A stretch of DNA of 64,000 bases from an uncultured Gammaproteobacteria bacterium (GTDB taxonomy: Bacteria; Pseudomonadota; Gammaproteobacteria; Ga0077536): positions 15,107-79,106 of the forward strand of contig CAXBJY010000004.1 in assembly GCA_963976285.1 (NCBI GenBank), written 5' to 3'. Each line of letters begins with the position of its first letter. Within the stretch, counting starts at the first letter, position 1. The notes under the pieces are model-generated. The model made no database searches. It was given only the letters and a program-made list of their open reading frames with translations, and was not told the origin of the DNA. This document shows positions 1-64,000 of the stretch, piece after piece. A program made the translations under genes and the position numbers.

Positions 1-110
1 CGCGCTCGCATAACCGGTAATCAACGACAGAAACGCGATGCCGCGCCGCGTATCCGACCCGGCTGACAGTTGTTTGCATTCTTTTGGCACGCGATACTTC
101 GCACTCTTTT

Positions 111-129
111 CCGGGCGCCTCGCGCCCGG
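111..129 (+). promoter_or_regulatory. GC hairpin (ccgggcgc-ctc-gcgcccgg) immediately upstream of the SD of the first gene
   Basis: Perfect 8-bp inverted repeat with a 3-nt loop. It is followed by gaaggaggag (SD) and ATG at 157. Its function is not established; it is not a canonical terminator because no T-run follows. Confidence 0.25.
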
Positions 130-156
130 CGGGTTGAAGGAGGAGCGAGTAGTACG

Positions 157-723
157 ATGATGCGCCGATACACCCTGTTGTTACTGTGTGCAGTTTGCGC
201 GCAGCCGCTTGCCGGCAGTACACCGGATAGCGCCACGACGGTTCGCGCGACGGTTCTGCGCGACGCGCCGGCGCGAACGAGTTCGGTCGTCCGCGAGCTG
301 GCCGCCGGCGTCGAGCTTGACGTATTTGCGCGCGAACGGCTGTGGGTCAAGGCGGCGCCGGGCGGCGCCGGCGAAGCAGCAGCCGGTTGGCTGCGCTTCA
401 CGGAAGTTCGCTACCACGCCCCGGCCGCGCCGGTTGCCGCGAAATCAGACGCGACAACGGACACCGGCGGTTTCGCCGGGTTCTCACGCTCCGTCAGCGG
501 ATTCCTCCGGGGATTCGGCAGCCGGTCCGCGAACTCTCCCCAGGCTACGTCCACGATCGGGATCCGCGGACTCACGGTTGCCGAACTCGCCGCCGCAAAC
601 CCGGATCCGAATGCCCTCGCGCTCGTCGATCGCTACGTGATTTCCAAAGCCGACGCGGAACAGTTTGCCGGGGTCGGTGGCCTGACGGCGCGCAGCGTCG
701 AGGATTCCGGGGGGCCACGATGA
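157..723 (+). CDS. secreted SH3b-like domain protein
   Basis: ATG after an aggagg SD. N-terminal hydrophobic signal peptide (RRYTLLLLCAVCAQPLAG). The segment TVLRDAPARTSSVVRELAAGVELDVFARERLWVKAAP resembles a bacterial SH3 domain. The stop overlaps the next start (ATGA). Confidence 0.6.
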   Translation: MMRRYTLLLLCAVCAQPLAGSTPDSATTVRATVLRDAPARTSSVVRELAAGVELDVFARERLWVKAAPGGAGEAAAGWLRFTEVRYHAPAAPVAAKSDATTDTGGFAGFSRSVSGFLRGFGSRSANSPQATSTIGIRGLTVAELAAANPDPNALALVDRYVISKADAEQFAGVGGLTARSVEDSGGPR

Positions 724-1610
724 TCCGCAAATCCGGCGGCGCGCTCGCGCTCGCGATTTTCCTCGCCGCTCTCGCCGCGCCCGCCCCGGCGTTCGATTTC
801 GGCAAACTCGGCGACGCCGTGCGCAAACTCGATGTGAACAAGGCGCTCGACGTCGGTAAACGTATCGTCGCGAGTACGACGGAAATGCCGGAAGAACAGG
901 AAATCGCCCTTGGCAACGATCTGACGGCACGACTGCTCGGTGCGATGCGACCGCTGGACGATGCGGCGGTACAGGCCTACGTTAACCGCGTCGGGCGCTG
1001 GATCACGCTGCAGACGAGCCGGCCGGACCTGCCGTGGCGGTTCGCGGTCGTGGATACGGATTCACTCGGCGCGTTCGCCACCCCGGGCGGCAATGTCGTG
1101 ATCACGGCGGGCCTGATGCGGCTGATGCGTGATGAGAACGAACTCGCCGGCGTGCTCGCGCATGAAATCTCGCATGTCGTCGACAAGCACCACGTCAAGG
1201 CGATCATGGCGCAGGCGCGGTTATCGCTCGCGCGCGATATGGCGGCGGACATGGCCAGTGAATACGTGGCAAAAAATCCGCTCGTGACCGAAGCACTGAT
1301 GAACGCCGGTATGAATCTCTACTCCAGTGGTCTCGATCAGGCCGACGAACTCGCCGCCGACCGTGCCGGAACCCTGCTCGCGGCGAGCAGTGGTTACGAT
1401 CCGCTCGGACTGCTGTTCGTGCTGTCCACGCTCGACACGATCGACACGGCGGAGCCTCGTGGCGCCCTTATGTTCTCGACCCATCCACCTACGCGTGAGC
1501 GCATCGACCGGCTCGAACAACTCGCCGAAACCGCCGCTGAGACGTATCCCGGAACACTGCGCGACACGAACCGCTTCACGACCACGCAGGCGCGGCTGTT
1601 CCAGCCCTGA
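720..1610 (+). CDS. M48 family zinc metallopeptidase (LoiP/YggG-like)
   Basis: HEISHV (HExxH) motif and a signal peptide (MIRKSGGALALAIFLAALAAPAPA). Translationally coupled to the upstream gene. Confidence 0.8.
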   Translation: MIRKSGGALALAIFLAALAAPAPAFDFGKLGDAVRKLDVNKALDVGKRIVASTTEMPEEQEIALGNDLTARLLGAMRPLDDAAVQAYVNRVGRWITLQTSRPDLPWRFAVVDTDSLGAFATPGGNVVITAGLMRLMRDENELAGVLAHEISHVVDKHHVKAIMAQARLSLARDMAADMASEYVAKNPLVTEALMNAGMNLYSSGLDQADELAADRAGTLLAASSGYDPLGLLFVLSTLDTIDTAEPRGALMFSTHPPTRERIDRLEQLAETAAETYPGTLRDTNRFTTTQARLFQP

Positions 1611-1754
1611 GCGACGTCGGTGTCGCCGCGGGCCTCGCCCGCCGACTTCCCGTGCGCTGTCGTGATCGCCCGGCGCGCGGTATATTCTTACGCCCTGTTC
1701 GCCGCTGGCGCACGTCGTCGCGCGAGCACCCTGTCACGGTCGCGAGGATGTTCG

Positions 1755-2201
1755 ATGAAAGCACAAGTGAAGGAAGAATACGTTCAGATCGATACAACGG
1801 ACTGGCAGCCGTTCCCGGACGCGCTTTCCGCCGGCGGGATACGCTGGAAGCTGTTGCATGTATCGCCCGAGTCCGGCGCCTGGACGGCGATATTCGATTG
1901 CCCGCAGGGCTCGTCGTTCAACCGCCACATTCACGTTGGTCCCGGTGAATACCTGCTGACGAAGGGAAAAATGGAAGTTCGCGGCGGGGTCCAGGAAGGC
2001 GGGGCGACGGCGATCGCGCCGGGCTACGGCTATGAGTCGTGCAACGCACGCCACGACAAGACGTATTTCCCCATCGACAGCGAGTTCTACATGACGTTTC
2101 TCGGACCGCTGCAGTTCGTCGAGGAAGACGGGTCGCCGATCGCGGTCGTCGGGTGGGAACAGGCGCAGGGCTTGTGGGCGCAGCAGACGGGCGCGGCCTG
2201 A
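1755..2201 (+). CDS. cupin domain protein (ChrR-like cupin)
   Basis: ATG at 1755 preceded by gagga. The His-containing beta-barrel motif (NRHIHVGPGEYLLTKG) is typical of cupins. Confidence 0.65.
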   Translation: MKAQVKEEYVQIDTTDWQPFPDALSAGGIRWKLLHVSPESGAWTAIFDCPQGSSFNRHIHVGPGEYLLTKGKMEVRGGVQEGGATAIAPGYGYESCNARHDKTYFPIDSEFYMTFLGPLQFVEEDGSPIAVVGWEQAQGLWAQQTGAA

Positions 2202-2273
2202 GGTCCCGGCGCGCAGCAAAGCCCGGTTAGCGACGCCGACGTCCCGCGCGAACAGGCGCGGGATTTGCGCCCG

Positions 2274-3269
2274 CTACAGGCCGAAGATCTCCAGCGGTGG
2301 TTCGTCGAGTGCCGCGAACTGCTCGCGCAAATCGAGAATGTGCTGTTCCCAGTAGCGTGGTTCGTTGAACCAGGTGAACGTCCGCGGGAACGCCGGGTCG
2401 TCCCAGCGTTCCGCGAGCCAGGCGTTGTAGTGCAGCAGCCTGAGCGTACGCAGCGCCTCGACCAGGTGCAGTTCGCGCAGATCGAACTCGTGGAATTCGT
2501 TATAGCCCTCGATGATCTCGGATAACTGCGCGCGCTGACGTTCGCGGTCACCGGACAAGAGCATCCACACGTCCTGCACCGCGGGCGCCATGCGGGCATC
2601 ATCGAAGTCGACGAAATGCGGCGTATCGTCGCGCCACAGAATGTTGCCGCTGTGGCAATCGCCGTGTACCCGGATCGGCCGTACCCCGCCGGCTTCGTCG
2701 AAGCGGGTTTCAATTTTCCGCATCAGATCCGCGATCAGCGAGTCGTAGGACGTGCGCAGGTCGACCGGGATGAAATCCGCTGCGACTACCGCGACGGCGT
2801 CATACCCGAAAGTCTGCACCGTAAGCGCCGGTCGGAACTCGAATGGCCGGCTTGCGCCGAGACGGTGGATGCGACCGAGCAGACGTCCAAGAATCAGCAG
2901 GTTGTCGAGATCGTCGATATCCGGGGTGCGGCCGCCACGGCGCGGGTACAGCGACAGGCGAAAATCGTCGACCCGCATCAGGCTGTCGCCGGCCTCGTTG
3001 CGCAACGGCGCAACGACCGGGATCTCGTGCTCGGCGAGTTCGAAGCAGAATTCATGCTCCTCGCCGATTTGCGCATCCGTCCAGCGTCCGGGGCGATAAA
3101 ACTTCGCGATCAGCGGCTCCGCGTCCTCGATACCGACCTGGTACACGCGGTTTTCGTAGCTGTTCAGTGCGAGCAGCCGGCCATCGGTAATGTAGCCCTG
3201 TTGTTCAATCGCCCCGAGGATGAAATCGGGGGTCAGGGTTTCGAAAGGATGGCTCGTCTCATTGTTCAC
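2274..3269 (-). CDS. srkA: stress response serine/threonine kinase SrkA (YihE)
   Basis: GTG start giving MNNETSHPFETLTPDFILGAIEQQGYITDGRLLALNSYENRVYQV, which is collinear with E. coli SrkA (MNNSAFTFQTLHPDTIMDALFEHGIRVDSGLTPLNSYENRVYQF). Kinase motifs HGDCHSGNILW and DFDD are present. Confidence 0.85.
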   Translation of the reverse strand: MNNETSHPFETLTPDFILGAIEQQGYITDGRLLALNSYENRVYQVGIEDAEPLIAKFYRPGRWTDAQIGEEHEFCFELAEHEIPVVAPLRNEAGDSLMRVDDFRLSLYPRRGGRTPDIDDLDNLLILGRLLGRIHRLGASRPFEFRPALTVQTFGYDAVAVVAADFIPVDLRTSYDSLIADLMRKIETRFDEAGGVRPIRVHGDCHSGNILWRDDTPHFVDFDDARMAPAVQDVWMLLSGDRERQRAQLSEIIEGYNEFHEFDLRELHLVEALRTLRLLHYNAWLAERWDDPAFPRTFTWFNEPRYWEQHILDLREQFAALDEPPLEIFGL

Positions 3270-3371
3270 GGCAGGCGGGTTCGCTCGCGGGATTCGGGTC
3301 GGCATTCTACCCCGCGCGAGCCGGTCCACGGGGGATTCAAGCCGGCCGCGGCCGCAGCCGCTAATGTAGTC

Positions 3372-4190
3372 ATGGAAGGGGTGGAAGACAGCAGCGACGA
3401 AACCGCGCCGGAGGACCGTGAGGCCGCGCCGCGAATGGCCGCGCCCGTGAGACGCACGCGCGGGCGCGACGTGTTCGCGAACGACGCCGGGTTTGGCGAC
3501 GACGACAGTCTTGGTGATCACTGGTCGGTACCGTGGTCCGACGTCATGATGATCATGTTCGCTTTGTTCGCGGCACTGCTCGCGGCGAAAATGATGCAGC
3601 CCGATATCGAAATACGCTATCGCGCGGCCCCGGTACCGCAGATCAACGAAGTCGAGATCGAAAAGCCGGTCGATCGTCCCGTGCTCTCGCGTCAGCCGTC
3701 GTTCGAACCCCTGATGCAGCTGAATGTCCTCGAACGCAGTCGCGACGCGGTACGCGAAATGCAGTTGCACAACGTCGACATCGCCCTGCTCGACGATCAG
3801 TCCGTCAAGATCAGCGTCCAGGGTCCGATGTTTTTCGAACTCGGCCAGGCCGATCTGCAGCCCGAGGTCAGGGAGTTCCTCGATCGCCTCGCCCGCGTCA
3901 TCGCCCAGACTCCCTATCAGATTCACGTCGTCGGCCACACCGACGATTATCCGATCAATACGGAACTGTTCCCGAGTAACTGGGAGCTTTCACTCGTGCG
4001 CGCGAGCCGCGTTGCCAGGCACCTGATCAGCGCATCCGCGCTCGATCCCGCGCGCTTCGTCGTGATGGGCCGGAGCCAGTACGCGCCGGCGCATCCGAAC
4101 AAGGACGATGCCATGCGTGCGCTGAATCGTCGGGTCGAGATCATCATTACACGCGAGGTCGCGCCTGCTGCACCCGAGGAGGGGACATGA
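3372..4190 (+). CDS. MotB-like stator protein (N-terminal TM with conserved Asp, C-terminal OmpA/peptidoglycan-binding domain)
   Basis: TM segment WSDVMMIMFALFAALL carries an Asp at the position of the MotB proton-accepting Asp. OmpA-like C-terminus (SNWELSLVRASRV...NRRVEI). The start is uncertain; 3372 is the first ATG, and ATGs at about 3436 and 3546 are alternatives. The stop overlaps the motA-like start. Confidence 0.75.
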   Translation: MEGVEDSSDETAPEDREAAPRMAAPVRRTRGRDVFANDAGFGDDDSLGDHWSVPWSDVMMIMFALFAALLAAKMMQPDIEIRYRAAPVPQINEVEIEKPVDRPVLSRQPSFEPLMQLNVLERSRDAVREMQLHNVDIALLDDQSVKISVQGPMFFELGQADLQPEVREFLDRLARVIAQTPYQIHVVGHTDDYPINTELFPSNWELSLVRASRVARHLISASALDPARFVVMGRSQYAPAHPNKDDAMRALNRRVEIIITREVAPAAPEEGT

Positions 4191-4999
4191 GCACTTATAA
4201 CTGGATGGGCGTTGTGCTGTTCGCCGGAATCTACGGCGCAACGTTCCTGTTTTCCGACAACGCCGCCCTGATGTTCAACGGGATTGGATTGTGCGTCGTG
4301 CTGTCGGGCACGCTCGGAGCGATATTCCTGAGTTATCCCGTCGAGGATCTCCGCGCGGCCGTGCGCGTCGCACGTAATACGTACGCCGGCCGTATGCTCA
4401 CCCCGGAGCGCATCATCGAAATTCTCAGCGAACTCGCCGCGCTGACCCGCTCGAAAGGCGTGCTCGCCCTCGAGAGCTTCAGCGAACAGACCACGATCGG
4501 GTTTCTGAAGCGGGCGCTGAACCTGCTCGTCGACGGTTTCAGGGACGACGAACTCGACGAAATCCTGCATACGGAAATGGCTTACTTCAAACAGCGTCGC
4601 CTGCAGCACGAACGCGTGTTTCGCCACGCCGCGCGCCTCGCCCCGGCGTTCGGCGTCGCCGGCAGCGTGATCGGTCTGATCGCGATGCTCGCCGGTATTG
4701 GCGATCCGGAAGTGATCCTCAGATCCATACCGATCGCGCTGACCTCTACGCTGTACGGCATCGTGCTCAGCAATTTCATTCTCGCCCCGATCGCCGAGAG
4801 CATCCGGGCGAAAACGGAGCGCGAACTGTTGCTGCAGAAGCTTGTAACCGACGGCGTAATCATCATCCGCCGCGAGCCGAACCCGGTTCGCCTGGCAACG
4901 AAACTCGAGTCGTTCCTGACTCCTTCAGCCCGGCATCACGAGAACCGCTCGATCGACGAAATCCGCGACCGCATTCGCAATCTGCATTCCGCGGTCTAG
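4187..4999 (+). CDS. MotA/TolQ/ExbB-family proton channel (MotA/PomA-like)
   Basis: gaggagggg SD. Four predicted TMs with a large cytoplasmic loop between TM2 and TM3. GVAGSVIGLIAMLAGI motif. ATGA overlap with the upstream MotB-like gene. Confidence 0.8.
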   Translation: MSTYNWMGVVLFAGIYGATFLFSDNAALMFNGIGLCVVLSGTLGAIFLSYPVEDLRAAVRVARNTYAGRMLTPERIIEILSELAALTRSKGVLALESFSEQTTIGFLKRALNLLVDGFRDDELDEILHTEMAYFKQRRLQHERVFRHAARLAPAFGVAGSVIGLIAMLAGIGDPEVILRSIPIALTSTLYGIVLSNFILAPIAESIRAKTERELLLQKLVTDGVIIIRREPNPVRLATKLESFLTPSARHHENRSIDEIRDRIRNLHSAV

Positions 5000-5029
5000 C
5001 CGCCAGGCGGCGACCGCCGCGGGTCTTGT

Positions 5030-5060
5030 CCGGCGCCGCGACGGGCGCCGGAAGAATGTC
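5030..5060 (+). terminator. GC-rich hairpin after the motA-like gene (ccggcgcc-gcgacg-ggcgccgg), with a T-run displaced about 9 nt
   Basis: 8-bp perfect stem seen in the sequence. Non-canonical spacing to the tttttt run, so only a weak terminator call. Confidence 0.3.
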
Positions 5061-5118
5061 ATTTTTTGTTAACTTCGTTATAGTATTTCCTCACGAAGGA
5101 CCCTGAGGGAGTGAGGAG

Positions 5119-5871
5119 ATGCTGGGCGCTCTAGTTAACGATAACCGTCGCTCGGCCTATCGTGTACGACCCATAGAAACGGACCGCCTGCGACTCATAC
5201 TCAAGTGGCGGGACACCCGTTATGAACCATTCGAGGTGGGTGATGTAACGCGCCACGGCGCGAGCGTGCGCTTCCCGAAGGGGGTCGGCCCGGGCGTCCG
5301 CAAGGGCGACGAGGTCGCGGTCGAAATCGAGTCGCCGAACCTGCACGGCGGCGCGACGATTGCCGCGCGGGTCGTATTCTCCGGTGACAGTACGACCGAA
5401 CGCATGCTCGGTCTCGCGTTTGACGATGCCGAGGGGCTCGATGCGCGCGCTACCGAGAGCTTTTTCCAGTTGTTCAATCGCCGCGTCGCCTATCGCGACA
5501 GCCAGTCAAACCCGTCGACCCCGCTGCCGGCGACGGTCAAGCCGCTGGCAACGGCCGCGCAGAACAATCTCGTATTCCCGGTAATCGTGCGCAACCTGTC
5601 GGCCACCGGCATCTGCCTCGATGTCGGCGAGGTGGCGGATCGTTTCATGGTGGAACGCGGTGACATTCGCGTGTCGTTGACACTACCCGGCATCCAGCCG
5701 CCGTGCGACATCATTACGACCGTGCGTTACCGCAGCGTGATCGCCGGCAAGATCTATTACGGCTGCCACTTCGACTGGCCGGCCACCCCGCGTGCCCAGG
5801 CGATTCTCGAAGCCCTGACGAATTACACGACGGAGCGGTTCGAACAGGAAATCGCAAGCCTGAGCGGCTAG
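5119..5871 (+). CDS. PilZ domain protein (tandem PilZ-like domains; c-di-GMP receptor)
   Basis: gagtgaggag SD. N-terminal RRSAYRVRP (RxxxR) with DVTRHGASV. Second domain carries NLSATGICLD (D/NxSxxG). Confidence 0.75.
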   Translation: MLGALVNDNRRSAYRVRPIETDRLRLILKWRDTRYEPFEVGDVTRHGASVRFPKGVGPGVRKGDEVAVEIESPNLHGGATIAARVVFSGDSTTERMLGLAFDDAEGLDARATESFFQLFNRRVAYRDSQSNPSTPLPATVKPLATAAQNNLVFPVIVRNLSATGICLDVGEVADRFMVERGDIRVSLTLPGIQPPCDIITTVRYRSVIAGKIYYGCHFDWPATPRAQAILEALTNYTTERFEQEIASLSG

Positions 5872-5879
5872 CGCCCGCA

Positions 5880-6725
5880 CTAATCGCGGATTTTCTCCGC
5901 GATAGCCGCAATCTCATCGAGCCGCGCAAGCACGACATCGCGCCCGGCCGCGGGAACCCCGAAAATCATTTCACGATAGCCCTCGGCGATCCGTGCGTTC
6001 AACTCCGCTTCATCGTTCGGCGCCATGAACAGGCCGAGCGTAATTTCCGAAAAATCACGCCCGCGTTTTTCGCACGCCTCACGCAGCATGGTGACATTGC
6101 CGCCACCGTCGCGCCCGTTGATCGGCATCCAGCCGTCGGCGTAGTCAGCCACGCGGCCGGGGACCCATTTTGAATTCGCGCCGATCCAGATCGGTGGCCC
6201 GCCGTGCTGGACCGGTTTCGGGTACGACCACATCGGATCAAAGTCCACGAACTCGCCGTGAAACTCCGGCTCGTCTTCTGTCCAGATCGTTTTCATCGCC
6301 ATGATCTTCTCGCGCAACACGCGCCAGCGCTGATCGAAGCGCACGCCGTGATTCTCCACCTCCGGCGCGTTCCACCCGGCACCGATCCCGAGCAGCATGC
6401 GGCCATTGGAAATTCTGTCGAGCGACGCGACCTCTTTCGCGAGCGTGATCGGATCGCGCTGTATGACGAGGCAGATCCCCGTCGCCAGCGTGATGCGCTC
6501 CGTTACCGCGGCGCAGGCGGCCAGCGCGACGAACGGATCGTGCGTACGTTTGTAGAATTCCGGTACCACTCCGTCGGGCATGAAAGGTGATGACGAGCCA
6601 AGCGGCATATGCGTATGTTCGGGGAGGAACAGCGAATCGAGATTGCGTTCTTCCACCGCCCGGGCCAGTTCGACGGGCTGGATCGTTTCGTCAGTCGGGA
6701 AAATTACGATACCGCTGCGTGCCAT
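5880..6725 (-). CDS. LLM-class (luciferase-like) flavin-dependent oxidoreductase
   Basis: 281-aa ORF with the luciferase-like TIM-barrel signature (GLFMAPNDEAE...; MLLGIGAGWN). Confidence 0.75.
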   Translation of the reverse strand: MARSGIVIFPTDETIQPVELARAVEERNLDSLFLPEHTHMPLGSSSPFMPDGVVPEFYKRTHDPFVALAACAAVTERITLATGICLVIQRDPITLAKEVASLDRISNGRMLLGIGAGWNAPEVENHGVRFDQRWRVLREKIMAMKTIWTEDEPEFHGEFVDFDPMWSYPKPVQHGGPPIWIGANSKWVPGRVADYADGWMPINGRDGGGNVTMLREACEKRGRDFSEITLGLFMAPNDEAELNARIAEGYREMIFGVPAAGRDVVLARLDEIAAIAEKIRD

Positions 6726-6755
6726 GGTCAGGTTTCCTGTTGTTGCTTGAATTCG

Positions 6756-7262
6756 TTATGCACCGATCACGTTCGGCCGCGGCAAGCCGGCCCGCTCACA
6801 ACCCTGGAGGTAGGTCCTGAGCACGGACCCGGCGTCGGTGACCGATTCGACGTTACCGTCGTCGTCGAGGTTCAGATTCGCGCCTGAGATCGCGAAGAAA
6901 ATATCCGCCGGTTCCGTATTTTCACCGAGCGCGTGCAGCGTATGCACGGAACCGGCGGGCTCGTACAGATACGAGCCGGGGCGATTGACCTCGGGGTACT
7001 CGAGATAGCGCCATGCGCCGCGGGTGGTGTAGGCATACACGGTGCCGGTGTGGCGGTGGCGCTGAACCGTCGTTCCGGGCGCGAACTTCGTGCGTACAAT
7101 CCACAATCCGAGCTCGATATCGACCTGCATCAACTGGAATTCCACCCCGTCGGTGAAATAGACGAACGGTAATTCTTCTTCGCCGCGGTGCATCGCGGCC
7201 GGGATCCCGGGTATCGCGGTTGCGCTCGGTGCGTTCACGGCAGCTTGTGGTCTTGGACTCAT
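6756..7262 (-). CDS. cupin-fold protein (dioxygenase-like)
   Basis: ATG at 7262. Motifs HRHTGTVYAYTTRG...GSVHTL fit cupin metal-binding residues. Confidence 0.6.
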   Translation of the reverse strand: MSPRPQAAVNAPSATAIPGIPAAMHRGEEELPFVYFTDGVEFQLMQVDIELGLWIVRTKFAPGTTVQRHRHTGTVYAYTTRGAWRYLEYPEVNRPGSYLYEPAGSVHTLHALGENTEPADIFFAISGANLNLDDDGNVESVTDAGSVLRTYLQGCERAGLPRPNVIGA

Positions 7263-7296
7263 CGCGCGCCTCCCGGTTTCGGCTGGCGGGTTCGTG

Positions 7297-8127
7297 TCAG
7301 TTCCGGCACTGCTCGACGAACGCCGCGAGTTCGCGATTGTAGCGCGGCGCGTCCTCGAGGAACGGCGCATGGCCGATCCCGTCGTACCAGGATATTGTCG
7401 CCGTCGGACAGTGCGTGCCGATGTATTCCCCCGCGGCCGGCAACACGACCCGGTCCGCGCGTCCATGGGTGACGAGCACGGGCTTCGTCATCGCCGCGAG
7501 GATGTCCGTGTTGTCGAGCTCGCGTGCACCGAGGTTGCCACGCACCTGCGGCGGGACGAGCATGTTGTACGCGAGCGCCGTCTCGAAATCCGACCGTTCC
7601 GGTTCGATCTCGAAACACGCGTGCAGGAACTGTTTCATCGCCTCGATACTCGTCGTCATATCCGTCGAACTTGCGTTCGCGAAATGGTCGAGGAAGCCCG
7701 GTCCGATCAACGTGCCAAACGCAGCCTCGTTCAACACGGTTGCGGCGCCGACAAAATTGACCCCGGCTATCGCGGCATCACCATGCAGGCGCAGGTAGTC
7801 GCAGATGACAAGACCGCCATACGACCACCCGGCGAGTACCGGCTGCTTCAGCGCGAGCGTGTTGATCACCGCATCGATGTCGTCGGCCCACAGGTTCGAG
7901 TCCGTATAGGCATCGGCATCAAGCGGCTTGCCGGACATGCCATGGCCGCGCAGGTCGATGGCGACGACGTGGTACGTGCGGGCAAGATCGGCTTCGAACT
8001 GACGCACCCAGCTCAGGTAGCTCTGCGACCAGCCATGGATGAACATCAGCGCCGGCTTCGTGGTGTCGCCCCATTCGCTGGCGTGCAAAGCGAGCCCGCC
8101 ACCGCCCGTGATCGTGTGATTGCGCAT
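7297..8127 (-). CDS. alpha/beta hydrolase
   Basis: HGWSQSY (HG oxyanion), GWSYGG (GxSxG nucleophile elbow), and C-terminal GHAPF. The start is taken at MRNHTITGGGG; upstream in-frame ATGs exist. Confidence 0.75.
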   Translation of the reverse strand: MRNHTITGGGGLALHASEWGDTTKPALMFIHGWSQSYLSWVRQFEADLARTYHVVAIDLRGHGMSGKPLDADAYTDSNLWADDIDAVINTLALKQPVLAGWSYGGLVICDYLRLHGDAAIAGVNFVGAATVLNEAAFGTLIGPGFLDHFANASSTDMTTSIEAMKQFLHACFEIEPERSDFETALAYNMLVPPQVRGNLGARELDNTDILAAMTKPVLVTHGRADRVVLPAAGEYIGTHCPTATISWYDGIGHAPFLEDAPRYNRELAAFVEQCRN

Positions 8128-8328
8128 GCCTGGGCCTCGCTGGAGTTTGTTTCGCTTACCGGAGTTGCCGTTCGTGACGGCTCGCAACGGCATTCTAGTC
8201 GATCCGGCAGTGGCCACATTCGCTACCGAATTGACGCGAAAAATAATCTCGTGTTAAATGTTAGATAACGAACAAAAACTATTGAATTTTCGATATTTTT
8301 ATCTGACTACGTTATCCAGAATAATTCG
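8128..8328. promoter_or_regulatory. AT-rich divergent promoter region between the hydrolase operon and the EAL gene
   Basis: Locally AT-rich (aaaaataatctcgtgttaaatgttagataacgaacaaaaactattgaattttcgatatttttatct) in a genome of about 67% GC. Contains the imperfect inverted repeat agataacgaa/ttcgatatttttatct. Confidence 0.4.
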
Positions 8329-10107
8329 ATGTCCAAAATCGCCGTCAAGCTCCCCCCCAGCCTGTACTCCGCGCCCGCCAGCGACACCACGACGCCCGCG
8401 GACGCGAACACGATTACCGCGGTTCTGGGCCAGCTCATCGACAGCATGCAGGAGCCGGCTTACCTGCTGGATCGCAGTCACCGCTGGGTTTACGTGAATC
8501 AGGCCTACTGCGAGTACATGGGCTGCACCCGCGCGCGACTCCTCGGTCTGACCGTACGCGATATTCTTGCCCCGGCCGAAGCGAACAGCGTGTGGGAGAA
8601 CGACGATGTTGCGTTCAAGACCGGCGAGACCGTTGTCAACGAATCCGTCACCCCCGCCGGGGTCTCCGCGCCGCGTGTATTGCAGACACGCAAGGCCATC
8701 GTTCACGCGCCCGCGGGGCAACTCTACCTGTTCGGGAGCGTGCGCGACCTGACCGGCACGGATGATGCCCGGCAACTCCTGCGCGGACCGACGGCCAGAG
8801 CCGGCGATCGCGCGTGTACGATCCGCAACCTCGGCTACGGCCAGATCCGTTTCGTATTCTCCGATCCGCTGACCCAGTTGCCAAACCGCCGCGCCGCGAT
8901 GAACCTGATCGACACGATCTCGGCGAGGGCAGATTCGGACACGGCGGTTCTGTTGCTCAACATCGACCATTTCTCGCTCGTCAACGATCGCTTCGGCTAC
9001 GGTCTCGGCGATGCCGCGATGATCGAAGTCGCGCAGCGCTTGCGCGGCGCAATGGGTACGCGGCATACGCTCGGTCGGCTCGACAACGATGAGTTCGTCA
9101 TCATCGCCGAGCAATGCGATCCGATGCACGCGGATCTGCTGGCCGAACAGTTGCTCGGTCATATCACTCAGCCGATGTCGCTTGGCGATTATGACTACCG
9201 TCTGTCGGCTTCGATTGGTATCGCGCTCATGCCCGAACACGGACGCACCGCATCCGAACTCGTACGCAATGCCGGGCTGGCGATGCGCTTGTGCAAACAG
9301 CGCCGACGCGGACAGTCCGAACGCTACTCGCAGCGCGCGAGTGCCGCCGCAGAACGTCGCGCGAGCATCGAATTGCGCCTCGCGGCGGCGGTAGAGCAGG
9401 GCCGAATCCAGGTGCACTATCAGCCGTTCATCGACGGAACGAGCGGCGAGCTGCGCGGCTTCGAAGCGCTTGCCCGCTGGACCGATCCCGAACTCGGGGT
9501 AATCGAACCCTCGGAGTTCATTCCGATCGCCGAAAGCACCGGCATTATCCGGCGGCTCGGGCAGGACGTACTCGAACAGGCCTGTACGATGGCGGCAACG
9601 CTCGCCGACGATTCGCTGACGGTTTCGGTCAACGTATCGAGTGTGCAGTTGATCGACGAAACGTTTCCGATCGCCGTTGCCGAAACACTCCAGCGGTGCG
9701 AGATGCCGGGCGAGCGTCTGTTGCTCGAAATCACGGAGACCGTCGCCATGGCGGCGGACGATACGGTGGCGCAAACACTGAAGGAACTGTCGGACATCGG
9801 GGTCCGTCTGCTGATCGATGATTTCGGTACCGGGTTCTCGAATCTCGCGCGTCTCAAGACCTTGCCCATCTGCGGTATCAAGATTGATCGTGATTTCGTC
9901 GCCGACCTGCCGGATTCGCCGCAGGACTCCGCGATCTTTCGCGCCGCGCACGCGATCGCGACGGCGATGGGACTGATGATCATCGTCGAGGGGATCGAAA
10001 ACGCGGCCCAGGACGCATTCGTGCGCGAGTTCCCCATCGACTATCTTCAGGGTTATCACTTCGGCTTGCCGCTGCCGGTCAAAAAACTGGGTCGCTATAC
10101 GCGCTGA
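8329..10107 (+). CDS. PAS-GGDEF(degenerate)-EAL c-di-GMP phosphodiesterase
   Basis: N-terminal PAS-like region. The GGDEF signature is replaced by RLDNDEF. The EAL domain is intact (EALARW, DDFGTG, EITE, EGIE). Confidence 0.85.
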   Translation: MSKIAVKLPPSLYSAPASDTTTPADANTITAVLGQLIDSMQEPAYLLDRSHRWVYVNQAYCEYMGCTRARLLGLTVRDILAPAEANSVWENDDVAFKTGETVVNESVTPAGVSAPRVLQTRKAIVHAPAGQLYLFGSVRDLTGTDDARQLLRGPTARAGDRACTIRNLGYGQIRFVFSDPLTQLPNRRAAMNLIDTISARADSDTAVLLLNIDHFSLVNDRFGYGLGDAAMIEVAQRLRGAMGTRHTLGRLDNDEFVIIAEQCDPMHADLLAEQLLGHITQPMSLGDYDYRLSASIGIALMPEHGRTASELVRNAGLAMRLCKQRRRGQSERYSQRASAAAERRASIELRLAAAVEQGRIQVHYQPFIDGTSGELRGFEALARWTDPELGVIEPSEFIPIAESTGIIRRLGQDVLEQACTMAATLADDSLTVSVNVSSVQLIDETFPIAVAETLQRCEMPGERLLLEITETVAMAADDTVAQTLKELSDIGVRLLIDDFGTGFSNLARLKTLPICGIKIDRDFVADLPDSPQDSAIFRAAHAIATAMGLMIIVEGIENAAQDAFVREFPIDYLQGYHFGLPLPVKKLGRYTR

Positions 10108-10138
10108 TCGAGCGTGGGCGATCGCGGAGCCTTGCATC

Positions 10139-10621
10139 ATGATTAAATCGCATTGCGCACGGCTCGGCGTCTTGTTGCTGGCATGTCTGTGCGCGCCTGT
10201 GGCTGTGGCCGAGAACGTCGCGCTGACCCTGGCGTTCGGCGGCGATCCCGGCTCGCCGCTTACGCACGCCTACAGTTACGGCTTGCCGGAGACAACGGAG
10301 GCGACCTACACGCTGCGCGTTCCGGTGGTCAATCCGGCCGTTCGCGACGTGTTCCACGATACGGTACTGACCGTGTCGAATCCGGAGAAAATCGTCCAGC
10401 GGGTGAGCGCATCACGCGCCTTTCGCTCGCTCGCCGAGTGTGACACGGCACGGGAAATTATCGCCGCGACGCTCGCAACGGCACTGCCGCTGGAAACGGT
10501 TGGCGACGACCACTGGCAGCGTCGTTCGGCCGACGGCCGTGTGCTGGCGCGCGCCACGTGCGAGCGCCTGCGCCACGAGCCGGTGCCGGTGCTGAATCTC
10601 GAACTCGCGCTGCGACAGTAG
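10139..10621 (+). CDS. hypothetical secreted protein
   Basis: Signal peptide MIKSHCARLGVLLLACLCAPVAVA. No recognisable domain. Confidence 0.5.
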   Translation: MIKSHCARLGVLLLACLCAPVAVAENVALTLAFGGDPGSPLTHAYSYGLPETTEATYTLRVPVVNPAVRDVFHDTVLTVSNPEKIVQRVSASRAFRSLAECDTAREIIAATLATALPLETVGDDHWQRRSADGRVLARATCERLRHEPVPVLNLELALRQ

Positions 10622-10630
10622 GCCGCCGGT

Positions 10631-12973
10631 CTAGGCGTCCGGCAAATCGAGCACGTTCTTCGCGAGAATATTGCGCTGGATCTCGTTGCTGCCGCCGTAG
10701 ATCGTCGCCGGCCGCGCATTGTAGAACTGGCTCAGGATGTTTGCCTTGCCGGCGCCGAAATCGCGATCGCCACGCTCGGCGCCGAATTCACCCGCCGCCT
10801 CGAGCATCAGCTCGGTCAGGCTCGCGAACGTTTCCGTCGCCCAGACCTTGAGCAAGGAAACATCCGGCCCGAGCGTGCCGCCGTCGCGGACGATTTGCGC
10901 GTACGTCGCATAAATACTCTCGAGGTCCAGCGTATCGAGTTTCAGCCGGGTCAGACGGTCGAGAAAACCGGGGTCTTCGTACAGGCCGCGCCCGGCGGCG
11001 ATGCTTTCGAGCCGTTGCAAGGCGTACTGCGATTGTTTCGGGCTGCCGATAAAAATCCGCTCGAAACTCAACAGCGCCTTCGCAATCCGCCAGCCGTTGT
11101 TCATGTCGCCGACGATGTTTTCCGCCGGTACCCGGACGTCATCGAAAAATACTTCGCAGAATTCCTCGTCGCCCGCGAGATTGCGAATCGGCCGGATCGT
11201 GATCCCCGGTGAGGTGACGTCGACGAGCAGGAAGCTGATCCCGGCTTGCTGCTTGACGGTTTTGTCCGTGCGTACGAGCAGGAAAATATGTGTCGCGTGC
11301 TGCGCCATCGTGGTCCAGGTCTTTTGTCCGTTGACGACGAACTCGTCGCCGTCGAGCACGGCTTCGCACTGCAGACTCGCGAGGTCGGAGCCCGAATTCG
11401 GTTCCGAGTATCCCTGGCACCAGACGTTCTCGCCGGCGAGAATCTTCGGCAGGTAATAATCCCGTTGCGCCTGCGTGCCATGCTGGATCAGCAGCGGCCC
11501 AATCATGACGATGCCCATGTCCGGCGCGCGCGCGATGCCCCAGCGTTCCTGCTCTTCCATGAACACGAGGACTTTCGACGGCGACAGACCCATACCACCG
11601 TACTCGACCGGCCAGCTCGGCGCGAGCCAGCCTTTCGCCGACAATTGCATGTACCACGGTTTGATTTCCGCCCAGTGCAGGCGTCGCGGCGGATAGCGCA
11701 ATTCCTCGGGATACTCCGCTTCGAACCAGGCGCGCACGATGTGACGGAAAGATTCATCGTCGAGCGAATTCCAGTCGCCGTCTTCCGGATCGGCCGGTAC
11801 GTCGCCGACGAACCCGTCGTTCGACTCGGCCGTGGCGGACCGGCGCAGCAGGGCGCCGAGCGTGCGCAGATGCGTCGACCCGGCGCCGTGGCGGGCGCTC
11901 AGCACGAGCGCACGGTTCACGTAGTGGCCGATATCGCATTCGTAGGTGAAGCCGATCGCGCCATGCATTTGTATCGCTTCGCGCGTGATCATGCGCGCAC
12001 CGATGTTCGCGCGGTAGATCGCGCGGGCCGCCAGCACGGATCGTTGCGCCGGATCCCCGGCTTCGAACCCCGCCAGCGCATCCGCGACGACGGCGGCGGC
12101 GAGCTTGTGTTGAATGAACATATCGACGGCGCGATGCTGCAGGGCCTGAAAGCTCCCGAGCGCGCGGCCAAATTGCTTGCGCGTGCGTAGATAGTCGAGC
12201 GTCGTCTCGAGCGTCTGCGACATGAGTCCGCACAGGTAGGCGGCACTGAGTATGAAGTCTGCATCAATTGCCCGGTCGAGTGCCGCATGCGCCTCGGCGC
12301 CGCGCGCGATCACCGCGTCCGTGGCGACTGTGACGTCGGTGAACGTCACTTCGGCGTGGGTCGTATTGTCCGCAAGGTGGCGTGATTCGAGCGCTGTGCC
12401 CGACGCGTCGGCGGCAACGAGACACAGCAACAGTTCGCCGTTGTCATCGGCAGCGACGATGAAACTGTCGGCGGTACGGGCCAGCGGGATGCAATCCGCG
12501 TTGCCCGTGAGCACGTAGCCATCGCCGTTGCGAGCGGCCCGTGGCAGGCCGCTGCTCGTGCCGCGCCGATAAGGCGCGGCGCACACGACGGGCTGCCGCG
12601 CGCCGCTGCCGATATCGCCGAGTAACCGGTCCCGGTTCGCCGAGGCCGGGGCCGCCGTGAGCAAGTTGACCGCGAATCCCGCGGTTTCGAGCATGGGCTC
12701 CGGCGCGACGACGCGACCCAGTTCTTCAGCAACGACGGCGGCTGCGGTGAGGTCGAGGCCGAGGCCGTCGCACGCTTCCGGCACGAGGATCGCGGCCCAG
12801 CCGAGTTCGACCATCTGCTGCCACACGGCGGCATCGAAATCCGCGTCCGTTTGCTTCAACGCCTTGAGGCGGGCGGGTGCGGCGTCGCGCGTGCAAAACG
12901 TGATCGCGCTGTCGCGCAGCATATTGTGTTCCGCTGTCGGGTCGTCCGGGATCGCCTGCGCTGTTTCGCTCAT
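10631..12973 (-). CDS. fused two-domain acyl-CoA dehydrogenase
   Basis: 780-aa ORF with two tandem ACAD-like halves (FadE-type). Start taken at MSETAQ. Confidence 0.8.
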   Translation of the reverse strand: MSETAQAIPDDPTAEHNMLRDSAITFCTRDAAPARLKALKQTDADFDAAVWQQMVELGWAAILVPEACDGLGLDLTAAAVVAEELGRVVAPEPMLETAGFAVNLLTAAPASANRDRLLGDIGSGARQPVVCAAPYRRGTSSGLPRAARNGDGYVLTGNADCIPLARTADSFIVAADDNGELLLCLVAADASGTALESRHLADNTTHAEVTFTDVTVATDAVIARGAEAHAALDRAIDADFILSAAYLCGLMSQTLETTLDYLRTRKQFGRALGSFQALQHRAVDMFIQHKLAAAVVADALAGFEAGDPAQRSVLAARAIYRANIGARMITREAIQMHGAIGFTYECDIGHYVNRALVLSARHGAGSTHLRTLGALLRRSATAESNDGFVGDVPADPEDGDWNSLDDESFRHIVRAWFEAEYPEELRYPPRRLHWAEIKPWYMQLSAKGWLAPSWPVEYGGMGLSPSKVLVFMEEQERWGIARAPDMGIVMIGPLLIQHGTQAQRDYYLPKILAGENVWCQGYSEPNSGSDLASLQCEAVLDGDEFVVNGQKTWTTMAQHATHIFLLVRTDKTVKQQAGISFLLVDVTSPGITIRPIRNLAGDEEFCEVFFDDVRVPAENIVGDMNNGWRIAKALLSFERIFIGSPKQSQYALQRLESIAAGRGLYEDPGFLDRLTRLKLDTLDLESIYATYAQIVRDGGTLGPDVSLLKVWATETFASLTELMLEAAGEFGAERGDRDFGAGKANILSQFYNARPATIYGGSNEIQRNILAKNVLDLPDA

Positions 12974-13122
12974 GTGTACTCGGTCCTGGTAAATCATTCG
13001 GGCCGAAAATTCTACCACGTGACCTGTCGACCGAAGCCGTGGGCGAATCGCGCGCCGGGTCCCGACGGCGACGTCATCCGTGATGCCGAAACGTTGCTAT
13101 CATCATCGGCCATTCGCACCGG

Positions 13123-14202
13123 ATGACCGCGTTGAAAGTAGAAACATTACTCCCGCTCGGCAAGGTCGATCCCGGCTTGCGCGAACCGGCTCAGCCGATC
13201 GACATCCATTCCATCTACGACGACGCGCAAACCGTCGAGGCGCTCGGCTACGACGCGCTCATGGTCGAGGAAACGAAGGTCGACCCGTATGTCGTAATGG
13301 CACTCGCCGCCCAGGCCACGACCCGGATCACGGTCGGTACCGCAGTCGCCATCGCGTTCGCCCGCAGCCCCACGGTGACGGCGATGGCGGCGTGGAATCT
13401 GCAGAAGCTGTCCGGTGGCCGCTTCGTACTCGGACTGGGTACGCAGGTCAAAGGCCACATCGAGCGACGCTTCGGGATGAAGTGGTCCGCGCCGGGCCCG
13501 TGGATGCGCGAGTACGTACAGGCCATGCGCGCGGTCTGGGACAGCTGGCAGTACGGTACGAAGCTCGATTTCAGTGGCGAACACTACCGCCTCGATTTGA
13601 TCGTCCCGCTGTTCGATCCCGGTCCGATCGAATATCCCCGCATCCCGGTGCATCTTGCGGCCGTCAACGAGTACCTGTGTCAGGTGGCGGGTGAAGTCGC
13701 CGACGGTGTGCGTCCACACCCGGTATGCACTGCCGATTACATCCGCGATGTCATGACCCCGGCATTGCGTCGCGGCGCGGAAATCGCGGGCCGCAGCGAC
13801 GACGCTTACGCGATCAGTATCAAACCGCTGATCGCAACCGCCGCGGATGAGGCAACCCTGGCAAACCGCATTCGTGATGTGCGCGCCCGGGTGTCGTTTT
13901 ATGCGTCCACCCCGGCCTATCGCGCGGCGTTCGCCCACCACGGCCTCGGTGAACTCGCCGATGAGTTGAAGTTGTTGTCGAAGGCGCAACGCTGGGAGGA
14001 GATGCCGGAGCGGATCAGTGACGAGGTATTACAGCGTTACGCCGTCGTCGGCTTGTACGACGAAATCGCCGACAAGCTTGTCGAGCGCTACGGGGGACTC
14101 GTGACAAACGCGGAATTCAGCATTCCGGTCAGCACCGCGGACGACCGCGAGCGCCTCGGCGGGATGCTCGCGGCCCTGCGCGCCGAAACCGCCGGCGCAT
14201 AA
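13123..14202 (+). CDS. LLM-class flavin-dependent oxidoreductase (TIGR03617-like)
   Basis: 359 aa, luciferase-like monooxygenase family (LGLGTQVKGHIERRFG). Confidence 0.75.
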   Translation: MTALKVETLLPLGKVDPGLREPAQPIDIHSIYDDAQTVEALGYDALMVEETKVDPYVVMALAAQATTRITVGTAVAIAFARSPTVTAMAAWNLQKLSGGRFVLGLGTQVKGHIERRFGMKWSAPGPWMREYVQAMRAVWDSWQYGTKLDFSGEHYRLDLIVPLFDPGPIEYPRIPVHLAAVNEYLCQVAGEVADGVRPHPVCTADYIRDVMTPALRRGAEIAGRSDDAYAISIKPLIATAADEATLANRIRDVRARVSFYASTPAYRAAFAHHGLGELADELKLLSKAQRWEEMPERISDEVLQRYAVVGLYDEIADKLVERYGGLVTNAEFSIPVSTADDRERLGGMLAALRAETAGA

Positions 14203-14367
14203 TCGGCCCCGGTATGGCAGCCGCCGGACCCGCACCCGCGAGGACCGCTTGCTTGTCCGTCCGCCGACGTGAGCGGGGAAATCAGCGCCGATATTTCCTA
14301 CAATTACCGGTGACCGGTCCGGCTAGCGGCGGGCCGATCGCGTTTCGAATCCCGGGGAGGACAACGC

Positions 14368-14826
14368 TTGAGCTATAACAACGATGGCTTCAAGGCCGGC
14401 AAGCGGGGCGATTCCGTGTTCAGTACGAATGACACGGCGGGATGGGTGGCTGGCAATGAAGTCCGGCAACTCGAGAAAAATTTCGAAAACCCGCTACAAG
14501 GCGAAGAGCACCCGAACGCCATCGCGATCATTACCCTGCTCGTCGCCACGGCTGGTTTCATCGCGTTGCTGCTGAACCATCACCTCGTACCCATATTCAT
14601 CACCGATCCGATCTGGCGCCTCGTCGCCGTTTGGCTCGGGTCGAGTGCCGCGACTTACTTTATTCTGAAAGCGCTGCCCGCGTGGCTGAGCGGGGCCGTC
14701 ATGGCACTTGTTCTCGGGGGCGCAGCGGGTTACGCGGGCTGGACCTATCTCGATCCGGTCTGGGCTACCGGGCTGAGTCTCGGCACCGGCGCGCTCATGT
14801 ACCTCGTTTACAGCACGCTGGAGTGA
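14368..14826 (+). CDS. hypothetical membrane protein
   Basis: TTG start 7 nt after a ggggagg SD. Three predicted TM helices. Confidence 0.5.
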   Translation: MSYNNDGFKAGKRGDSVFSTNDTAGWVAGNEVRQLEKNFENPLQGEEHPNAIAIITLLVATAGFIALLLNHHLVPIFITDPIWRLVAVWLGSSAATYFILKALPAWLSGAVMALVLGGAAGYAGWTYLDPVWATGLSLGTGALMYLVYSTLE

Positions 14827-14941
14827 CGCAACAGCGTCCGGTCGGTGTGCGGCGACGACGCGGATGCGCGGCTCGGCATTGGGTTCGCCAGGCTGGCGGC
14901 AGCGGGCAGCCGCTTGAAGTCGTACGAGATAACGAGATAAG

Positions 14942-14970
14942 AAACCCGCCGCGGCGGGTTTCCTTTTTGC
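14942..14970 (+). terminator. rho-independent terminator (aaacccgccgcggcgggttt + cctttttg), possibly bidirectional
   Basis: Perfect GC stem followed by a T-run. A-rich 5' flank. Confidence 0.65.
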
Positions 14971-15153
14971 GGTACTGATTCAATCGCGAATGACCGTGCC
15001 GGGCCGTATGCGCGGATTGTGGTCGCCGCGATGGCATACCACCGGAAACGGTGTCATCGATCCTCCCCTCGCGCCGCATAATGACGGTCTTATTGGCAGC
15101 AGGCACAATCGACGCTTCCATCGACAATAACTGCGAGCTGACGAGACCCTGCG

Positions 15154-16413
15154 ATGAGTGACCTGATCCCGGTTCGCCGCGTTGATAAAGCGTTAGTTGC
15201 CGTCGCCAGGGATATCCGGGTGCTCACTCAGCTGGAGTGGGATCCGCGCCTGCACGATATTTTTCTTGATGCCTGGCGACGCGGTGAGCCGCAATTGCCC
15301 GTCGTTAGCTACCGCAACGTCGACTACACGGGGCCGTTATTCGCGCTCGATGCACTCGTCACCGAAGCGGACCGTCTCGACCACCCCCTGGGACGTTTCC
15401 TCAGGCAAACCGCCGAGTCGTATCTGACCGTCGTGCGCATGCTGGACAACATCAACACGCCCGCAATGTCGGCGCTGTCGAAATCAATTTACGGATCGCC
15501 GGATGACCCGATCACGGGAGGCCAGGGCACCTCCAGTCTCGATGCGGCGAAATACTTTCTCAGCGTTGCCGGCGAGTTCTATCACGCACATCAACCCCTG
15601 GAATCCGATTTCTGTTTGTCGGCGCAATCGGTCGCGGCTGAAATTAAAACCGGCCTCGCGGAAGTTTTTCCAGACGGCGTGATCCAGGTTCAGATCGACA
15701 AAACGCTTGCCGCGAAAGCGGCGGCCGGTGCCACCCGCATTCGATTGCGTGACGCTACCTGCTTTTCCGAATACGACCACGAGCAGCTACTGCAACACGA
15801 GGCATTCGTCCACTCACTGACGGCGTTGAACGGCCGACGTCAGCCGAATCTGTCGACGCTGGGTATCGGTGCGCCACGTACCACGGCGGCGCAGGAAGGC
15901 CTGGCAACGTTCGCGGAACTTGTAACCGGCGCGATAGATATTGCGCGCCTCGAGCGTATCGCCATGCGGATCGTCGCGATCGATATGGCGCTCGGCGGGG
16001 CCGATTTTATCGAGATATTCAAATATTTCATGAACGCGGGGCAACCGGAATCGGAAAGCTACAATTCCACGGTGCGCGTATTTCGCGGTGCACCGCTCGG
16101 CGGCGGCCACGCATTCACGAAAGACTCCGTGTATTTGCGCGGGCTGCTCGAGGTGCATACGTTTTTTCGCTGGGCACTAAAGGAACAGAAACTTACGCTT
16201 GCCCAACATTTTTTTGCCGGCCGCATGACACTCGCCGATGTAATCCGTTACGAAGCATTCTTTCTTGACGGCACGCTCGCCCCGGCAGCCTACTTGCCGC
16301 CGTGGATGACGCGCACGACGGGTCTTGCCGGCTATCTCGCGTTCGCGGTGTTCGCGAACAACATCGACCTCTCGAGTCTGTACGCCGACCACGAGTTTCA
16401 CGCGCTGGGTTAA
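15154..16413 (+). CDS. flavohemoglobin expression-modulating QEGLA-motif protein (DUF1704, carboxypeptidase-like)
   Basis: Contains the diagnostic AAQEGLATFAE motif. The 419-aa length is typical of TIGR02421. Confidence 0.75.
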   Translation: MSDLIPVRRVDKALVAVARDIRVLTQLEWDPRLHDIFLDAWRRGEPQLPVVSYRNVDYTGPLFALDALVTEADRLDHPLGRFLRQTAESYLTVVRMLDNINTPAMSALSKSIYGSPDDPITGGQGTSSLDAAKYFLSVAGEFYHAHQPLESDFCLSAQSVAAEIKTGLAEVFPDGVIQVQIDKTLAAKAAAGATRIRLRDATCFSEYDHEQLLQHEAFVHSLTALNGRRQPNLSTLGIGAPRTTAAQEGLATFAELVTGAIDIARLERIAMRIVAIDMALGGADFIEIFKYFMNAGQPESESYNSTVRVFRGAPLGGGHAFTKDSVYLRGLLEVHTFFRWALKEQKLTLAQHFFAGRMTLADVIRYEAFFLDGTLAPAAYLPPWMTRTTGLAGYLAFAVFANNIDLSSLYADHEFHALG

Positions 16414-16583
16414 ATCCGGACGAGCAAGGAATTGCATGCCGGAATTCGCGGCCGCTTCGCGTCAGTAGAAACAGGCGCCACGCGGCATCGACATCGTGGC
16501 TGGGCATCGGGCGCCGCCGCGGGCGCGTTACGCACGCGGAATTTCGTCCACCGGGCAAAACTCCGCGCGCGGTAAGCCTTGAT

Positions 16584-17321
16584 CTAGACATCGTCGGCCA
16601 CGAGATGCCGCGCGAGGTCGCGCAGCAGGCCGGCCCCGTCGCCTTCCCACGCAGCACCGTGCATGCAGGCGAGGATCCGCGGCTCGGTGGCTGCCAGTTT
16701 ATCCGCGAGTTCTCCGGCGTGACGGGTATGTGAAAAATAATCCATCGCGTGCCGCATCGCCTCGCTGCTGGCGAGGATATCCTCACCGGTCAATGCCGGA
16801 TGCTCATGTCCTCCCTGGGTGAACAGATCGCCGCAAAACAGGGTCCCGGTGGTCTTTTCGAACAGGTGTCCACATTCCCAGCCGTGCGGAAAATGCGGTG
16901 TGTCCGTCCAGCGGACGACGTGCTCGCCGAGCGTCAACTCTTCGCCATCGGCAAGCGCCCGCGCCGGTCGCAGCGCGATGTCGTCGATGCTGACCATTTT
17001 CGCGATTTGCCCGCACAACGGCTCGGCTTCCGGCGCTCGCTCGAGGAACGCATTGAGCGAGCCGCATTCGTCGGCTTCGTAATGCGAGAAGCTGACGTAG
17101 CGCAGCGAACGCACGGGAATCACGGCTTCGATGGCCTGCTCGACGAGCGCGAACAGTTTGCTCGGCCCGGTATGGTAGAGCAGCGGTGCGTCGTCCACGA
17201 TAAGGTACTGATTGAACGTAAAGCCGCCCGGCATCGCTTCCGGTGGTATCGGTGTACTGATGCGATAGATGCCTTTCGCTATCTCGTCGATCGTCGTCCC
17301 GCTTTCCTGGTTCGTCATCAT
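16584..17321 (-). CDS. MBL-fold di-iron protein (ODP / flavodiiron N-terminal-like domain)
   Basis: FSHYEADECG is the HxExDx variant of the MBL motif used by ODP and flavodiiron di-iron sites. Confidence 0.65.
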   Translation of the reverse strand: MMTNQESGTTIDEIAKGIYRISTPIPPEAMPGGFTFNQYLIVDDAPLLYHTGPSKLFALVEQAIEAVIPVRSLRYVSFSHYEADECGSLNAFLERAPEAEPLCGQIAKMVSIDDIALRPARALADGEELTLGEHVVRWTDTPHFPHGWECGHLFEKTTGTLFCGDLFTQGGHEHPALTGEDILASSEAMRHAMDYFSHTRHAGELADKLAATEPRILACMHGAAWEGDGAGLLRDLARHLVADDV

Positions 17322-17395
17322 CGCAATAGCCCTCTGGAAAAATGCGCTCGGGAATCGAGCGCTGCGTTATACGAACGGATGCCGGTTGCCGACCC

Positions 17396-17800
17396 TCAAT
17401 CCTGTGCGTCGGCCATCCAGCGGTAGGCGAGATCCGCGGCAACCGCGATATCGGCGCGCTTGCCGAGGACCCCCGCGACGTACTCCTTGCATGCGTCGAC
17501 GTCGGTGTGTTCGAAATCCGCTTCGACGTACGTGATCAATTCGTGTGGATCGCAACGGAAGGCATAGAACAGAAACGGGTCGCCGTCAAACAGGAATATC
17601 GCGACCCCGTCGGTCACGACGTAGTGAAAGAACGGCTCGCCGACATGGGAGTCCGTTTCGAGGTCGTAGGACAGTGACGCTTCGCGGTAGGCGTGTGCTT
17701 CGGCGGCAAGGTGGCGTGGCGCGACGATCGTGCAACCGTGATGATCGAGCAATTCCTGGAGAACCCGGTTCAGCTCGGCGACGTCGGTGATTATCTCCAC
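17396..17800 (-). CDS. hypothetical small acidic protein
   Basis: Protein-like composition (VEIITDVAELNRVLQELLDHHGCTIV...). GTG start inferred. An overlapping + strand ORF (17342..17677) looks less protein-like. Confidence 0.4.
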   Translation of the reverse strand: MEIITDVAELNRVLQELLDHHGCTIVAPRHLAAEAHAYREASLSYDLETDSHVGEPFFHYVVTDGVAIFLFDGDPFLFYAFRCDPHELITYVEADFEHTDVDACKEYVAGVLGKRADIAVAADLAYRWMADAQD

Positions 17801-17952
17801 GGGTATACGGTCGTCGTGAACGGGGTTGTGCCCGCGTGGATCAATCAGCCCGCGCCGCCGCGAATCGCGGCGCGGCGCCGCCAAACGCCGCGCGGCGGAC
17901 CGTGCCGCAGAAACATGCCCCGCCGTACACGCTAGCGCGACTTCGGGCGCGC

Positions 17953-19338
17953 CTAACCGAGCGCCTTGAACACGGCATCGAGGCTGTCTTTCGCGTCGCC
18001 GAACAGCATCTGCGTGTTCTCGCGGAAAAACAGCGGATTGTCGACCCCGGCGTAGCCTGTGGCCATGCTGCGCTTCAGGACAATTGCCGTTTTTGCCTTC
18101 CAGACTTCCAGCACCGGCATGCCGGCGATCGGGCTGTTCGGCTCTTCCTGCGCGGACGGGTTCACGATGTCGTTCGCGCCGATCACGATGGCGACGTCCG
18201 TGCTCGGGAAATCGTCGTTGATCTCGTCCATTTCCATGACGATGTCGTAAGGCACGCGCGCTTCGGCGAGCAGCACGTTCATGTGACCGGGCATGCGTCC
18301 GGCCACCGGGTGGATCGCAAACTCCACTTTCTTGCCTTTCGCGCGCAATACGTTCGTCAGTTCCGAGACGATGTTCTGCGCATGCGCGACGGCCATGCCG
18401 TAGCCCGGCACGATAATGATGCTGTCGGCATCGCGCAGCAGCTCGGCGGTTTCCTCGGCCGAGATCGGCACGGCTTCGCCTTCGAACGTCGTCACGGCCC
18501 CGCCGCCCGTGCCGAAGCCGCCGGCGATGACACTGACGAAGTTCCGGTTCATCGCCCGACACATGATGTAGCTCAGGATCGCGCCGCTCGACCCGACGAG
18601 CGCGCCGGTTACGATCAGGAGATCATTCGACAGCATGAAGCCGGTCGCGGCCGCGGCCCAGCCGGAATAGCTGTTCAGCATCGATACGACCACGGGCATA
18701 TCCGCGCCGCCGATGGCCATGACCATGTGCACACCGAACGCAAACGCGATCAGGGTCATGATAATCAGTGCCCATACGGCGGCACCCGACGACGGATTGC
18801 CGACAAATTTCGCGCCGAGCCAGAAACACGCGATCGCGATACCGAGGTTCAGCAAGTGGCGCGCCGGCAGCAATACGGGTTTGCCGTCGATCAGACCGCG
18901 CAACTTGCCGAACGCGATGACGGAACCGGTGAACGTGACCGCGCCAATCAGGATCCCGAGATAAATCTCGACTTCATGAATTGTTCGCTCCACGCCGTGG
19001 AACTCGTGGCTGTGATCGAGAAACGTGGCGTAGCCGATGAGCACGGCCGCGAGCCCGACGAAGCTGTGCAGGATGGCGACGAGTTCGGGCATCTCCGTCA
19101 TCTGCACGCGCGACGCGACGATCGTGCCGGCGGCGCCGCCGGCGAGCATCATGATGAACAGGACGATGTAGGAGCTGACCTGGTTCGACCAAATCGTCGC
19201 GATGATGGCGATCGCCATGCCGGCGATACCGTAGAGATTGCCGCGCCGCGAGGTTTCCTGATTGCTGAGCCCGCCAAGACTCAGAATGAACAGGATCGTG
19301 GCGGCGATATAAGCAGCGGTAAGAGTTCCTGAAGCCAT
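17953..19338 (-). CDS. pntB: NAD(P) transhydrogenase subunit beta
   Basis: 461 aa. N-terminal multi-TM domain followed by the C-terminal NADP(H)-binding domain ([10 protein letters not shown]). Confidence 0.95.
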
Positions 19339-19347
19339 GCTGATGCC

Positions 19348-20901
19348 TTATTTCTGAAACATGCGCAGCATGCGCTGCGTAACGAGAAAACCGCCGGCGA
19401 TGTTCACCGAGGCAATGAGGATCGCGATCCCTGCGAGCGTGGTGATCAAAAACGAATCCGTCGAGATCTGCAGCAATGCGCCGAGCACGATGATGCCGCT
19501 GATCGCGTTCGTGACGCTCATCAACGGTGTGTGCAGGGCCGGGGTGACGTTCCAGATCACCTGGTAGCCGACGAAGCACGCAAGTACGAACACGGTGAAA
19601 TGAGACATGAATTGCGCCGGCGCGACCCCGCCCAGCGCCCACAGCGCGAGGCCGCCGACGATGAGAAACGCGAGCGATCCAAAGCCCTTGCCGCGGGCCT
19701 CGCTCGCCTCGGGTGCGGGCGCGGGCGCCGCCGCGGGTTTCGGCGGCGCGACCGACAGCTTCGGCGCTGGCGGTGGCCACGTGATCTCGCCGGCCTTGAT
19801 CACCGTCGTGCCGCGGATCACCTCGTCGTCCATGTTCACGTCGATGATCCCGTTCTTCTCCGGGGTCAGTTCCGTGAGCAGATGACGCAGGTTCGTTCCG
19901 TACAGCTGGCTCGACTGCGCCGCCAGCCGGCTCGGCAGATCGGCGTAGCCAATGATCCTGACTCCGTGGCGGGTCACGATTTCACCCGGTTCGGTCAGTT
20001 CACAGTTGCCGCCCTGTTCCGCGGCCATATCGACGATAACGCTGCCGTCACGCATGATTTCGACCATGTCGGCGAGGATCAGCTTCGGTGCCGGCTTGCC
20101 CGGGATCAGCGCGGTCGTAATGATGATGTCGACTTCGGCCGCCTGCTCGCGAAACAGCGCCATCTCCGCTTCGATGAACGCCGGGCTCATTTCCTTCGCA
20201 TAGCCGCCGGTACCGCTGCCTTCTTCCTCGAAATCGAGTTCGAGGAATTCCGCGCCCATGCTCTCGACCTGCTCTTTCACTTCGGGGCGGGTATCGAATG
20301 CGCGCACGATAGCGCCGAGACTCATCGCGGTACCGATCGCGGCGAGGCCCGCGACCCCGGCGCCGATCACCATGACTTTCGCCGGCGGTACTTTGCCGGC
20401 GGCGGTAATCTGGCCGGTAAAGAAGCGGCCGAAATTGTTCGCCGCCTCGATTACCGCACGGTAGCCGCCGATGTTCGCCATCGAACTGAGCGCGTCGAGT
20501 TTCTGCGCGCGTGAAATTCTCGGCACGCTGTCCATCGCCAGCACGGTGATGTTTTTCGCCGCGAGCCGATCCATGAGTTCCGCGTTCTGCGCCGGCCAGA
20601 TGAACGAAATGAGGGTTTGACCTTCGTGCAGCAGATCCGCTTCGTCCCGGTTCAACTGCGGATGAAGCTCCGGTGCGCGTACCTTCATCACGATATCGGC
20701 GTCGCGCCACAGGGATTCGCTGTCGGGCACGATCGTTGCGCCGGCCGCCTCGAAGCTTTTGTCGGAGAAACTCGCGGCGTCGCCCGCCTGTGTTTCGACG
20801 CTGATCTGAAAACCGAGTGCAATGAGTTTCTCGACGACTTCCGGGGTGGTCGCAACCCGGCGTTCGTTCAGATGCACCTCACGGGGTACTGCAATTCTCA
20901 T
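19348..20901 (-). CDS. pntA: NAD(P) transhydrogenase subunit alpha
   Basis: 517 aa. Rossmann dI domain ([15 protein letters not shown]) plus C-terminal TM helices. Lies directly upstream of pntB. Confidence 0.95.
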
Positions 20902-21175
20902 GTCATAACTCCTGGTCCGCTCGCTGGGCGGCGCACCCGGGCCGGTTTCCGGCGCGGGTCTGACGTAGTCGGATTAGTTGGCTTTCCGGCCGCACGATGC
21001 GCAGCGCGCGATTGTTCGGGTCGCGTCGCCGCGCGCCGGCTTCTGGCGTCCGGCGCGGGGCGCGAAAAGTATTCGCCCGGCAGCCCGACGGAGATCCTCC
21101 ACGAGCCGCGATTAGAGCGCGTTAGTGTAGCGAAAGCGCCGGGTGAAGTCAGGTTTCCGGTCGCGCCGCCGGGGC

Positions 21176-21850
21176 TCACGGAGTGAACGCTTCGCCGTCG
21201 AATCTGTCGATCGTGGTGAACGATTCGACGGGGTCGCGCTTCAGCTTCGTCAGCTGCTTTACGGGCTTGCCAAGCGGCAGCATGGCGGCGACCGCGTAGT
21301 GCGACGGCAGCCCGAGGATCGCCTGGGCTTGCGGCTCATCATGCGCGAGAAACGTCGTGAGCACGCCGCCGAAACCCTCGTTACGCGCAGCAAGCAGAAT
21401 GTTCCAGGCGAACGGGTAAATCGACGCCCCCGGAACCACGCCGATCCGCTCGAGCGATTGATCGAACGCGGTGACGACGGTCAGGTCCAGCGCGACCACG
21501 AGCACCACCGGCACTTTCGCATAATCGTCGAACTGTTCGAGCAGGGGATAACCGAGCCCGGTCGTTGCCGCCGCGGCCGGGTCGACCTTGCTCGGGACGA
21601 TCGGATTGAACGGCGTTTCACCCGCTCCGGCCTGGGCGCGATAGTAGCGGAATACGGGGATACACAGGTCCGCGAGCTGGCGGCGAATGTCGCGGTCCCG
21701 GATCACCATGACGCGCCAGCCCTGGCGGTTGCCGCCGCTCGGCGCGAAGCGCGCGTGGTCGAGGATGCGGTAGAGCGTTGCGTCGGGGATCGGTTCGTCG
21801 GTGAATGCGCGCGCGGAAAACGTCGTGCGCATGACGTCGGTCAATTCCAT
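21176..21850 (-). CDS. nitroreductase family protein
   Basis: MELTDVMRTTFSARAF..PSGGNRQGWR is the classic NfsB/FRase-fold N-terminus. Confidence 0.75.
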   Translation of the reverse strand: MELTDVMRTTFSARAFTDEPIPDATLYRILDHARFAPSGGNRQGWRVMVIRDRDIRRQLADLCIPVFRYYRAQAGAGETPFNPIVPSKVDPAAAATTGLGYPLLEQFDDYAKVPVVLVVALDLTVVTAFDQSLERIGVVPGASIYPFAWNILLAARNEGFGGVLTTFLAHDEPQAQAILGLPSHYAVAAMLPLGKPVKQLTKLKRDPVESFTTIDRFDGEAFTP

Positions 21851-22069
21851 CGTGGGGCTCCTTCGTACTCGTTTGCGGTCGCTCGTGGCCCCGTGATCGG
21901 GGCGCTGTGCGCATGCGCGGGCCCGCAATGAACGCCGGTGGCGGCGGCCCCGCACGGGTGAATCGCGCTTGAGCCAGTGTAGCAAACGTTGGCGCAAGGC
22001 GGTCGCCGGTCGGCGTCCCCGGTGCTTCCGTGCAACAATAGACTGCCACCTGATTCGGAGTCCGGATCC

Positions 22070-23404
22070 GTGACCGAAACGTATCGCCTGCCGCCGACCC
22101 CGCGCCGCTTTTACCAGTGGCGCCGGTTCAATCGTTCGCCGCCGCAGTTCATGCACGAACTGCTGCAGCAATACGGTGATGTCGCGCGCTGGCGCGGCAC
22201 ATTCGATGTCTACCTCGTGAATCATCCCGACTACGCGCGGCGCGTGTTGTCGCAGTCCTACGAGCACTTTTCGAAACACGTGATCGACTACCGCGTGCTC
22301 GCGCAGATCATGGGCAAGGGCCTCGTGACGAACGATGGCCCCGACTGGGTGAAACAACGCAAACTGATGCAGCCGATGTTCGCGAACCGGGTCGTGAACC
22401 GCTTCGATCAGCCGATCAACCGTCTCACCGGCGCGATGCTCGCCGAATGGGATGCCGCCGGTTCAAATCCGGTGTGGGTGGATCGCGACATGGGCCGCCT
22501 CGCATTCCGCATCGTTGGCGCGACCCTGTTCGGCAGTGACATCGACGCGCACGCGGAGGAAGTCGCGGACATCCTCGAGGTCGTCAACCTGCAGACCCAG
22601 GAAATCCGCGCATTGATGACCCTGTTCCCGTGGATCCCCACGCCGTACAACCTGCGCTGGAAAAAGGCCCGCCGTCGCCTCGACGAGATCGTCTACGGCA
22701 TGATCGCGGCGCGCCGACGCGACGGGGCGGGCGACAACGACATCCTCGACCGTCTGCTCGCGGCGCGCGACGACGACACCGGCGCCGGCATGGACGAAGT
22801 GCAGATGCGCGACGAGGTCGTGACCCTGATGCTCGCCGGCCATGAGACGTCCGCGACCGCGCTCGGCTGGACGCTGTACCTGCTGGCCACGCATCCCGAC
22901 ATCGCCGCACGCCTCGCGGACGAACTCGACGCCGTGCTGCACGGCGCACCGGCCACGAGCGGTGACCTCGCGGCGATTCCTTACCTGAAACAGGTCGTTC
23001 AGGAGTCGATGCGGATTTATCCGCCGGTGTGGGCGATCGCGCGCCGTTCCCACGACGACGAGCGTTTCGGCGACTACGATGTACCGGCCGGCTCCTACGT
23101 CGGCGTAGTGCCGTATGCGCTGCACCGACACCCGGAGTTCTGGCCGGACCCGGAGCGTTTCGACCCCGATCGTTTCGCGCCGAAGCGCGCCGCGAGCCGT
23201 CATTCGTACTGCTACCTGCCGTTCGCGGCGGGCCCGCGCGCGTGCATCGGTCTCGGTATGGCGATGCTCGAAATCCAGCTCGTGCTCGCGCAGGTCGTGC
23301 AGCGTTATAACGTGCGGCCACTGCCGGGTCACCCGATCGAGACGCTGCCGAAAGTGACCCTGAAACAGCGCTTTGGCATGCCATTGCTGTTGAGTCGCCG
23401 CTAG
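22070..23404 (+). CDS. cytochrome P450
   Basis: Heme-binding loop FAAGPRACIG, the AGHETS I-helix, and the ESMR K-helix. GTG start inferred. Confidence 0.9.
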   Translation: MTETYRLPPTPRRFYQWRRFNRSPPQFMHELLQQYGDVARWRGTFDVYLVNHPDYARRVLSQSYEHFSKHVIDYRVLAQIMGKGLVTNDGPDWVKQRKLMQPMFANRVVNRFDQPINRLTGAMLAEWDAAGSNPVWVDRDMGRLAFRIVGATLFGSDIDAHAEEVADILEVVNLQTQEIRALMTLFPWIPTPYNLRWKKARRRLDEIVYGMIAARRRDGAGDNDILDRLLAARDDDTGAGMDEVQMRDEVVTLMLAGHETSATALGWTLYLLATHPDIAARLADELDAVLHGAPATSGDLAAIPYLKQVVQESMRIYPPVWAIARRSHDDERFGDYDVPAGSYVGVVPYALHRHPEFWPDPERFDPDRFAPKRAASRHSYCYLPFAAGPRACIGLGMAMLEIQLVLAQVVQRYNVRPLPGHPIETLPKVTLKQRFGMPLLLSRR

Positions 23405-23488
23405 CCTCGCAACCTGCCGGCGAACTTCCGCGCGCGCACGCGTTCGAATAACCGTCGTCATGCGGCGACGCGGCACAGGGAGCAGCGA

Positions 23489-23974
23489 ATGAAACGTTCG
23501 AGGATGCGGGCGGGCGCGATGCTGGCGACGTTCGGCGTGTTGCTCGTGCTCACTTGCGACACGCTTGCGAACAGCGCGCGTCCGCTCATCGTCAATGAAA
23601 TACTCGAACCCGTCAGCGGCGCGAGTTCGACGATCGAGCTGTATATGTCGCGCCTCGGTACGTATTACGCCGAGCTTTACCTCGAACGCGATGGCGTAGC
23701 CGCTGCGCCCCCGGTGGCGGTCAGTACGGGTGTGAAATTCACGTTTCTGCGCGGCGAGGAAGTCCTGCTCGAGCGTGATGTCGTGGCCGCGTTCGACCCG
23801 GGACAGCCGGCGACGACGCTGCTGTTGCTCGACATTCCGCGTGATTTGCCCCAGCGCAAGACGCTCGCCATGGTCGTGACCGTGCACGATGTCGACCCGG
23901 TGCTCGGGGAGACGGCCGCGAACCTGCGCCTGCAGCTGACCCGCAAAGTGCAGTTGTCGCCGTTGCGGCGGTAA
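23489..23974 (+). CDS. hypothetical secreted protein
   Basis: Signal peptide (MKRSRMRAGAMLATFGVLLVLTC). Lies downstream of the P450 gene. Confidence 0.5.
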   Translation: MKRSRMRAGAMLATFGVLLVLTCDTLANSARPLIVNEILEPVSGASSTIELYMSRLGTYYAELYLERDGVAAAPPVAVSTGVKFTFLRGEEVLLERDVVAAFDPGQPATTLLLLDIPRDLPQRKTLAMVVTVHDVDPVLGETAANLRLQLTRKVQLSPLRR

Positions 23975-23995
23975 TCTCCCCGACCCGCCTCGCGT

Positions 23996-24769
23996 TCACA
24001 CGAGTTTCGGGTTGCCCCCGGAACCGCCGTCCACCGTGATCACCGAACCGGTGGCATACGACGACGCGTCACTCGCGAGATACAACGCGGCGCCGGCGAT
24101 TTCTTCCGGTGCGCCGCCGCGTTTCAGCGGGATCGCTTCGTCGGCGATTTGCTGAAAGCGTTGCATGTCCCAGGCTTTTGAGATGTCGGTAAGAAACGGC
24201 CCGGCCATGATCGCGTTCACGCGTACCTTCGGTGCATAAGCGTGCGCAAACGAACGCGTAATCGCGTTCAAACCGGCTTTCGCCGCACCGTACGGCTCGG
24301 ACCCCGGGCTCGGGGTGACCGCGGCGGTACTCGAAATATTGATGATACTGCCGCCGTCACCGGCCGCCATGCGCTTGCCGACGAGCGCGCTGAGCCGGAA
24401 CGGCCCTTTCAGGTTCACGCCGATCACCTTGTCGAACAATTCCTCGGAGATCGCATCGAGCGATTCGTACAGCGGCGACATACCGGCGTTGTTCACAAGT
24501 ATATCGAGGCGTCCGAAGTGCCCGTACGTCGCCTCGACGAGCGGTTCGAGTGCGTCCCATTTACCGACATGACACGCATACGGTAACGCCCGCCGCCCGA
24601 GCGCCTCGACTTCCTTCGCCGTGCTCTCGCATTGTTCGAGTTTGCGGCTGGCGATGACGACGTCCGCGCCGTGGGCGGCGAACGTGAGCGCCATCTGGCG
24701 CCCGAGTCCGCGGCTGCCGCCGGTGATCAGCGCAACCCGCCCGCTGAGGTCGAAGCTGGGTTCAGGCAT
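23996..24769 (-). CDS. SDR family oxidoreductase
   Basis: TGGSRGLG glycine-rich loop, NNAG, and the YxxxK catalytic pair (YGAAK). Confidence 0.85.
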   Translation of the reverse strand: MPEPSFDLSGRVALITGGSRGLGRQMALTFAAHGADVVIASRKLEQCESTAKEVEALGRRALPYACHVGKWDALEPLVEATYGHFGRLDILVNNAGMSPLYESLDAISEELFDKVIGVNLKGPFRLSALVGKRMAAGDGGSIINISSTAAVTPSPGSEPYGAAKAGLNAITRSFAHAYAPKVRVNAIMAGPFLTDISKAWDMQRFQQIADEAIPLKRGGAPEEIAGAALYLASDASSYATGSVITVDGGSGGNPKLV

Positions 24770-25116
24770 CAGCTCTTGCCGCTCCAGGCTTCATAGCCGC
24801 CGGCCAGTGACTTTACGTTCGTATAGCCGAGTTCCTGCAGGGTCTGTGCCGCGAGCGCGGAACGCCCGCCGGTTTTGCAGTAGACGATGAACGGGGCGGA
24901 CTTGTCCTTCAGTTCGTCTTCCGATTCCGCTTTCCATTCGAGTACGCCGCGCGGTACGCACACGGCGCCTTCGATCGTGCCGTCCTTCCATTCCGGCGGT
25001 TCGCGCACATCGACGAACCGGGCCGCGCCCGGCGGCAGTTTTTTCGCCTCATCGAGACTGATTTCCGTGATGACGGCTTTCGCCGCGCCGACGAGATCGG
25101 CAGCTGTTTTTGCCAT
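24769..25116 (-). CDS. rhodanese-like domain protein
   Basis: ggagg SD then MAKTAADL. Active-site Cys in the CKTGGRS loop. Overlaps the SDR gene start region by 1 nt. Confidence 0.75.
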   Translation of the reverse strand: MAKTAADLVGAAKAVITEISLDEAKKLPPGAARFVDVREPPEWKDGTIEGAVCVPRGVLEWKAESEDELKDKSAPFIVYCKTGGRSALAAQTLQELGYTNVKSLAGGYEAWSGKS

Positions 25117-25193
25117 GCCAGTTCCTCCGGTTTTGCTGTCGAGCTTAGCGAGCCAGCAGGCACAATGCCAGTGTTCCCGGAGCGTCCGCGGAC

Positions 25194-26771
25194 TCAGTGC
25201 ACGCGCACGAGCATCGCCGCGACCGCGGGCGCCGGTGGCACGTCGCGGTAACGGACCTCGGCGACGACGGAGAATCGACCCGCGAGCCGCGCACGCGGAT
25301 AAAAATGCGCCGGAAAGCCGAACGCGTCGCTCGTCGAGTTTAACAACAGCGCGTAGGGACATTGCCGCAGCGATTGCTCAAACTCGCGCGCGCCGGCTGC
25401 GGGGCGCGCGGGAAACACGCCCGGCCGGCGGGTCAGCAGCATCACCGTTTGCGGATACACCGAGGTGATGCACGCGCCGGCTTCGACCCGGTTTCCCAGC
25501 GCCACGATCGCGGCGGTCATTTCGCGCACGATATCGGCTTCCGTGCGCGCGACCGCGTCGTCCGCGTGGCGGTGCCACGTTTCCGTGCGGACATCGTCGT
25601 GATACGTGCCGCCGCTGAAGCGCGCCACCGTGCCCGTGATGACGCCGCCGCTCGGCACGATCAGCGCGGCCGCGAGCACGAGCGGCACGCCCGCGATCGC
25701 CGCGCGCAGGCGTATCCCGTGAACCCCGCGCGCGAGCGCGATCGCCGCGACGAGCGCATGCAATCCGATGATCGGCATGACCACGAACAGGAAGCGGCCG
25801 GCATGCTCGCCATGCGGCCACACGAGGATCAGCGCGCCGTAGGCCGCGAGATACATCGCGTCGAAGCGCAATTCGGCAGCGCGCCTGAAGAAACCCGCGA
25901 CGGCGAAAACGAGCAACACGCCGAGCAGCACGCCGGCGACGGGGTTGCCGAGGATGTCGAGATTATCGAGGCCATGATCCCACAGGGCGCGAAGATTCGC
26001 CGGTATCTCGCCGAGTAATGCCGGTACGGTCTCGTGCAGGGGAAAGCGGATCACCGTCAGCACGTAACTGCTGTCGTAGTCACGCAGCCACTTGTTCGCA
26101 GCCCACACGAGCGTCGGCAGCAACGCGAGAAACGGCGCCGCGCGGTGCTGCCGGCCACCGGTGCGCAACCACCAATGGAGGATGAACGCGGCGATCGCGG
26201 TGATCCCGACCGTGCGGACGATGCCGGCGAGACCCAGCGCAATCGCGGCGCTGTACCACGCGGACCGGCGTGGCGGATTCGGCGCGAGCGCGACCATCGC
26301 CGTCAGCGTGAGCAGCAGGTACAACGGCTCGCTGAAGATGTCCATCGCGCTGAACAGGGTGACGGGTGTGAGCACGAACACGATCGCCGCAGCGCAGGCG
26401 AACAACAACGGTACGCGTTCACGCCACCACCACACGACGATGACCCCGGCACAGGCGCTGAGCGTGAGCGCGCCGATCGCATGCGTCCAGCGCGCGGCCT
26501 CGGCGCCGCCGCCGAGCGCGGCGAGGAACAGGGGGTACAGCGGTGGAAACGGATAGCGGCTGAACAGGAACGTCAGCCAGTCGAACGTTGCGCCGTCGGC
26601 GCGAAACGCATCGGCGAGCAGCAGATAGACCGCCGAATCCGAGAACAGGCCCGTGAAGCCGGACTTCGCCGCGACGAAACACAGCAATGACGCGGCCAGC
26701 ACACTGCACCCGGCCGCGCCCGCGAACGCCGTGCGGTCGCCGTGTGATCGCTTGTCGTCAGAAATCAGCAT
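25194..26771 (-). CDS. polytopic membrane glycosyltransferase (GT39/ArnT/PMT_2-like)
   Basis: 525 aa with more than 10 TM helices. Resembles the dolichyl-phosphate-mannose / 4-amino-arabinose transferase family. Confidence 0.55.
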   Translation of the reverse strand: MLISDDKRSHGDRTAFAGAAGCSVLAASLLCFVAAKSGFTGLFSDSAVYLLLADAFRADGATFDWLTFLFSRYPFPPLYPLFLAALGGGAEAARWTHAIGALTLSACAGVIVVWWWRERVPLLFACAAAIVFVLTPVTLFSAMDIFSEPLYLLLTLTAMVALAPNPPRRSAWYSAAIALGLAGIVRTVGITAIAAFILHWWLRTGGRQHRAAPFLALLPTLVWAANKWLRDYDSSYVLTVIRFPLHETVPALLGEIPANLRALWDHGLDNLDILGNPVAGVLLGVLLVFAVAGFFRRAAELRFDAMYLAAYGALILVWPHGEHAGRFLFVVMPIIGLHALVAAIALARGVHGIRLRAAIAGVPLVLAAALIVPSGGVITGTVARFSGGTYHDDVRTETWHRHADDAVARTEADIVREMTAAIVALGNRVEAGACITSVYPQTVMLLTRRPGVFPARPAAGAREFEQSLRQCPYALLLNSTSDAFGFPAHFYPRARLAGRFSVVAEVRYRDVPPAPAVAAMLVRVH

Positions 26772-26901
26772 GGCGGAGGATTCGTCACCGTGTTCGCGCA
26801 GGCCTCAGTGTAACAACCGGGCGGCCCGTGGTTGCCGAGCCGACGGTGGCCCAGTAGCATCGCCCGGCACACGAGTGCTGTGAAACGGGTGGGACGAACC
26901 A

Positions 26902-28428
26902 ATGACGCTGAACGAACTTCTGAACCGTGGCAACCCCGACGATGCGGCAATCGGTGCGACCGATGGTGCGGCACCGCTCACTTACGCGGCGCTCGCGGCG
27001 CTGTGCGGTGACGTTGCGGCAGGACTGAACGCGCACGGCATCGGCGCGAACGATCGCGTCGCCATCGTATTGCCGAACGGACCGGCCATGGCGACGTGCT
27101 TTTGTGCCGTTGCCGCCGCGGCCACCGCGGCGCCGCTGAACCCCGCCTACAAGGAAGCGGAATTCGAGTTTTATCTGAGCGATCTGAAAGCGAGCGCGAT
27201 GATCGTGGCGGCGGGGGTCGAGACGCCGGCGCTTGCCGCGGCGGCGCGCCTCGGCGTGCCGATCATCGAACTCGAGGAACGCGACGACGAGGCCGGCAGT
27301 TTCACGCTCGACCTGCACGCGCTCCCGGCGGCCGCGATCGACCGGCCGGCCGGTGCCGACGATGTTGCGCTCGTACTGCATACCTCGGGGACGACGTCGC
27401 GACCGAAAATCGTGCCGCTGACACAGGCCAATCTGTGCGCCTCGGCAGCGCACATCAGCGCCACGCTCGCGCTCGCGCCGGGCGATCATTGTCTCAACGT
27501 AATGCCGCTGTTCCATATTCACGGTCTTATCGCCGCCGTGCTCTCCTCGCTGCATGCCGGTGCACGTGTGTCGTGTTCACCCGGTTTCAACGCGATGCGC
27601 GTATTCAGCTGGATGTCCGCGCTCGACCCGACGTGGTACACGGCGGTGCCGACGATGCATCAGGCGATCCTCGAGCGTGCCGAACGCAACGCCGCCACGG
27701 TCGATGCCCTGCGCCTGCGCTTCATCCGTTCGTCGTCGTCGTCGCTGCCACCGCAGGTGATGGCGCAGCTCGAACAAACGTTCGGCTGTCCCGTGATCGA
27801 GGCCTACGGAATGACCGAGGCGGCCCACCAGATGACCTCGAACCAGCTCCCGCCGGGTCTGCACAAACCGGGTTCCGTCGGTGCGCCGGCCGGGCCTGAG
27901 GTGCGGCTCATGGATGCCGACGGCGCGTTCGTCGCCGCCGGCGGTGAGGGTGAAATCGTGATCCGCGGACCGAACGTCACCCGTGGTTACGAAGCAAACG
28001 AGGCGGCGAACGCGAGTGCATTCGCCGCCGATCCCGATGGCGGCGACAACTGGTTCCGCACCGGCGACCAGGGGATTTTCGATGCCGACGGTTTTCTCTC
28101 GATCAGTGGCCGGCTGAAGGAAATCATCAACCGCGGTGGCGAGAAGATCGCGCCGCGTGAAGTCGACGATGTACTCATGGACCATGAGGCGGTCGCGCAG
28201 GTCGTGACGTTCGCGGTGCCGCACGGCAAGCTCGGCGAGGACGTCGCGGCGGCGGTCGTGTTGCGCGCGGGTGCGAGCGTCGAGGAACGCGAACTGCGTG
28301 ATTTCGCCGCCACCCGGCTCGCGGCGTTCAAGGTGCCGCGCTCGATTGTGTTTCTCGATGAAATTCCGAAAGGCAGCACCGGCAAGCTGCAGCGCATCGG
28401 TCTCGCCGAAAAGCTCGGTCTCGCATGA
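26902..28428 (+). CDS. AMP-dependent acyl-CoA synthetase (oxalate-CoA ligase-like)
   Basis: LHTSGTTSRPK AMP-binding motif. The 508-aa length matches short ANL-family ligases. Confidence 0.85.
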   Translation: MTLNELLNRGNPDDAAIGATDGAAPLTYAALAALCGDVAAGLNAHGIGANDRVAIVLPNGPAMATCFCAVAAAATAAPLNPAYKEAEFEFYLSDLKASAMIVAAGVETPALAAAARLGVPIIELEERDDEAGSFTLDLHALPAAAIDRPAGADDVALVLHTSGTTSRPKIVPLTQANLCASAAHISATLALAPGDHCLNVMPLFHIHGLIAAVLSSLHAGARVSCSPGFNAMRVFSWMSALDPTWYTAVPTMHQAILERAERNAATVDALRLRFIRSSSSSLPPQVMAQLEQTFGCPVIEAYGMTEAAHQMTSNQLPPGLHKPGSVGAPAGPEVRLMDADGAFVAAGGEGEIVIRGPNVTRGYEANEAANASAFAADPDGGDNWFRTGDQGIFDADGFLSISGRLKEIINRGGEKIAPREVDDVLMDHEAVAQVVTFAVPHGKLGEDVAAAVVLRAGASVEERELRDFAATRLAAFKVPRSIVFLDEIPKGSTGKLQRIGLAEKLGLA

Positions 28429-28474
28429 GCGAACACAACCCCGCCGGACACATCGCGCCAGCCGGAGACGTACG

Positions 28475-29449
28475 GTGAAAGTGTGCATATTCGGTGCCGG
28501 CGCGATCGGCGGTTTCATCGGCGCGCGCCTCGCGCTGGCCGGCAACGAGGTCTCGCTCGTCGCCCGCGGACCCCATCTCGAGGCGATTCGCGCGCACGGT
28601 CTCACCCTGAAAAGTGGCGACGAGGAAACCACGGTGCGGGTCGCGGCGAGCGACAATGCGGCCGAACTCGGCGTGCACGAATTCGTCATCGTCGCGCTGA
28701 AAGCGCATTCCGTGCCCGCCGTCGTCGCCGACATCAAACAGCTGTGCGATGACGACACGGCCATCGTCACGGCCGTCAACGGTGTGCCGTGGTGGTATTT
28801 CCACGGCCTCGGCGGCGCCTACGAGGGACACCGGATCGCGAGCGTCGATCCGGACGGTCGCCAGTGGCGTGAACTCGGACCCGAGCGTGCGATCGCTTGT
28901 GTCGTCTATCCGGCGTGCGAAGTGCCCGCCCCCGGCGTGATCGAACATATCGACGGCGAGCGTTTCACGCTCGGCGAACCTGATGGCGCGAAGACGGAAC
29001 GCGTGCAGCGTTTGTCGGCGGCACTGCGCGAAGCGAACCTGAAAGCGCCGGTGAAAAGCCGCATTCGCGACGAGATCTGGGTGAAGCTGTGGGGCAACGT
29101 CGCGTTCAATCCGCTCAGTGCGCTGACCGGCGCGACGCTCGAAGGCCTGTGCGCGAACGACGACACGCGCGCGCTCGCACGCGCGATCATGCTTGAAGCG
29201 CAGCAGATCGGCGAAGCCCTCGGTGCGCGCTTCGCCGTTGATGTCGACCAGCGAATTGCCGGCGCCGCCGCGGTCGGCGCGCACAAGACATCGATGCTGC
29301 AGGATCTCGAACGCGGACGCGCGATGGAAATCGACGCGGTCGTCACCGCGGTGCAGGAACTCGGCGTGCTCACGGGTATCGCCACGCCAACGCTCGACAT
29401 CGTGCTCGCACTCGTCAAGGCACGCGCGCGGGAAGCCGGCTGTTACTGA
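28475..29449 (+). CDS. panE: 2-dehydropantoate 2-reductase
   Basis: GTG start. VKVCIFGAGAIGG Rossmann N-terminus and the ApbA/PanE family C-terminus. Confidence 0.75.
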   Translation: MKVCIFGAGAIGGFIGARLALAGNEVSLVARGPHLEAIRAHGLTLKSGDEETTVRVAASDNAAELGVHEFVIVALKAHSVPAVVADIKQLCDDDTAIVTAVNGVPWWYFHGLGGAYEGHRIASVDPDGRQWRELGPERAIACVVYPACEVPAPGVIEHIDGERFTLGEPDGAKTERVQRLSAALREANLKAPVKSRIRDEIWVKLWGNVAFNPLSALTGATLEGLCANDDTRALARAIMLEAQQIGEALGARFAVDVDQRIAGAAAVGAHKTSMLQDLERGRAMEIDAVVTAVQELGVLTGIATPTLDIVLALVKARAREAGCY

Positions 29450-29624
29450 GGTCGGATGACACGTTCGGCAACGCTGGAACGTTCTTTCGACCCCACTTTT
29501 TTTCTTCGTCGTTTATACTGCCGCGCGTTGTTGTGTCGCGCGGGTGTTTCGTGTCGGCAGTTTTCGGCGCTGCTTCTCAACAGATTGAAGCGGCCGCAAG
29601 TTATTTAACCGGCGAAGGCCGGTT

Positions 29625-32534
29625 GTGAGGTTGTCGAGTTTGTCCGACCCAGTTTTCGTTCCCGGTCAGCGCTGGGTCAGCAATACCGAATCAGAACTGG
29701 GTCTCGGGATCGTCGTCGAGAACGAGAACCGGCGTGTCACGCTCAGTTTTCCCGCGGCCGGTGAACGCCGTGTCTACGCCACCGACAATGCCCCGTTGAG
29801 CCGGGTGATCTACGACGTTGGCGAGACCATCACGGATGATGAAGGCCTCACGATCAAGGTCCAGCAGCGCCACGACAACAAGGGCTGCATTATTTACGGC
29901 GGCGCCACCGCGGACGGTGAGCCCGCGATCATCGCGGAGCTGGATCTCGACAGTTTCGTCCAGTTCAGCCGCCCGCTCGATCGCCTGTTTGCCGGTCAGA
30001 TCGACAAGAACAACAGTTTTATCCTGCGTACGGAAACGCTCGCGCATCAGCATCGGCACGCGCGTTCGTCCGCTTACGGCCTGCTTGGCCCGCGCGTGCA
30101 ACTGCTGCCGCACCAGTTCTATATCGCCCAGCAAGTGGCCGCCCGCTACCATCCGCGCGTGCTGCTCGCCGACGAAGTGGGTCTCGGCAAGACGATCGAG
30201 GCCGGCCTGATCGTGCACCAGCAGCTGCTGTGCGGACGCGCGAAGCGTGTTTTGATCATCGTGCCCGACAGTCTCGTGCACCAGTGGCTCGTCGAGATGC
30301 TGCGACGTTTCAATCTGCATTTCACGATCCTCGACGAGGAAACGTGCGTCGCGATCGAGACCGGCGGCGACGAGGACGCGGAGGAAACAAGCGACGGCGA
30401 GGCCGAAAACCCGTTCGACAGCGCGCAACTCGTGCTCGCGGGCCTGTCCCTGCTCGTCGACAACCCGGCACGTCGCGACCAGGCCCTCGCCGCGAGCTGG
30501 GACCTGATGGTCGTCGATGAAGCGCATCACCTGAGTTGGCACGAGGACGCCGTGAGCCCGGCCTACGCCGCGGTCGAGGCACTCGCGCGCGCGGCCGCCG
30601 GCCTCATCCTGATCACCGCAACCCCGGAGCAACTCGGGCTCGAAGGACATTTTGCCCGCCTGCGCCTGCTCGACCCCGACCGTTACCACGACCTCGCGGA
30701 ATTTCGCGCCGAGGAAGAACGCTATCGTCCCGTGGCCGAACTGATCACGGCGCTGCGTGATGCGGACCCGGCCACCGATTTCACGGTCGACGACAGCCTG
30801 CCGCGGCGACTCGCGGAATTTCTCGATCCCGCGACGATTGCAACGCTTGTCGCGGCGTCCCCGGCTGAACGTGGCGGTTTGATCGACGAGGTGATCCGCA
30901 ACCTGCTCGATCGCCAGGGCACCGGTCGCGTGTTGTATCGCAACTGCCGCGACACGGTCGCCGGGTTTCCCGCACGTGAGCTGCACGCTTACAGGCTCGC
31001 GCCATCGGCGGCCTACGGCGCGGCGGCGGCCACGGCCCCGGTCGAACTGTGCCTGTTGCCCGAAACCCTGCTCGGCGATACGTGGATCGCGACCGATCCG
31101 CGCGTCGCCTGGCTCGCGGACTGGCTGGCCGCGCACCGCGGCGAGAAAGTGCTCGTGATCTGTGCCCGCGCGGCCACGGCGATCGCGCTCGAAGAACATT
31201 TGCGCGTGCGCTGTGGCATCCGCTCGGCCGTGTTCCATGAAGGTCTCGGACTCGTGCAGCGCGACCGCGCGGCGGCCTATTTCGCCGACGAACAGGAAAA
31301 TGCCGAAGCCCTGATCTGCTCGGAGATCGGCAGCGAGGGGCGGAACTTCCAGTTCGCTCATCACCTCGTGCTGTTCGATCTGCCGCTGAATCCGGATTTG
31401 CTGGAACAGCGGATCGGTCGTCTCGATCGCATCGGTCAGCGGCACACGGTACAGATCCACGTCCCGGTACTCGACAACACCGCGACCGCCGTGCTGCTGC
31501 GCTGGTTCCACGAAGGCCTCGATGCCTTCGAGTCCGTGTTTCCGGCCGGACGCATTCTGTTCGATGAATTCGAGCCGTCGCTGCGCGCGTGCCTTGCCGC
31601 GCCGACGGACACGCCGGCGATCGACGAACTCATCGCCGCGACGCAGGCGCATGCCCAGGCAACGCGTGAAGCGCTGAGCCGGGGTCGCGACCGCCTGCTC
31701 GAACTGAATTCCTACGACGATGCCCAGGCGATGTCCGTTATCGAGGCGCTCAGCGAAGCAGCGCGTAAACTCGAACTCGCCGATTACATGGAAGGTGTGT
31801 TCGATTTCTTCGGCGTCGATCAACAACCGCACGGGCCGCTCAGCGTCGTCGTACATCCGAGCGACCAGATGCTGTGTCACAGTTTTCCGGGTTTACCCGA
31901 GGGCGGGATCACGGGCACCTACGATCGCATCGAGGCGCTGACCCACGAGGACATGCATTTCCTCACGTGGGAACATCCGATGGTCACCGGTGCCATGGAC
32001 ATGATGCTGTCCGGGGAGTTCGGTAACGCAACGCTGTGCACGTTGAAAGCGCCGTTTCTGAAACCGGGTACGCTGCTGCTCGAAGCGATCTTCGTCGTCA
32101 GCTGTCCCGGGCCGCGACACCTGCAGCTGTCGCGCTATCTGCCGCAGGCGAGCCTGCGGATCGTGGTCGATCGCGACCGTCGTGATCTGACCTCGGTGCT
32201 GACCCCCGAACGGATCGACGGCATCATCGAGACGATCAAGAAACATGTCGCCCAGGAAGTCGCGAAACATGCGCGCGCCGAGATCACCGCGATGGCGGCA
32301 CGCGCGACGGAAATTGCCGAAGCCGCGCTCGGCGGTTTGCGCGCCGAGGCGGTGCAGCACGCGCGCGATGCGCAGGCCGCGGAACTCGCGCGGCTCGAAG
32401 CGCTCGCGGCGGTGAATCCGAACATTCGTGCCGAAGAGATCGAATTTCGGCGTGACTACGCAAGCATGCTCGTCGAAGTTCTCGGCAATGCAACGGTACG
32501 CCTCGACGCCGTTCGGGTTGGCCTCGCGACCTAG
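29625..32534 (+). CDS. rapA: RNA polymerase-associated SNF2 ATPase RapA (HepA)
   Basis: N-terminus GQRWVSNTESELGLGIVV and LLADEVGLGKTIEAGLIVHQQLL..VPDSLVHQWLVEMLRRFNL align with E. coli RapA. DEAH box (VVDEAHHL). Confidence 0.95.
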   Translation: MRLSSLSDPVFVPGQRWVSNTESELGLGIVVENENRRVTLSFPAAGERRVYATDNAPLSRVIYDVGETITDDEGLTIKVQQRHDNKGCIIYGGATADGEPAIIAELDLDSFVQFSRPLDRLFAGQIDKNNSFILRTETLAHQHRHARSSAYGLLGPRVQLLPHQFYIAQQVAARYHPRVLLADEVGLGKTIEAGLIVHQQLLCGRAKRVLIIVPDSLVHQWLVEMLRRFNLHFTILDEETCVAIETGGDEDAEETSDGEAENPFDSAQLVLAGLSLLVDNPARRDQALAASWDLMVVDEAHHLSWHEDAVSPAYAAVEALARAAAGLILITATPEQLGLEGHFARLRLLDPDRYHDLAEFRAEEERYRPVAELITALRDADPATDFTVDDSLPRRLAEFLDPATIATLVAASPAERGGLIDEVIRNLLDRQGTGRVLYRNCRDTVAGFPARELHAYRLAPSAAYGAAAATAPVELCLLPETLLGDTWIATDPRVAWLADWLAAHRGEKVLVICARAATAIALEEHLRVRCGIRSAVFHEGLGLVQRDRAAAYFADEQENAEALICSEIGSEGRNFQFAHHLVLFDLPLNPDLLEQRIGRLDRIGQRHTVQIHVPVLDNTATAVLLRWFHEGLDAFESVFPAGRILFDEFEPSLRACLAAPTDTPAIDELIAATQAHAQATREALSRGRDRLLELNSYDDAQAMSVIEALSEAARKLELADYMEGVFDFFGVDQQPHGPLSVVVHPSDQMLCHSFPGLPEGGITGTYDRIEALTHEDMHFLTWEHPMVTGAMDMMLSGEFGNATLCTLKAPFLKPGTLLLEAIFVVSCPGPRHLQLSRYLPQASLRIVVDRDRRDLTSVLTPERIDGIIETIKKHVAQEVAKHARAEITAMAARATEIAEAALGGLRAEAVQHARDAQAAELARLEALAAVNPNIRAEEIEFRRDYASMLVEVLGNATVRLDAVRVGLAT

Positions 32535-32963
32535 CAGCCTGTCGGACTTAGGGGCTGTTGATCTTTCGCGGAGCGCCACTGCTGAGCCCCTGTTTGTGGA
32601 CCGGCAAGGCAGAGAGAGCGTGATTTAGCCGTAGCTAAATGAGCGAACGATAACGCCGCCGGACGCGAACAGGGGCTCAGCCCGACGGGTTACCCGTGAA
32701 AACCCGTCACTCGTCGTTGCAGCTCGCTCATTTGGAACAACCAAACTACGCTCGCTGCGCCTCGATTGACAAATTTTCACGGGTAACAGTGGCGCTCCGC
32801 GAAAGATCAACAGCCCCTAGGAACAATCTGCTGCGCCGGCGGGACAGCGGCGCAAAAACGCGCGATTTTTCGTCACGTAGCACCACTATGCTCCTCAAAA
32901 TCGCACGTTTTTGCACTCGCTCTCCCACCTTGCTCGCTACGATTGCCTAAGTCCGACAGGCTG
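32535..32963. repeat. 429-bp nested inverted-repeat element (MITE/REP-like or structured RNA) beginning at the rapA stop codon
   Basis: Perfect 18-bp terminal inverted repeats: cagcctgtcggacttagg (32535-52) and cctaagtccgacaggctg (32946-63). A 29-bp subterminal IR: 32553-81 versus 32787-815. Three internal hairpins: 32581-94/32668-81, 32689-702/32774-87, and 32858-76/32897-915. No ORF with protein-like composition. Confidence 0.7.
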
Positions 32964-33000
32964 CCAGGCGCCGGCGGGTAGCTGAGTCACCGGTGCGGGC

Positions 33001-33510
33001 TCAGTCGAGCGCGCGCCACAGCGGCCGTGGCCACAGCGAGGGTTCGCCCGGTGCACACGGCATGAATCCGTGCGCCGTGAAAAATGCGCTCGATTCGCGC
33101 CACGCGCGCGTTGCGAGGCCAGCGTAACCCTCCGCCCGCGCGAGTGCCTCGACATCCGCGAGCAACCGCGCACCGATCCCCGTACGCTGTCGTCGCGGCA
33201 GCACATAGAGTCCGTGCAACGTCAGCAAGCGGCGATTTTCCGGCGGGTCGTGCGGATCCGCGGGTTCCGTGCAGCTGAAGCCGACCGCGGTTCCGCCGTC
33301 GGTGATGAGTCGGGCGCGCATCGTCCGCACGTCCATCGCGTCGTAGCGCAGGCTCGGCAGCGACAGGCGCAATACCCGGGCCGACAGTCCCCAGCCGCTG
33401 ACCGCGGCTGCGAGAATGCCGTTGATCGTATCGAGGTCGGCCACGTCCGCGTCGCGGATCACGCTGCGCGAATGCGCCGGGGCGGTGGCCGCTCGCGGGC
33501 TCGTTGGCAT
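33001..33510 (-). CDS. GNAT family N-acetyltransferase
   Basis: RRQRTGIGARLL matches the acetyl-CoA-binding R/QxxGxG/A motif. 169 aa. Confidence 0.75.
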   Translation of the reverse strand: MPTSPRAATAPAHSRSVIRDADVADLDTINGILAAAVSGWGLSARVLRLSLPSLRYDAMDVRTMRARLITDGGTAVGFSCTEPADPHDPPENRRLLTLHGLYVLPRRQRTGIGARLLADVEALARAEGYAGLATRAWRESSAFFTAHGFMPCAPGEPSLWPRPLWRALD

Positions 33511-33564
33511 GCAGGGTCATCTCGCGGGCAATAACGTCGTGTACGTGCGCGCGCGGCGCCGGGT

Positions 33565-35745
33565 TCACTGCACCTCGAACGTCACCGTCGCGGTACGGGT
33601 CGGCGGGGTGCCGTCGTTGTGCTCGATTTCCGCAAACGTGGTGAACCTGCCGCGCGCAAGCGGCCACGCATATGTACCGCCCGAGGTCGTGTCCGCGGCT
33701 TCACCATTGACAAACCAGTGCACCCGGCGCGCCGTATCGGCACCCGCGAGTTCGAACTGGAAAACCTCGTGCTCATCCGGGATCCGCGGATCCATCGCGA
33801 GACGCAGTCCGTTGATCGGTTTGCGCAGTCGCAATGGCGCATTCGTCGTCGGCAATGCCCGCGGTGCAAGCCCGCGAACGAACCATTCGTCGCGCGTAGC
33901 GCACGGCGCGTCGGGCGGCAGGCCCGTTTCGCGACACACCGTGCGCTGCACGAGATTCGGGCTGCGGTACAGGGCGCCGCGTTCGCGGTGGCGATTCAGC
34001 TCGCGCAAGGTCGCGCGCAGCACGAGAGCGGGTCCGGTCGAACCGGTGACGTCGTGCATCGCCGTGTAGTCGAGATTGCCCATCCACACCCCGACCGTGT
34101 AGCGGTCGTCGTAACCGATCGCCCAGGCGTCGCGATAGTCACTCGAGGTGCCGGTCTTTACCGCCGTCGGTGCCGCGAAATTCAGGATCGAATAAGGCCC
34201 GAACTCGAGTTCGCGTGCATGTGGATCGGACAGGATATCGGCGATCAGGCTCGCGACATCCGCGGAGAAGATGCGCGCGCCCGGCGCCGTATCGCCGGCG
34301 AGCAGGCGCAGCGGTGCGAACTCGCCCATGCGCGCGAGCACGGTATAGGCCTGCACGAGTTCGAACAGCGTTACTTCGCCGTTACCGAGGGCAATGCCGT
34401 CGCCATACACGTTCGGATGTTCCGTCAGACTGTTGATACCGAGTTCGCGCAGACGCTCGATGAACGTTGCCGCGCCGACCAATTGCGCCACGCGTACGGC
34501 GGGTGTGTTCAGCGAATTGCCGAGCGCTTCGCGCACGGACACGGGACCGTAATAGCGGTGCGAGTAATTCGCCACCGCGTGGAGACCAAGACCGACGTTT
34601 TGTTCGAGCGGCGCGTCGTCGATGACGCTTGCGGCACTCAGGCCCTGCGCCAGGGCCTCGGTATACAGCAGCGGTTTCAGCGCCGAGCCCGGCTGGCGCC
34701 GGACCGTGACGGCATCGATTGCGGTAAACGGTTTGCCAGCCTGTCCGGCGTGACCGACGACCCAGGCGAGCACTTCACCGCGGGTGTGGTCGACCGCGAG
34801 CACGGCGGCGTTGTGGACGTGGCGGCCGGCGAGATCGGCGAGGCGACGGTCGAGGATTTGCTGCACGCTGCGCTGCACGGTCAGATCGAGCGTCGTGGAC
34901 GTGATCCCGTCGCTCCGCGCGCCGGGTTCGCGCTCGTTTAAATAACGCAGGAAATGCGCGACGTTCACGGGCCTTGCGACGCGCCGCGGCGACAGGTTCT
35001 GGGCGGCGATCTCCGCGCCGTCGAGCGCGAGTTCGCCGCGCCGGTGCAGGGTGTGGGCGACCGCGCGAATGCCGCGTTCGAGTGCCGGCGTGCGTGAGCG
35101 GGGATCGAACCAGCGCGGCGCGCGAACGATGACGGCGAGCGCGAGCAGTTCCTTTTCGTTCAGGGTCGCGAGATCCCGATCGAAGTAATACCGCGCGGCC
35201 TGCACGACGCCGCGCCGGCGTGCGGCGTACGGCACCTGGTTCAGATAGAACTCGAGGATCGCGGGCTTGCCATGCGCGCGTTCGAGCGCCGCGGCCTCGA
35301 AGCCTTCGAGCCAGCGCGACCAGGGCGTGCGCGCGCGCGGGTGCAGCATGCGCACGACCTGTTCGCTGATCGTACTCGCACCGCGCACTACCCGACCGGC
35401 GCGCAGGTTCGCGAGCGCCGCCGCCGCGCGCGCGGTCCAGTCGACCCCGTCGTGTGTCGCGAAGCGCCGATCTTCGGCGGCGATGAACGCAGCGCTCAGC
35501 AGTTGCGGCGCCCGGTGCAGTGCGATCCGGTCGTGGATGTTCCACCGGTTCTCGTACGTCGCGTTGAGACGTTCACCGTGACGATCGGCGTAGACGATCC
35601 GCCGCGTGTGCGCGGACCCGGCGTCGGGCAATACCGTCGGGATCGGTCTCAACGCGAGCCCGGTGGCGATGGTCAGCGCGCCGGCGGCGACGGCAAAACC
35701 ACCGACGATTATGCGCAAGGCGAGGGCACGATGGCGCTTGTGCAT
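33565..35745 (-). CDS. pbpC: penicillin-binding protein 1C (bifunctional transglycosylase/transpeptidase)
   Basis: GT51 motifs (EDRRFATHDGVD, RGASTISEQ) plus a transpeptidase module. The C-terminal PbpC domain lies immediately downstream of the A2M gene. Confidence 0.9.
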   Translation of the reverse strand: MHKRHRALALRIIVGGFAVAAGALTIATGLALRPIPTVLPDAGSAHTRRIVYADRHGERLNATYENRWNIHDRIALHRAPQLLSAAFIAAEDRRFATHDGVDWTARAAAALANLRAGRVVRGASTISEQVVRMLHPRARTPWSRWLEGFEAAALERAHGKPAILEFYLNQVPYAARRRGVVQAARYYFDRDLATLNEKELLALAVIVRAPRWFDPRSRTPALERGIRAVAHTLHRRGELALDGAEIAAQNLSPRRVARPVNVAHFLRYLNEREPGARSDGITSTTLDLTVQRSVQQILDRRLADLAGRHVHNAAVLAVDHTRGEVLAWVVGHAGQAGKPFTAIDAVTVRRQPGSALKPLLYTEALAQGLSAASVIDDAPLEQNVGLGLHAVANYSHRYYGPVSVREALGNSLNTPAVRVAQLVGAATFIERLRELGINSLTEHPNVYGDGIALGNGEVTLFELVQAYTVLARMGEFAPLRLLAGDTAPGARIFSADVASLIADILSDPHARELEFGPYSILNFAAPTAVKTGTSSDYRDAWAIGYDDRYTVGVWMGNLDYTAMHDVTGSTGPALVLRATLRELNRHRERGALYRSPNLVQRTVCRETGLPPDAPCATRDEWFVRGLAPRALPTTNAPLRLRKPINGLRLAMDPRIPDEHEVFQFELAGADTARRVHWFVNGEAADTTSGGTYAWPLARGRFTTFAEIEHNDGTPPTRTATVTFEVQ

Positions 35746-35748
35746 CGC

Positions 35749-38700
35749 TCAGTCCTCCACCACGAGCGTCGCCGGCAGGCCGCGCCCGTACACATCGGGG
35801 TCGTACATCTCTTCGGCACGGACCGCCGGTGCGGCAAACTCGCCCGCGGCGATCGCCTGCGCGGTGTACGCGAGGTGATAGTTGCCGGGTGGCAGGTAGT
35901 CGGCGTAGAAGCGCGCGGCGTCGAAGCGCAGTTCCCGGTGATAGAAACTCGCGAAATACGCGCCGTAAGTCGTCCACGTATCGTGCGTGAAATACCACGA
36001 GCCGGCGCCGAACCGCTCGCCGGCTTTCGCCGCGTCCACCAACGAACTCGTCGCGAGGTCGGTGTTGACGGGTTCAAGGCCGCCGGGAACGGGATCTTCG
36101 ACGACGACGAAATGGCGCGCGCCGGCGACGGATACGAACAAATCGACGCGCACGATTTCGCCCCGGGCGATGCGGACCGGCTTGTCCAGGCGTTGCCACT
36201 GGCCGTTACGTTCGACGGTGTATTCACGCCGGATCTCGATCCCGGCGTTTGTCCGTGCGGCGGCGTCGGCTTTGCGGTCGTAAGCGAGCCGCGCCGAGTA
36301 ATACAGGCGGCCCGGGCCGTCTTTCGTCAGCGACATCGTTGCGCGCCGTCCCGCATCGGTGGCGTTCAGCGATCGGCCGAGCGTGACGGCGGGATCGCGC
36401 AAGTCCCCGAATGCCGCGCGGCCGAGCGTTTCGCGGTCGAGCGTGACGGCGATTCTCATATCCGGGGCCGTGTTCTCGAAGTGCCGCGCATAATCGACGA
36501 GCGCGTTCATACAGAACACGTTTTCCTGGGTATTTTCGAAGTGCGTACGTTGACCACGGCTTTGCGTGATCGCGCGCACGAGCTTGAACGGGATCTGATC
36601 GAGTCCCGGCAGTGCCGGTACGCTCGTGTTTGCGTCGACGAGCCCGGACAGGATCGCGCAGTTCGCGCGCAACGGGCTCGCGAGCAGGTGTTCGAATCCG
36701 TCGTCGAGAGTTTCACTGAACGTGAACTTGCCGCCGGATTGATCCGCGTGCGCAAGAATCTTCGCCACGGTTCCCGCGCGCAGGTCCTGCGGCACGTCCG
36801 GGGTCGCAAGTACGGCGCGCAGGTAATGCGCCTTGCCGAACAGATCCATCGCATCGACGTGCCGCGCGTAACGCGCGATGTCCTGCGCGGTCAGCGCGCC
36901 GTCGCCGGCGAGTGCCGCGAGCGCGACCGCGCGCACGCTCGACGCCATCCCGGCAGTGTAGAAGCCCGGGAACTCGTCGCGCCGCAACAGGCGCAACAGA
37001 TATTCCCGCAGCCGTGCAGCCACCGTTGCCGGTACGTCGTGACCATCGCGGCGCAACCAGTTGAATGCGATCGCTGTGTACGCCGACAGGTACGGGCTGA
37101 CGTGGGCGTTCGATGCCTGCCAGTACGCCATGCCGCCGTTCGGCGCCTGGAAATCAGCCGCCGCGGCGAGCGCGCGCGTGATATCGCCGTCCGGATCCGT
37201 CCACGCGACCGTGTCGGCGAGGTATGCGTGCAATTCACCGTAGGCCGACGCCGCGACGGCTTTCGTGAGTTGCTGTTCCCAGCACCGGTGCGGGTAATCC
37301 TTCAGGTAGTTGAAGGCGCCGTCGAGATTGCCGATCACGCTCGGTGACAACACCGCCTCGATGCGGCCGACATCCGTGTGGATATCGTCCGGTATCGCGA
37401 ACTTTTCCGTCACGCTCGCGGCAACGGTCGTGCCGTAACTCGCGGCCGTTGCCGGCGCCCGGATCCGGGTCACCGGCACGACGTGCTCGATCGCGTCCGT
37501 ATCGAGGGCATCGCCGGCGCGCGCAACGAAGCGTAACTCCCCGTCACGTACGGTCGTCAGTGGCACGCTGAATGGCACGCGATCATACGGCGCGACGGTG
37601 AGCACGCGGTTCGTGACCGCTGCCGCGCTGTCGGCGAGCGGCCCTTCGACATCGACGGAGACCGTGATCTCGCGCGGCGATGCGGTCCGGTTCATGACCG
37701 TAAAGCCGGCGCGCGCGCGATCCCCGGCGCGCAACTGATTCGGCATGACCGGCCGGATCTCGGTTGGCCGGTTTACCTTGAACGTCGCCTCGCCGAGACC
37801 CATGCGCGCATCCGGGGTAACGCCGAGCGCGAGGATGCGCCAGCCGGTGAGATTGTCCGGCACCTCGAACTCGATCTCCGCGGTGCCGTCCGGTCCGGCC
37901 ATGAGCGACGGATTCCAGTAACTGACGAACTTGAACAGATTGCGCAGGGCGGCGCCGTCCGCGCCGCCACCGCCGCCGGGGTTCGCGCCTTTGCTCACGA
38001 AATTCTGCCGTCCGACGAGGCGCGCGAGCAGGCTGTAGTTGTTCACATCGAGGCCGTCGAGCCGGTTGAAGCCGGCGTAGGGATCGTAGTAAGTCGCGCC
38101 ATTGCGGTTCAGCGCGAGCACGGCCTCGTCGACCACGGCGACCGCGAATTCCACCGGCGGATTTTCCCCCGGCGCGCGCGGCACGCGAACTCTTGCACGG
38201 ACATGGTCGCGCGGTTTCACGGTTTTCGCGTTCGTCGTCACTTCGACCGCGAGCCGTGCACCCGGATCGTTCACGTCGACGGCGAGGTAGCCGATGCGGT
38301 AACCCGGCTTGCCGAGATCGACCCGGCCGGGTTCCGGCGGCGCGGCCACCCGGGGTGAAACGACGACAACGGAAACGTAGAAACCCGGCAGATAATCCGC
38401 TTTGATCGGCACCTCGATCACCGGCGTGCTCGTCGCCAGTTCGGTCGTCCAGCTGTCGATGACACCATAGCGTTCGATCGTGACGAGTGCCCGCGCACCG
38501 GGGTAGGGGTTCTGCAGCAGGAAGCGCGCCGTGTCGCCGATCGCATGCGACGATTTCTCGGCGATGATCGGCAGGCTTGCATCGTTCGACTGATCCCATG
38601 CGACGTAGCCGGACCCTGTCACCCAGCCGTAGGCGGTCGTGTGATGCTCGCGGCCGGCACTGTCGAGCGTACTCGCGACGAACTGGTAATACCCGGCCTG

Positions 38701-41568
38701 GTCCGGCACGAATTCACACGTTGCGCCGGCGGCGGTCGTCTTCAGCTGGCACGCGGACTCGGCGACCCAGTTCATCACGTTTCGGATCAGGTACGCATTG
38801 CCCGGACCTTTCACGCGCGCGGTCTTCACTTCACGCCGGTTGATGATGATCGCAACCGGGGCGTTCTCGCGGATTTCGCCATGGCGATCGACGACGAGGG
38901 TGTCGAGGCGGGCGGGTTCTCCCGCGGCGTACAGCCATTGCGTCTGCTTCAGCCCGACGAACACATCGCGCCCCGCGTACGTCGCTTGCGTGGTCGCGGC
39001 AACGCGCTTGCCGCGATCGTCGCGCACCGCCGCTTCCACTTGCACGGTGCCGTAGTAGATATCCGACTGCGGCAGTTCGATCCGGGTGTCGAACCGGCCG
39101 TGTTCGTCGAGCTTCGCGTGGGTATCGGCGAGCGCGCGGGTGCCGGCGGCTTCGCTATCGCTGTTACTGCCGAACACGAAGCCTTCCGCGCGCGGATTCT
39201 CCGGGGTAAACGCACGCGCATGCAGGCGCGCATTGATCCGCACGTCGGCGTGGGTAAACGGTCCGCCGGCATACAGCGTGGCGCGCGAGTCGATCCGCAT
39301 CGCATCACCGGCAGCGAAATCCGTGCCATTGAGTTCCGCGCTCACCTTGAACGGCGACGGCGTGAAATCGCTGACGAGTATGGACAAGGCCTGCCACGAA
39401 AAGCGGGTCGCGGTGTCCGCCGCCGGGTTTGCCGGACGTAACTGGAACCGATACCAGCCGACGGCGCCGGATGCGGGTATGGTGAAGCGTCCGTCGAGCG
39501 CGCCGAAGCGGTTCAGGGTGATGCCATCGCGTTCGAACACGGTCTTGCCCTGCGGATCGGTAACGCTCAAGACATAGTCGCCGGGGGCCGGCTGAACCCA
39601 GTGCCGGTTACTCTGCTCACGCACGTAGATCTTGTAGTCGACGGCGTCGCCGAGCTTGTACACACCCTGGGCCGTCGTGCCCCACGCGTGCGTGTGGCCG
39701 CCACGCTTGCGGATATGCGCATATACCCCACCACCGCGCACCGCGTAGTCGTAGTCGATCGGCAGCAGCGCGATGTCGCCGTCACGTTCGACCTGCGCGA
39801 ACAACTGCACGTCATCGCGGTTGTAGATCAGCGCGAGTTCGGGGTCGAGCGTTGCCAGGCCCGGCAGTTGTGCGATGCCATCGGTGTCCGTCTGCGCGCC
39901 GACCCCGAGCGGCTGCAGGGACGCGAGCCGCTCGACCTTGCCCGTCCACAACGTGACATTCGCGTCGTTCACGGGTTCGCCGGTGGCAAACGTCGTGACC
40001 CATGCGAGTGAATTGAAGTGACCCAGCTTGTAGTGCACCTGGTACGGCGTGACCTGCGCGAGGATCCGCGGATCGTGATGCCAGCCCGGCGGCACGGGCC
40101 GCGGTCGCAGACGCGCGAACACGGCGCCACTCGATTGCGCGAGCAGACGCCGTATTTCGAGCGGGCGCGCATACGCGATGTCCGTCGCCGGACTCACGTC
40201 GAGCCGTTCGCGCAAGCCGCTACCCGTCATCGCCGTACCGAGCCGGTCGTATTCGACATCGATGTGTTCGAGATTCGTCACATACAGCGGTACGTCGCTG
40301 TCGACGCCCTGTTCGAGCACCGCATTCGTGAGACCGACGGTGAGCTTTGGTTCGCGATGACTCGTGTGGAATGAAAATGCGACGGGCGCCGGCAGCTTGC
40401 GCCCGAACTCGTCCGAGAACGCCGTCGGATCCAGCGTGACCGCATAGCGCCGATCGGCGAGCAGGTAAACCGGCAACCGGCGCGCGTAAACGCGATCGCG
40501 CCCGTGCGGCGCGCCGAGCTCGCTCCAGTCATGCAGGTTTTGCCACGGGTCGAAATCCTTGCGCTCGCCGTCGAGCGCCGGCGTGAACGTGGCGTGATCC
40601 CGGATCACGGAATTCAGCACCGGCGCCGAGAACAGCAGGGCGACGGATTTCAGTGGCGCGCAGCGCCGCGCGGACGCATCCGCGGACTGCAGCTCCGCGA
40701 GCAGCAGATCGGCAACCCGTGCACTGCCTTTCGGCGTGCAGCGCAGGCCGAGAAAACGGAATTCGGGATACGTGTCGAAACCGACGATGGTGCGCTGTTC
40801 GATCCCGCGTTCAGGTCCCGCGGCGCCCGTCAGTCCGGGGCTGATGTCGAGTGCGATCGTCGCATCCAGCGGCAGTTCGCTGATCGGTTCGACGACCCAG
40901 GCACGGCGCGGGGTCACGTCGTCGTCGCCGGCCGGGTCCCGCGCTGCGGGCGGGTCCGGTGCGTAGGCCCAGCGCGGCGCACGTCTTGGTACGTCGTCGG
41001 GATACGCGACGAGCGCAACCTTGCGGCCCTTCGTTGTGAACGCCAGCGCGCGTTCCACCGAAGCGCGCGTTACCGCCTGGTTGAACGCGACCCGAATCAG
41101 CGGCGTGCCCGGCGACAGCCAGTTGACGAAGTGCGCGTAGGTGGCTTTCGGTCGCGCCGTCGTGAACGTATGTGTCACGGCGGTGGCGAGACGGGCGCCG
41201 TCCGGTGTTTCGAATCCGGGCGCTACGGTCACGTTGTAGCGGGTTGCAAGCCGGAGCCGGTGCGCGTCGCCGAGTTCGCAGGCGAGCGCGCTCGTGTTCA
41301 GCCACCGCCACTCGCAGCCGGGTTGCGGTGAAATCGTGATCGGGATTTCTTCCGCCGTTCGATCCATGCGCCCGATCGGTACGACGGCGCGGTCGAACTG
41401 AAACACGATTTGCCGCCCGCCCGGCACCTCGTCGCCGGCCGGCGTGATCCGGCTGAGCCGCAACGCCTGTTCGGCAGCACTCGCGCCCGGGCACGCGAGC
41501 AGGCCGAGTACGAGCGCGCAGAGCACGCGCGGAAAAATGACTGAGCGACGGTCGAATCGGTGTTTCAT
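35749..41568 (-). CDS. bacterial alpha-2-macroglobulin family lipoprotein (YfhM-like)
   Basis: 1939 aa. Lipobox LLAC in the signal peptide. Thioester-region motif CWEQ. Conserved pairing with pbpC. Confidence 0.9.
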   Translation of the reverse strand: MKHRFDRRSVIFPRVLCALVLGLLACPGASAAEQALRLSRITPAGDEVPGGRQIVFQFDRAVVPIGRMDRTAEEIPITISPQPGCEWRWLNTSALACELGDAHRLRLATRYNVTVAPGFETPDGARLATAVTHTFTTARPKATYAHFVNWLSPGTPLIRVAFNQAVTRASVERALAFTTKGRKVALVAYPDDVPRRAPRWAYAPDPPAARDPAGDDDVTPRRAWVVEPISELPLDATIALDISPGLTGAAGPERGIEQRTIVGFDTYPEFRFLGLRCTPKGSARVADLLLAELQSADASARRCAPLKSVALLFSAPVLNSVIRDHATFTPALDGERKDFDPWQNLHDWSELGAPHGRDRVYARRLPVYLLADRRYAVTLDPTAFSDEFGRKLPAPVAFSFHTSHREPKLTVGLTNAVLEQGVDSDVPLYVTNLEHIDVEYDRLGTAMTGSGLRERLDVSPATDIAYARPLEIRRLLAQSSGAVFARLRPRPVPPGWHHDPRILAQVTPYQVHYKLGHFNSLAWVTTFATGEPVNDANVTLWTGKVERLASLQPLGVGAQTDTDGIAQLPGLATLDPELALIYNRDDVQLFAQVERDGDIALLPIDYDYAVRGGGVYAHIRKRGGHTHAWGTTAQGVYKLGDAVDYKIYVREQSNRHWVQPAPGDYVLSVTDPQGKTVFERDGITLNRFGALDGRFTIPASGAVGWYRFQLRPANPAADTATRFSWQALSILVSDFTPSPFKVSAELNGTDFAAGDAMRIDSRATLYAGGPFTHADVRINARLHARAFTPENPRAEGFVFGSNSDSEAAGTRALADTHAKLDEHGRFDTRIELPQSDIYYGTVQVEAAVRDDRGKRVAATTQATYAGRDVFVGLKQTQWLYAAGEPARLDTLVVDRHGEIRENAPVAIIINRREVKTARVKGPGNAYLIRNVMNWVAESACQLKTTAAGATCEFVPDQAGYYQFVASTLDSAGREHHTTAYGWVTGSGYVAWDQSNDASLPIIAEKSSHAIGDTARFLLQNPYPGARALVTIERYGVIDSWTTELATSTPVIEVPIKADYLPGFYVSVVVVSPRVAAPPEPGRVDLGKPGYRIGYLAVDVNDPGARLAVEVTTNAKTVKPRDHVRARVRVPRAPGENPPVEFAVAVVDEAVLALNRNGATYYDPYAGFNRLDGLDVNNYSLLARLVGRQNFVSKGANPGGGGGADGAALRNLFKFVSYWNPSLMAGPDGTAEIEFEVPDNLTGWRILALGVTPDARMGLGEATFKVNRPTEIRPVMPNQLRAGDRARAGFTVMNRTASPREITVSVDVEGPLADSAAAVTNRVLTVAPYDRVPFSVPLTTVRDGELRFVARAGDALDTDAIEHVVPVTRIRAPATAASYGTTVAASVTEKFAIPDDIHTDVGRIEAVLSPSVIGNLDGAFNYLKDYPHRCWEQQLTKAVAASAYGELHAYLADTVAWTDPDGDITRALAAAADFQAPNGGMAYWQASNAHVSPYLSAYTAIAFNWLRRDGHDVPATVAARLREYLLRLLRRDEFPGFYTAGMASSVRAVALAALAGDGALTAQDIARYARHVDAMDLFGKAHYLRAVLATPDVPQDLRAGTVAKILAHADQSGGKFTFSETLDDGFEHLLASPLRANCAILSGLVDANTSVPALPGLDQIPFKLVRAITQSRGQRTHFENTQENVFCMNALVDYARHFENTAPDMRIAVTLDRETLGRAAFGDLRDPAVTLGRSLNATDAGRRATMSLTKDGPGRLYYSARLAYDRKADAAARTNAGIEIRREYTVERNGQWQRLDKPVRIARGEIVRVDLFVSVAGARHFVVVEDPVPGGLEPVNTDLATSSLVDAAKAGERFGAGSWYFTHDTWTTYGAYFASFYHRELRFDAARFYADYLPPGNYHLAYTAQAIAAGEFAAPAVRAEEMYDPDVYGRGLPATLVVED

Positions 41569-41710
41569 GGTGCAAGAGTATCAGTGACGATAGCGGCAAT
41601 GCCGGGGCGCAAACAGGGCGAATTATGGCCGAGCATGGGGTGTCGCGGGAGGAATTTGTCAGCAACCCCGGGGAGGCGAATAATGCAGCGATTAAAGCGG
41701 AGGATCGGGG

Positions 41711-42349
41711 ATGGAAAACACGAACACTGAATTCGAAATTCTGGGACTGAACCACGTTGCGCTCGTGTGCCGGGACATGCAGCGCACGGTCGATTTCTAC
41801 ACGAATGTGCTCGGCATGAAGCTCGTCAAATCGTTCGACCTGCCGGGCGGGCTCGGCCAGCATTTTTTCTTCAGCATGGGCGGAGCCGAATGCCTCGCGT
41901 TTTTCTGGTTCGCCGAGGCGGCTGAACGGGTGCCGGGAATTTCCAACCCGCGCTCGAACTTCGACCCGGCCGTCATCTTCAACGATCCGACGCTGATCAC
42001 GTCGTCACACGGATCGATGAATCATTTCGCGTTCAACGTGCCGGCCGACAAGGTGGCAAGCTACCGTCAGAAACTGATCGACAAGGGCGTCGCCGTGAGC
42101 CCGATTATGCATCACGACAATTCCGAGATGCAGGCCTCGGACGATGTTCATCGCGGGACGTGGGTGAGTTCGGTTTATTTCCAGGACCCGGACGGTATCG
42201 TGCTCGAGTTCGCCGGGTGGCAACGCGAGTTTGGTGCTCAGTATGGCGACGTTAACGACACGGTCGGGGCAACCCCGGGTGATGTGCCGCGCTACCGTGC
42301 GCAAGCCGCGGCTTTTGCCGCGGCGATGGCGGAAACGGAAGACGCCTGA
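41711..42349 (+). CDS. VOC (glyoxalase/bleomycin-resistance/dioxygenase) family protein
   Basis: LGLNHVALVCRDMQRTVDFYTNVLGM is the VOC N-terminal signature. Confidence 0.75.
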   Translation: MENTNTEFEILGLNHVALVCRDMQRTVDFYTNVLGMKLVKSFDLPGGLGQHFFFSMGGAECLAFFWFAEAAERVPGISNPRSNFDPAVIFNDPTLITSSHGSMNHFAFNVPADKVASYRQKLIDKGVAVSPIMHHDNSEMQASDDVHRGTWVSSVYFQDPDGIVLEFAGWQREFGAQYGDVNDTVGATPGDVPRYRAQAAAFAAAMAETEDA

Positions 42350-42418
42350 ACCGTTTTGCCGTCGCGCCGCGATCAGACCGTGGCGGCAGATCGCGGCGTG
42401 ATTGCCTGCCGCTGCGCG

Positions 42419-43240
42419 CTAGATCGCGCGCCGGCGGCACCCGAGCAGGCCGCCGCAGGCGCCGAGCAGTAACCAGACCGCACCCGGCAACGGTACCACC
42501 GCGGCCGAGACGACGTTCGTCGTGTTCAGCGAGAACGTTGCCGTACTGAGACCATCGAACTCACCCCCGCCGACGGAAGCGCCGCCGAACTTCGCCCACA
42601 CATAGAACTGGTCGCCGTTGTCGACTTCCGTCATCAACGTGATATCAAGCGTTTCCTCGCCGCCGTTCGTCGTGCTCACCGAGTCGTTGTCGAGCGGCTG
42701 GAAGCACTCACCGAAACAACCGGCAGGGCCGTAACCGTTGTCGAAATCGTCCATGGCCGTCATCGCATCGTAGTCGTCGACGCTGATCAGCGCGGCGGAG
42801 CCATACATCGATGTTGCGACCCCGGTCGTCGTGCCATGGAACACGCCGGTGAGTTCGAGCAGAAAATTGTCGGGGCCCGTGTACGTATACAGGTTGATCG
42901 TTTCCACTTCGGCGAACGCGCCGTCGCCTTCGACGGACGCGGCATAAGCCGTCAGCACCGGCAGGTAAAGGTTGCCCGGATCGAGCATCCCGGCGGCGGA
43001 GCTGCTCGAGGCGGCCATCGGATGTTGCGCGCTGACGGACACGGACGTCACCCCGGAGCTGAACGCTTCGTCCTTGTCCGGATTCGTGATGCCGGGGCCG
43101 CACGAGTAGCCGCCGCCCGACGGGGAGCACGGTTCCGTGATGCGGGCGCCGGCAATGGCGCCGAACGGTGCGGCTGCGGCAAGCGCGGAGAACAGGCTGA
43201 GCGCGACGGCCATCGTGATGAGTCTTACTGCGGTTTTCAT
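42419..43240 (-). CDS. PEP-CTERM sorting-domain secreted protein
   Basis: Signal peptide. C-terminal VPLPGAVWLLLGACGGLLGCRRR is a PEP-CTERM variant followed by a TM and an Arg cluster. Confidence 0.75.
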   Translation of the reverse strand: MKTAVRLITMAVALSLFSALAAAAPFGAIAGARITEPCSPSGGGYSCGPGITNPDKDEAFSSGVTSVSVSAQHPMAASSSSAAGMLDPGNLYLPVLTAYAASVEGDGAFAEVETINLYTYTGPDNFLLELTGVFHGTTTGVATSMYGSAALISVDDYDAMTAMDDFDNGYGPAGCFGECFQPLDNDSVSTTNGGEETLDITLMTEVDNGDQFYVWAKFGGASVGGGEFDGLSTATFSLNTTNVVSAAVVPLPGAVWLLLGACGGLLGCRRRAI

Positions 43241-43607
43241 CAAACTTTCTCGTCGAATGATTGTTTGTGTCATTGGCGCCAGTCACCCATTCCGGTCGGT
43301 GATGACCGAGTGCCATGGTACGTGATCCGGCTGCAAGATCCGCACCAGTCGACGCGGACCTGTGAAATCAAAGGCTTGCGGTCGCGGCGTCGCGTTGGTG
43401 TAAGGATTCCCAGAATTCGCCGCCCAATTCGCCGCGCGCGCTGTAAAGATTGTTGACAATTGCGTGCCGTGAGCCGCCGTCCGCGGCGCGGCGGCTCCGG
43501 CATCCGGGCGCTCGTTACCGGTTCGCCATTGAACGCCGAGCTTGTCATGTACGGATTGCCGACCGCCGTCCGCGCGGCCGGTGGACATGAGGCGCTGCCT
43601 CGCGCGT

Positions 43608-44510
43608 TCAGGTGCCGAGCACGAGTGCGGCCTTCTCGGCGAGGAAGTCGAGGAATACGCGCACTTTGCGCGGCAGATGCGTGCGGGTCGGGTACAGCGC
43701 CGAGATCGGCGTGCCGACCGGTTCGATCGCGTAATCGGCGAACAATTGCACGAGCGCGCCGGATTCGAGTTCCTCGCGCACGAGCCAGTCCGTCACGAGG
43801 ACGATGCCGAGGCCATCGAGGGCGAGCTGTTTCAGGGCCTCGCCGTTGTTGATCGCGATCTTCGCCTCGATGCGGACCTCCGTGCGACGGCCGGGTTGCG
43901 AGAATTTCCACGTATTGCGCCCGGTGCGGGCCTGGAACGACAGGCATTCATGCGCTTTCAGTTCTCCCGGATCACGCGGGGTGCCGCGGCGTGCGAGGTA
44001 GTCCGGGCTCGCGCAAATCAGCGAGTCGGTGACGGCGAGGGTTTTCGCGACGAGGCTCGAACTGCTCAGATGTCCCATCGCGATCGCGACATCGAAACCT
44101 TCGGCAACGATGTCGATCGGGGTATCGGTCAGTTCCAGCCCGAGGCTCACTTGCGGGTAGCGTGCGGTGAACTCGCACACAAACGGCACGATCAGGCGCT
44201 GCCCGATAGAGCTGCGCGAAGTCACCCGCAGGCGTCCGCGCGGGGTCGTGTCGAATTCCCGCAGTGCTTCATGCGAGTGATGAACGGCGTCGAGGATGGC
44301 GTGTGCGTGTTCGCGATAGACCTCGCCCTCGGCCGTCAGGCTGACCCGCCGGGTCGAGCGCGCGAGCAGCCGGGTACCGAGCGTGTCTTCGAGCGCCGCG
44401 ATGCGACGGGTCGCCGCGGCCGCGGAAATCCCGAGCCGGCGCGCGGCGCCGGCGAAGCTCTCTTCTTCGGCGACGGCGAGAAACAGTTCGATCGCGGCGA
44501 GGTCATCCAT
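43608..44510 (-). CDS. LysR family transcriptional regulator
   Basis: N-terminal wHTH (MDDLAAIELFLAVAEEESFAGAARRLGISAAAATRRIAALE) and a LysR substrate-binding domain. Confidence 0.9.
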   Translation of the reverse strand: MDDLAAIELFLAVAEEESFAGAARRLGISAAAATRRIAALEDTLGTRLLARSTRRVSLTAEGEVYREHAHAILDAVHHSHEALREFDTTPRGRLRVTSRSSIGQRLIVPFVCEFTARYPQVSLGLELTDTPIDIVAEGFDVAIAMGHLSSSSLVAKTLAVTDSLICASPDYLARRGTPRDPGELKAHECLSFQARTGRNTWKFSQPGRRTEVRIEAKIAINNGEALKQLALDGLGIVLVTDWLVREELESGALVQLFADYAIEPVGTPISALYPTRTHLPRKVRVFLDFLAEKAALVLGT

Positions 44511-44517
44511 AATTCCG

Positions 44518-44534
44518 TTTATCGCAATAATAAA
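44518..44534. promoter_or_regulatory. LysR-type T-N11-A box (tttatcgcaataataaa) in the divergent promoter
   Basis: Palindromic TTAT-N7-ATAA, 8 bp upstream of the LysR start. AT-rich region. Confidence 0.45.
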
Positions 44535-44650
44535 TTGCCAGACTGCTATATTATAATCGTCGACATGTGTAATTAAACTCCTTTCCGTCGCGTCGGGTAC
44601 CGACCACCCGGCCGCCGTGAACCGAATGCAAACTGAAAGGAGTGACCACG

Positions 44651-44824
44651 ATGAACCTGCAATCCCTGAACGAACGTCCCCGTCTTGCCATGGCGCTGCA
44701 ACTCGCGCTGCTCGTGCTCGTTTTCCACGGCGTCGTCGTGACGACCCCGAGCAGTGCGCCCGCGTCTGTGGCGACGACCGCCACGCACGCGGTCGAGCTA
44801 CCGCCGAGCGCGCCGTCGCTGTAG
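44651..44824 (+). CDS. 57-aa small hydrophobic protein (possible leader or regulatory peptide)
   Basis: aaggag SD 8 nt before the ATG. Hydrophobic core LAMALQLALLVLVFHGVVV. Own hairpin terminator downstream. Confidence 0.45.
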   Translation: MNLQSLNERPRLAMALQLALLVLVFHGVVVTTPSSAPASVATTATHAVELPPSAPSL

Positions 44825-44845
44825 TCATGGCGGGGCTGTCGAGGC

Positions 44846-44886
44846 CGCCGGAAACCGTTGACTGGCGCGGTTTCCGGCGATTTTCC
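44846..44886 (+). terminator. hairpin gccggaaaccg-ttgactggcg-cggtttccggc followed by gattttcc
   Basis: 11-bp perfect stem. The T-run is short, so this could be a terminator or an attenuator. Confidence 0.4.
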
Positions 44887-44959
44887 GGTGTCCTCTCAAG
44901 TTCTCCGCCGGCACGGTCGATGACAGGGATAGCCCACCAATTACTGTCAGGAACTGCCC

Positions 44960-45865
44960 GTGAACAGCGTTGCCGCGACCAGCCTCGAACCAGAAGAACT
45001 GAAACCCAGTAACGAACCGCTCGCACGCAGCATCGTCGGCGACATGTCGGCGCTCGTGTCACCCCCCGATGTGTATCTGAAGATCAGCGACATGATCGCC
45101 GACAATACGGCCTCGGCCGCGCAGTTCAGCGATGTGATCATGCGTGACCCGAGCCTCGCCGCGCGCATCCTGAAACTCGTGAACAGTTCCTACTACGGCT
45201 TGCAGACGAAAGTCGATACGGTCACGCGCGCCGTTGCCGTGATCGGCATGCACGAGTTGTCGAGCCTGGTCTATTCGATGTGCGCCGTGCAGTCGTTTTC
45301 ACGCATCTCGTCCGGGGTGACGAACATGAACACGTTCTGGCGTCACGGTGTGTACTGCGGACTCCTCGCGAAAGCGATCGCCACGAAAGTGAATTGCCTG
45401 AACACCGAACGCCTGTTCGTCGCGGGACTGCTGCACGACGTCGGCACACTCACGATCAACTCGCGATTCCCCGAAATCGCCGAAAATTCGATCTTCAGGG
45501 CAGAAGGTGACGAGGCGAAACTCGTGGTCACGGAGCACGAGGCACTCGGGTTCGATCATGCCTACCTCGGCGGGCTCATGCTCGAGAGCTGGCACCTGCC
45601 GGCGGCGACGTGTGACGCGATCCGTTATCACCACCAACCGAAGGCGGCGAAAGTGACGACGCTCGAAGCGAGCATCCTGAACGCGGCCGATACGCTCGCG
45701 AACTACTCCGGCACCGGCAGTTTCGCCGAAAAGATCGCGGACCGCGACGACATCCCCGAGGACATCTGCGCGGAACTCGAACTCCCCGCCGATTTCAATC
45801 ACGACGAGTTGCTCGAGCAGGTCGATCAGCAGTTCGTTGAAACGATCTACCTGCTCGTCGCCTGA
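44960..45865 (+). CDS. HDOD domain signalling protein
   Basis: HD-related motifs (GLLHDVGTL, ...HHQPK). GTG start. Confidence 0.75.
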   Translation: MNSVAATSLEPEELKPSNEPLARSIVGDMSALVSPPDVYLKISDMIADNTASAAQFSDVIMRDPSLAARILKLVNSSYYGLQTKVDTVTRAVAVIGMHELSSLVYSMCAVQSFSRISSGVTNMNTFWRHGVYCGLLAKAIATKVNCLNTERLFVAGLLHDVGTLTINSRFPEIAENSIFRAEGDEAKLVVTEHEALGFDHAYLGGLMLESWHLPAATCDAIRYHHQPKAAKVTTLEASILNAADTLANYSGTGSFAEKIADRDDIPEDICAELELPADFNHDELLEQVDQQFVETIYLLVA

Positions 45866-46341
45866 CGCACGCATCCGTCGACGTGATGGCGCGCCTCCGG
45901 CCGCGCGCGTAACGCACCGGCTTCACGCGCGAGCAGCTTGCCGAGCCGCGCGTCGTCGAAGCCGAGTTGCTGCAGGCCGGCGATGGAACCGGCCACTTCC
46001 GTGTATTCGCTGAGCAGACCATCGCTGAGTCGGCAGATCGATACGCCCTCGAATACGGCGCGTTTGCCCGCGGCTTGCGCAAGTTTCGAATCGTAGCTGA
46101 AGACATACCGCACATAGCCCGTATTGCCGTCGTCGACCGGGTCGTACAGGTCCCAGATGAAATTCTCCGCATCGCGGTGGAAGTAGTTCTCGATCATGTC
46201 GCCGATCGCCGCGCCGGTGAACGAGCCGTAAAAGCAGTCGTGATAGACCCCGTCGGCGGTAAAGCAGGCGGCGGTCGCGGCGCCGTCGCCACGGCACGCG
46301 GCCTGGGTCATCGCTGAGATCAGTGCGGCAAAGTCAGCCAT
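45847..46341 (-). CDS. SnoaL-like / NTF2-like (ketosteroid isomerase-like) protein
   Basis: MADFAALISAMTQAACRGDGAATAACFTADGVYHD is typical of SnoaL_2. Convergent 19-nt overlap with the HDOD gene. Confidence 0.6.
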   Translation of the reverse strand: MADFAALISAMTQAACRGDGAATAACFTADGVYHDCFYGSFTGAAIGDMIENYFHRDAENFIWDLYDPVDDGNTGYVRYVFSYDSKLAQAAGKRAVFEGVSICRLSDGLLSEYTEVAGSIAGLQQLGFDDARLGKLLAREAGALRARPEARHHVDGCVRQATSR

Positions 46342-46488
46342 CGCGGGTATTTCTCCTTGTGTTTGCCCCGGTGTGCGCACGCCGTCCGCGCGTGCGGCAT
46401 CGGGCCCCGCTGCGACGGGGCCGAAAGCGTGCGTCCGGACGACTATACTTGCACAGACCATGGCACGTCGCGCAAGCATACCGAACCG

Positions 46489-47397
46489 ATGAAAGTCGCG
46501 GGTGAATACCGGGAAGACAAGCGCAGTTATGACGCCTCGACCGACGGTGAACACTTCAGCCTGAGCATCCGCACGGCGCTCGCGCCGGCCGCGCGCATCC
46601 CGTATCGCTTCGATAACGTGATCGTGTGTCTCACGAATGTCGGCGAAATTCGTTTTACGACCGATACCCCGGGGGTGAGCGTGCGCCATACGGCCGGCGA
46701 CATCCTGCTGCTGCCGGCCGGGCGGCCACTGTACACGGACTACATCGCACCGACGGCCACCCGGCCCCTCGAATGCCTGACGCTCGAACTCGATCGTTGT
46801 CTCATTGACGCGTGTCTGCGCGACCTGCCGCCGGAATGGCCCGATCACGAGTCCGTCGCCGAGCTGTACAGCATCGACGATGTCAGCGAGTTCGTCAGTC
46901 TCGGTGCCGGCGCCGCGATTCGGCGGTTGCACGTGCTGCTCGGTGATGGCGAGGTACTCGTCGCGCGCGAGCGCCTGATCGACGCGGTGAACCAGGAACT
47001 TATCGTGCTGCTGTTGCAGTCGCGTGCGCGCGCCGCGTTGCTGACCGAGCAACGTGGTCGCGGTACCCGGGTTGCGCGACTCGTCGACTACATCCGCACG
47101 CATGTGCGTGATGATCTGTCCGTTACCACGCTCGCGCGGATCTGCCACCTGAGTCCTTCATCCCTGCATGCGCACTGTCGCGCGAGCTTCGGCACGACCC
47201 CGGCGGCACTCGTCCGTGAAACCCGGGTCAGGGTTGCCTGCGAGTTGCTGCGTGCGAATCCGGACGCCGCCGTGAAGACGATCGCGCGCGAAGCCGGGTT
47301 CGTCAGCGCGGCGCAGTTTACCCAGACGTTCAAGGCCGCGACCGGCCTGACCCCGAGCGCATTCCGCGCCGAACAGCTGCCTGCGACGTCTCCCTGA
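46489..47397 (+). CDS. AraC family transcriptional regulator
   Basis: C-terminal double HTH (TTLARICHLSPSSLHAHCRASFGTTPAALVRETRV...). N-terminal cupin-like sensor. Confidence 0.85.
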   Translation: MKVAGEYREDKRSYDASTDGEHFSLSIRTALAPAARIPYRFDNVIVCLTNVGEIRFTTDTPGVSVRHTAGDILLLPAGRPLYTDYIAPTATRPLECLTLELDRCLIDACLRDLPPEWPDHESVAELYSIDDVSEFVSLGAGAAIRRLHVLLGDGEVLVARERLIDAVNQELIVLLLQSRARAALLTEQRGRGTRVARLVDYIRTHVRDDLSVTTLARICHLSPSSLHAHCRASFGTTPAALVRETRVRVACELLRANPDAAVKTIAREAGFVSAAQFTQTFKAATGLTPSAFRAEQLPATSP

Positions 47398-47541
47398 AGC
47401 GATCGAATTCCTCCGGAACCTGATCGAATTTCTCCACGAAACCGCGGGGATCCGCGACTCGGTGAGCGGTCCGGCGCATACTTCGCCTCGATCGCCCCGG
47501 CGATCGCTGATTTCCGGCCGCAACGACCGCGAGGTATTACG

Positions 47542-48303
47542 ATGGCAACGACAAGTCGCTCCCTGGCATTTGCGCCCGCACCGCTCGAACGCGGGTTCGT
47601 GTGGCTGCTGCAAGGCGTGTTCGCGATCGGCTGCGTGATCTACGCGGTGATGGCGTTTGATTACTTCATCAGCTTTGCCGCGGGCCGTGATGGTTTGTGG
47701 CTGCGGTTCTTCACCGCGATCGTCTCGCGCGAGCACGCGCACGGCGCCGGTTCCGTGCATGTCGAGCAGGCCGCGGCTTACCGCGATGGTTTCCGTTTCA
47801 TGCTCATGCACACGACGATGGGGGCTTTCGCGCTCGCGGTCGGGCCGTTTCAGTTCATCGCCGCGATCCGGCGGCGCTACCCCGCGGCGCACCGCACGAT
47901 GGGCAGGATCTACCTCGTCGGCGCCGTGTTGAGCATGTTCGCCGGGATCGGATACCTGCTCACGACCCCGCCGGCTGACGTGTTCTCCGGCGCGCCGTTC
48001 GCGATCTCGTTGATCGGCCTCGACCTCGCGGTCCTGTTCACGGCGTGGCTCGCGTACGCGGCGATCCGGCAGCGCGCCGTCCTGCGCCACCAGGCGTGGA
48101 TGGCGTTTAATTTCGGTCTGTTGCTCGCGACCCCGTTACTGCGTTTGCTGTGGATCGTGTTCGGGCATGTGTTTCCCGGTATGGACCAGGCGGCGGATAA
48201 CCTCGGAATCACGACATTCCTGCTGCCGCTGAGTCTGTTCGGCGCGCTCGTGTGGATCACCGTGCAGCGTCCGGCCGAGCAAACCCGCGCGGTGTCCGGA
48301 TGA
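47542..48303 (+). CDS. DUF2306 family membrane protein
   Basis: Six predicted TMs. The pattern of conserved His and Arg residues matches DUF2306. Confidence 0.55.
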   Translation: MATTSRSLAFAPAPLERGFVWLLQGVFAIGCVIYAVMAFDYFISFAAGRDGLWLRFFTAIVSREHAHGAGSVHVEQAAAYRDGFRFMLMHTTMGAFALAVGPFQFIAAIRRRYPAAHRTMGRIYLVGAVLSMFAGIGYLLTTPPADVFSGAPFAISLIGLDLAVLFTAWLAYAAIRQRAVLRHQAWMAFNFGLLLATPLLRLLWIVFGHVFPGMDQAADNLGITTFLLPLSLFGALVWITVQRPAEQTRAVSG

Positions 48304-48941
48304 GCGGCGCTGCCGTCGACACGCCGAAGCCGGCAACAATGACCCCCCTGAACAGCGGAATCGCGCTCGGCGTCGCCGTCGCGGCACTGACGTTTTACCA
48401 GTTCGGCGTGACCGCCTGGCTCGACCACGGGTCAACGGAACGCGCGGCACTGCAGGAGTACTGGCCGCTGCTCGTCGCGTATGTCGTTGCGGTTGCCTGC
48501 GCGGCAGCAAGCGCGCCGCTGGCCGTCGTACGCGCAATCACCGACGGCACGCCGACACACCGGTTTTCACTCGCCTGCATCGCCGCATCCGTTGCCGGTT
48601 GGCTGATGTACGCAACGATCGGGGTCGACGGGATTGGCAGCCCCACGATGGCGTTCTACTGGGGCGGACTCGCGGCGTTATGGAGCGGCGCGATCGCGAT
48701 GATTCACCTGTGCCGGCGCTGGCGCAAGCCGCTCGCGGTGCGCGACTGGACGATCTACGCCGCCGCGATCGCGCTGATTCCGCTGACGATGATCCCGAGC
48801 GTGCCGCTGTGGCCGCTGTTGGTCGACCTCGACCCGGGTCAGACGATCATGACCGCGGCGACGTCGTCGTTCGCGGCGCATATGCTGATCGCGCACTACG
48901 TCATTTTCGAAATCCTCGAACGCCGACCCCGGCGCAGCTGA
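48300..48941 (+). CDS. hypothetical membrane protein
   Basis: ATGA overlap with the upstream gene. Multiple TM helices. Confidence 0.5.
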   Translation: MSGAAVDTPKPATMTPLNSGIALGVAVAALTFYQFGVTAWLDHGSTERAALQEYWPLLVAYVVAVACAAASAPLAVVRAITDGTPTHRFSLACIAASVAGWLMYATIGVDGIGSPTMAFYWGGLAALWSGAIAMIHLCRRWRKPLAVRDWTIYAAAIALIPLTMIPSVPLWPLLVDLDPGQTIMTAATSSFAAHMLIAHYVIFEILERRPRRS

Positions 48942-49015
48942 TCCAGGCCGGTCCGGCTTTACTCCGCGCGGGCTAATGTCGAGGATAAGCGCTCCTCAAC
49001 AGATCGGAGCATCGG

Positions 49016-49396
49016 GTGGACAAAGCACTTTATGACGCGGGGCTCGCGCTGCGCAAGGAAGTCGTGGGCAAGGACTACGTCGAGCGCTCGCTCGCCGAGG
49101 CCGATGATTTGACGCGTGATTTCCAGGCGTTCGTCACGGAATACGCCTGGGGCGCGGTGTGGACACGCGAAGGTCTATCGCGCCGCGACCGTTCGCTGCT
49201 GAATCTCGGCATGCTGACGGCGCTCGGCAAACCGAACGAACTGAAGCTGCACCTGCGTGGCGCGCTGACGAACGGAGTGACGCGCGAGGAGATTCGCGAG
49301 GCGCTCATGCAATCGGCGGTGTATTGCGGCGTGCCGGCCGCGCTCGAAGCGTTCCGGATGGCGCGCGAGGTGTTCGGCGAAATCGACGCGGACTAA
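49016..49396 (+). CDS. carboxymuconolactone decarboxylase family protein
   Basis: GTG start. CMD-family helices (AWGAVWTREGLSRRDRSLLNLGMLTALG). Confidence 0.75.
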   Translation: MDKALYDAGLALRKEVVGKDYVERSLAEADDLTRDFQAFVTEYAWGAVWTREGLSRRDRSLLNLGMLTALGKPNELKLHLRGALTNGVTREEIREALMQSAVYCGVPAALEAFRMAREVFGEIDAD

Positions 49397-49588
49397 ATAC
49401 GTGCTCCAAATTATGCAACACTGACCTTGATGGGCCAGGTACCCTTCCCCTCAAATCGCGGGGAAGGGACTTAGGATGGGGTGTAGACAGTGGTTCCGGT
49501 CTCGAAGCCACAGTGTCTCAGATTCACGCACACCCATTTAGGCGGGCGCGCGCCGCGACGGTCACGACGCGCACCCGGGTCCGCGGTC

Positions 49589-50461
49589 TTACGGCGCGTC
49601 GCCGAGCACGAGCGGCAGCGACTCGTCGCGGATCCATTCGGACATCGAGCCGTCGTAGATCGCGATGTTACGGTGTCCGGCGAGATGCAGCGCGAGCGCG
49701 TCCATCGTCGCTGAAATGCCGCCGCCGCAATACACGACGACCCGGTCGGCGTCGAGAGAACCGTTTTCCTTCAGCGTTGCGCTCAGCTCCGCGACGGGTT
49801 TGAACGCGCCGCTGGTCTCATCGATCAACGATCCGTAGAACACGTTCGTGCTGCCGGGAATATGCCCGGCGCGTCCGTAGCGGTTCGTCTCGCCGTTGTA
49901 GACGTCCGGTGACAGCGCATTGAGCGTACACGCGCTGCCGTCTTCGATGATGCGCAGCATGTCGTTCTTGTCCGCCCACATGTCCGGACGCGGACGCGGG
50001 GTGAGCTTGCCGGCCGCATACGCCGGCGCCGCGGTATCCGTCGGGCGTCCTTCGGTTTGCCATTTCTGCCAGCCGCCATCGAGTACCGCGATATTGTCGA
50101 ACCCGACGGAGCGAAACATCCACCATGCGCGCGTTGCCCACATCGGCATGCCGTCGTTGTACAGCACGACGGCACTGTCATCGCTGACCCCGTGTGCCGC
50201 GGCAAGCTCGCAGAAGCGCTCGGCCGGCGGCATCATGAATGGAATGTCGTTATCGGGATCGGCAAATTCCTGCGCGAGGTCGAGAAAGCCCGCGCCCGGG
50301 ATATGCGCCTTGGACCAGTTGTCGCGACCACTGTCGGCCTGGTAGCCGCCGCCACCCGGCTTCGGCTGCAGATAAATCGTCGTATCGAAAATGCGTAAGC
50401 TCGGGTCGCCGAGGTGCTGTTCCAGCCATTCTGTGCTGACGAGTGCGTTGTCGAGTTGCAT
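49589..50461 (-). CDS. sseA: 3-mercaptopyruvate/thiosulfate sulfurtransferase (tandem rhodanese)
   Basis: Two rhodanese domains. Catalytic Cys in CGGGISA. Confidence 0.85.
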   Translation of the reverse strand: MQLDNALVSTEWLEQHLGDPSLRIFDTTIYLQPKPGGGGYQADSGRDNWSKAHIPGAGFLDLAQEFADPDNDIPFMMPPAERFCELAAAHGVSDDSAVVLYNDGMPMWATRAWWMFRSVGFDNIAVLDGGWQKWQTEGRPTDTAAPAYAAGKLTPRPRPDMWADKNDMLRIIEDGSACTLNALSPDVYNGETNRYGRAGHIPGSTNVFYGSLIDETSGAFKPVAELSATLKENGSLDADRVVVYCGGGISATMDALALHLAGHRNIAIYDGSMSEWIRDESLPLVLGDAP

Positions 50462-50600
50462 GGGGTTTCTCCGGGATTTTTCGAGGTTCTGATCACCGCT
50501 GCCCCGTGGCACGCGATGTGGTCTCCGATGATAAACCGCGGTGCCGCGCTTGTGCACAGCTTCGTTCGCCTGCGCAGGCAGCGGCGGTGCGGTTAGAATC

Positions 50601-51398
50601 ATGGCGACGATCACCCGGAGCAGAGCTGTGAACGAACTTCCTCTCGCTGACAAAGTCGCCGTCGTCACCGGTGCCAGTCGCGGAATCGGCAAAGGTATCG
50701 CGCAGGCGCTCGCGCGCGCCGGCGCGGCCGTTGCCTGTATCGCCACCGAGGCCGCGAATGCGGCCGCCACGGTCACCGGGATCGAACAGGCCGGCGGTCG
50801 CGCCATCGCCGTGGGCGCCCGGGTCGAGCGCGGCGCGGATGTCACGCGGGCGTTTGCGGAGATTGCGGCCGAGCTCGGCCCGGTCGATATCCTCGTGAAC
50901 AACGCCGGTATCTCGCGTCCGCAGCCGTTGCTGCAAATGACCGAGGAAAACTGGGACGCGCACATGGATATCAACGCGAAGTCCGTGTTCCTGTGCGCGC
51001 AGGCCGCGATTGCGCAGATGAAGGAAACCGACGGCGGGGTTGTCATCAACATTGGTTCTATCGTGGGTCAGAACGCGATCCCGCAGACGCTCGGTTATTG
51101 CGCGTCGAAGGCGACGGTCGATCACATGACCCGGGTGATGGCGATCGAGTGTGCGAAATACGGCGTGCGGGTGAACTGCATCGCGCCCGGCTACGTGCAC
51201 ACGGAATTGATCGATCAGCTGATCGAAGACGGCCGGCTCGCGCTCGCTACGCTCGAAAAACGCACGCCGCAGCGCCGCCTCGGCACGATCGAGGAAATCG
51301 CCTCGGCCGTCGTCTACATCGCCAGCCCCGCGGCCGGATTCATGACCGGCTCGGTCGTCAATATCGACGGCGGCTGGACCGCTTACGGCTATCTGTAG
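50601..51398 (+). CDS. SDR family oxidoreductase (FabG-like)
   Basis: TGASRGIG, NNAG, YCASK. The start may instead be the GTG at 50628. Confidence 0.85.
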   Translation: MATITRSRAVNELPLADKVAVVTGASRGIGKGIAQALARAGAAVACIATEAANAAATVTGIEQAGGRAIAVGARVERGADVTRAFAEIAAELGPVDILVNNAGISRPQPLLQMTEENWDAHMDINAKSVFLCAQAAIAQMKETDGGVVINIGSIVGQNAIPQTLGYCASKATVDHMTRVMAIECAKYGVRVNCIAPGYVHTELIDQLIEDGRLALATLEKRTPQRRLGTIEEIASAVVYIASPAAGFMTGSVVNIDGGWTAYGYL

Positions 51399-51403
51399 CG
51401 ACG

Positions 51404-51937
51404 ATGGCACGGCGGACGGTCGAGCCGATCGGCGCGCGTGAACGCGCGACGGTGATTGCACATACCGCGCGCTGCATCGAGCGCGCGAACCGCCTGCTCG
51501 AGACTGCGTTTGCTCCGATTCCCGTGCATTTCGACCTGATCGGACGCACCGCCGGCATGTACCGGGTCGTGCGCGGCGAGCCGCAGATCCGCTACAACCC
51601 GTACCTGTTCGCGAAGTACTACGACGAAAACGTCGCGACGACCGTGCCGCACGAGGTCGCGCATTATCTCACCGATGCCGTGTACGGTTACCGGAATGTG
51701 AAGCCGCACGGGCGTGAGTGGCGCAACGTCATGCGCATGCTCGGCGCGAATGACGCGGTACGCTGCGACTTCGACCTCGAGGGTATCCCGGTCCGCCGTT
51801 ATCGCACGATTCGCTACGTTTGCCGCTGCCGTTCGCATGAACTGACGGCCGTGCGTCACAACCGGGTACAGCGGCGACGCGCGCGCTATTTTTGTCGTCT
51901 CTGCCATATGGAACTGATGCCGGCCGCGGACGAATAG
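51404..51937 (+). CDS. SprT family zinc metalloprotease
   Basis: HEVAHY (HExxH) and a C-terminal Cys-rich zinc ribbon (CRCRSHE...CRLCH). Confidence 0.75.
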   Translation: MARRTVEPIGARERATVIAHTARCIERANRLLETAFAPIPVHFDLIGRTAGMYRVVRGEPQIRYNPYLFAKYYDENVATTVPHEVAHYLTDAVYGYRNVKPHGREWRNVMRMLGANDAVRCDFDLEGIPVRRYRTIRYVCRCRSHELTAVRHNRVQRRRARYFCRLCHMELMPAADE

Positions 51938-52007
51938 CGCGCACCACCCCCCGGCCTCCGCTGTCGCTATAATCGCGGGTCCACGTTTTACCCGCAGGAG
52001 CTTATCC

Positions 52008-52631
52008 GTGAATTTCATCGAACTCGCCGCCGCGCGCCACAGCGTGCGCAAATACGAACCCGGACTCACCATCGACGACGCCGAACTGCAGCAGCTGTTC
52101 GACACCGTCATCCTGAGTCCGAGTTCCTATAACGTGCAGCACTGGCAGTTCGTCGTGGTGCGTGATCAGGCCCGGAAGACGGAGCTCAGCGGCCTGTCGT
52201 TCGGTCAGCCACAGGTTGCCGATGCCGCCGCCGTCGTGCTCGTGTGCGGTCGCCTCGATGCGTTCGAGGACGCACCGCGGATCTATGCCGATGTCGACCC
52301 GGAAATGCGCGAGAAAAGTGTCGGACGTATCCTCGGGGCCTACACCGACGCGCCGGCCCTGCAGCGCGAGGAAGCGATTCGCTCCGGCTCGCTCGCCGCG
52401 ATGTCGCTCATGTACGCGGCGAAAGCGCTCGGCTGGGACAGCGGCCCGATGATCGGGTTTGAAGCAGACAAGGTGTCGGCGTTCCTGAATCTCGATGCGC
52501 GGACGATCCCGGTCATGATGATCGTGGTCGGCAAGGCGCTGAACGGGGAGCAGCCCGCCCGCGCTTATCGCCGGCCCGTCGCCGAAGTGGTCAAGCTCGA
52601 AACGCTCGACGGCGCGAGCCTCGGCGCCTGA
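52008..52631 (+). CDS. nitroreductase family protein
   Basis: GTG start. ARHSVRKY and SSYNVQHWQF motifs. Confidence 0.75.
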   Translation: MNFIELAAARHSVRKYEPGLTIDDAELQQLFDTVILSPSSYNVQHWQFVVVRDQARKTELSGLSFGQPQVADAAAVVLVCGRLDAFEDAPRIYADVDPEMREKSVGRILGAYTDAPALQREEAIRSGSLAAMSLMYAAKALGWDSGPMIGFEADKVSAFLNLDARTIPVMMIVVGKALNGEQPARAYRRPVAEVVKLETLDGASLGA

Positions 52632-52633
52632 GC

Positions 52634-52909
52634 ATGACACTCGCGTGGTACGACTGGATCGGTTCGCTCGGCGTATTCCTGATCCTGTTCACGTATTTCC
52701 TGTTGCAGACTGATCGTATCCACGCGCAGGCGATCCCGTATTCCGTCATGAACCTGCTCGGCGCGAGTTTTATCGCTGTGTCGCTGTTGTACGACTTCAA
52801 CTTCTCCGCGTTCGTGATCGAGATCTGCTGGATCGCGATCAGTATCGTCGGCATCGTGCGTACCTTGCGCCGCCGCCGCATGGAGCTGAACGGGGCGCGT
52901 GACCAATGA
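52634..52909 (+). CDS. small membrane protein (3 TM)
   Basis: 91 aa. Immediately follows the nitroreductase gene. The stop overlaps the next start. Confidence 0.5.
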   Translation: MTLAWYDWIGSLGVFLILFTYFLLQTDRIHAQAIPYSVMNLLGASFIAVSLLYDFNFSAFVIEICWIAISIVGIVRTLRRRRMELNGARDQ

Positions 52910-53397
52910 GCGCCACCGACGGACTGCTGCCCGAGGAATATCAGGCCGTGATCGCGCCGGCGATGCAGGCGGCCGCGGAACTCGCGGCCGCGCGCGGCGA
53001 TCCCTACCTGTACAACGACCTCGCCTGCATGCTCGCGCTCATGGTGCTCGTGCGCGACCTCGCCGATCTGTACCAGGATCAGTGGGGGCCGCTCGGCCAG
53101 CACTCGCCGCCGGACGTATTCGCCGCCGCGCCGAGCGCTGCCTGTGTCATGGTACTGAGCGAATACGAAATCGAAACGGATTCGATCCGACAAATGACGA
53201 CGGCGCTGGAACGCGCCGCCGAGCAGTTAACCGCCGATGGCGTGTTCGGTCCCGAGCGGGTCGAGGTGCACAAGGCATGGAAGGCGTTTCTCGAGGACAA
53301 GCGCGACAGCGCGCAGGCCTGGATGCGCCAGGCCGCGAGTCGGATCGCGAACGCCGTCGACGCCTGGGAGGCGCGCCGCGCCGCGGCGTCGCGATAA
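52906..53397 (+). CDS. hypothetical protein
   Basis: 163 aa, helical and soluble. ATGA coupling to the upstream small membrane protein. Confidence 0.5.
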   Translation: MSATDGLLPEEYQAVIAPAMQAAAELAAARGDPYLYNDLACMLALMVLVRDLADLYQDQWGPLGQHSPPDVFAAAPSAACVMVLSEYEIETDSIRQMTTALERAAEQLTADGVFGPERVEVHKAWKAFLEDKRDSAQAWMRQAASRIANAVDAWEARRAAASR

Positions 53398-53643
53398 AGT
53401 TTGCGGCGCACGCAATCGCGTTTGCCAGCCGCCTTCTCTGGCCGGCGGCGGCACGCTGCCATAGTGTTCCGGTAACTTCGGGACACGGGCGAGGTTACGC
53501 TGCCAGTCGCTGGCGTGGCGGTACACGGCGATCGTTTTCAATACCGTTTGTTCATCGGCATCGCGCACGAGCCGGGCCACGCCATGCCGGTATTGCACAA
53601 CGGAACGGTCCGGTCGCAGGATCGTCAGTCCGTCGCTCGTGAG

Positions 53644-53832
53644 CTAGCCGAGCTTCTGATAGTTCGCGACGTATACGTGCGGCGCCGCGTCGAAATCGCG
53701 CAACAGGTTTTCGCCATCGAAGCGATCGACGTACGCAAAGTCGAGCCGCCCGAACATGCTCGGCAGGCAGCGCGCAGGCACGTACTTCGCGCAACTCGTG
53801 CAACCCTCTATATGAATCGAAGGCGGACGCAC
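53644..53832 (-). CDS. small Cys-containing hypothetical protein (62 aa) ending at an in-frame TAG
   Basis: GTG start with high GC3. CTSC...C cluster. The same frame stays open after the TAG for 123 more codons (53227..53598), but that part overlaps a + strand gene and is Arg-rich, so it is probably not coding. Confidence 0.3.
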   Translation of the reverse strand: MRPPSIHIEGCTSCAKYVPARCLPSMFGRLDFAYVDRFDGENLLRDFDAAPHVYVANYQKLG

Positions 53833-53869
53833 TTCGGCGATCCGCGACAGTAGCCGGTTCGGCGCTCGC

Positions 53870-54664
53870 GTGCAGGTTGAGGCAGCGCGACGAAGCAGGC
53901 ATCATTTCCGCAAATCACGAGCCGATACGGCAGCCGTGGCGGGTGGTTCCTTGGACAGTTATATCGAGCTCGAATCCGGTACCGGTACCGGTGTGATCGA
54001 AAACCTCGCCGGTGCCGGCAGCCGTTCATACGCGTATATCATCGACTGGCACATCCGCATCCTGCTCGTCGTGTGCTGGTATCTCGGCTGCATGGCATGG
54101 CTGCAAACGGTGAATTTACTCGGATCCGGCCGCGGGTCGGACCTTGGCTCGCTCATGTGGCTGAACGTGCCACCGATGCTGATTTACGTGCTCTACCATC
54201 CGATCCTCGAACTCGCGATGCTCGGTAATACGCCCGGCAAGCGCTACGCCGGGGTCGCGATAGTCGACGAAAGCGGGGCGCCGCCGGGCGCCGGTGCGAT
54301 TCTGATCCGCAATGTGTTTCGCCTGATCGATTCACTGCCGTTCGCTTACACGATTGGTTTGATCACGGTCATGACGACGGCGCGGCACGTGCGCTTCGGT
54401 GACATGGTGGCCGGAACCGTTATGGTGAAACGAACGGCGCCCGCCACCGACAGTCTCGACACCCTCGAGCGTATTCGTAACGCACCCGTCGATGCCGAGA
54501 CGGCGGAGCTTGCAATCGAACTGCTCGCGCGCTGGAAAACGATCGCCCCCTCACGCCGGGTTGCGCTGGCCACCGGTTTGCTCGAACGCGCGGGGATCGC
54601 GCCCGAGAATACGCAAGCGAAAACCCTGCGCCGCGAGCTTGAACGCATGTTGCAGCCGTTATGA
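53870..54664 (+). CDS. RDD family membrane protein
   Basis: RDD-type TM core (RYAGVAIVDESG...RLID). The start is uncertain; the ATG at 53870 or the GTG at about 53936. Confidence 0.65.
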   Translation: MQVEAARRSRHHFRKSRADTAAVAGGSLDSYIELESGTGTGVIENLAGAGSRSYAYIIDWHIRILLVVCWYLGCMAWLQTVNLLGSGRGSDLGSLMWLNVPPMLIYVLYHPILELAMLGNTPGKRYAGVAIVDESGAPPGAGAILIRNVFRLIDSLPFAYTIGLITVMTTARHVRFGDMVAGTVMVKRTAPATDSLDTLERIRNAPVDAETAELAIELLARWKTIAPSRRVALATGLLERAGIAPENTQAKTLRRELERMLQPL

Positions 54665-55671
54665 ACGGCAACCCGTCCCCGCCTGAGTCGGCGAATCCGC
54701 GCCTGTGGGAACACCTGCTCAGCGTCCGCCTGGAACGCTGGCGGCGGCTCGCGACCCTCGCCGCCGGGCGGCGCCGGGATCAGGATCTCGCCGCGGCGCG
54801 TGCCGTATTGTCCGGTTACGGCGAGGTCGCCCGCGATGTCGCGCTCGCGCGACGCACGGCGCCGGACTCGCTGACCCGGCGCACACTCGAAACGCTCTAC
54901 GGAGACCTCCATCGCGCGCTTGCCGAGGCGCCGTCGCGGCGCTGGCGGGATCTCGTGACGCTGTTCGTGGATCACGTACCGCGGGCGGCGCGTCATCTGC
55001 GCGCCGAAATAGCGAGCGTTGTCGCGCTGTTTATTATCAGCATCATCGCCGGCGTGCTGTTGCTGCGCGTCTATCCCGATACGGCGGGGGTGTTCCTGTC
55101 ACCGCAGATGATCGAAACGGTGCAGCACGGACAGTTGTGGACCGACGATATTCTCAACGTCGTACCGTCGTCCGTACTCTCGATCAATTTAATGACGAAC
55201 AACATCGCGGTTGCCTTGACGTGTCTCACGCTGGGTCTTTTTTATGGCCTCGGCACGCTCTACATCATTTGCCTGAACGGCATGATGCTCGGCGGTGTGT
55301 TTGCCTATACCCACCGTTTCGGTCTCGGCGACGATCTGTATCGCTTCGTGATTGCGCACGGTCTCGTCGAGTTATCCGTGATCTGCCTGGCCGGTGCCGC
55401 CGGCCTGTCCCTCGGGCGTGCGATCGCACGCCCGGGTGCGCACGGGCGCATCGCCGCGGTGCGCGCTGCGATGCGTCAGGCCGGCGTGCTGACGGCGGTC
55501 GCGGTGCCGTTCCTGATCGGCAGCGGCATCATCGAGGCTTACGTGTCGCCGAACCCGGAATTCACGACCGCCGCCCGGACCGTTATCGGTGTGCTCTGGT
55601 TTGGTGTTCTCGTGCTCGCGCTCGACGGACGCGTGTGGCGCGGATTCCGGGTGGCACGAACAACGCGCTGA
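54661..55671 (+). CDS. SpoIIM-like / DUF95 membrane protein
   Basis: ATGA overlap with the RDD gene. Five or six TMs with the conserved DUF95 core (NNIAVALTCLTLGLFYGLGTLYIICLNGMMLG). Confidence 0.7.
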   Translation: MNGNPSPPESANPRLWEHLLSVRLERWRRLATLAAGRRRDQDLAAARAVLSGYGEVARDVALARRTAPDSLTRRTLETLYGDLHRALAEAPSRRWRDLVTLFVDHVPRAARHLRAEIASVVALFIISIIAGVLLLRVYPDTAGVFLSPQMIETVQHGQLWTDDILNVVPSSVLSINLMTNNIAVALTCLTLGLFYGLGTLYIICLNGMMLGGVFAYTHRFGLGDDLYRFVIAHGLVELSVICLAGAAGLSLGRAIARPGAHGRIAAVRAAMRQAGVLTAVAVPFLIGSGIIEAYVSPNPEFTTAARTVIGVLWFGVLVLALDGRVWRGFRVARTTR

Positions 55672-55901
55672 GACTTTGAACCACTCGTCGAGGCGCACGG
55701 TTGGCGAGCCGATCATTGAATTTCCTTTCCACCCGCTCCGCGGTCTTGCCGAAATCTTAACGTGCGCTGCGCTATCGTCACCACGCGTTCGACCGTGCGT
55801 GTGCCGAGCGTCGCTCAGCGCCGGATGAGCAGGCAGACAATCGCTGCTCGACCCGGCCCGCAACGCGCCCGCCCGACAACGGTGATCGCGCCCGCGTTGT
55901 A

Positions 55902-55918
55902 AATGCGAATGCGAATGC
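55902..55918. repeat. hexamer tandem repeat (aatgcg)x3 inside a 498-bp non-coding leader
   Basis: aatgcgaatgcgaatgc seen directly. Flanked by locally AT-rich sequence. Confidence 0.5.
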
Positions 55919-56169
55919 ACCTGTTTGCGATTTTCGGTCCGACGTCATTATTGATTTCTGCTTAATATCCGCGGGCAGCCGACGTGGCTGTAATGAGGAA
56001 AATCTGACGTGTTCGTGTTCATGTGGCCGTCCATTCGGCCGGTTCTGTCGCTGCCGCTGCTTGCCGTCGCGCAGCACCGTACCGCGCCAGGATGCGCGCT
56101 CACCCCGGCCACTTGCATGAACGGTGCTCCGGCCCGGTGCACTCCCCGCCGCATCAACGAGGTTCCGTC

Positions 56170-58167
56170 ATGCGCCTAGATCCGGCGATGCCCTGGCGGC
56201 GATCACTCGGTCCGTATTTTGCGTTTGCTGCTTCCGCCGCGGTCATCGTCGCGGCGCTGTTCGCGGTCCGGGTCGTGTTGCTCGGGCTGCATGCCTCGCA
56301 CGTGGATTCCGTGAATGATGTCCTCGGCGTGTTGATCCAGGGAGTGCGCGTTGATTTTGCCTCGCTCAGCCGCCTGTATTTCGTTCCGATCGTGCTGTTC
56401 GCGGTGTCACGCATGCTGCCACCCGCATGGCAGGCGCCAATCCGCTGGTTCTGCATTGTTGTTGCGACGTTGATCACGACCCTGTTCGTATTCTTCGAAG
56501 CCATCACCCCGACCTACATTGTCGAGTACGGTACGCGTCCCGAGCGAAAGTTCTTCGAGTACCTCGACGCGCCGGCCGAACTGTACGGCATGTTGTGGCA
56601 CAGCTATCGTCTCGAAGTCGTGATCGCGATTGCCGCGACGATCGGCGCGGCGTTTGCGGCCTTCAGCGTGCATCGGCGCTGGTTCGAACAGACCGTCGAC
56701 TGGCGTCCGGGTCGGCTCGCGCTGTCGTTGCCGGTGGCGATAGTGCTGCTCGTCGTTGCGGGTCGCTCGACGTTCGACGGCAAGCCGCTGCATCCCGGCC
56801 AGGTCGCGTTTACGAACGATCTCCTGTTGAACAATCTCGCACTGAATTCGTTCTTCTCCGCCGCCTACGCGCGCTACCGAATGCTCGAGGAAGTGCGTCC
56901 CGAGACACTGTACGGCGAGATGCCGCGGCGGTCGGTGCGCAGCATCGTTGGCGCGCACCAGGAGCGGCGCCCGATCAGCGTTCCACCCGAGCGCCGGAAT
57001 ATCGTGATTATTCTCGCCGAAAGCCTCGGCGCGCGTTACGTGGCGTCGCTCGGTGGGCGCAATCTGACTCCAAACCTCGAACGACTCTCGCATGAGGGCT
57101 GGTGGTTCGAACGCATGTACGCAACGGGCACGCGGTCCGTGCGCGGTATCGAGGCGGTGCTGTCGGGTTTTCTCCCGACCCCGGGTCGCTCGATCGTTCG
57201 CCTCGTTGACAGCCAGACGCATTTTTTCACCCTGGCTACGCTGCTGCACGAAGCCGGGTACCGCAACGGCTTCTTTTACGGTGGCAATTCAGATTTCGAC
57301 AATATGCGTGGTTTCACGCTGAGTAACGGATTCGATTATGTCTACGACGAGAACGCTATCGAGCACGGCGTGTTCCGCAGCACCTACGGGTATTGTGATG
57401 ACGATGTGTTCGATGCGATCCATGCAACGCTGTCGGCGCATCCCAAACAGCCGAATTTCATCGCGACGCTGACGTCTTCGAACCATCAGCCGTTCCATTT
57501 CCCCGTCACCGAGGGTGACGATTACAGCCCGCCGCTGTTTACGCGCGACAACGCCGTGCGCTACGCCGACGGTGCGCTTGGCCGCTTCATCGAGCGCGCA
57601 CGTCAGGCGGATTACTGGGACCACACGATTTTTCTCATCGTCGCGGACCACGATGCGCGCGTTGCCGATCAGACGCCGGGCAAATCCGCTGCCGGTGCGA
57701 CGGATATCGCGAAAATCTTCCCGCTCGAAGGATTTCACATCCCGGCCCTGATCCTCGGCGGCGGAATTGCGCCGCAACGTTCCGGGTATATCGCGAGTCA
57801 GATCGATTTGCCGACGACACTGCTGGGCCTCGCGGGAATATCGGGCCCGCACCCGATGCCCGGCATCGACCTGACGACGGTCGCCGCGGATTACGTCGGC
57901 CGCGCGATCATGCAGTTCGCCGATCACCAGGCGCATCTCGAAGGCGACTATCTCACCGTCCTGCGTCCGTCGCGACCACCGCTGTCCGGGCCCGTTATCG
58001 ACGGGAAGTTCGTCGCCCATGACGATATCGACGCGCAAGCGCATGTCGAACATGCACGCGCCTACGCGCTGTGGCCGGGCATCGTTTACCGTTCCGGTGA
58101 ATACCAGCTGGGTGCGTGCCCGCCCGGTGACGTATCGGCCGCGTGCATCACGAGCGGCAGCTTGTAG
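56170..58167 (+). CDS. LTA-synthase family sulfatase-fold membrane protein (OpgB/MdoB-like phosphoglycerol or phosphoethanolamine transferase)
   Basis: N-terminal 5-TM domain plus an extracytoplasmic alkaline-phosphatase/sulfatase domain (ILAESLGARY...; IVADHD). Confidence 0.75.
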   Translation: MRLDPAMPWRRSLGPYFAFAASAAVIVAALFAVRVVLLGLHASHVDSVNDVLGVLIQGVRVDFASLSRLYFVPIVLFAVSRMLPPAWQAPIRWFCIVVATLITTLFVFFEAITPTYIVEYGTRPERKFFEYLDAPAELYGMLWHSYRLEVVIAIAATIGAAFAAFSVHRRWFEQTVDWRPGRLALSLPVAIVLLVVAGRSTFDGKPLHPGQVAFTNDLLLNNLALNSFFSAAYARYRMLEEVRPETLYGEMPRRSVRSIVGAHQERRPISVPPERRNIVIILAESLGARYVASLGGRNLTPNLERLSHEGWWFERMYATGTRSVRGIEAVLSGFLPTPGRSIVRLVDSQTHFFTLATLLHEAGYRNGFFYGGNSDFDNMRGFTLSNGFDYVYDENAIEHGVFRSTYGYCDDDVFDAIHATLSAHPKQPNFIATLTSSNHQPFHFPVTEGDDYSPPLFTRDNAVRYADGALGRFIERARQADYWDHTIFLIVADHDARVADQTPGKSAAGATDIAKIFPLEGFHIPALILGGGIAPQRSGYIASQIDLPTTLLGLAGISGPHPMPGIDLTTVAADYVGRAIMQFADHQAHLEGDYLTVLRPSRPPLSGPVIDGKFVAHDDIDAQAHVEHARAYALWPGIVYRSGEYQLGACPPGDVSAACITSGSL

Positions 58168-58203
58168 TCGACGACCTGCGGCGTTGCGCGCCGGTGCGTA
58201 TGT

Positions 58204-59499
58204 TCAGACCCGGCGTAAGCGCCGCAGCTGCTGATAACGACGCATAACCGCGGTACCGAGTTCGTCGGGTACCGTTTCGACAATGTCGGCGCCGAGGCGC
58301 TGCAGGCGCTGACTGATCGCCTTCACGTCGCGGCGATACTCGATCGCCGCGAGGCTCATGTAGGGGTCGACCCAGCGCGACGCCGGCTGCACGGCAAGCG
58401 CGTCGATATCCGGATCCCGCAGGGCAACGATCAGTGGCAGGTGTTGCGGTCGCAGTAATCGAACCGCGCGGTAAAGCTGGCTGCCTACTTCGACACTGTG
58501 CAATTGACTGAACAACACGATCAAAGAACGCCGTTGCGCGACTCGCGACAGCGTCATGATCGCCGGCAGCGGGTTTGATTCCGCCCCGGTGCTGGTCGTC
58601 GTCGCGAGCAGTTCCTGCAGGCGTCGCTGGTGCGCCGGTCCGTGACCGGCAGGCAGGCACCCGAGCACGCGATCGGCGAACACGAGCAGGCCGGCACGGT
58701 CGCCGCGTAACTCCGCCGTCGCCATCAGTTGCGCGGCCACGTTTGCGCTGTGGCCGAGTACGGTGAGATCACCACACGCGAGTCCGCTGGCCTGACCGGC
58801 ATCGAGCGCAACGACAATTTCGATATGTTCCGTGTGCGTGGACTCGCGCACCATCAGTTCGCGCTGGCGAGCGCTTGCCTTCCAGTCGATCGCCGCCGGC
58901 GGATCACCGGGTGAATACGCGCGCAGACCGCGTGTTTCCTCGCTCGCGGGGCCGACGTTCAGCACGGGCCGCTGACCGGACCAGGCGAGTCCGCGTGAGG
59001 GGCTTGCTACGGGTCTGCGGTTCGGCACGACCCGGCTGACGGCTGTGACCGGCACGTAGCGAATCCAGTCCGCGAGGCCGTAGCGACCGCGGATCTCCAC
59101 CGGCTGGCGCGGCCACGCATGGCGTCCGAGCGTGGTACCGGACAGCGTGAACGCGTGTTCCGTGCTTTCGCCGGGCGCGAGCTCGAGCTGAAAATCGCGC
59201 CGCGCGGTCGCGACCCCCGACGGCGGGACGGGACAGGCGCGCAGCGTGCAGGCGGTTGTACCCGCGTTCGTGATCGCGACACTAGCCGCGTGATCGGTGC
59301 CGAGCCCCAACTGTGGCGGCTGCGATACGCTGAGGGTCAACGCGGGCCCGCGTAGGGCATTGAACTCGGCCAGCACGAGCATCGCGATGACCACGGCCGG
59401 CAACTGCCACGTCAACGGCGACAGGCCGCGCCAGCTCGCCGCGATCCCGATGAATGCGACAACGACGGTGAGCGCTACCGTGCGCGGCCGCAGCGTCAT
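58204..59499 (-). CDS. DUF58 domain protein (vWA-like, MoxR partner)
   Basis: DUF58 core (YSPGDPPAAIDWKASAR...). Lies downstream of the MoxR gene with a 4-nt overlap. Confidence 0.75.
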   Translation of the reverse strand: MTLRPRTVALTVVVAFIGIAASWRGLSPLTWQLPAVVIAMLVLAEFNALRGPALTLSVSQPPQLGLGTDHAASVAITNAGTTACTLRACPVPPSGVATARRDFQLELAPGESTEHAFTLSGTTLGRHAWPRQPVEIRGRYGLADWIRYVPVTAVSRVVPNRRPVASPSRGLAWSGQRPVLNVGPASEETRGLRAYSPGDPPAAIDWKASARQRELMVRESTHTEHIEIVVALDAGQASGLACGDLTVLGHSANVAAQLMATAELRGDRAGLLVFADRVLGCLPAGHGPAHQRRLQELLATTTSTGAESNPLPAIMTLSRVAQRRSLIVLFSQLHSVEVGSQLYRAVRLLRPQHLPLIVALRDPDIDALAVQPASRWVDPYMSLAAIEYRRDVKAISQRLQRLGADIVETVPDELGTAVMRRYQQLRRLRRV

Positions 59500-60467
59500 C
59501 CCGCGGGTGCGCCGCTGGCGGTCGTCTCGTCGACTCGCGGCACCGCGACCGTCGTGACGATTTCATCGCTCAGTTCAGCCGCCGTGCGCCCTTCGAGGAT
59601 GGCTTCGGATGTCAGGATCAGGCGATGCGCGATGACCCACGGCGCGACGGCCTGTACGTCGTCCGGCCGCACGAAATCGAACCCCGCGCACACCGCATTG
59701 ACCCGCGCCATCAGCACGAGCGCGCGCGCGCCGCGCGTCGACAGACCGAGTTGCACGTCCTCGCGCTGGCGGCTCGCGGCAGCAATGTCGAGCACGTAGT
59801 CGATCAGCGCGGGTTCGACCCGACACGCATCGATTTCCGCGCGCGCGGCATCGAGCAGTGCCGGGTCGAGCGGGTCGGCGGCGAAATCGCGCTGCGCGGT
59901 AATGGCGTGGGTATGCAGCACCCGGGCCTCGTGTTCACGCTCGACGTACTGCACATCGATGCGCACGAGAAAGCGATCGATTTGCGACTCCGGCAGCGGG
60001 TAGGTGCCTTCGAAATCCATCGGGTTCTGGGTTGCGACGACGAAGAAATTCGGCGGCAGGGCGCGTGATTCACGTTCGACGGTCACGCAACGCTCTTCCA
60101 TTGCCTGCAGCAGCGCCGATTGGGTTTTCGGATTACAGCGATTCAGCTCGTCGATCAGCAGCAGCTCGGTGAACAGCGGGCCCTCGCGGAACTCGAATTC
60201 GCTGCCGTCCGGCCGGAATATCGTCACCCCGGTGATGTCACTCGGGGTCAGATCCGGGGTGCCCTGAATTCGTCGGAACGCGCCGCCGACGGTCGTCGCG
60301 AACGTCCGCGCGAGCAGTGTCTTGCCGATCCCCGGTGCACCCTGCAACAGGACATGGCCGCGCGCCATTTGCGCCATCGCGAGTGCCCCGACCGTATCGT
60401 CCATACCGAAAACGTGTTGCCCGACCTGCGCCGCGATCGTTTCAACGTAGTGACTGCCTGCTGTCAT
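59496..60467 (-). CDS. MoxR family AAA+ ATPase
   Basis: Walker A GAPGIGKT and Walker B LLIDELNR. Length about 320 aa. Confidence 0.9.
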   Translation of the reverse strand: MTAGSHYVETIAAQVGQHVFGMDDTVGALAMAQMARGHVLLQGAPGIGKTLLARTFATTVGGAFRRIQGTPDLTPSDITGVTIFRPDGSEFEFREGPLFTELLLIDELNRCNPKTQSALLQAMEERCVTVERESRALPPNFFVVATQNPMDFEGTYPLPESQIDRFLVRIDVQYVEREHEARVLHTHAITAQRDFAADPLDPALLDAARAEIDACRVEPALIDYVLDIAAASRQREDVQLGLSTRGARALVLMARVNAVCAGFDFVRPDDVQAVAPWVIAHRLILTSEAILEGRTAAELSDEIVTTVAVPRVDETTASGAPAG

Positions 60468-60488
60468 GTTTACCTCGCGTTAGCGGAT

Positions 60489-61811
60489 TCAGCGCGCCGC
60501 GCGGCGCAGTTTTGCGATGAGCTTATGCAGCCGCACCGGATCGGTACGGCCGGCCGTGTTACCCGTGAGCGCACGCACGAGTTCGTTGACCAGCGCGGGG
60601 TCGGCGTGTTCGCGGGCAAGCCCGTCGGCCAGCGCACGCTCGCTCGTCAAACGCCATTTGCGTGCGAGACGGTCGCGCAGCGGCGCCACGAGTCCCTGCG
60701 CAAGCGCGTCATGCCGCAGTCGCCGGGCGAGATAAGCACCGCTCGCGCGTACGAGATCCGCCTGGCCCGGGCGACGACCACGGGCCGGGGTCGTCGCGCG
60801 TTCCCAACTGCCGGCGTCGGCGAGCAGGTACACCGCCCAGCACATGAGCAGGAACCCGAGCGTGTACAGGACGCGCACATCGGTGAGCAATTCGCGCGGC
60901 GTATACAGGTCGTTGTCACCCTGGTGCGCGTCATCGAAGATGACAGTACCACCCGGGCCGAGGTGTGCGGCGATCAGGTTCTGCGCGAATCGGCGATTGT
61001 CGTGTTCCGCGATCGCGGCGTTCGCGAGCAGCGAAGGATGTCCGAGCACGATGATCCTGCCGTCGCCGAAGCGTTTCTCCCAGGCCGCGACCTGGGCGGA
61101 TTCCGCGTGTTCGATCACGGCGCGCCAGGGTGCATCGGCTGCCGCGGAATTCATCGTCGGCGTCGCGCGGGCCGACCCGCCGCGGCCGGCCGCATCAGCG
61201 GCCGCGCAACAGACGACGAGCGTACCGTCCCACGGCACCCGAACGTCCGCGAAGCCGCCGCCGAGCGGATGTCGGGCCACCGCGCGGAGCGCGACGGTGC
61301 GTGCACTGCCGCTGAGCGCCACCCATGCGGGCACCTCGAGAAACGATCGCGCGCTGCCGGAACTGTCCACGATGTCTTTCGTTGCCGTGACGGACAGGCT
61401 GATCCCGCCGAGGGTCTCGGTCGTATCGACCACCGATCCGCCAGCTAAATGCCACGCCGGTGATTCGAGCAGACTCGCGCTCACAACGAGCGTGTTACCG
61501 GCGGCGACCCAGTCGTGCAACGCCGCGATCTCCGGTGCTTCCGGCACGAGCAGCATCGGCACGTGAACGATCGCGATGTTGCCACGTGGCGCGACGTCGA
61601 GCGCGGGTAGCGCGGTATAGCGCTGGCCGAGTCGGGCCGTTTCGATCTGCGAACCGTGCAACCAGCGCTCGAGCGCGGCGAGACCTGCCGAGCGCGTATC
61701 ACGGCTCAGCGGACGGGTTGGTTGCGCGGTCTCTCCCCGTGGCCAGAAGATCAGCGCGAGTACCGCGAGCAGCAGCGCCATCGCGCCGATCGAGCCAAGA
61801 CGATCTTTCAT
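60489..61811 (-). CDS. DUF4350 domain protein
   Basis: N-terminal TM then a periplasmic domain. Position and size match DUF4350 in MoxR clusters. Confidence 0.6.
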   Translation of the reverse strand: MKDRLGSIGAMALLLAVLALIFWPRGETAQPTRPLSRDTRSAGLAALERWLHGSQIETARLGQRYTALPALDVAPRGNIAIVHVPMLLVPEAPEIAALHDWVAAGNTLVVSASLLESPAWHLAGGSVVDTTETLGGISLSVTATKDIVDSSGSARSFLEVPAWVALSGSARTVALRAVARHPLGGGFADVRVPWDGTLVVCCAAADAAGRGGSARATPTMNSAAADAPWRAVIEHAESAQVAAWEKRFGDGRIIVLGHPSLLANAAIAEHDNRRFAQNLIAAHLGPGGTVIFDDAHQGDNDLYTPRELLTDVRVLYTLGFLLMCWAVYLLADAGSWERATTPARGRRPGQADLVRASGAYLARRLRHDALAQGLVAPLRDRLARKWRLTSERALADGLAREHADPALVNELVRALTGNTAGRTDPVRLHKLIAKLRRAAR

Positions 61812-62473
61812 GTCGGCGTTGCCAGTCCGGCCATCAGGGCGCGGTAATCCTCGTGCAACTGGTGAAGCTCTGCGTCCGACGGCAGCCAGCCCCCGAACAG
61901 CACGCGATCGGCGCCGTTCGCGAGTTCGCGCAGGGCTCGTCGCGCAATGCCGGACACGCGGGCGCGGCGCGCAAGCGCGGAGTTCGTCAGGTTGTCCGCG
62001 AGCGTCAGCGCACCGCGGTTCGCGAGTTCGTCGCACGCGTGACGGAACAGCGCCGCCGCTTGTTCGCGTGCCGGCAGCGTGTCGATCGTGTCGCCGCCAT
62101 CGACGGAGCTCAGGGTGGGGAGCAGGACCGGGAGGTCGGGTGTCGGGCGGCTCGTGGTGGGTCTGCGTGAGTGACGGCGCCAGAAAAAAATAGCCATCGC
62201 GCTGATCACCGCCGCGACCACGAGAAGCGGAATCGCGAGCAGGATCAGGTCGAGAAAACCCGCGCCGTCAGCGAATTCCGAACCCGCACCGAGCAGATCG
62301 GCGAGCCGGTTGAGCCAGCTGTCCTCGTCATTCGCGAGGCGCCGCAGCCACGCTTCGATATCGTCGAGCAACAGGCGCATCGCGAACAGCGTGCGATCGA
62401 GTGTTGCAAGATCGGCGAGGTCGAGTCCGGCAACGATCGGGTCGAGTAAAGCCGGGTCGAGAGTGCGTGCCAC
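61808..62473 (-). CDS. DUF4129 domain protein
   Basis: Central TM, C-terminal helical domain. ATGA coupling to the DUF4350 gene. Confidence 0.6.
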   Translation of the reverse strand: MARTLDPALLDPIVAGLDLADLATLDRTLFAMRLLLDDIEAWLRRLANDEDSWLNRLADLLGAGSEFADGAGFLDLILLAIPLLVVAAVISAMAIFFWRRHSRRPTTSRPTPDLPVLLPTLSSVDGGDTIDTLPAREQAAALFRHACDELANRGALTLADNLTNSALARRARVSGIARRALRELANGADRVLFGGWLPSDAELHQLHEDYRALMAGLATPT

Positions 62474-62503
62474 GGTCCTGCTCGGCGGGAGTCGGAACCG
62501 TGG

Positions 62504-63322
62504 CTAGGCCGACGGTTCGTCGAGCGCCTGCAGTCGCGAATCGAGATCGCCGGCTTCCTTGCGCAGCAGCAGGTCGTGGTACAAGGCAAGCATGACAGCC
62601 GTGAACAAGGGGTACAGCGCAACCGTGAGCAGCGCGCCGCTGATTGTCGCCCACGGATTCGGTGCGGTCGGCTGTACTACCGACGAAATTCCGGTCGGCG
62701 CACCGAACACGAGTTCCAGGGTGATCGTGAGCGCAACACTGATCGCCATGAGAACGGTCAACACGGCCGCGGTCCGGAACCAGTTGCCGCCCCATACGAG
62801 TTCATGGCTGCGGGTGATCGCTGTCCATGCGCTGCGGTCTTCGACGATCGGAACGAAGGCATACAGGCTCATGCTCACCATGACGATGAGGCCGGGGATG
62901 ACAAGCAGTACAAAGCCGAGCGCGATCGCCACGTAATACAGGAATGATGCGACCAGCAGCGGCACGAGGAGCGTGAGCCCGCGGAGGATATCGGCGGCGA
63001 GCGAAGTTTCGCGCCCCTTGATCAACGCCCACTGGTGACTCGCAACGACGATGAAAAACATGAGAAACGATGCGATGTACAACGCCCACAGCACCCAGAA
63101 CAGCGGGCCGATGCCCGGGAACGCCGGGGGAGTGTCCGGATCCGGGTTCTGCATCGCTGCGAGCGCTTCGTAGTCGAATGAATACGCCATGCCGAGTGCG
63201 AGACCGGCGAGTACGGCGGCCATGACCGTCGCCGGTATGGCGACGGACTTGAGCGTGTTGCGGAAAACATGGAAACCGGCGTCGAGGACGCCGCCAATCG
63301 ATTGTGGTTCGCTCGGTAACAC
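62504..63322 (-). CDS. polytopic membrane protein (GP-PDE membrane-domain-like), first gene of the MoxR operon
   Basis: Six or seven TMs. 30 bp upstream of the DUF4129 gene. Confidence 0.55.
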   Translation of the reverse strand: MLPSEPQSIGGVLDAGFHVFRNTLKSVAIPATVMAAVLAGLALGMAYSFDYEALAAMQNPDPDTPPAFPGIGPLFWVLWALYIASFLMFFIVVASHQWALIKGRETSLAADILRGLTLLVPLLVASFLYYVAIALGFVLLVIPGLIVMVSMSLYAFVPIVEDRSAWTAITRSHELVWGGNWFRTAAVLTVLMAISVALTITLELVFGAPTGISSVVQPTAPNPWATISGALLTVALYPLFTAVMLALYHDLLLRKEAGDLDSRLQALDEPSA

Positions 63323-63548
63323 GATCTTCCTCCTCGAACGGGACGCCGCCTGTCAGGCTGCCGTGCCGGGCGGGTTCAAGTCAAGCGATCGGCAAATCCC
63401 GCCGGCCGCCGGGTACGCGTTCCGGACCCCGCAACGAGCGGGGGCGGTTTGCAATCGTCACTGCCAACCCTGTCGCCATCCGCGCCGTCGATGCGACGGT
63501 ACGGGGATGTTGCGTTGAACCCGATAGCTGCGGATTCTACGTTGCGTT

Positions 63549-64000
63549 TTAGTTCGTCACGCCGGCTTCCTGGCCGGCGATCATAACGGCGTTTTTCAAT
63601 GCCTCGATCACCGCCTCACGCCCGGCGCTGATCCGGAACGGGCCGTCGCCGGATTCGAACTTCGCCTGCCATGCACTTGCGGGCAGTTGCGTTTTGACTT
63701 TCGCATCGGCCTCGCCGAGCGTATAGCCCTTCGCGACGTTCAGTGCCTCGAAATGGACGACGCTGTAGGCATACACCTGGTCCCCGGAATGACGTTTGAG
63801 CAAACCGTAACTGATGACTTTCTGGCTCGATTTCGTCATGAAGTCGCGGACCTGCTGGCGATAGATCACCACGAGCATATCGACATTGTGCGCGCGACCG
63901 ATCTCGAGCAGGCGCGGGCGAATGCGTTCCGGCGTGGCGAAACTCGCGCTGCTCGAATACGCTTCGTCGACGGACATCTGCGCGGCGATATCGACGATCT
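63549..64000 (-). CDS. hypothetical protein (C-terminal part; the ORF stays open to the window edge)
   Basis: Protein-like composition. No in-frame stop between 63977 and the window end, so the true start may lie outside the window. Confidence 0.4.
   Translation of the reverse strand, partial: IVDIAAQMSVDEAYSSSASFATPERIRPRLLEIGRAHNVDMLVVIYRQQVRDFMTKSSQKVISYGLLKRHSGDQVYAYSVVHFEALNVAKGYTLGEADAKVKTQLPASAWQAKFESGDGPFRISAGREAVIEALKNAVMIAGQEAGVTN

Follow-up and report, generated by a model that had tools for sequence, protein, structure and literature searches.

A MotB-before-MotA gene order marks a predicted separate branch of PomA/MotA-type stators; in one lineage the pair lies next to a tandem PilZ gene

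Flagellar stators are treated as uniform: their genes form an A-then-B operon and their B subunit is gated by a plug. A 64-kb stretch of gammaproteobacterial DNA (the window; all positions are counted from its first letter) holds a pair that departs from this scheme, and we asked what such a pair might drive and whether the PilZ protein encoded beside it belongs to it. A motB-like gene (3372-4190, plus strand; 272 aa; Pfam OmpA, 3e-14) precedes a motA-like gene (4187-4999, plus strand; 270 aa; Pfam MotA_ExbB, PF01618, 2.3e-17), and the start of the second overlaps the stop of the first at ATGA. The coordinates and the Pfam matches of both genes thus uphold the order and the overlap given in an initial annotation of this DNA. 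A protein identical to the 272-aa MotB-like product is also among the gene calls of Tara and JGI. Downstream lies a gene for a tandem PilZ protein (5119-5871, plus strand; 250 aa; Pfam PilZ, 9.3e-14, in two stretches).

The rest of the window supplies context. A Pfam survey of its approximately 55 ORFs turned up no family linked to flagella, pili or chemotaxis anywhere in the 64 kb, as the initial annotation had stated. Divergent from the pair is an APH-family gene of the phosphotransferase/kinase type (PF01636; 2274-3305, minus strand; candidate starts at 3305 or 3269); it stands 5' of the pair in loci L003-L008 and L011, and in the close lineage the two are syntenic. Two signalling genes that had been listed downstream were also recovered. 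The first (8329-10107, plus strand; Pfam PAS_4, GGDEF and EAL) encodes a protein whose translation reads DNDEF in place of GGDEF and has an intact EAL motif, which makes it a candidate c-di-GMP phosphodiesterase. The second, approximately 40 kb downstream, is an HDOD-domain gene (44933-45865, plus strand; Pfam HDOD, 2.5e-60).

A 2025 survey of 205 genomes found B directly downstream of A in most genomes (PMC12505986), and against this background the reversed order is real and unusual, as had been proposed. In 78 of 80 related loci B came first, the remaining two being cut by contig ends. The ATGA overlap recurred in 26 of the 80, and the gap between B and A was at most 20 nt in most, so that close translational coupling is a second mark of the branch. 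The complete chromosome OZ244144.1 holds the same locus with a 96% identical A subunit, and contig ctg258022l of ERZ21829562 holds L085. More distant relatives within the branch (P0306, P0310, P0320 and P0426) were all B-then-A. The two relatives tested from outside it, P0313 and P0315, were A-then-B; the B subunit of P0313 has a Pfam MotB_plug match, and the N-terminus of the P0315 B subunit reads as plug-type. An attempt to define the family by score was abandoned: identities slide smoothly from 61% to 28% with no break, and the order is B-then-A in a relative at 36% (140 bits) but A-then-B in one at 33% (150 bits). Score therefore cannot delimit the branch, and a distance tree separates it instead. 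In the neighbour-joining tree, all B-then-A members fell in one 31-tip group apart from 111 other stator representatives, the split being that of the midpoint root, with a stem of 0.225 on one side and of 0.073 on the other, in a distance tree that carries no bootstrap values. We conclude that, as judged from sequence, the reversed order is a family trait of a separate PomA/MotA-type stator branch and not a local oddity.

The B-then-A branch is widespread and uncharacterised, and no curated family model captures it. The reversed pair is present in Chromatiaceae, Burkholderiales MAGs, Desulfovibrionales, Syntrophaceae and others, as well as in one Myxococcota MAG. Cultured carriers include Halochromatium, Lamprobacter and Maridesulfovibrio, which we take to be flagellated genera. 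Luminiphilus is also found among the carriers. Our literature search on B-then-A stators and on non-flagellar PomA-type stators returned nothing relevant; a paper on Lysobacter (PMC9927559) deals with lost flagellar genes and not with a B-then-A stator family.

The A subunit aligned with Vibrio PomA (8bri) at 1.5e-32 and in register, residues 26-249 against 26-247. Its cytoplasmic loop is PomA-sized, the alignment gap there amounting to just two residues. R88 and E96 are the equivalents of PomA R88 and E96, and P153 and P201 those of PomA P151 and P199. S160, S187 and T188 take the places of PomA T158, T185 and T186, so that hydroxyl residues are retained at the Na+ site in which these PomA residues have a role (PMC6677748). 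The rotor-contact pair R88/E96 of PomA corresponds to R90/E98 in E. coli. Among 81 family A subunits, position 88 was R or K in 79 and position 96 was E in 72; S160, P153 and P201 were kept in all. The A subunit has two traits of a flagellar A subunit (the 'FIT/TGI4' class of PMC12505986), namely a MotA_ExbB domain with two prolines and an expanded loop with the charged rotor-contact pair. Nevertheless, it passed none of the curated NCBIfam flagellar-stator cut-offs, and the same held for the more distant B-then-A relatives. Its scores were 149.3 against a cut-off of 394 for MotP, 148.7 against 341 for PomA, 144 against 340 for MotA and, at the closest approach, 145.4 against 237 for PRK09109. 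MotP and MotD were among its best NCBIfam matches, and the Tol/Exb NCBIfam models did not match it.

The B subunit consists of an acidic, disordered region (residues 1-50), a transmembrane helix (55-75), a linker (76-111) and an OmpA-type domain that begins with helix 112-130. It matched C. sporogenes MotB (6ysf) over its full length at 2e-28, and residues 108-261 matched residues 148-302 of PomB as well as PomB-C crystal structures (3wpw, periplasmic region). The channel aspartate is D57 in WSDVMMIMFALF, inside the transmembrane helix. It aligns with MotB of 6ysf, is shared by at least 91% of the 76 B subunits aligned for the family and was invariant in a further alignment (A4). This transmembrane Asp and an OmpA-type domain (PF00691, 3e-14) with a preceding periplasmic helix (112-130 in the AlphaFold2 model) are traits of flagellar B subunits. 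The initial annotation had seen a plug together with the transmembrane Asp; the Asp stands, whereas the plug is not confirmed. The MotB_plug match reached 17.4 bits, short of the 24-bit cut-off, and covered profile positions 15-42, that is, the transmembrane part only. The AlphaFold2 model had no plug helix between the transmembrane helix and the OmpA-like domain, residues 76-111 being non-helical, with pLDDT below 50 across 82-108, where a short helix may form only in the assembled complex. The linker contains six prolines and no glycine, and neither in the family alignments nor elsewhere in the branch is the post-transmembrane segment conserved. A plug is listed as a defining trait of flagellar stators, whereas Tol/Exb-type B subunits are typically without a defined plug (PMC12505986).

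From the observed homology, residue conservation, gene order and distribution, we lean towards the view that the pair is an alternative or additional flagellar-type stator, possibly Na+-coupled to judge by its residues. The two overlapping genes would encode one ion-driven stator unit of the PomAB/MotAB type in which, by homology, a ring of MotA-like subunits would surround a MotB-like dimer, a stoichiometry carried over from known stators. Ions would pass Asp57 of B and the polar site S160/S187/T188 of A, whose composition may mean Na+. The OmpA-like domain of B would anchor the unit to peptidoglycan, and the cytoplasmic loop of A, with R88 and E96, would push on a rotor. The presumed rotor partner is most likely FliG encoded elsewhere in the genome, on which the stator would dock. 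The tandem PilZ may brake the stator if the two proteins make contact. Four results count against a flagellar stator: the lack of a recurring flagellar neighbour, the failed NCBIfam cut-offs, the plug helix that was not found and the lack of flagellar genes in the window.

The first of these emerged from the surroundings of the pair in the 80 loci. Their nearest neighbours comprised 139 non-redundant proteins with 212 Pfam families, none of which occurred in more than three proteins, and no flagellar family recurred among them. Clustering of all ORFs in the 80 loci yielded no recurring third partner either. The pair is an isolated bicistron without a recurring neighbour. Translations of the genes downstream of it in relatives read as housekeeping proteins (a putative sugar kinase, poly(A) polymerase/folK/panB, GyrA and ClpB). 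Signalling proteins are scattered nearby: a CheW+CZB protein lies directly downstream of the pair in one locus, a point in favour of a flagellar stator, and the pair is adjoined by GGDEF-EAL in L030, HDOD in L012 and FHA/EAL in L040. The canonical A-then-B pair of P0313 likewise lies away from flagellar genes, and the isolation of the pair therefore proves little.

The PilZ protein carries two sets of c-di-GMP motifs, R10/R11..R15 with D42xT44xxG47 in its N-terminal part and R121/R122..R126 with N159xS161xxG164 in its C-terminal part, the latter invariant or nearly so. Both sets were conserved in 16 orthologues, in accord with the RxxxR/DxTxxG and NxSxxG motifs noted initially. The AlphaFold2 model (pLDDT 72) has two beta-barrel domains followed by a C-terminal helix (226-248). 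Foldseek placed MrkH first (1.3e-7), then MotI (5vx6, 3.3e-7), PlzD (2rde, 1.7e-6) and YcgR (5y6f, 3.6e-6), with PP4397/FlgZ also among the matches; E-values ranged from 1e-7 to 1e-5 and TM-scores from 0.26 to 0.41. The architecture had been called YcgR/MotI-like. This is right for the two-barrel fold and wrong for the YcgR_N+PilZ layout: Pfam gave no YcgR_N match, and the N-terminal barrel matches the PilZ model with its own conserved RRxxxR and DxTxxG, so the protein is a true tandem PilZ. Its motifs and modelled fold identify it as a predicted c-di-GMP receptor of the two-barrel YcgR/MotI kind with two predicted sites. The family profile found no match among PDB sequences at E up to 1. Among 5.8 billion proteins it had 32 clusters, almost exclusively from one gammaproteobacterial lineage, and the sole distant relative found, P0152 (27%), is not near any stator. 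With two complete c-di-GMP motif sites, the tandem PilZ forms a small separate family, and none of its relatives by sequence has a solved structure.

Between motA and pilZ, a GC-rich hairpin can be read at 5031-5052 (plus strand), and the RNA fold of 4990-5125 had an energy of -62.4 kcal/mol (z = -3.34). The T-rich tract begins only about 10 nt past the stem, which makes the hairpin a possible but imperfect terminator; a simple terminator scan did not call it. Promoter scanning found a sigma-70-like match, ATGTCA-17-TATAGT, at 5056-5084 (plus strand). One such site upstream of pilZ compares with 0.6 expected by chance, so this match is weak on its own. A GGAG-rich ribosome-binding site precedes the pilZ ATG. 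A GC hairpin followed by pilZ under its own promoter had been predicted; the hairpin and a promoter-like site are both there, and the downstream tandem pilZ is probably a separate transcription unit.

How closely is pilZ tied to the pair? The PilZ-bearing marine gammaproteobacterial lineage is syntenic over more than 20 kb, and the syntenic stretch holds unrelated genes (M48 peptidase, cupin, APH, luciferase-like, hydrolase, GGDEF-EAL and acyl-CoA dehydrogenase). tblastn over the related loci found no PilZ relative beside the pair outside the close lineage of the window. Within the lineage, adjacency holds down to 49-50% PilZ identity. In some relatives, up to three unrelated genes separate motA from pilZ. 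One is a Ysc84-like gene encoded on the other strand; L085/86 have a 189-aa ORF and an IS transposase there as well. In three relatives with an intact pair, pilZ seems to be truncated or to carry a frameshift. It is truncated by the IS in L085/86, and the MAG loci L004 and L011 gave a partial pilZ match (in L011 across a frameshift), with assembly errors possible in both. The conservation of a motB-motA-pilZ neighbourhood, which had been put forward for checking, thus extends to the B-A order (78 of 80 loci), whereas pilZ is confined to the close lineage. The proposal of a standalone stator with a dedicated PilZ is not supported by the same results, since PilZ occurs almost only in one lineage, is separable from the pair and appears truncated in some relatives. 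The tie of PilZ to the pair is weak, a matter of lineage-specific synteny only.

It is quite possible, then, that the pair is a working stator with which the PilZ protein has nothing to do, the latter being an effector for another target (a transcription role like that of MrkH, or enzyme control) that is adjacent through synteny only. The unrelated genes in the shared stretch, the promoter-like site past the hairpin, the genes inserted between motA and pilZ and the location of P0152 all fit this explanation, as does the best fold match, MrkH being a transcription activator. On the other hand, the near-equal fold matches YcgR, MotI and FlgZ are stator-binding brakes, and the adjacency persists to the limit of PilZ identity given above.

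A bolder explanation holds that the stator derives from the flagellum and now serves non-flagellar work, such as surface motility, secretion or an envelope process, with the PilZ gating it by c-di-GMP in this lineage. We consider this unlikely. It would account for the isolated bicistron with no recurring flagellar family beside it, for a separate branch that scores below all curated flagellar-stator cut-offs and for the failure to find a plug helix, which suggests a different gating. The retention of pilZ beside the pair across the lineage with both motif sets conserved, the c-di-GMP-related or other signalling genes that adjoin the pair in L030, L012 and L040, and the pair in a Myxococcota MAG point the same way. 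However, the PomA-type loop is conserved in its entirety, R88/E96 included, as would be expected of a subunit that contacts FliG, and no conserved alternative partner gene lies beside the pair. The rest of the family lacks the PilZ; in relatives it is set apart from motA by other genes or appears truncated, and the canonical P0313 pair likewise lies away from flagellar genes. The PomA-like register and the rotor-contact charges of A, together with the presumably flagellated cultured carriers, count against a non-flagellar role. In its most specific form, a plug-less-looking B-then-A stator would have been recruited by a non-flagellar rotor or an envelope machine whose genes lie elsewhere and be switched by a two-site c-di-GMP tandem PilZ in the marine lineage; this seems to us decidedly improbable.

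That the pair does not generate torque at all, and is a Tol/Exb/Agl-type energiser, a Zorya-type defence component or a decaying relic, is hardly credible: B has weak ZorB matches through the shared OmpA/MotB fold, and no plug helix was found in it, a defined plug being typically absent from Tol/Exb-type B subunits, but PADLOC gave no ZorA match and the 270-aa A subunit has no long tail, on which grounds we rejected Zorya and other defence systems, A has the expanded PomA-type loop and B the OmpA-type domain, and two intact ORFs with strong conservation across >700 to 1100 database proteins show that the pair is not a relic.

Whichever role applies, a coherent and widely spread branch departs from the rule on gene order, and perhaps also from that on the plug, yet retains the residues for rotor contact and the ion path. 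If the pair is an alternative flagellar stator, it offers a natural test of how ion leakage is avoided without a recognisable plug and of whether gene order affects 5:2 assembly. Its occurrence in genomes that lack flagella would make it the first case of a flagellar-type stator put to another use, and if a PilZ-switched role outside the flagellum proved true, it would be a non-flagellar ion motor gated by c-di-GMP.

MotCD of Pseudomonas, MotPS of Bacillus and MotAB of Shewanella are two-gene stators that can lie outside flagellar clusters and supplement a main stator. The window pair resembles them as a stand-alone two-gene unit; they are A-then-B and above the family cut-offs, whereas the window pair is neither. 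With PomA/PomB, the four-helix ('TGI4') Na+ stator of the polar flagellum of Vibrio (PMC12505986), it shares the A subunit in register, the transmembrane Asp and the PomB-type OmpA-like region. It differs from that stator in its reversed order, in having no plug helix that we could find, in an identity of approximately 30-35%, in the 149 bits of its A subunit against the 341-bit PomA cut-off and in its placement in a separate branch. YcgR, MotI/DgrA, FlgZ/PP4397, PlzD and MotL of Shewanella are PilZ proteins that serve the flagellar motor as brakes or clutches (PMC8203827, PMC6093933). The window PilZ has the two-barrel fold of YcgR (E. coli), MotI (B. subtilis), FlgZ (Pseudomonas) and PlzD (Vibrio), with a c-di-GMP motif located on the linker that leads into the C-terminal barrel. 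Unlike in these YcgR-type brakes, its N-terminal barrel is a PilZ domain of the canonical type that has RxxxR/DxTxxG motifs of its own. Finally, AglRQS, TolQR, ExbBD and ZorAB belong to the same superfamily and are ion-driven outside flagella, a precedent for a non-flagellar role. Generic ion transporters are without the expanded cytoplasmic loop and without an OmpA-type B domain (PMC12505986); AglRQS, TolQR and ExbBD have small cytoplasmic domains, ZorA has a long tail, and Tol/Exb-type B subunits are non-OmpA. The window pair combines a flagellar-type loop with an OmpA-type anchor.

Genes for a MotB-like protein (B subunit; 3372-4190, +; 272 aa; Pfam OmpA, 3e-14), a MotA-like protein (A subunit; 4187-4999, +; 270 aa; MotA_ExbB, 2.3e-17) and a PilZ protein (5119-5871, +; 250 aa; two PilZ stretches, 9.3e-14) were found by ORF and Pfam analysis as initially annotated. 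All three are co-directional, and the ATG of the MotA-like gene overlaps the MotB-like stop codon as ATGA. Both the Tara and the JGI gene catalogue list the 272-aa B product with the same start. The public annotation of the Tara scaffold (L001) omits it because an antisense APH ORF was extended to 554 aa across the gene (window 2274-3938, −; L001 8088-9752). This call is a high-GC antisense-ORF artefact; the true APH gene has ~330-345 codons and starts near 3305 or 3269. The 119-nt spacer ahead of pilZ contains the previously noted GC hairpin (5031-5052; folding of the region beat 200 of 200 shuffles, z = −3.3), followed by a single promoter-like match (5056-5084), and also a GGAG-rich ribosome-binding site. 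Given these three elements, pilZ plausibly forms its own transcription unit, in line with the promoter proposed for it.

The scaffold that includes the window is 110 kb long (GC ~64%) and derives from an uncultured gammaproteobacterium in a Tara Oceans metagenome. A Pfam survey of ~55 ORFs across the 64 kb agreed with the initial annotation that flagellar, pilus and chemotaxis families are absent, and the PAS/degenerate-GGDEF/EAL (8329-10107) and HDOD (44933-45865) proteins matched their earlier description. Elsewhere in the window, a 419-aa protein (15154-16413, +) matched Pfam MATCAP (PF08014, 1e-103), whose name comes from a microtubule-associated tyrosine carboxypeptidase of eukaryotes. 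On the minus strand (33565-41580), a PBP1C-type transglycosylase/transpeptidase gene comes after a gene for a 1943-aa bacterial alpha-2-macroglobulin, a pairing known in other bacteria. The run at 53870-63352 (RDD, SpoIIM-like, sulfatase-domain membrane protein, DUF58, MoxR-type AAA ATPase, DUF4350, DUF4129) looks like a MoxR/DUF58-type membrane-associated module.

From a scan of species-representative genomes we took the best 80 of 169 loci with relatives of the query. In 78 of these 80, the gene immediately upstream of the MotA-like one was MotB-like; the other two were cut by contig ends. The junction was an ATGA overlap in 26 loci and a gap of ≤ 20 nt in most others. Carriers were gammaproteobacterial (Halochromatium, Lamprobacter, Thiohalophilus, Luminiphilus and many unnamed MAGs) as well as Burkholderiales MAGs, Maridesulfovibrio, Humidesulfovibrio, Desulfocurvus, Syntrophaceae, Desulfobacterales and one Myxococcota MAG. 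The inversion is real and more general than the window alone showed: reversed gene order marks a whole stator branch and is not a local oddity. We found no description of such a branch in the literature; in a 2025 survey of stators from 205 genomes, B was directly downstream of A in most (PMC12505986).

Among 1.84 billion cluster representatives there were 3572 relatives, and the group cannot be delimited by score alone since identities fall smoothly from 61% to 28%. We built a midpoint-rooted neighbour-joining tree from 142 full-length proteins, without bootstrap values. Its root set 111 other stators apart from a 31-tip group that holds the window protein together with all known B-then-A members; the two stems measured 0.225 and 0.073. 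Context look-ups showed B-then-A order for the in-group relatives P0306, P0310, P0320 (36% identity) and P0426 (35% identity, 115 bits). The out-group relatives P0313 (150 bits) and P0315 (144 bits) were A-then-B despite their higher scores; the B partner of P0313 has a Pfam MotB_plug match, and that of P0315 has an N-terminus that reads as plug-type.

Clustering of all locus ORFs left only A and B in common, and the pair is an isolated bicistron. Its nearest neighbours (139 non-redundant proteins, best 80 of 169 loci) fell into 212 Pfam families, each in ≤ 3 proteins, with no recurring flagellar family. Housekeeping neighbours read from translations included a putative sugar kinase, poly(A) polymerase/folK/panB, GyrA and ClpB; Pfam identified Maf and efflux pumps. 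Signalling neighbours (CheW+CZB, HDOD+GAF, PAS-GGDEF-EAL, hybrid histidine kinase, FHA) were scattered. Some lie directly downstream of the pair (L010 6897-7721; L012 2693-4144; L030 2446-6690; L040 7439-8149; L048 6897-7283), encoding CheW+CZB, HDOD+GAF, 1414-aa PAS/GAF-GGDEF-EAL and FHA proteins, one of the latter with an EAL fragment; they come from scattered lineages with no single family recurring, and are anecdotal. In one more-distant B-then-A locus (L093 6037-7689 and L094 3433-5085), a 550-aa MptE-like protein (PF01973) directly follows the pair. The Maf flagellin-glycosylation factors belong to this family and are of similar size, and such a protein would be a flagellar link; the L093/L094 protein matched no NCBIfam model.

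The initial annotation proposed a non-flagellar, c-di-GMP-gated motor. That the pair stands alone counts only weakly against a flagellar role: P0313, with canonical A-then-B order, has an equally isolated pair, and pomAB and Pseudomonas motAB are likewise located away from flagellar clusters. The PilZ protein could sense c-di-GMP: both its N-terminal (RRxxxR, DxTxxG) and C-terminal (RRxxxR, NxSxxG) halves carry the complete motifs described earlier, and orthologues keep them. Its link to the stator is weak. Conservation of the neighbourhood held for motB-motA; pilZ was confined to one lineage and was separated or truncated in some members. Among 5.8 billion proteins the family amounts to just 32 clusters, with a single exception at ≥ 49% identity, and the large clusters share contigs with the closest MotA-like proteins. 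Since > 20 kb is syntenic in this lineage, unrelated enzymes included, finding pilZ beside motA says little on its own. The one distant relative (27%; L083 7609-8738) is not near a stator; it adjoins a second PilZ gene (114 aa), both within a DUF1329/DUF1302/MMPL gene group. The next relatives of the pair (L009 and L010; A identity 68-73%) have no PilZ there. Several relatives have an opposite-strand Ysc84-like gene between motA and pilZ. In L085/L086 (8489-10657, 13196-14986), from a relative on a 2.96-Mb contig, a further ORF and an rve-family IS transposase, the latter just upstream of pilZ, also intervene, the PilZ product lacks its first ~32 residues and the GGDEF-EAL gene is split in two ORFs; with motB-motA intact, this suggests local decay of c-di-GMP genes. 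In L004 and L011 the pair is intact and pilZ matched only in part (in L011 across a frameshift), possibly through assembly error as these are MAGs. We regard a non-flagellar, c-di-GMP-gated motor as unlikely; the lineage-specific tandem PilZ neighbour could either act on the stator or be unrelated to it.

Along its whole length the B subunit matched MotB of Clostridium sporogenes (2e-28), and its residues 108-261 matched the PomB periplasmic region. The annotated transmembrane Asp is Asp57, in the highly conserved motif HWSVPWSDLMMVMFVLFA. The annotated plug was not confirmed, because the MotB_plug match was sub-threshold and spanned only the transmembrane part of the profile, the linker was non-helical and the post-TM segment was not conserved across the family. 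In the AlphaFold2 model (24-sequence alignment, pLDDT 68), an acidic, disordered N-terminus precedes the TM helix (55-75), a 36-residue Pro-rich, Gly-free linker of mostly low confidence and an OmpA-like domain opening with helix 112-130. A plug helix might form only in the assembled complex.

The evidence best supports reading the pair as an alternative stator of flagellar type, possibly coupled to Na+, from an undescribed reversed-order branch with no plug found. By sequence, the A subunit is a PomA/MotA-type, i.e. flagellar-type, protein. It scored below the cut-off of every curated NCBIfam stator model (MotP, 149 versus 394; PomA, 149 versus 341; PRK09109, 145 versus 237; MotA, 144 versus 340).

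For the PilZ protein, AlphaFold2 predicted two beta-barrels plus a helix at the C-terminus (pLDDT 72); no PDB relative was found by profile search, and the top Foldseek matches were the two-barrel proteins MrkH, MotI/DgrA, PlzD, YcgR and PP4397 (E 1e-7 to 1e-5; TM-scores 0.26-0.41). The predicted overall shape is thus YcgR/MotI-like, as annotated, but where YcgR has the motif-less YcgR_N domain, the N-terminal barrel here is a complete PilZ domain. The top PDB-sequence match of the A subunit was Vibrio alginolyticus PomA (1.5e-32), aligned in register over residues 26-249 (PomA 26-247) with one 2-residue gap. Unlike PomA, the family has a strongly conserved L(E)SFLTPxxR motif in the C-terminal tail (alignments A1 and motA_all; L240, F243, L244 and R249 each in ≥ 99% of 81 members), which could be a family-specific docking site. 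Shared with PomA are the FliG-contacting charges R88 and E96 (R90 and E98 in E. coli; PMC12505986), with R or K at 88 in 79/81 members and E at 96 in 72/81. Both prolines are also shared (P153 and P201; PomA P151 and P199), as are hydroxyls at S160, S187 and T188, aligned with PomA T158, T185 and T186, which are required for Na+ binding and flux (PMC6677748); P153, S160 and P201 are invariant in the 81 members. These hydroxyl residues point to Na+ coupling as in PomA without establishing it.

Follow-up and report, generated by a model that had tools for sequence, protein, structure and literature searches.

The 429-bp block that directly follows the rapA stop codon in the window, i.e., the whole 64-kb stretch of DNA that was analysed, consists, with high confidence, of two MITEs, non-autonomous DNA transposons that belong to different families, one lying within the other. 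In the proposed order of events, the 160-nt outer element, designated Y, would have inserted first, in a pre-existing CTAG holding the rapA amber stop. The 267-bp inner element, designated X, would then have inserted at a TA inside the left terminal repeat of Y and duplicated this TA. The branched palindrome would represent the sum of both sets of terminal repeats and of the internal hairpins of each family. Movement in trans would be provided by an IS1182-family DDE transposase in the case of Y and by an ISSod6-like IS5-family DDE transposase in the case of X.

The anatomy of both units is that of MITEs. At 160 and 267 nt, Y and X are shorter than approximately 500 bp and have no conserved coding capacity, and their terminal repeats (18–19 nt in Y, 31 nt in X) are perfect. 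X has a TA at either end, here and across its family; Y lies between CTAG and CCAG in the window, and between two CTAG copies in its family. Within genomes elsewhere, members of both families occur as dispersed multiple copies. The ends are shared with autonomous insertion sequences (L094, L117, and L124 for Y; L190 and L191 for X), and orthologous sites are polymorphic for the presence of the block (L174 versus L176, L175, and L179). A sequence-only reading of the same DNA had offered a MITE as one of its alternatives; the repeats, target duplications, dispersed copies, autonomous insertion sequences, and empty sites bear this out in kind, but two unrelated elements are present rather than one. 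The search for further copies which that reading recommended returned no second X or Y within the 64-kb window, whereas both families proved to be multi-copy, with target duplications, in other genomes. No IS1182 or IS5 transposase was found within the 64-kb window, and a BLAST search of the whole 441-nt block against plasmids gave no match. The features of the locus are collected in Table 1.

Table 1. Coordinates of the nested elements and adjoining genes in the window.
Feature	Position	Strand	Description
rapA	29625..32534	+	RNA polymerase-associated SNF2 ATPase; stop TAG 32532-32534
CTAG	32531..32534		Y target site and left flanking copy; includes the rapA amber stop
Y left end	32535..32550	+	First 16 nt of terminal repeat, CAGCCTGTCGGACTTA
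TA	32549-50		Left copy of X target duplication, within Y left end
X	32551..32817	+	267 bp; probable MITE of ISSod6-like IS5-family type
X terminal repeats	32551-81 and 32787-817		31 nt, perfect
X arm A	32581-32681
X arm B	32689-32787
TA	32818..32819		Right copy of X target-site duplication
Y remainder	32820..32963	+	144 nt; hairpin 32852-69/32897-914; right terminal repeat 32946-63
CCAG	32964..32967		Decayed right CTAG copy, one T-to-C change; CTAG in other copies
GNAT acetyltransferase	33001..33510	-	Convergent flanking gene; Pfam Acetyltransf_1, _7, _10

Inverted repeats and predicted fold of the block

The block contains two nested pairs of inverted repeats. The outer pair, earlier described as perfect 18-bp terminal repeats, is indeed perfect, over 19 nt (32534-32552 with 32946-32964), but the final GG of its left copy (32551-52) belongs to X; the pair looked perfect because X by coincidence begins with GG, the two bases that complete the left repeat of Y. 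The subterminal repeat, reported as 29 bp long, is present and is contained in a pair that is perfect over 33 nt (32549-32581 with 32787-32819). Both internal 14-bp hairpins were likewise found, with perfect stems at 32581-94/32668-81 and 32689-702/32774-87. A further stem of 18 nt, with 94% complementarity, lies in a 124-bp segment that had been taken for an insert with a hairpin of its own; the hairpin is real, but the segment is the body of the outer element, and the actual insert is the 267-bp X.

Folding predictions gave −266.8 kcal/mol for the plus strand (z = −16.3) and −293.4 kcal/mol for the minus strand (z = −18.5) relative to dinucleotide shuffles, and none of 100 shuffles folded as well as the block; the G+C content of the window is 64%. 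Such symmetry could alternatively stem from a REP/BIME-type palindrome, from an integron site resembling attC, or from chance, and the block is palindromic and located between convergent genes, as are many REP/BIME clusters. REP units are imperfect palindromes of 20–40 nt associated with RAYT transposases; the units found here are 160 and 267 nt long and have long terminal repeats and target duplications, so neither their size nor this anatomy suits the REP-like label proposed previously. Chance is excluded by the fold z-scores together with hundreds of homologous copies elsewhere. The core of attC sites reads GTTRRRY, and the attC reading was rejected because the ends of the block read CTTAGG instead. 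Overall, we assign this group of explanations a practically negligible probability.

Outer element Y carries IS1182-type ends

Y is a non-coding element of 160 nt, now divided into two segments, with terminal repeats of 18/19 nt (GCAGCCTGTCGGACTTAGG). Its terminal 18-mer (CAGCCTGTCGGACTTAGG) was scanned against one genome per species and was detected in at least 120 stretches of species-representative genomes, which include MAGs and complete chromosomes. Among the matches listed, the hosts belong to Beta- and Gammaproteobacteria (Pseudomonadota), Verrucomicrobiota, Lentisphaerota, Acidobacteriota, and Myxococcota, and several single assemblies contain 4–7 stretches each. Pairing plus- and minus-strand matches of the terminal repeat yielded 54 Y units among the matches listed, with a modal length of 161–164 nt including the outer G and C. 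The flanks are equally regular: among the matches listed, CTA precedes the initial G of the 19-nt pattern in 37 of 44 paired copies, and TAG follows its final C in 41 of 44, this G and C being common to the 19-nt pattern and the flanking CTAG. When X and one TA are deleted from the window, exactly 160 nt remain, which is the modal length of Y. The 144-nt remainder of Y (32820-32963) is 84–87% identical over approximately 150 nt to Y copies in the MAG JAQCEL01, and it can be aligned over its full length with 20 other copies of about 160 nt, in which the hairpin arms covary.

Longer units of 1617–1621 bp (L094, L117, and L124) possess the same ends and CTAG flanks as Y and encode a 449-aa protein. 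This protein scored 304.5 bits against the NCBIfam IS1182 transposase model NF033551 (cut-off 270) and matched the Pfam families DUF772 and DDE_Tnp_1/_1_6; its closest plasmid-borne relatives, annotated as IS1182 family, are 57% identical. Since its ends and flanks are shared with these transposase-coding 1.62-kb units, Y is most likely a MITE that uses IS1182-type ends.

The observation that the block contains only short, overlapping ORFs was confirmed. The possibility that Y encodes a small protein was considered, given a frame (...LSPTGC*) that crosses the terminal repeat and ends at the flanking TAG. It was rejected because this frame is disrupted in at least 5 of 21 copies: a stop occurs within 7–13 codons in 4 of them, and indels shift the frame in others.

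Other size classes with unrelated interiors share the IS1182-type repeat, among them one of 119 nt (L024, L031, and L084; Opitutaceae MAG) and one of about 205 nt that contains a second, internal repeat-like copy (L027, L097, and L113). In a single contig (L039), two Y copies are located 286 nt apart (2408-2567 and 2694-2853).

Seven independent metagenome assemblies (L002–L006, L008, and L010), from strains 99.2–99.7% identical to the window, end at window position 32910, exactly 55 nt inside the outer end of Y. This is where a de Bruijn graph with k = 55 is expected to stop, as the unique flank meets a repeat. The positions of these contig breaks suggest that Y is multi-copy in the host populations. 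Y is a systematic breakpoint for short-read assemblies; more broadly, MAGs from at least five phyla contain the IS1182-type 18-nt repeat, which repeatedly breaks assemblies of this kind.

Inner element X carries ISSod6-like ends

Intact Y copies read ...GGACT-TA-GGAACAATC, and the corresponding junctions in the window read GGACT-TA-[GGGGCTGTTGATC...GATCAACAGCCCC]-TA-GGAACAATC; therefore, the 267-bp X was inserted at that TA, which was duplicated. The terminal repeats of X read GGGGCTGTTGATCTTTCGCGG... and its terminal 20-mer, scanned against metagenome sequences, was recovered in 43 stretches, 5 of which are chance matches in coding sequence and 38 are not. Members of the family are most often 264 nt long, and variants measure 174–195 and 311–325 nt. 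They are flanked by TA at both ends, the base preceding TA being mostly C or T. An AT-rich consensus of X matched 17 plasmid or chromid records from Pseudoalteromonas, Vibrio, and Catenovulum, at up to 13 places in one record (a Pseudoalteromonas replicon), and nearly all of these matches are unannotated. The GC-rich variant was recovered from no site other than the orthologous rapA locus (window, L001, L165, and L174).

Neither the 43 metagenome loci nor two partial plasmid matches contained an autonomous partner of X. The end of an IMG/VR 'viral' contig (L188, 11247-11370) contains the X terminal repeat followed by the start of a transposase (MPRQMLTD...), and BLAST with this end hit genes of Alteromonas, Vibrio, and Shewanella that are annotated as IS5-family transposases. 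Full insertion sequences with X-like ends were obtained at 885 bp (L190) and 879 bp (L191, S. oneidensis MR-1), the latter annotated with an IS5-like transposase of the ISSod6 family. In both, the terminal repeat reads GGGTCTGTTGATCTTTCG and the element is bordered by TA, and the transposase of the ISSod6-like elements scored 278.6 bits against the IS5-family model NF033580.

Some X copies carry an extra hairpin-forming insertion of about 47–61 nt in the loop of arm A or B (L139, L144, L148, L150, and L167, 311–325 nt; L183, 311 nt). These extra segments may be further nested mini-insertions or expansion segments.

The lengths of the two families also bear on whether the 429-bp block could be one composite MITE that moves as a whole on its outer 19-nt repeats. 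Both of these repeats are intact, with the GG of X restoring the left repeat of Y, and an IS1182 transposase could in principle still act on the composite. However, exact-end scans returned the composite only at the orthologous rapA locus (L001, L165, and L174), and the family units measure about 160 and 264 nt, not 429. We therefore consider a composite element exceedingly improbable and retain the reading of two separate MITEs, one inside the other.

Insertion at the rapA stop codon

The gene upstream of the block is confirmed as rapA by its domain content, with Pfam matches to RapA_C (E = 3e-124), two Tudor domains, SNF2, and Helicase_C. Gene callers place its start 15 nt downstream, giving 964 aa rather than the 969-aa ORF, and a 964-aa rapA gene is called in the identical contig L001. 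Similarity of RapA places the host among the uncultured marine gammaproteobacteria, the nearest named relatives, Oceanicoccus and Spongiibacteraceae, being about 57% identical.

Comparison of related rapA loci resolved both occupied and empty sites. The same nested block, with one substitution within X, follows a rapA whose product is 98% identical (L174). In relatives with RapA 92% (L176, ...ACCTAGGACATC...), 93% (L175, ...CGTAGCAAC...), and 80% identical (L179), the element is absent; the last of these has the empty site GCGAC-CTAG-GCGAAC with a single CTAG, and the window reads GCGAC-CTAG-[Y::X]-CCAG-GCGCC. Judged from these alignments, the block appears to be a recent insertion, absent from relatives with 80–93% identical RapA. 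The empty sites of the relatives indicate that the TAG stop and its CTAG context predate the insertion, and the RapA protein is unchanged because its stop codon is retained in the left of the two target copies.

The position of the block had been described as a fusion to the rapA stop codon. The contact is real, but it is best understood as a by-product of the targeting of CTAG by Y. CTAG is strongly depleted in the window (16 sites versus approximately 211 expected from base composition, about 13-fold), and in 10 of 32 CTAG site-strands of the window the TAG is the stop of an open frame of 100 codons or more. Among the matches listed, 51 of 139 Y ends abut a frame of at least 100 codons, versus 21 and 11 in two control frames, and this is about the rate expected from the host's own CTAG sites. 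X ends abut a long ORF in only 3 of 61 cases; therefore, the association with stop codons belongs to Y alone. The contact thus arises because Y targets CTAG, a depleted tetranucleotide of which many surviving sites are amber stops. Where CTAG survives in good part as C+TAG, elements that target it land exactly on stop codons. Knowledge of rapA itself is unaltered by these findings.

The GNAT gene, located downstream of the block between rapA and the PBP1C gene, varies among relatives: L175 (5895-6073) and L179 (5904-5956) lack it, and L176 has a 157-aa version with a different spacer. On the minus strand of the window (33565-41568), a 1939-aa alpha-2-macroglobulin-like gene is followed immediately by the gene for the PBP1C-type penicillin-binding protein, and this gene pair is kept in every relative recovered.

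Conserved internal hairpins

Covariation was analyzed in 13 X sequences and in 21 Y copies of about 160 nt, with slid-register controls. Standard pairs occupy 93.7% of cells in X (37–44% in slid controls) and 91.1% in Y (29–44%). Pairs changed at both sides number 60 of 96 in X, versus 15–27 in the controls, and 24 of 44 in Y, versus 10–17. The covariation scores reached 0.361 for X and 0.373 for Y, with the highest slid controls at 0.093 and 0.154, respectively, and in X none of 500 shuffles attained the observed values. The similarity of the window X to the AT-rich copies extends well beyond the ends: unpaired motifs are retained, and the stems have changed in a compensatory manner. The fold of X is kept across GC-rich and AT-rich Gammaproteobacteria. 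This compensatory conservation of hairpins in X and Y is not explained by a model of MITEs that considers terminal repeats alone.

Mismatches in X are balanced (G-U 66, A-C 60) and show no strand bias, which indicates a symmetric constraint at the DNA level rather than a strand-specific RNA. In Y, A-C mismatches outnumber G-U mismatches (66 versus 18), although 26 of the A-C cells come from two doubtful pairs; the excess would favour a fold of the strand opposite the aligned sense, i.e., opposite rapA. Genes enter Y in the sense that gives A-C in 10 of 22 copies, plus rapA in the window, versus 5 in the other sense.

These data also bear on whether the block is primarily a structured RNA, such as an sRNA derived from the rapA 3'UTR, or a bidirectional terminator, whose repeats would result from a selected fold; the sequence-only reading had named both. 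The extremely stable predicted fold of both strands, the compensatory changes that keep the X and Y hairpins, and the A-C excess of Y on the side opposite rapA are all in keeping with such a role. Against it, X is free of strand bias, the A-C excess of Y is weakened by the two doubtful pairs and gene orientation points the other way, and the copies lie in any orientation to neighbouring genes. A search of Rfam 15 returned only chance-level miRNA/snoRNA matches for the window copy and nothing for X and Y copies at seven other loci. Terminator-like sites are at chance level (1 found versus 1.2 expected): the search for an intrinsic bidirectional terminator found one weak site, on the minus strand only, and the big stems have no T-runs following them. 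The block is moreover missing at the rapA loci with 80–93% identical RapA, and the sequence is already accounted for by its terminal repeats and target duplications and by the full-length insertion sequences that share its ends. Taken together, this evidence makes a primary RNA or terminator function very unlikely.

A kissing or pseudoknot contact between two complementary 9-mers in the hairpin loops had been suggested as well. Of these, aaatgagcg is at 32637-45 as given, and cgctcattt occupies 32725-33, shifted rightward by one base from the position reported. All nine positions pair only in the window copy, compared with 4–7 of 9 in 12 other X members; across the X family the proportion of paired cells is 68%, a value matched in 383 of 500 shuffles, and no covariation is seen, which speaks against the contact. 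Even the reverse strand of X gives a match to the X profile (E ~1e-13), reflecting its pseudo-palindromy, and the complementarity is better read as a remnant of this overall symmetry.

Covariation of the hairpins may reflect selection for fold-back, either in transposition or for host tolerance. It may also stem from template-switch correction of imperfect palindromes, a process that homogenises hairpin arms without selection, and the uniformly perfect stems of the window copy fit such correction at least as well as selection. It is conceivable, though in our judgment unlikely, that X and Y are mobile structured modules whose multi-hairpin folds are held by selection rather than being decaying remnants. 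If so, they could act as portable insulators, mRNA-end stabilisers, or protein-binding sites, and the CTAG-targeting Y family would dock such modules onto amber stop codons. As internal folds are kept in both MITE families, the choice between selection and palindrome-correcting mutation is worth testing.

Comparison with known mobile elements

Bacterial MITEs such as Correia/NEMIS of Neisseria, ERIC, and RUP are of small size, lack coding capacity, and carry terminal inverted repeats together with a short target duplication of the TA type. Present in multiple copies, mostly in intergenic regions or at gene ends, they can fold into long hairpins and share their ends with autonomous insertion sequences. 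X and Y have this general anatomy in common with them; they differ in that their sequences are unrelated to these families and that two families are nested here. The literature found on IS1182-derived, Pseudoalteromonas, and ISSod6 MITEs describes neither family, so the X and Y families may be undescribed, although the kind of element is well known. For annotation, the value of the result is that a palindrome resembling a new RNA or a new element resolves into two ordinary MITEs with identifiable parent IS families.

Nested transposon insertion is routine, and as in other such cases, the presence of X in Y with its own target duplication makes the order of events readable. The present case is distinguished only by the first two bases of X, which restore the terminal repeat of Y.

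With ISSod6 and its Alteromonas and Vibrio relatives (IS5 family), X has in common the terminal ~18 nt GGG[G/T]CTGTTGATCTTTCG, and about 30 nt at the left end as well as the TA flanks are shared with the ISSod6-like elements. In contrast to these elements, X has no ORF within its 264–267 nt and contains a conserved two-arm hairpin interior of about 200 nt that is absent from the insertion sequences. Similarly, the 18–19-nt repeats and CTAG flanks of the 1.62-kb IS1182-family elements are common to Y, whereas Y encodes no transposase and, apart from the repeats, shows no relationship between its interior and the ends of the full-length element. Within the IS1182 family, ISPsy36 is reported to insert at the 4-bp palindrome GGCC (PMC8027508), a palindromic target of the same style as the CTAG used by Y.
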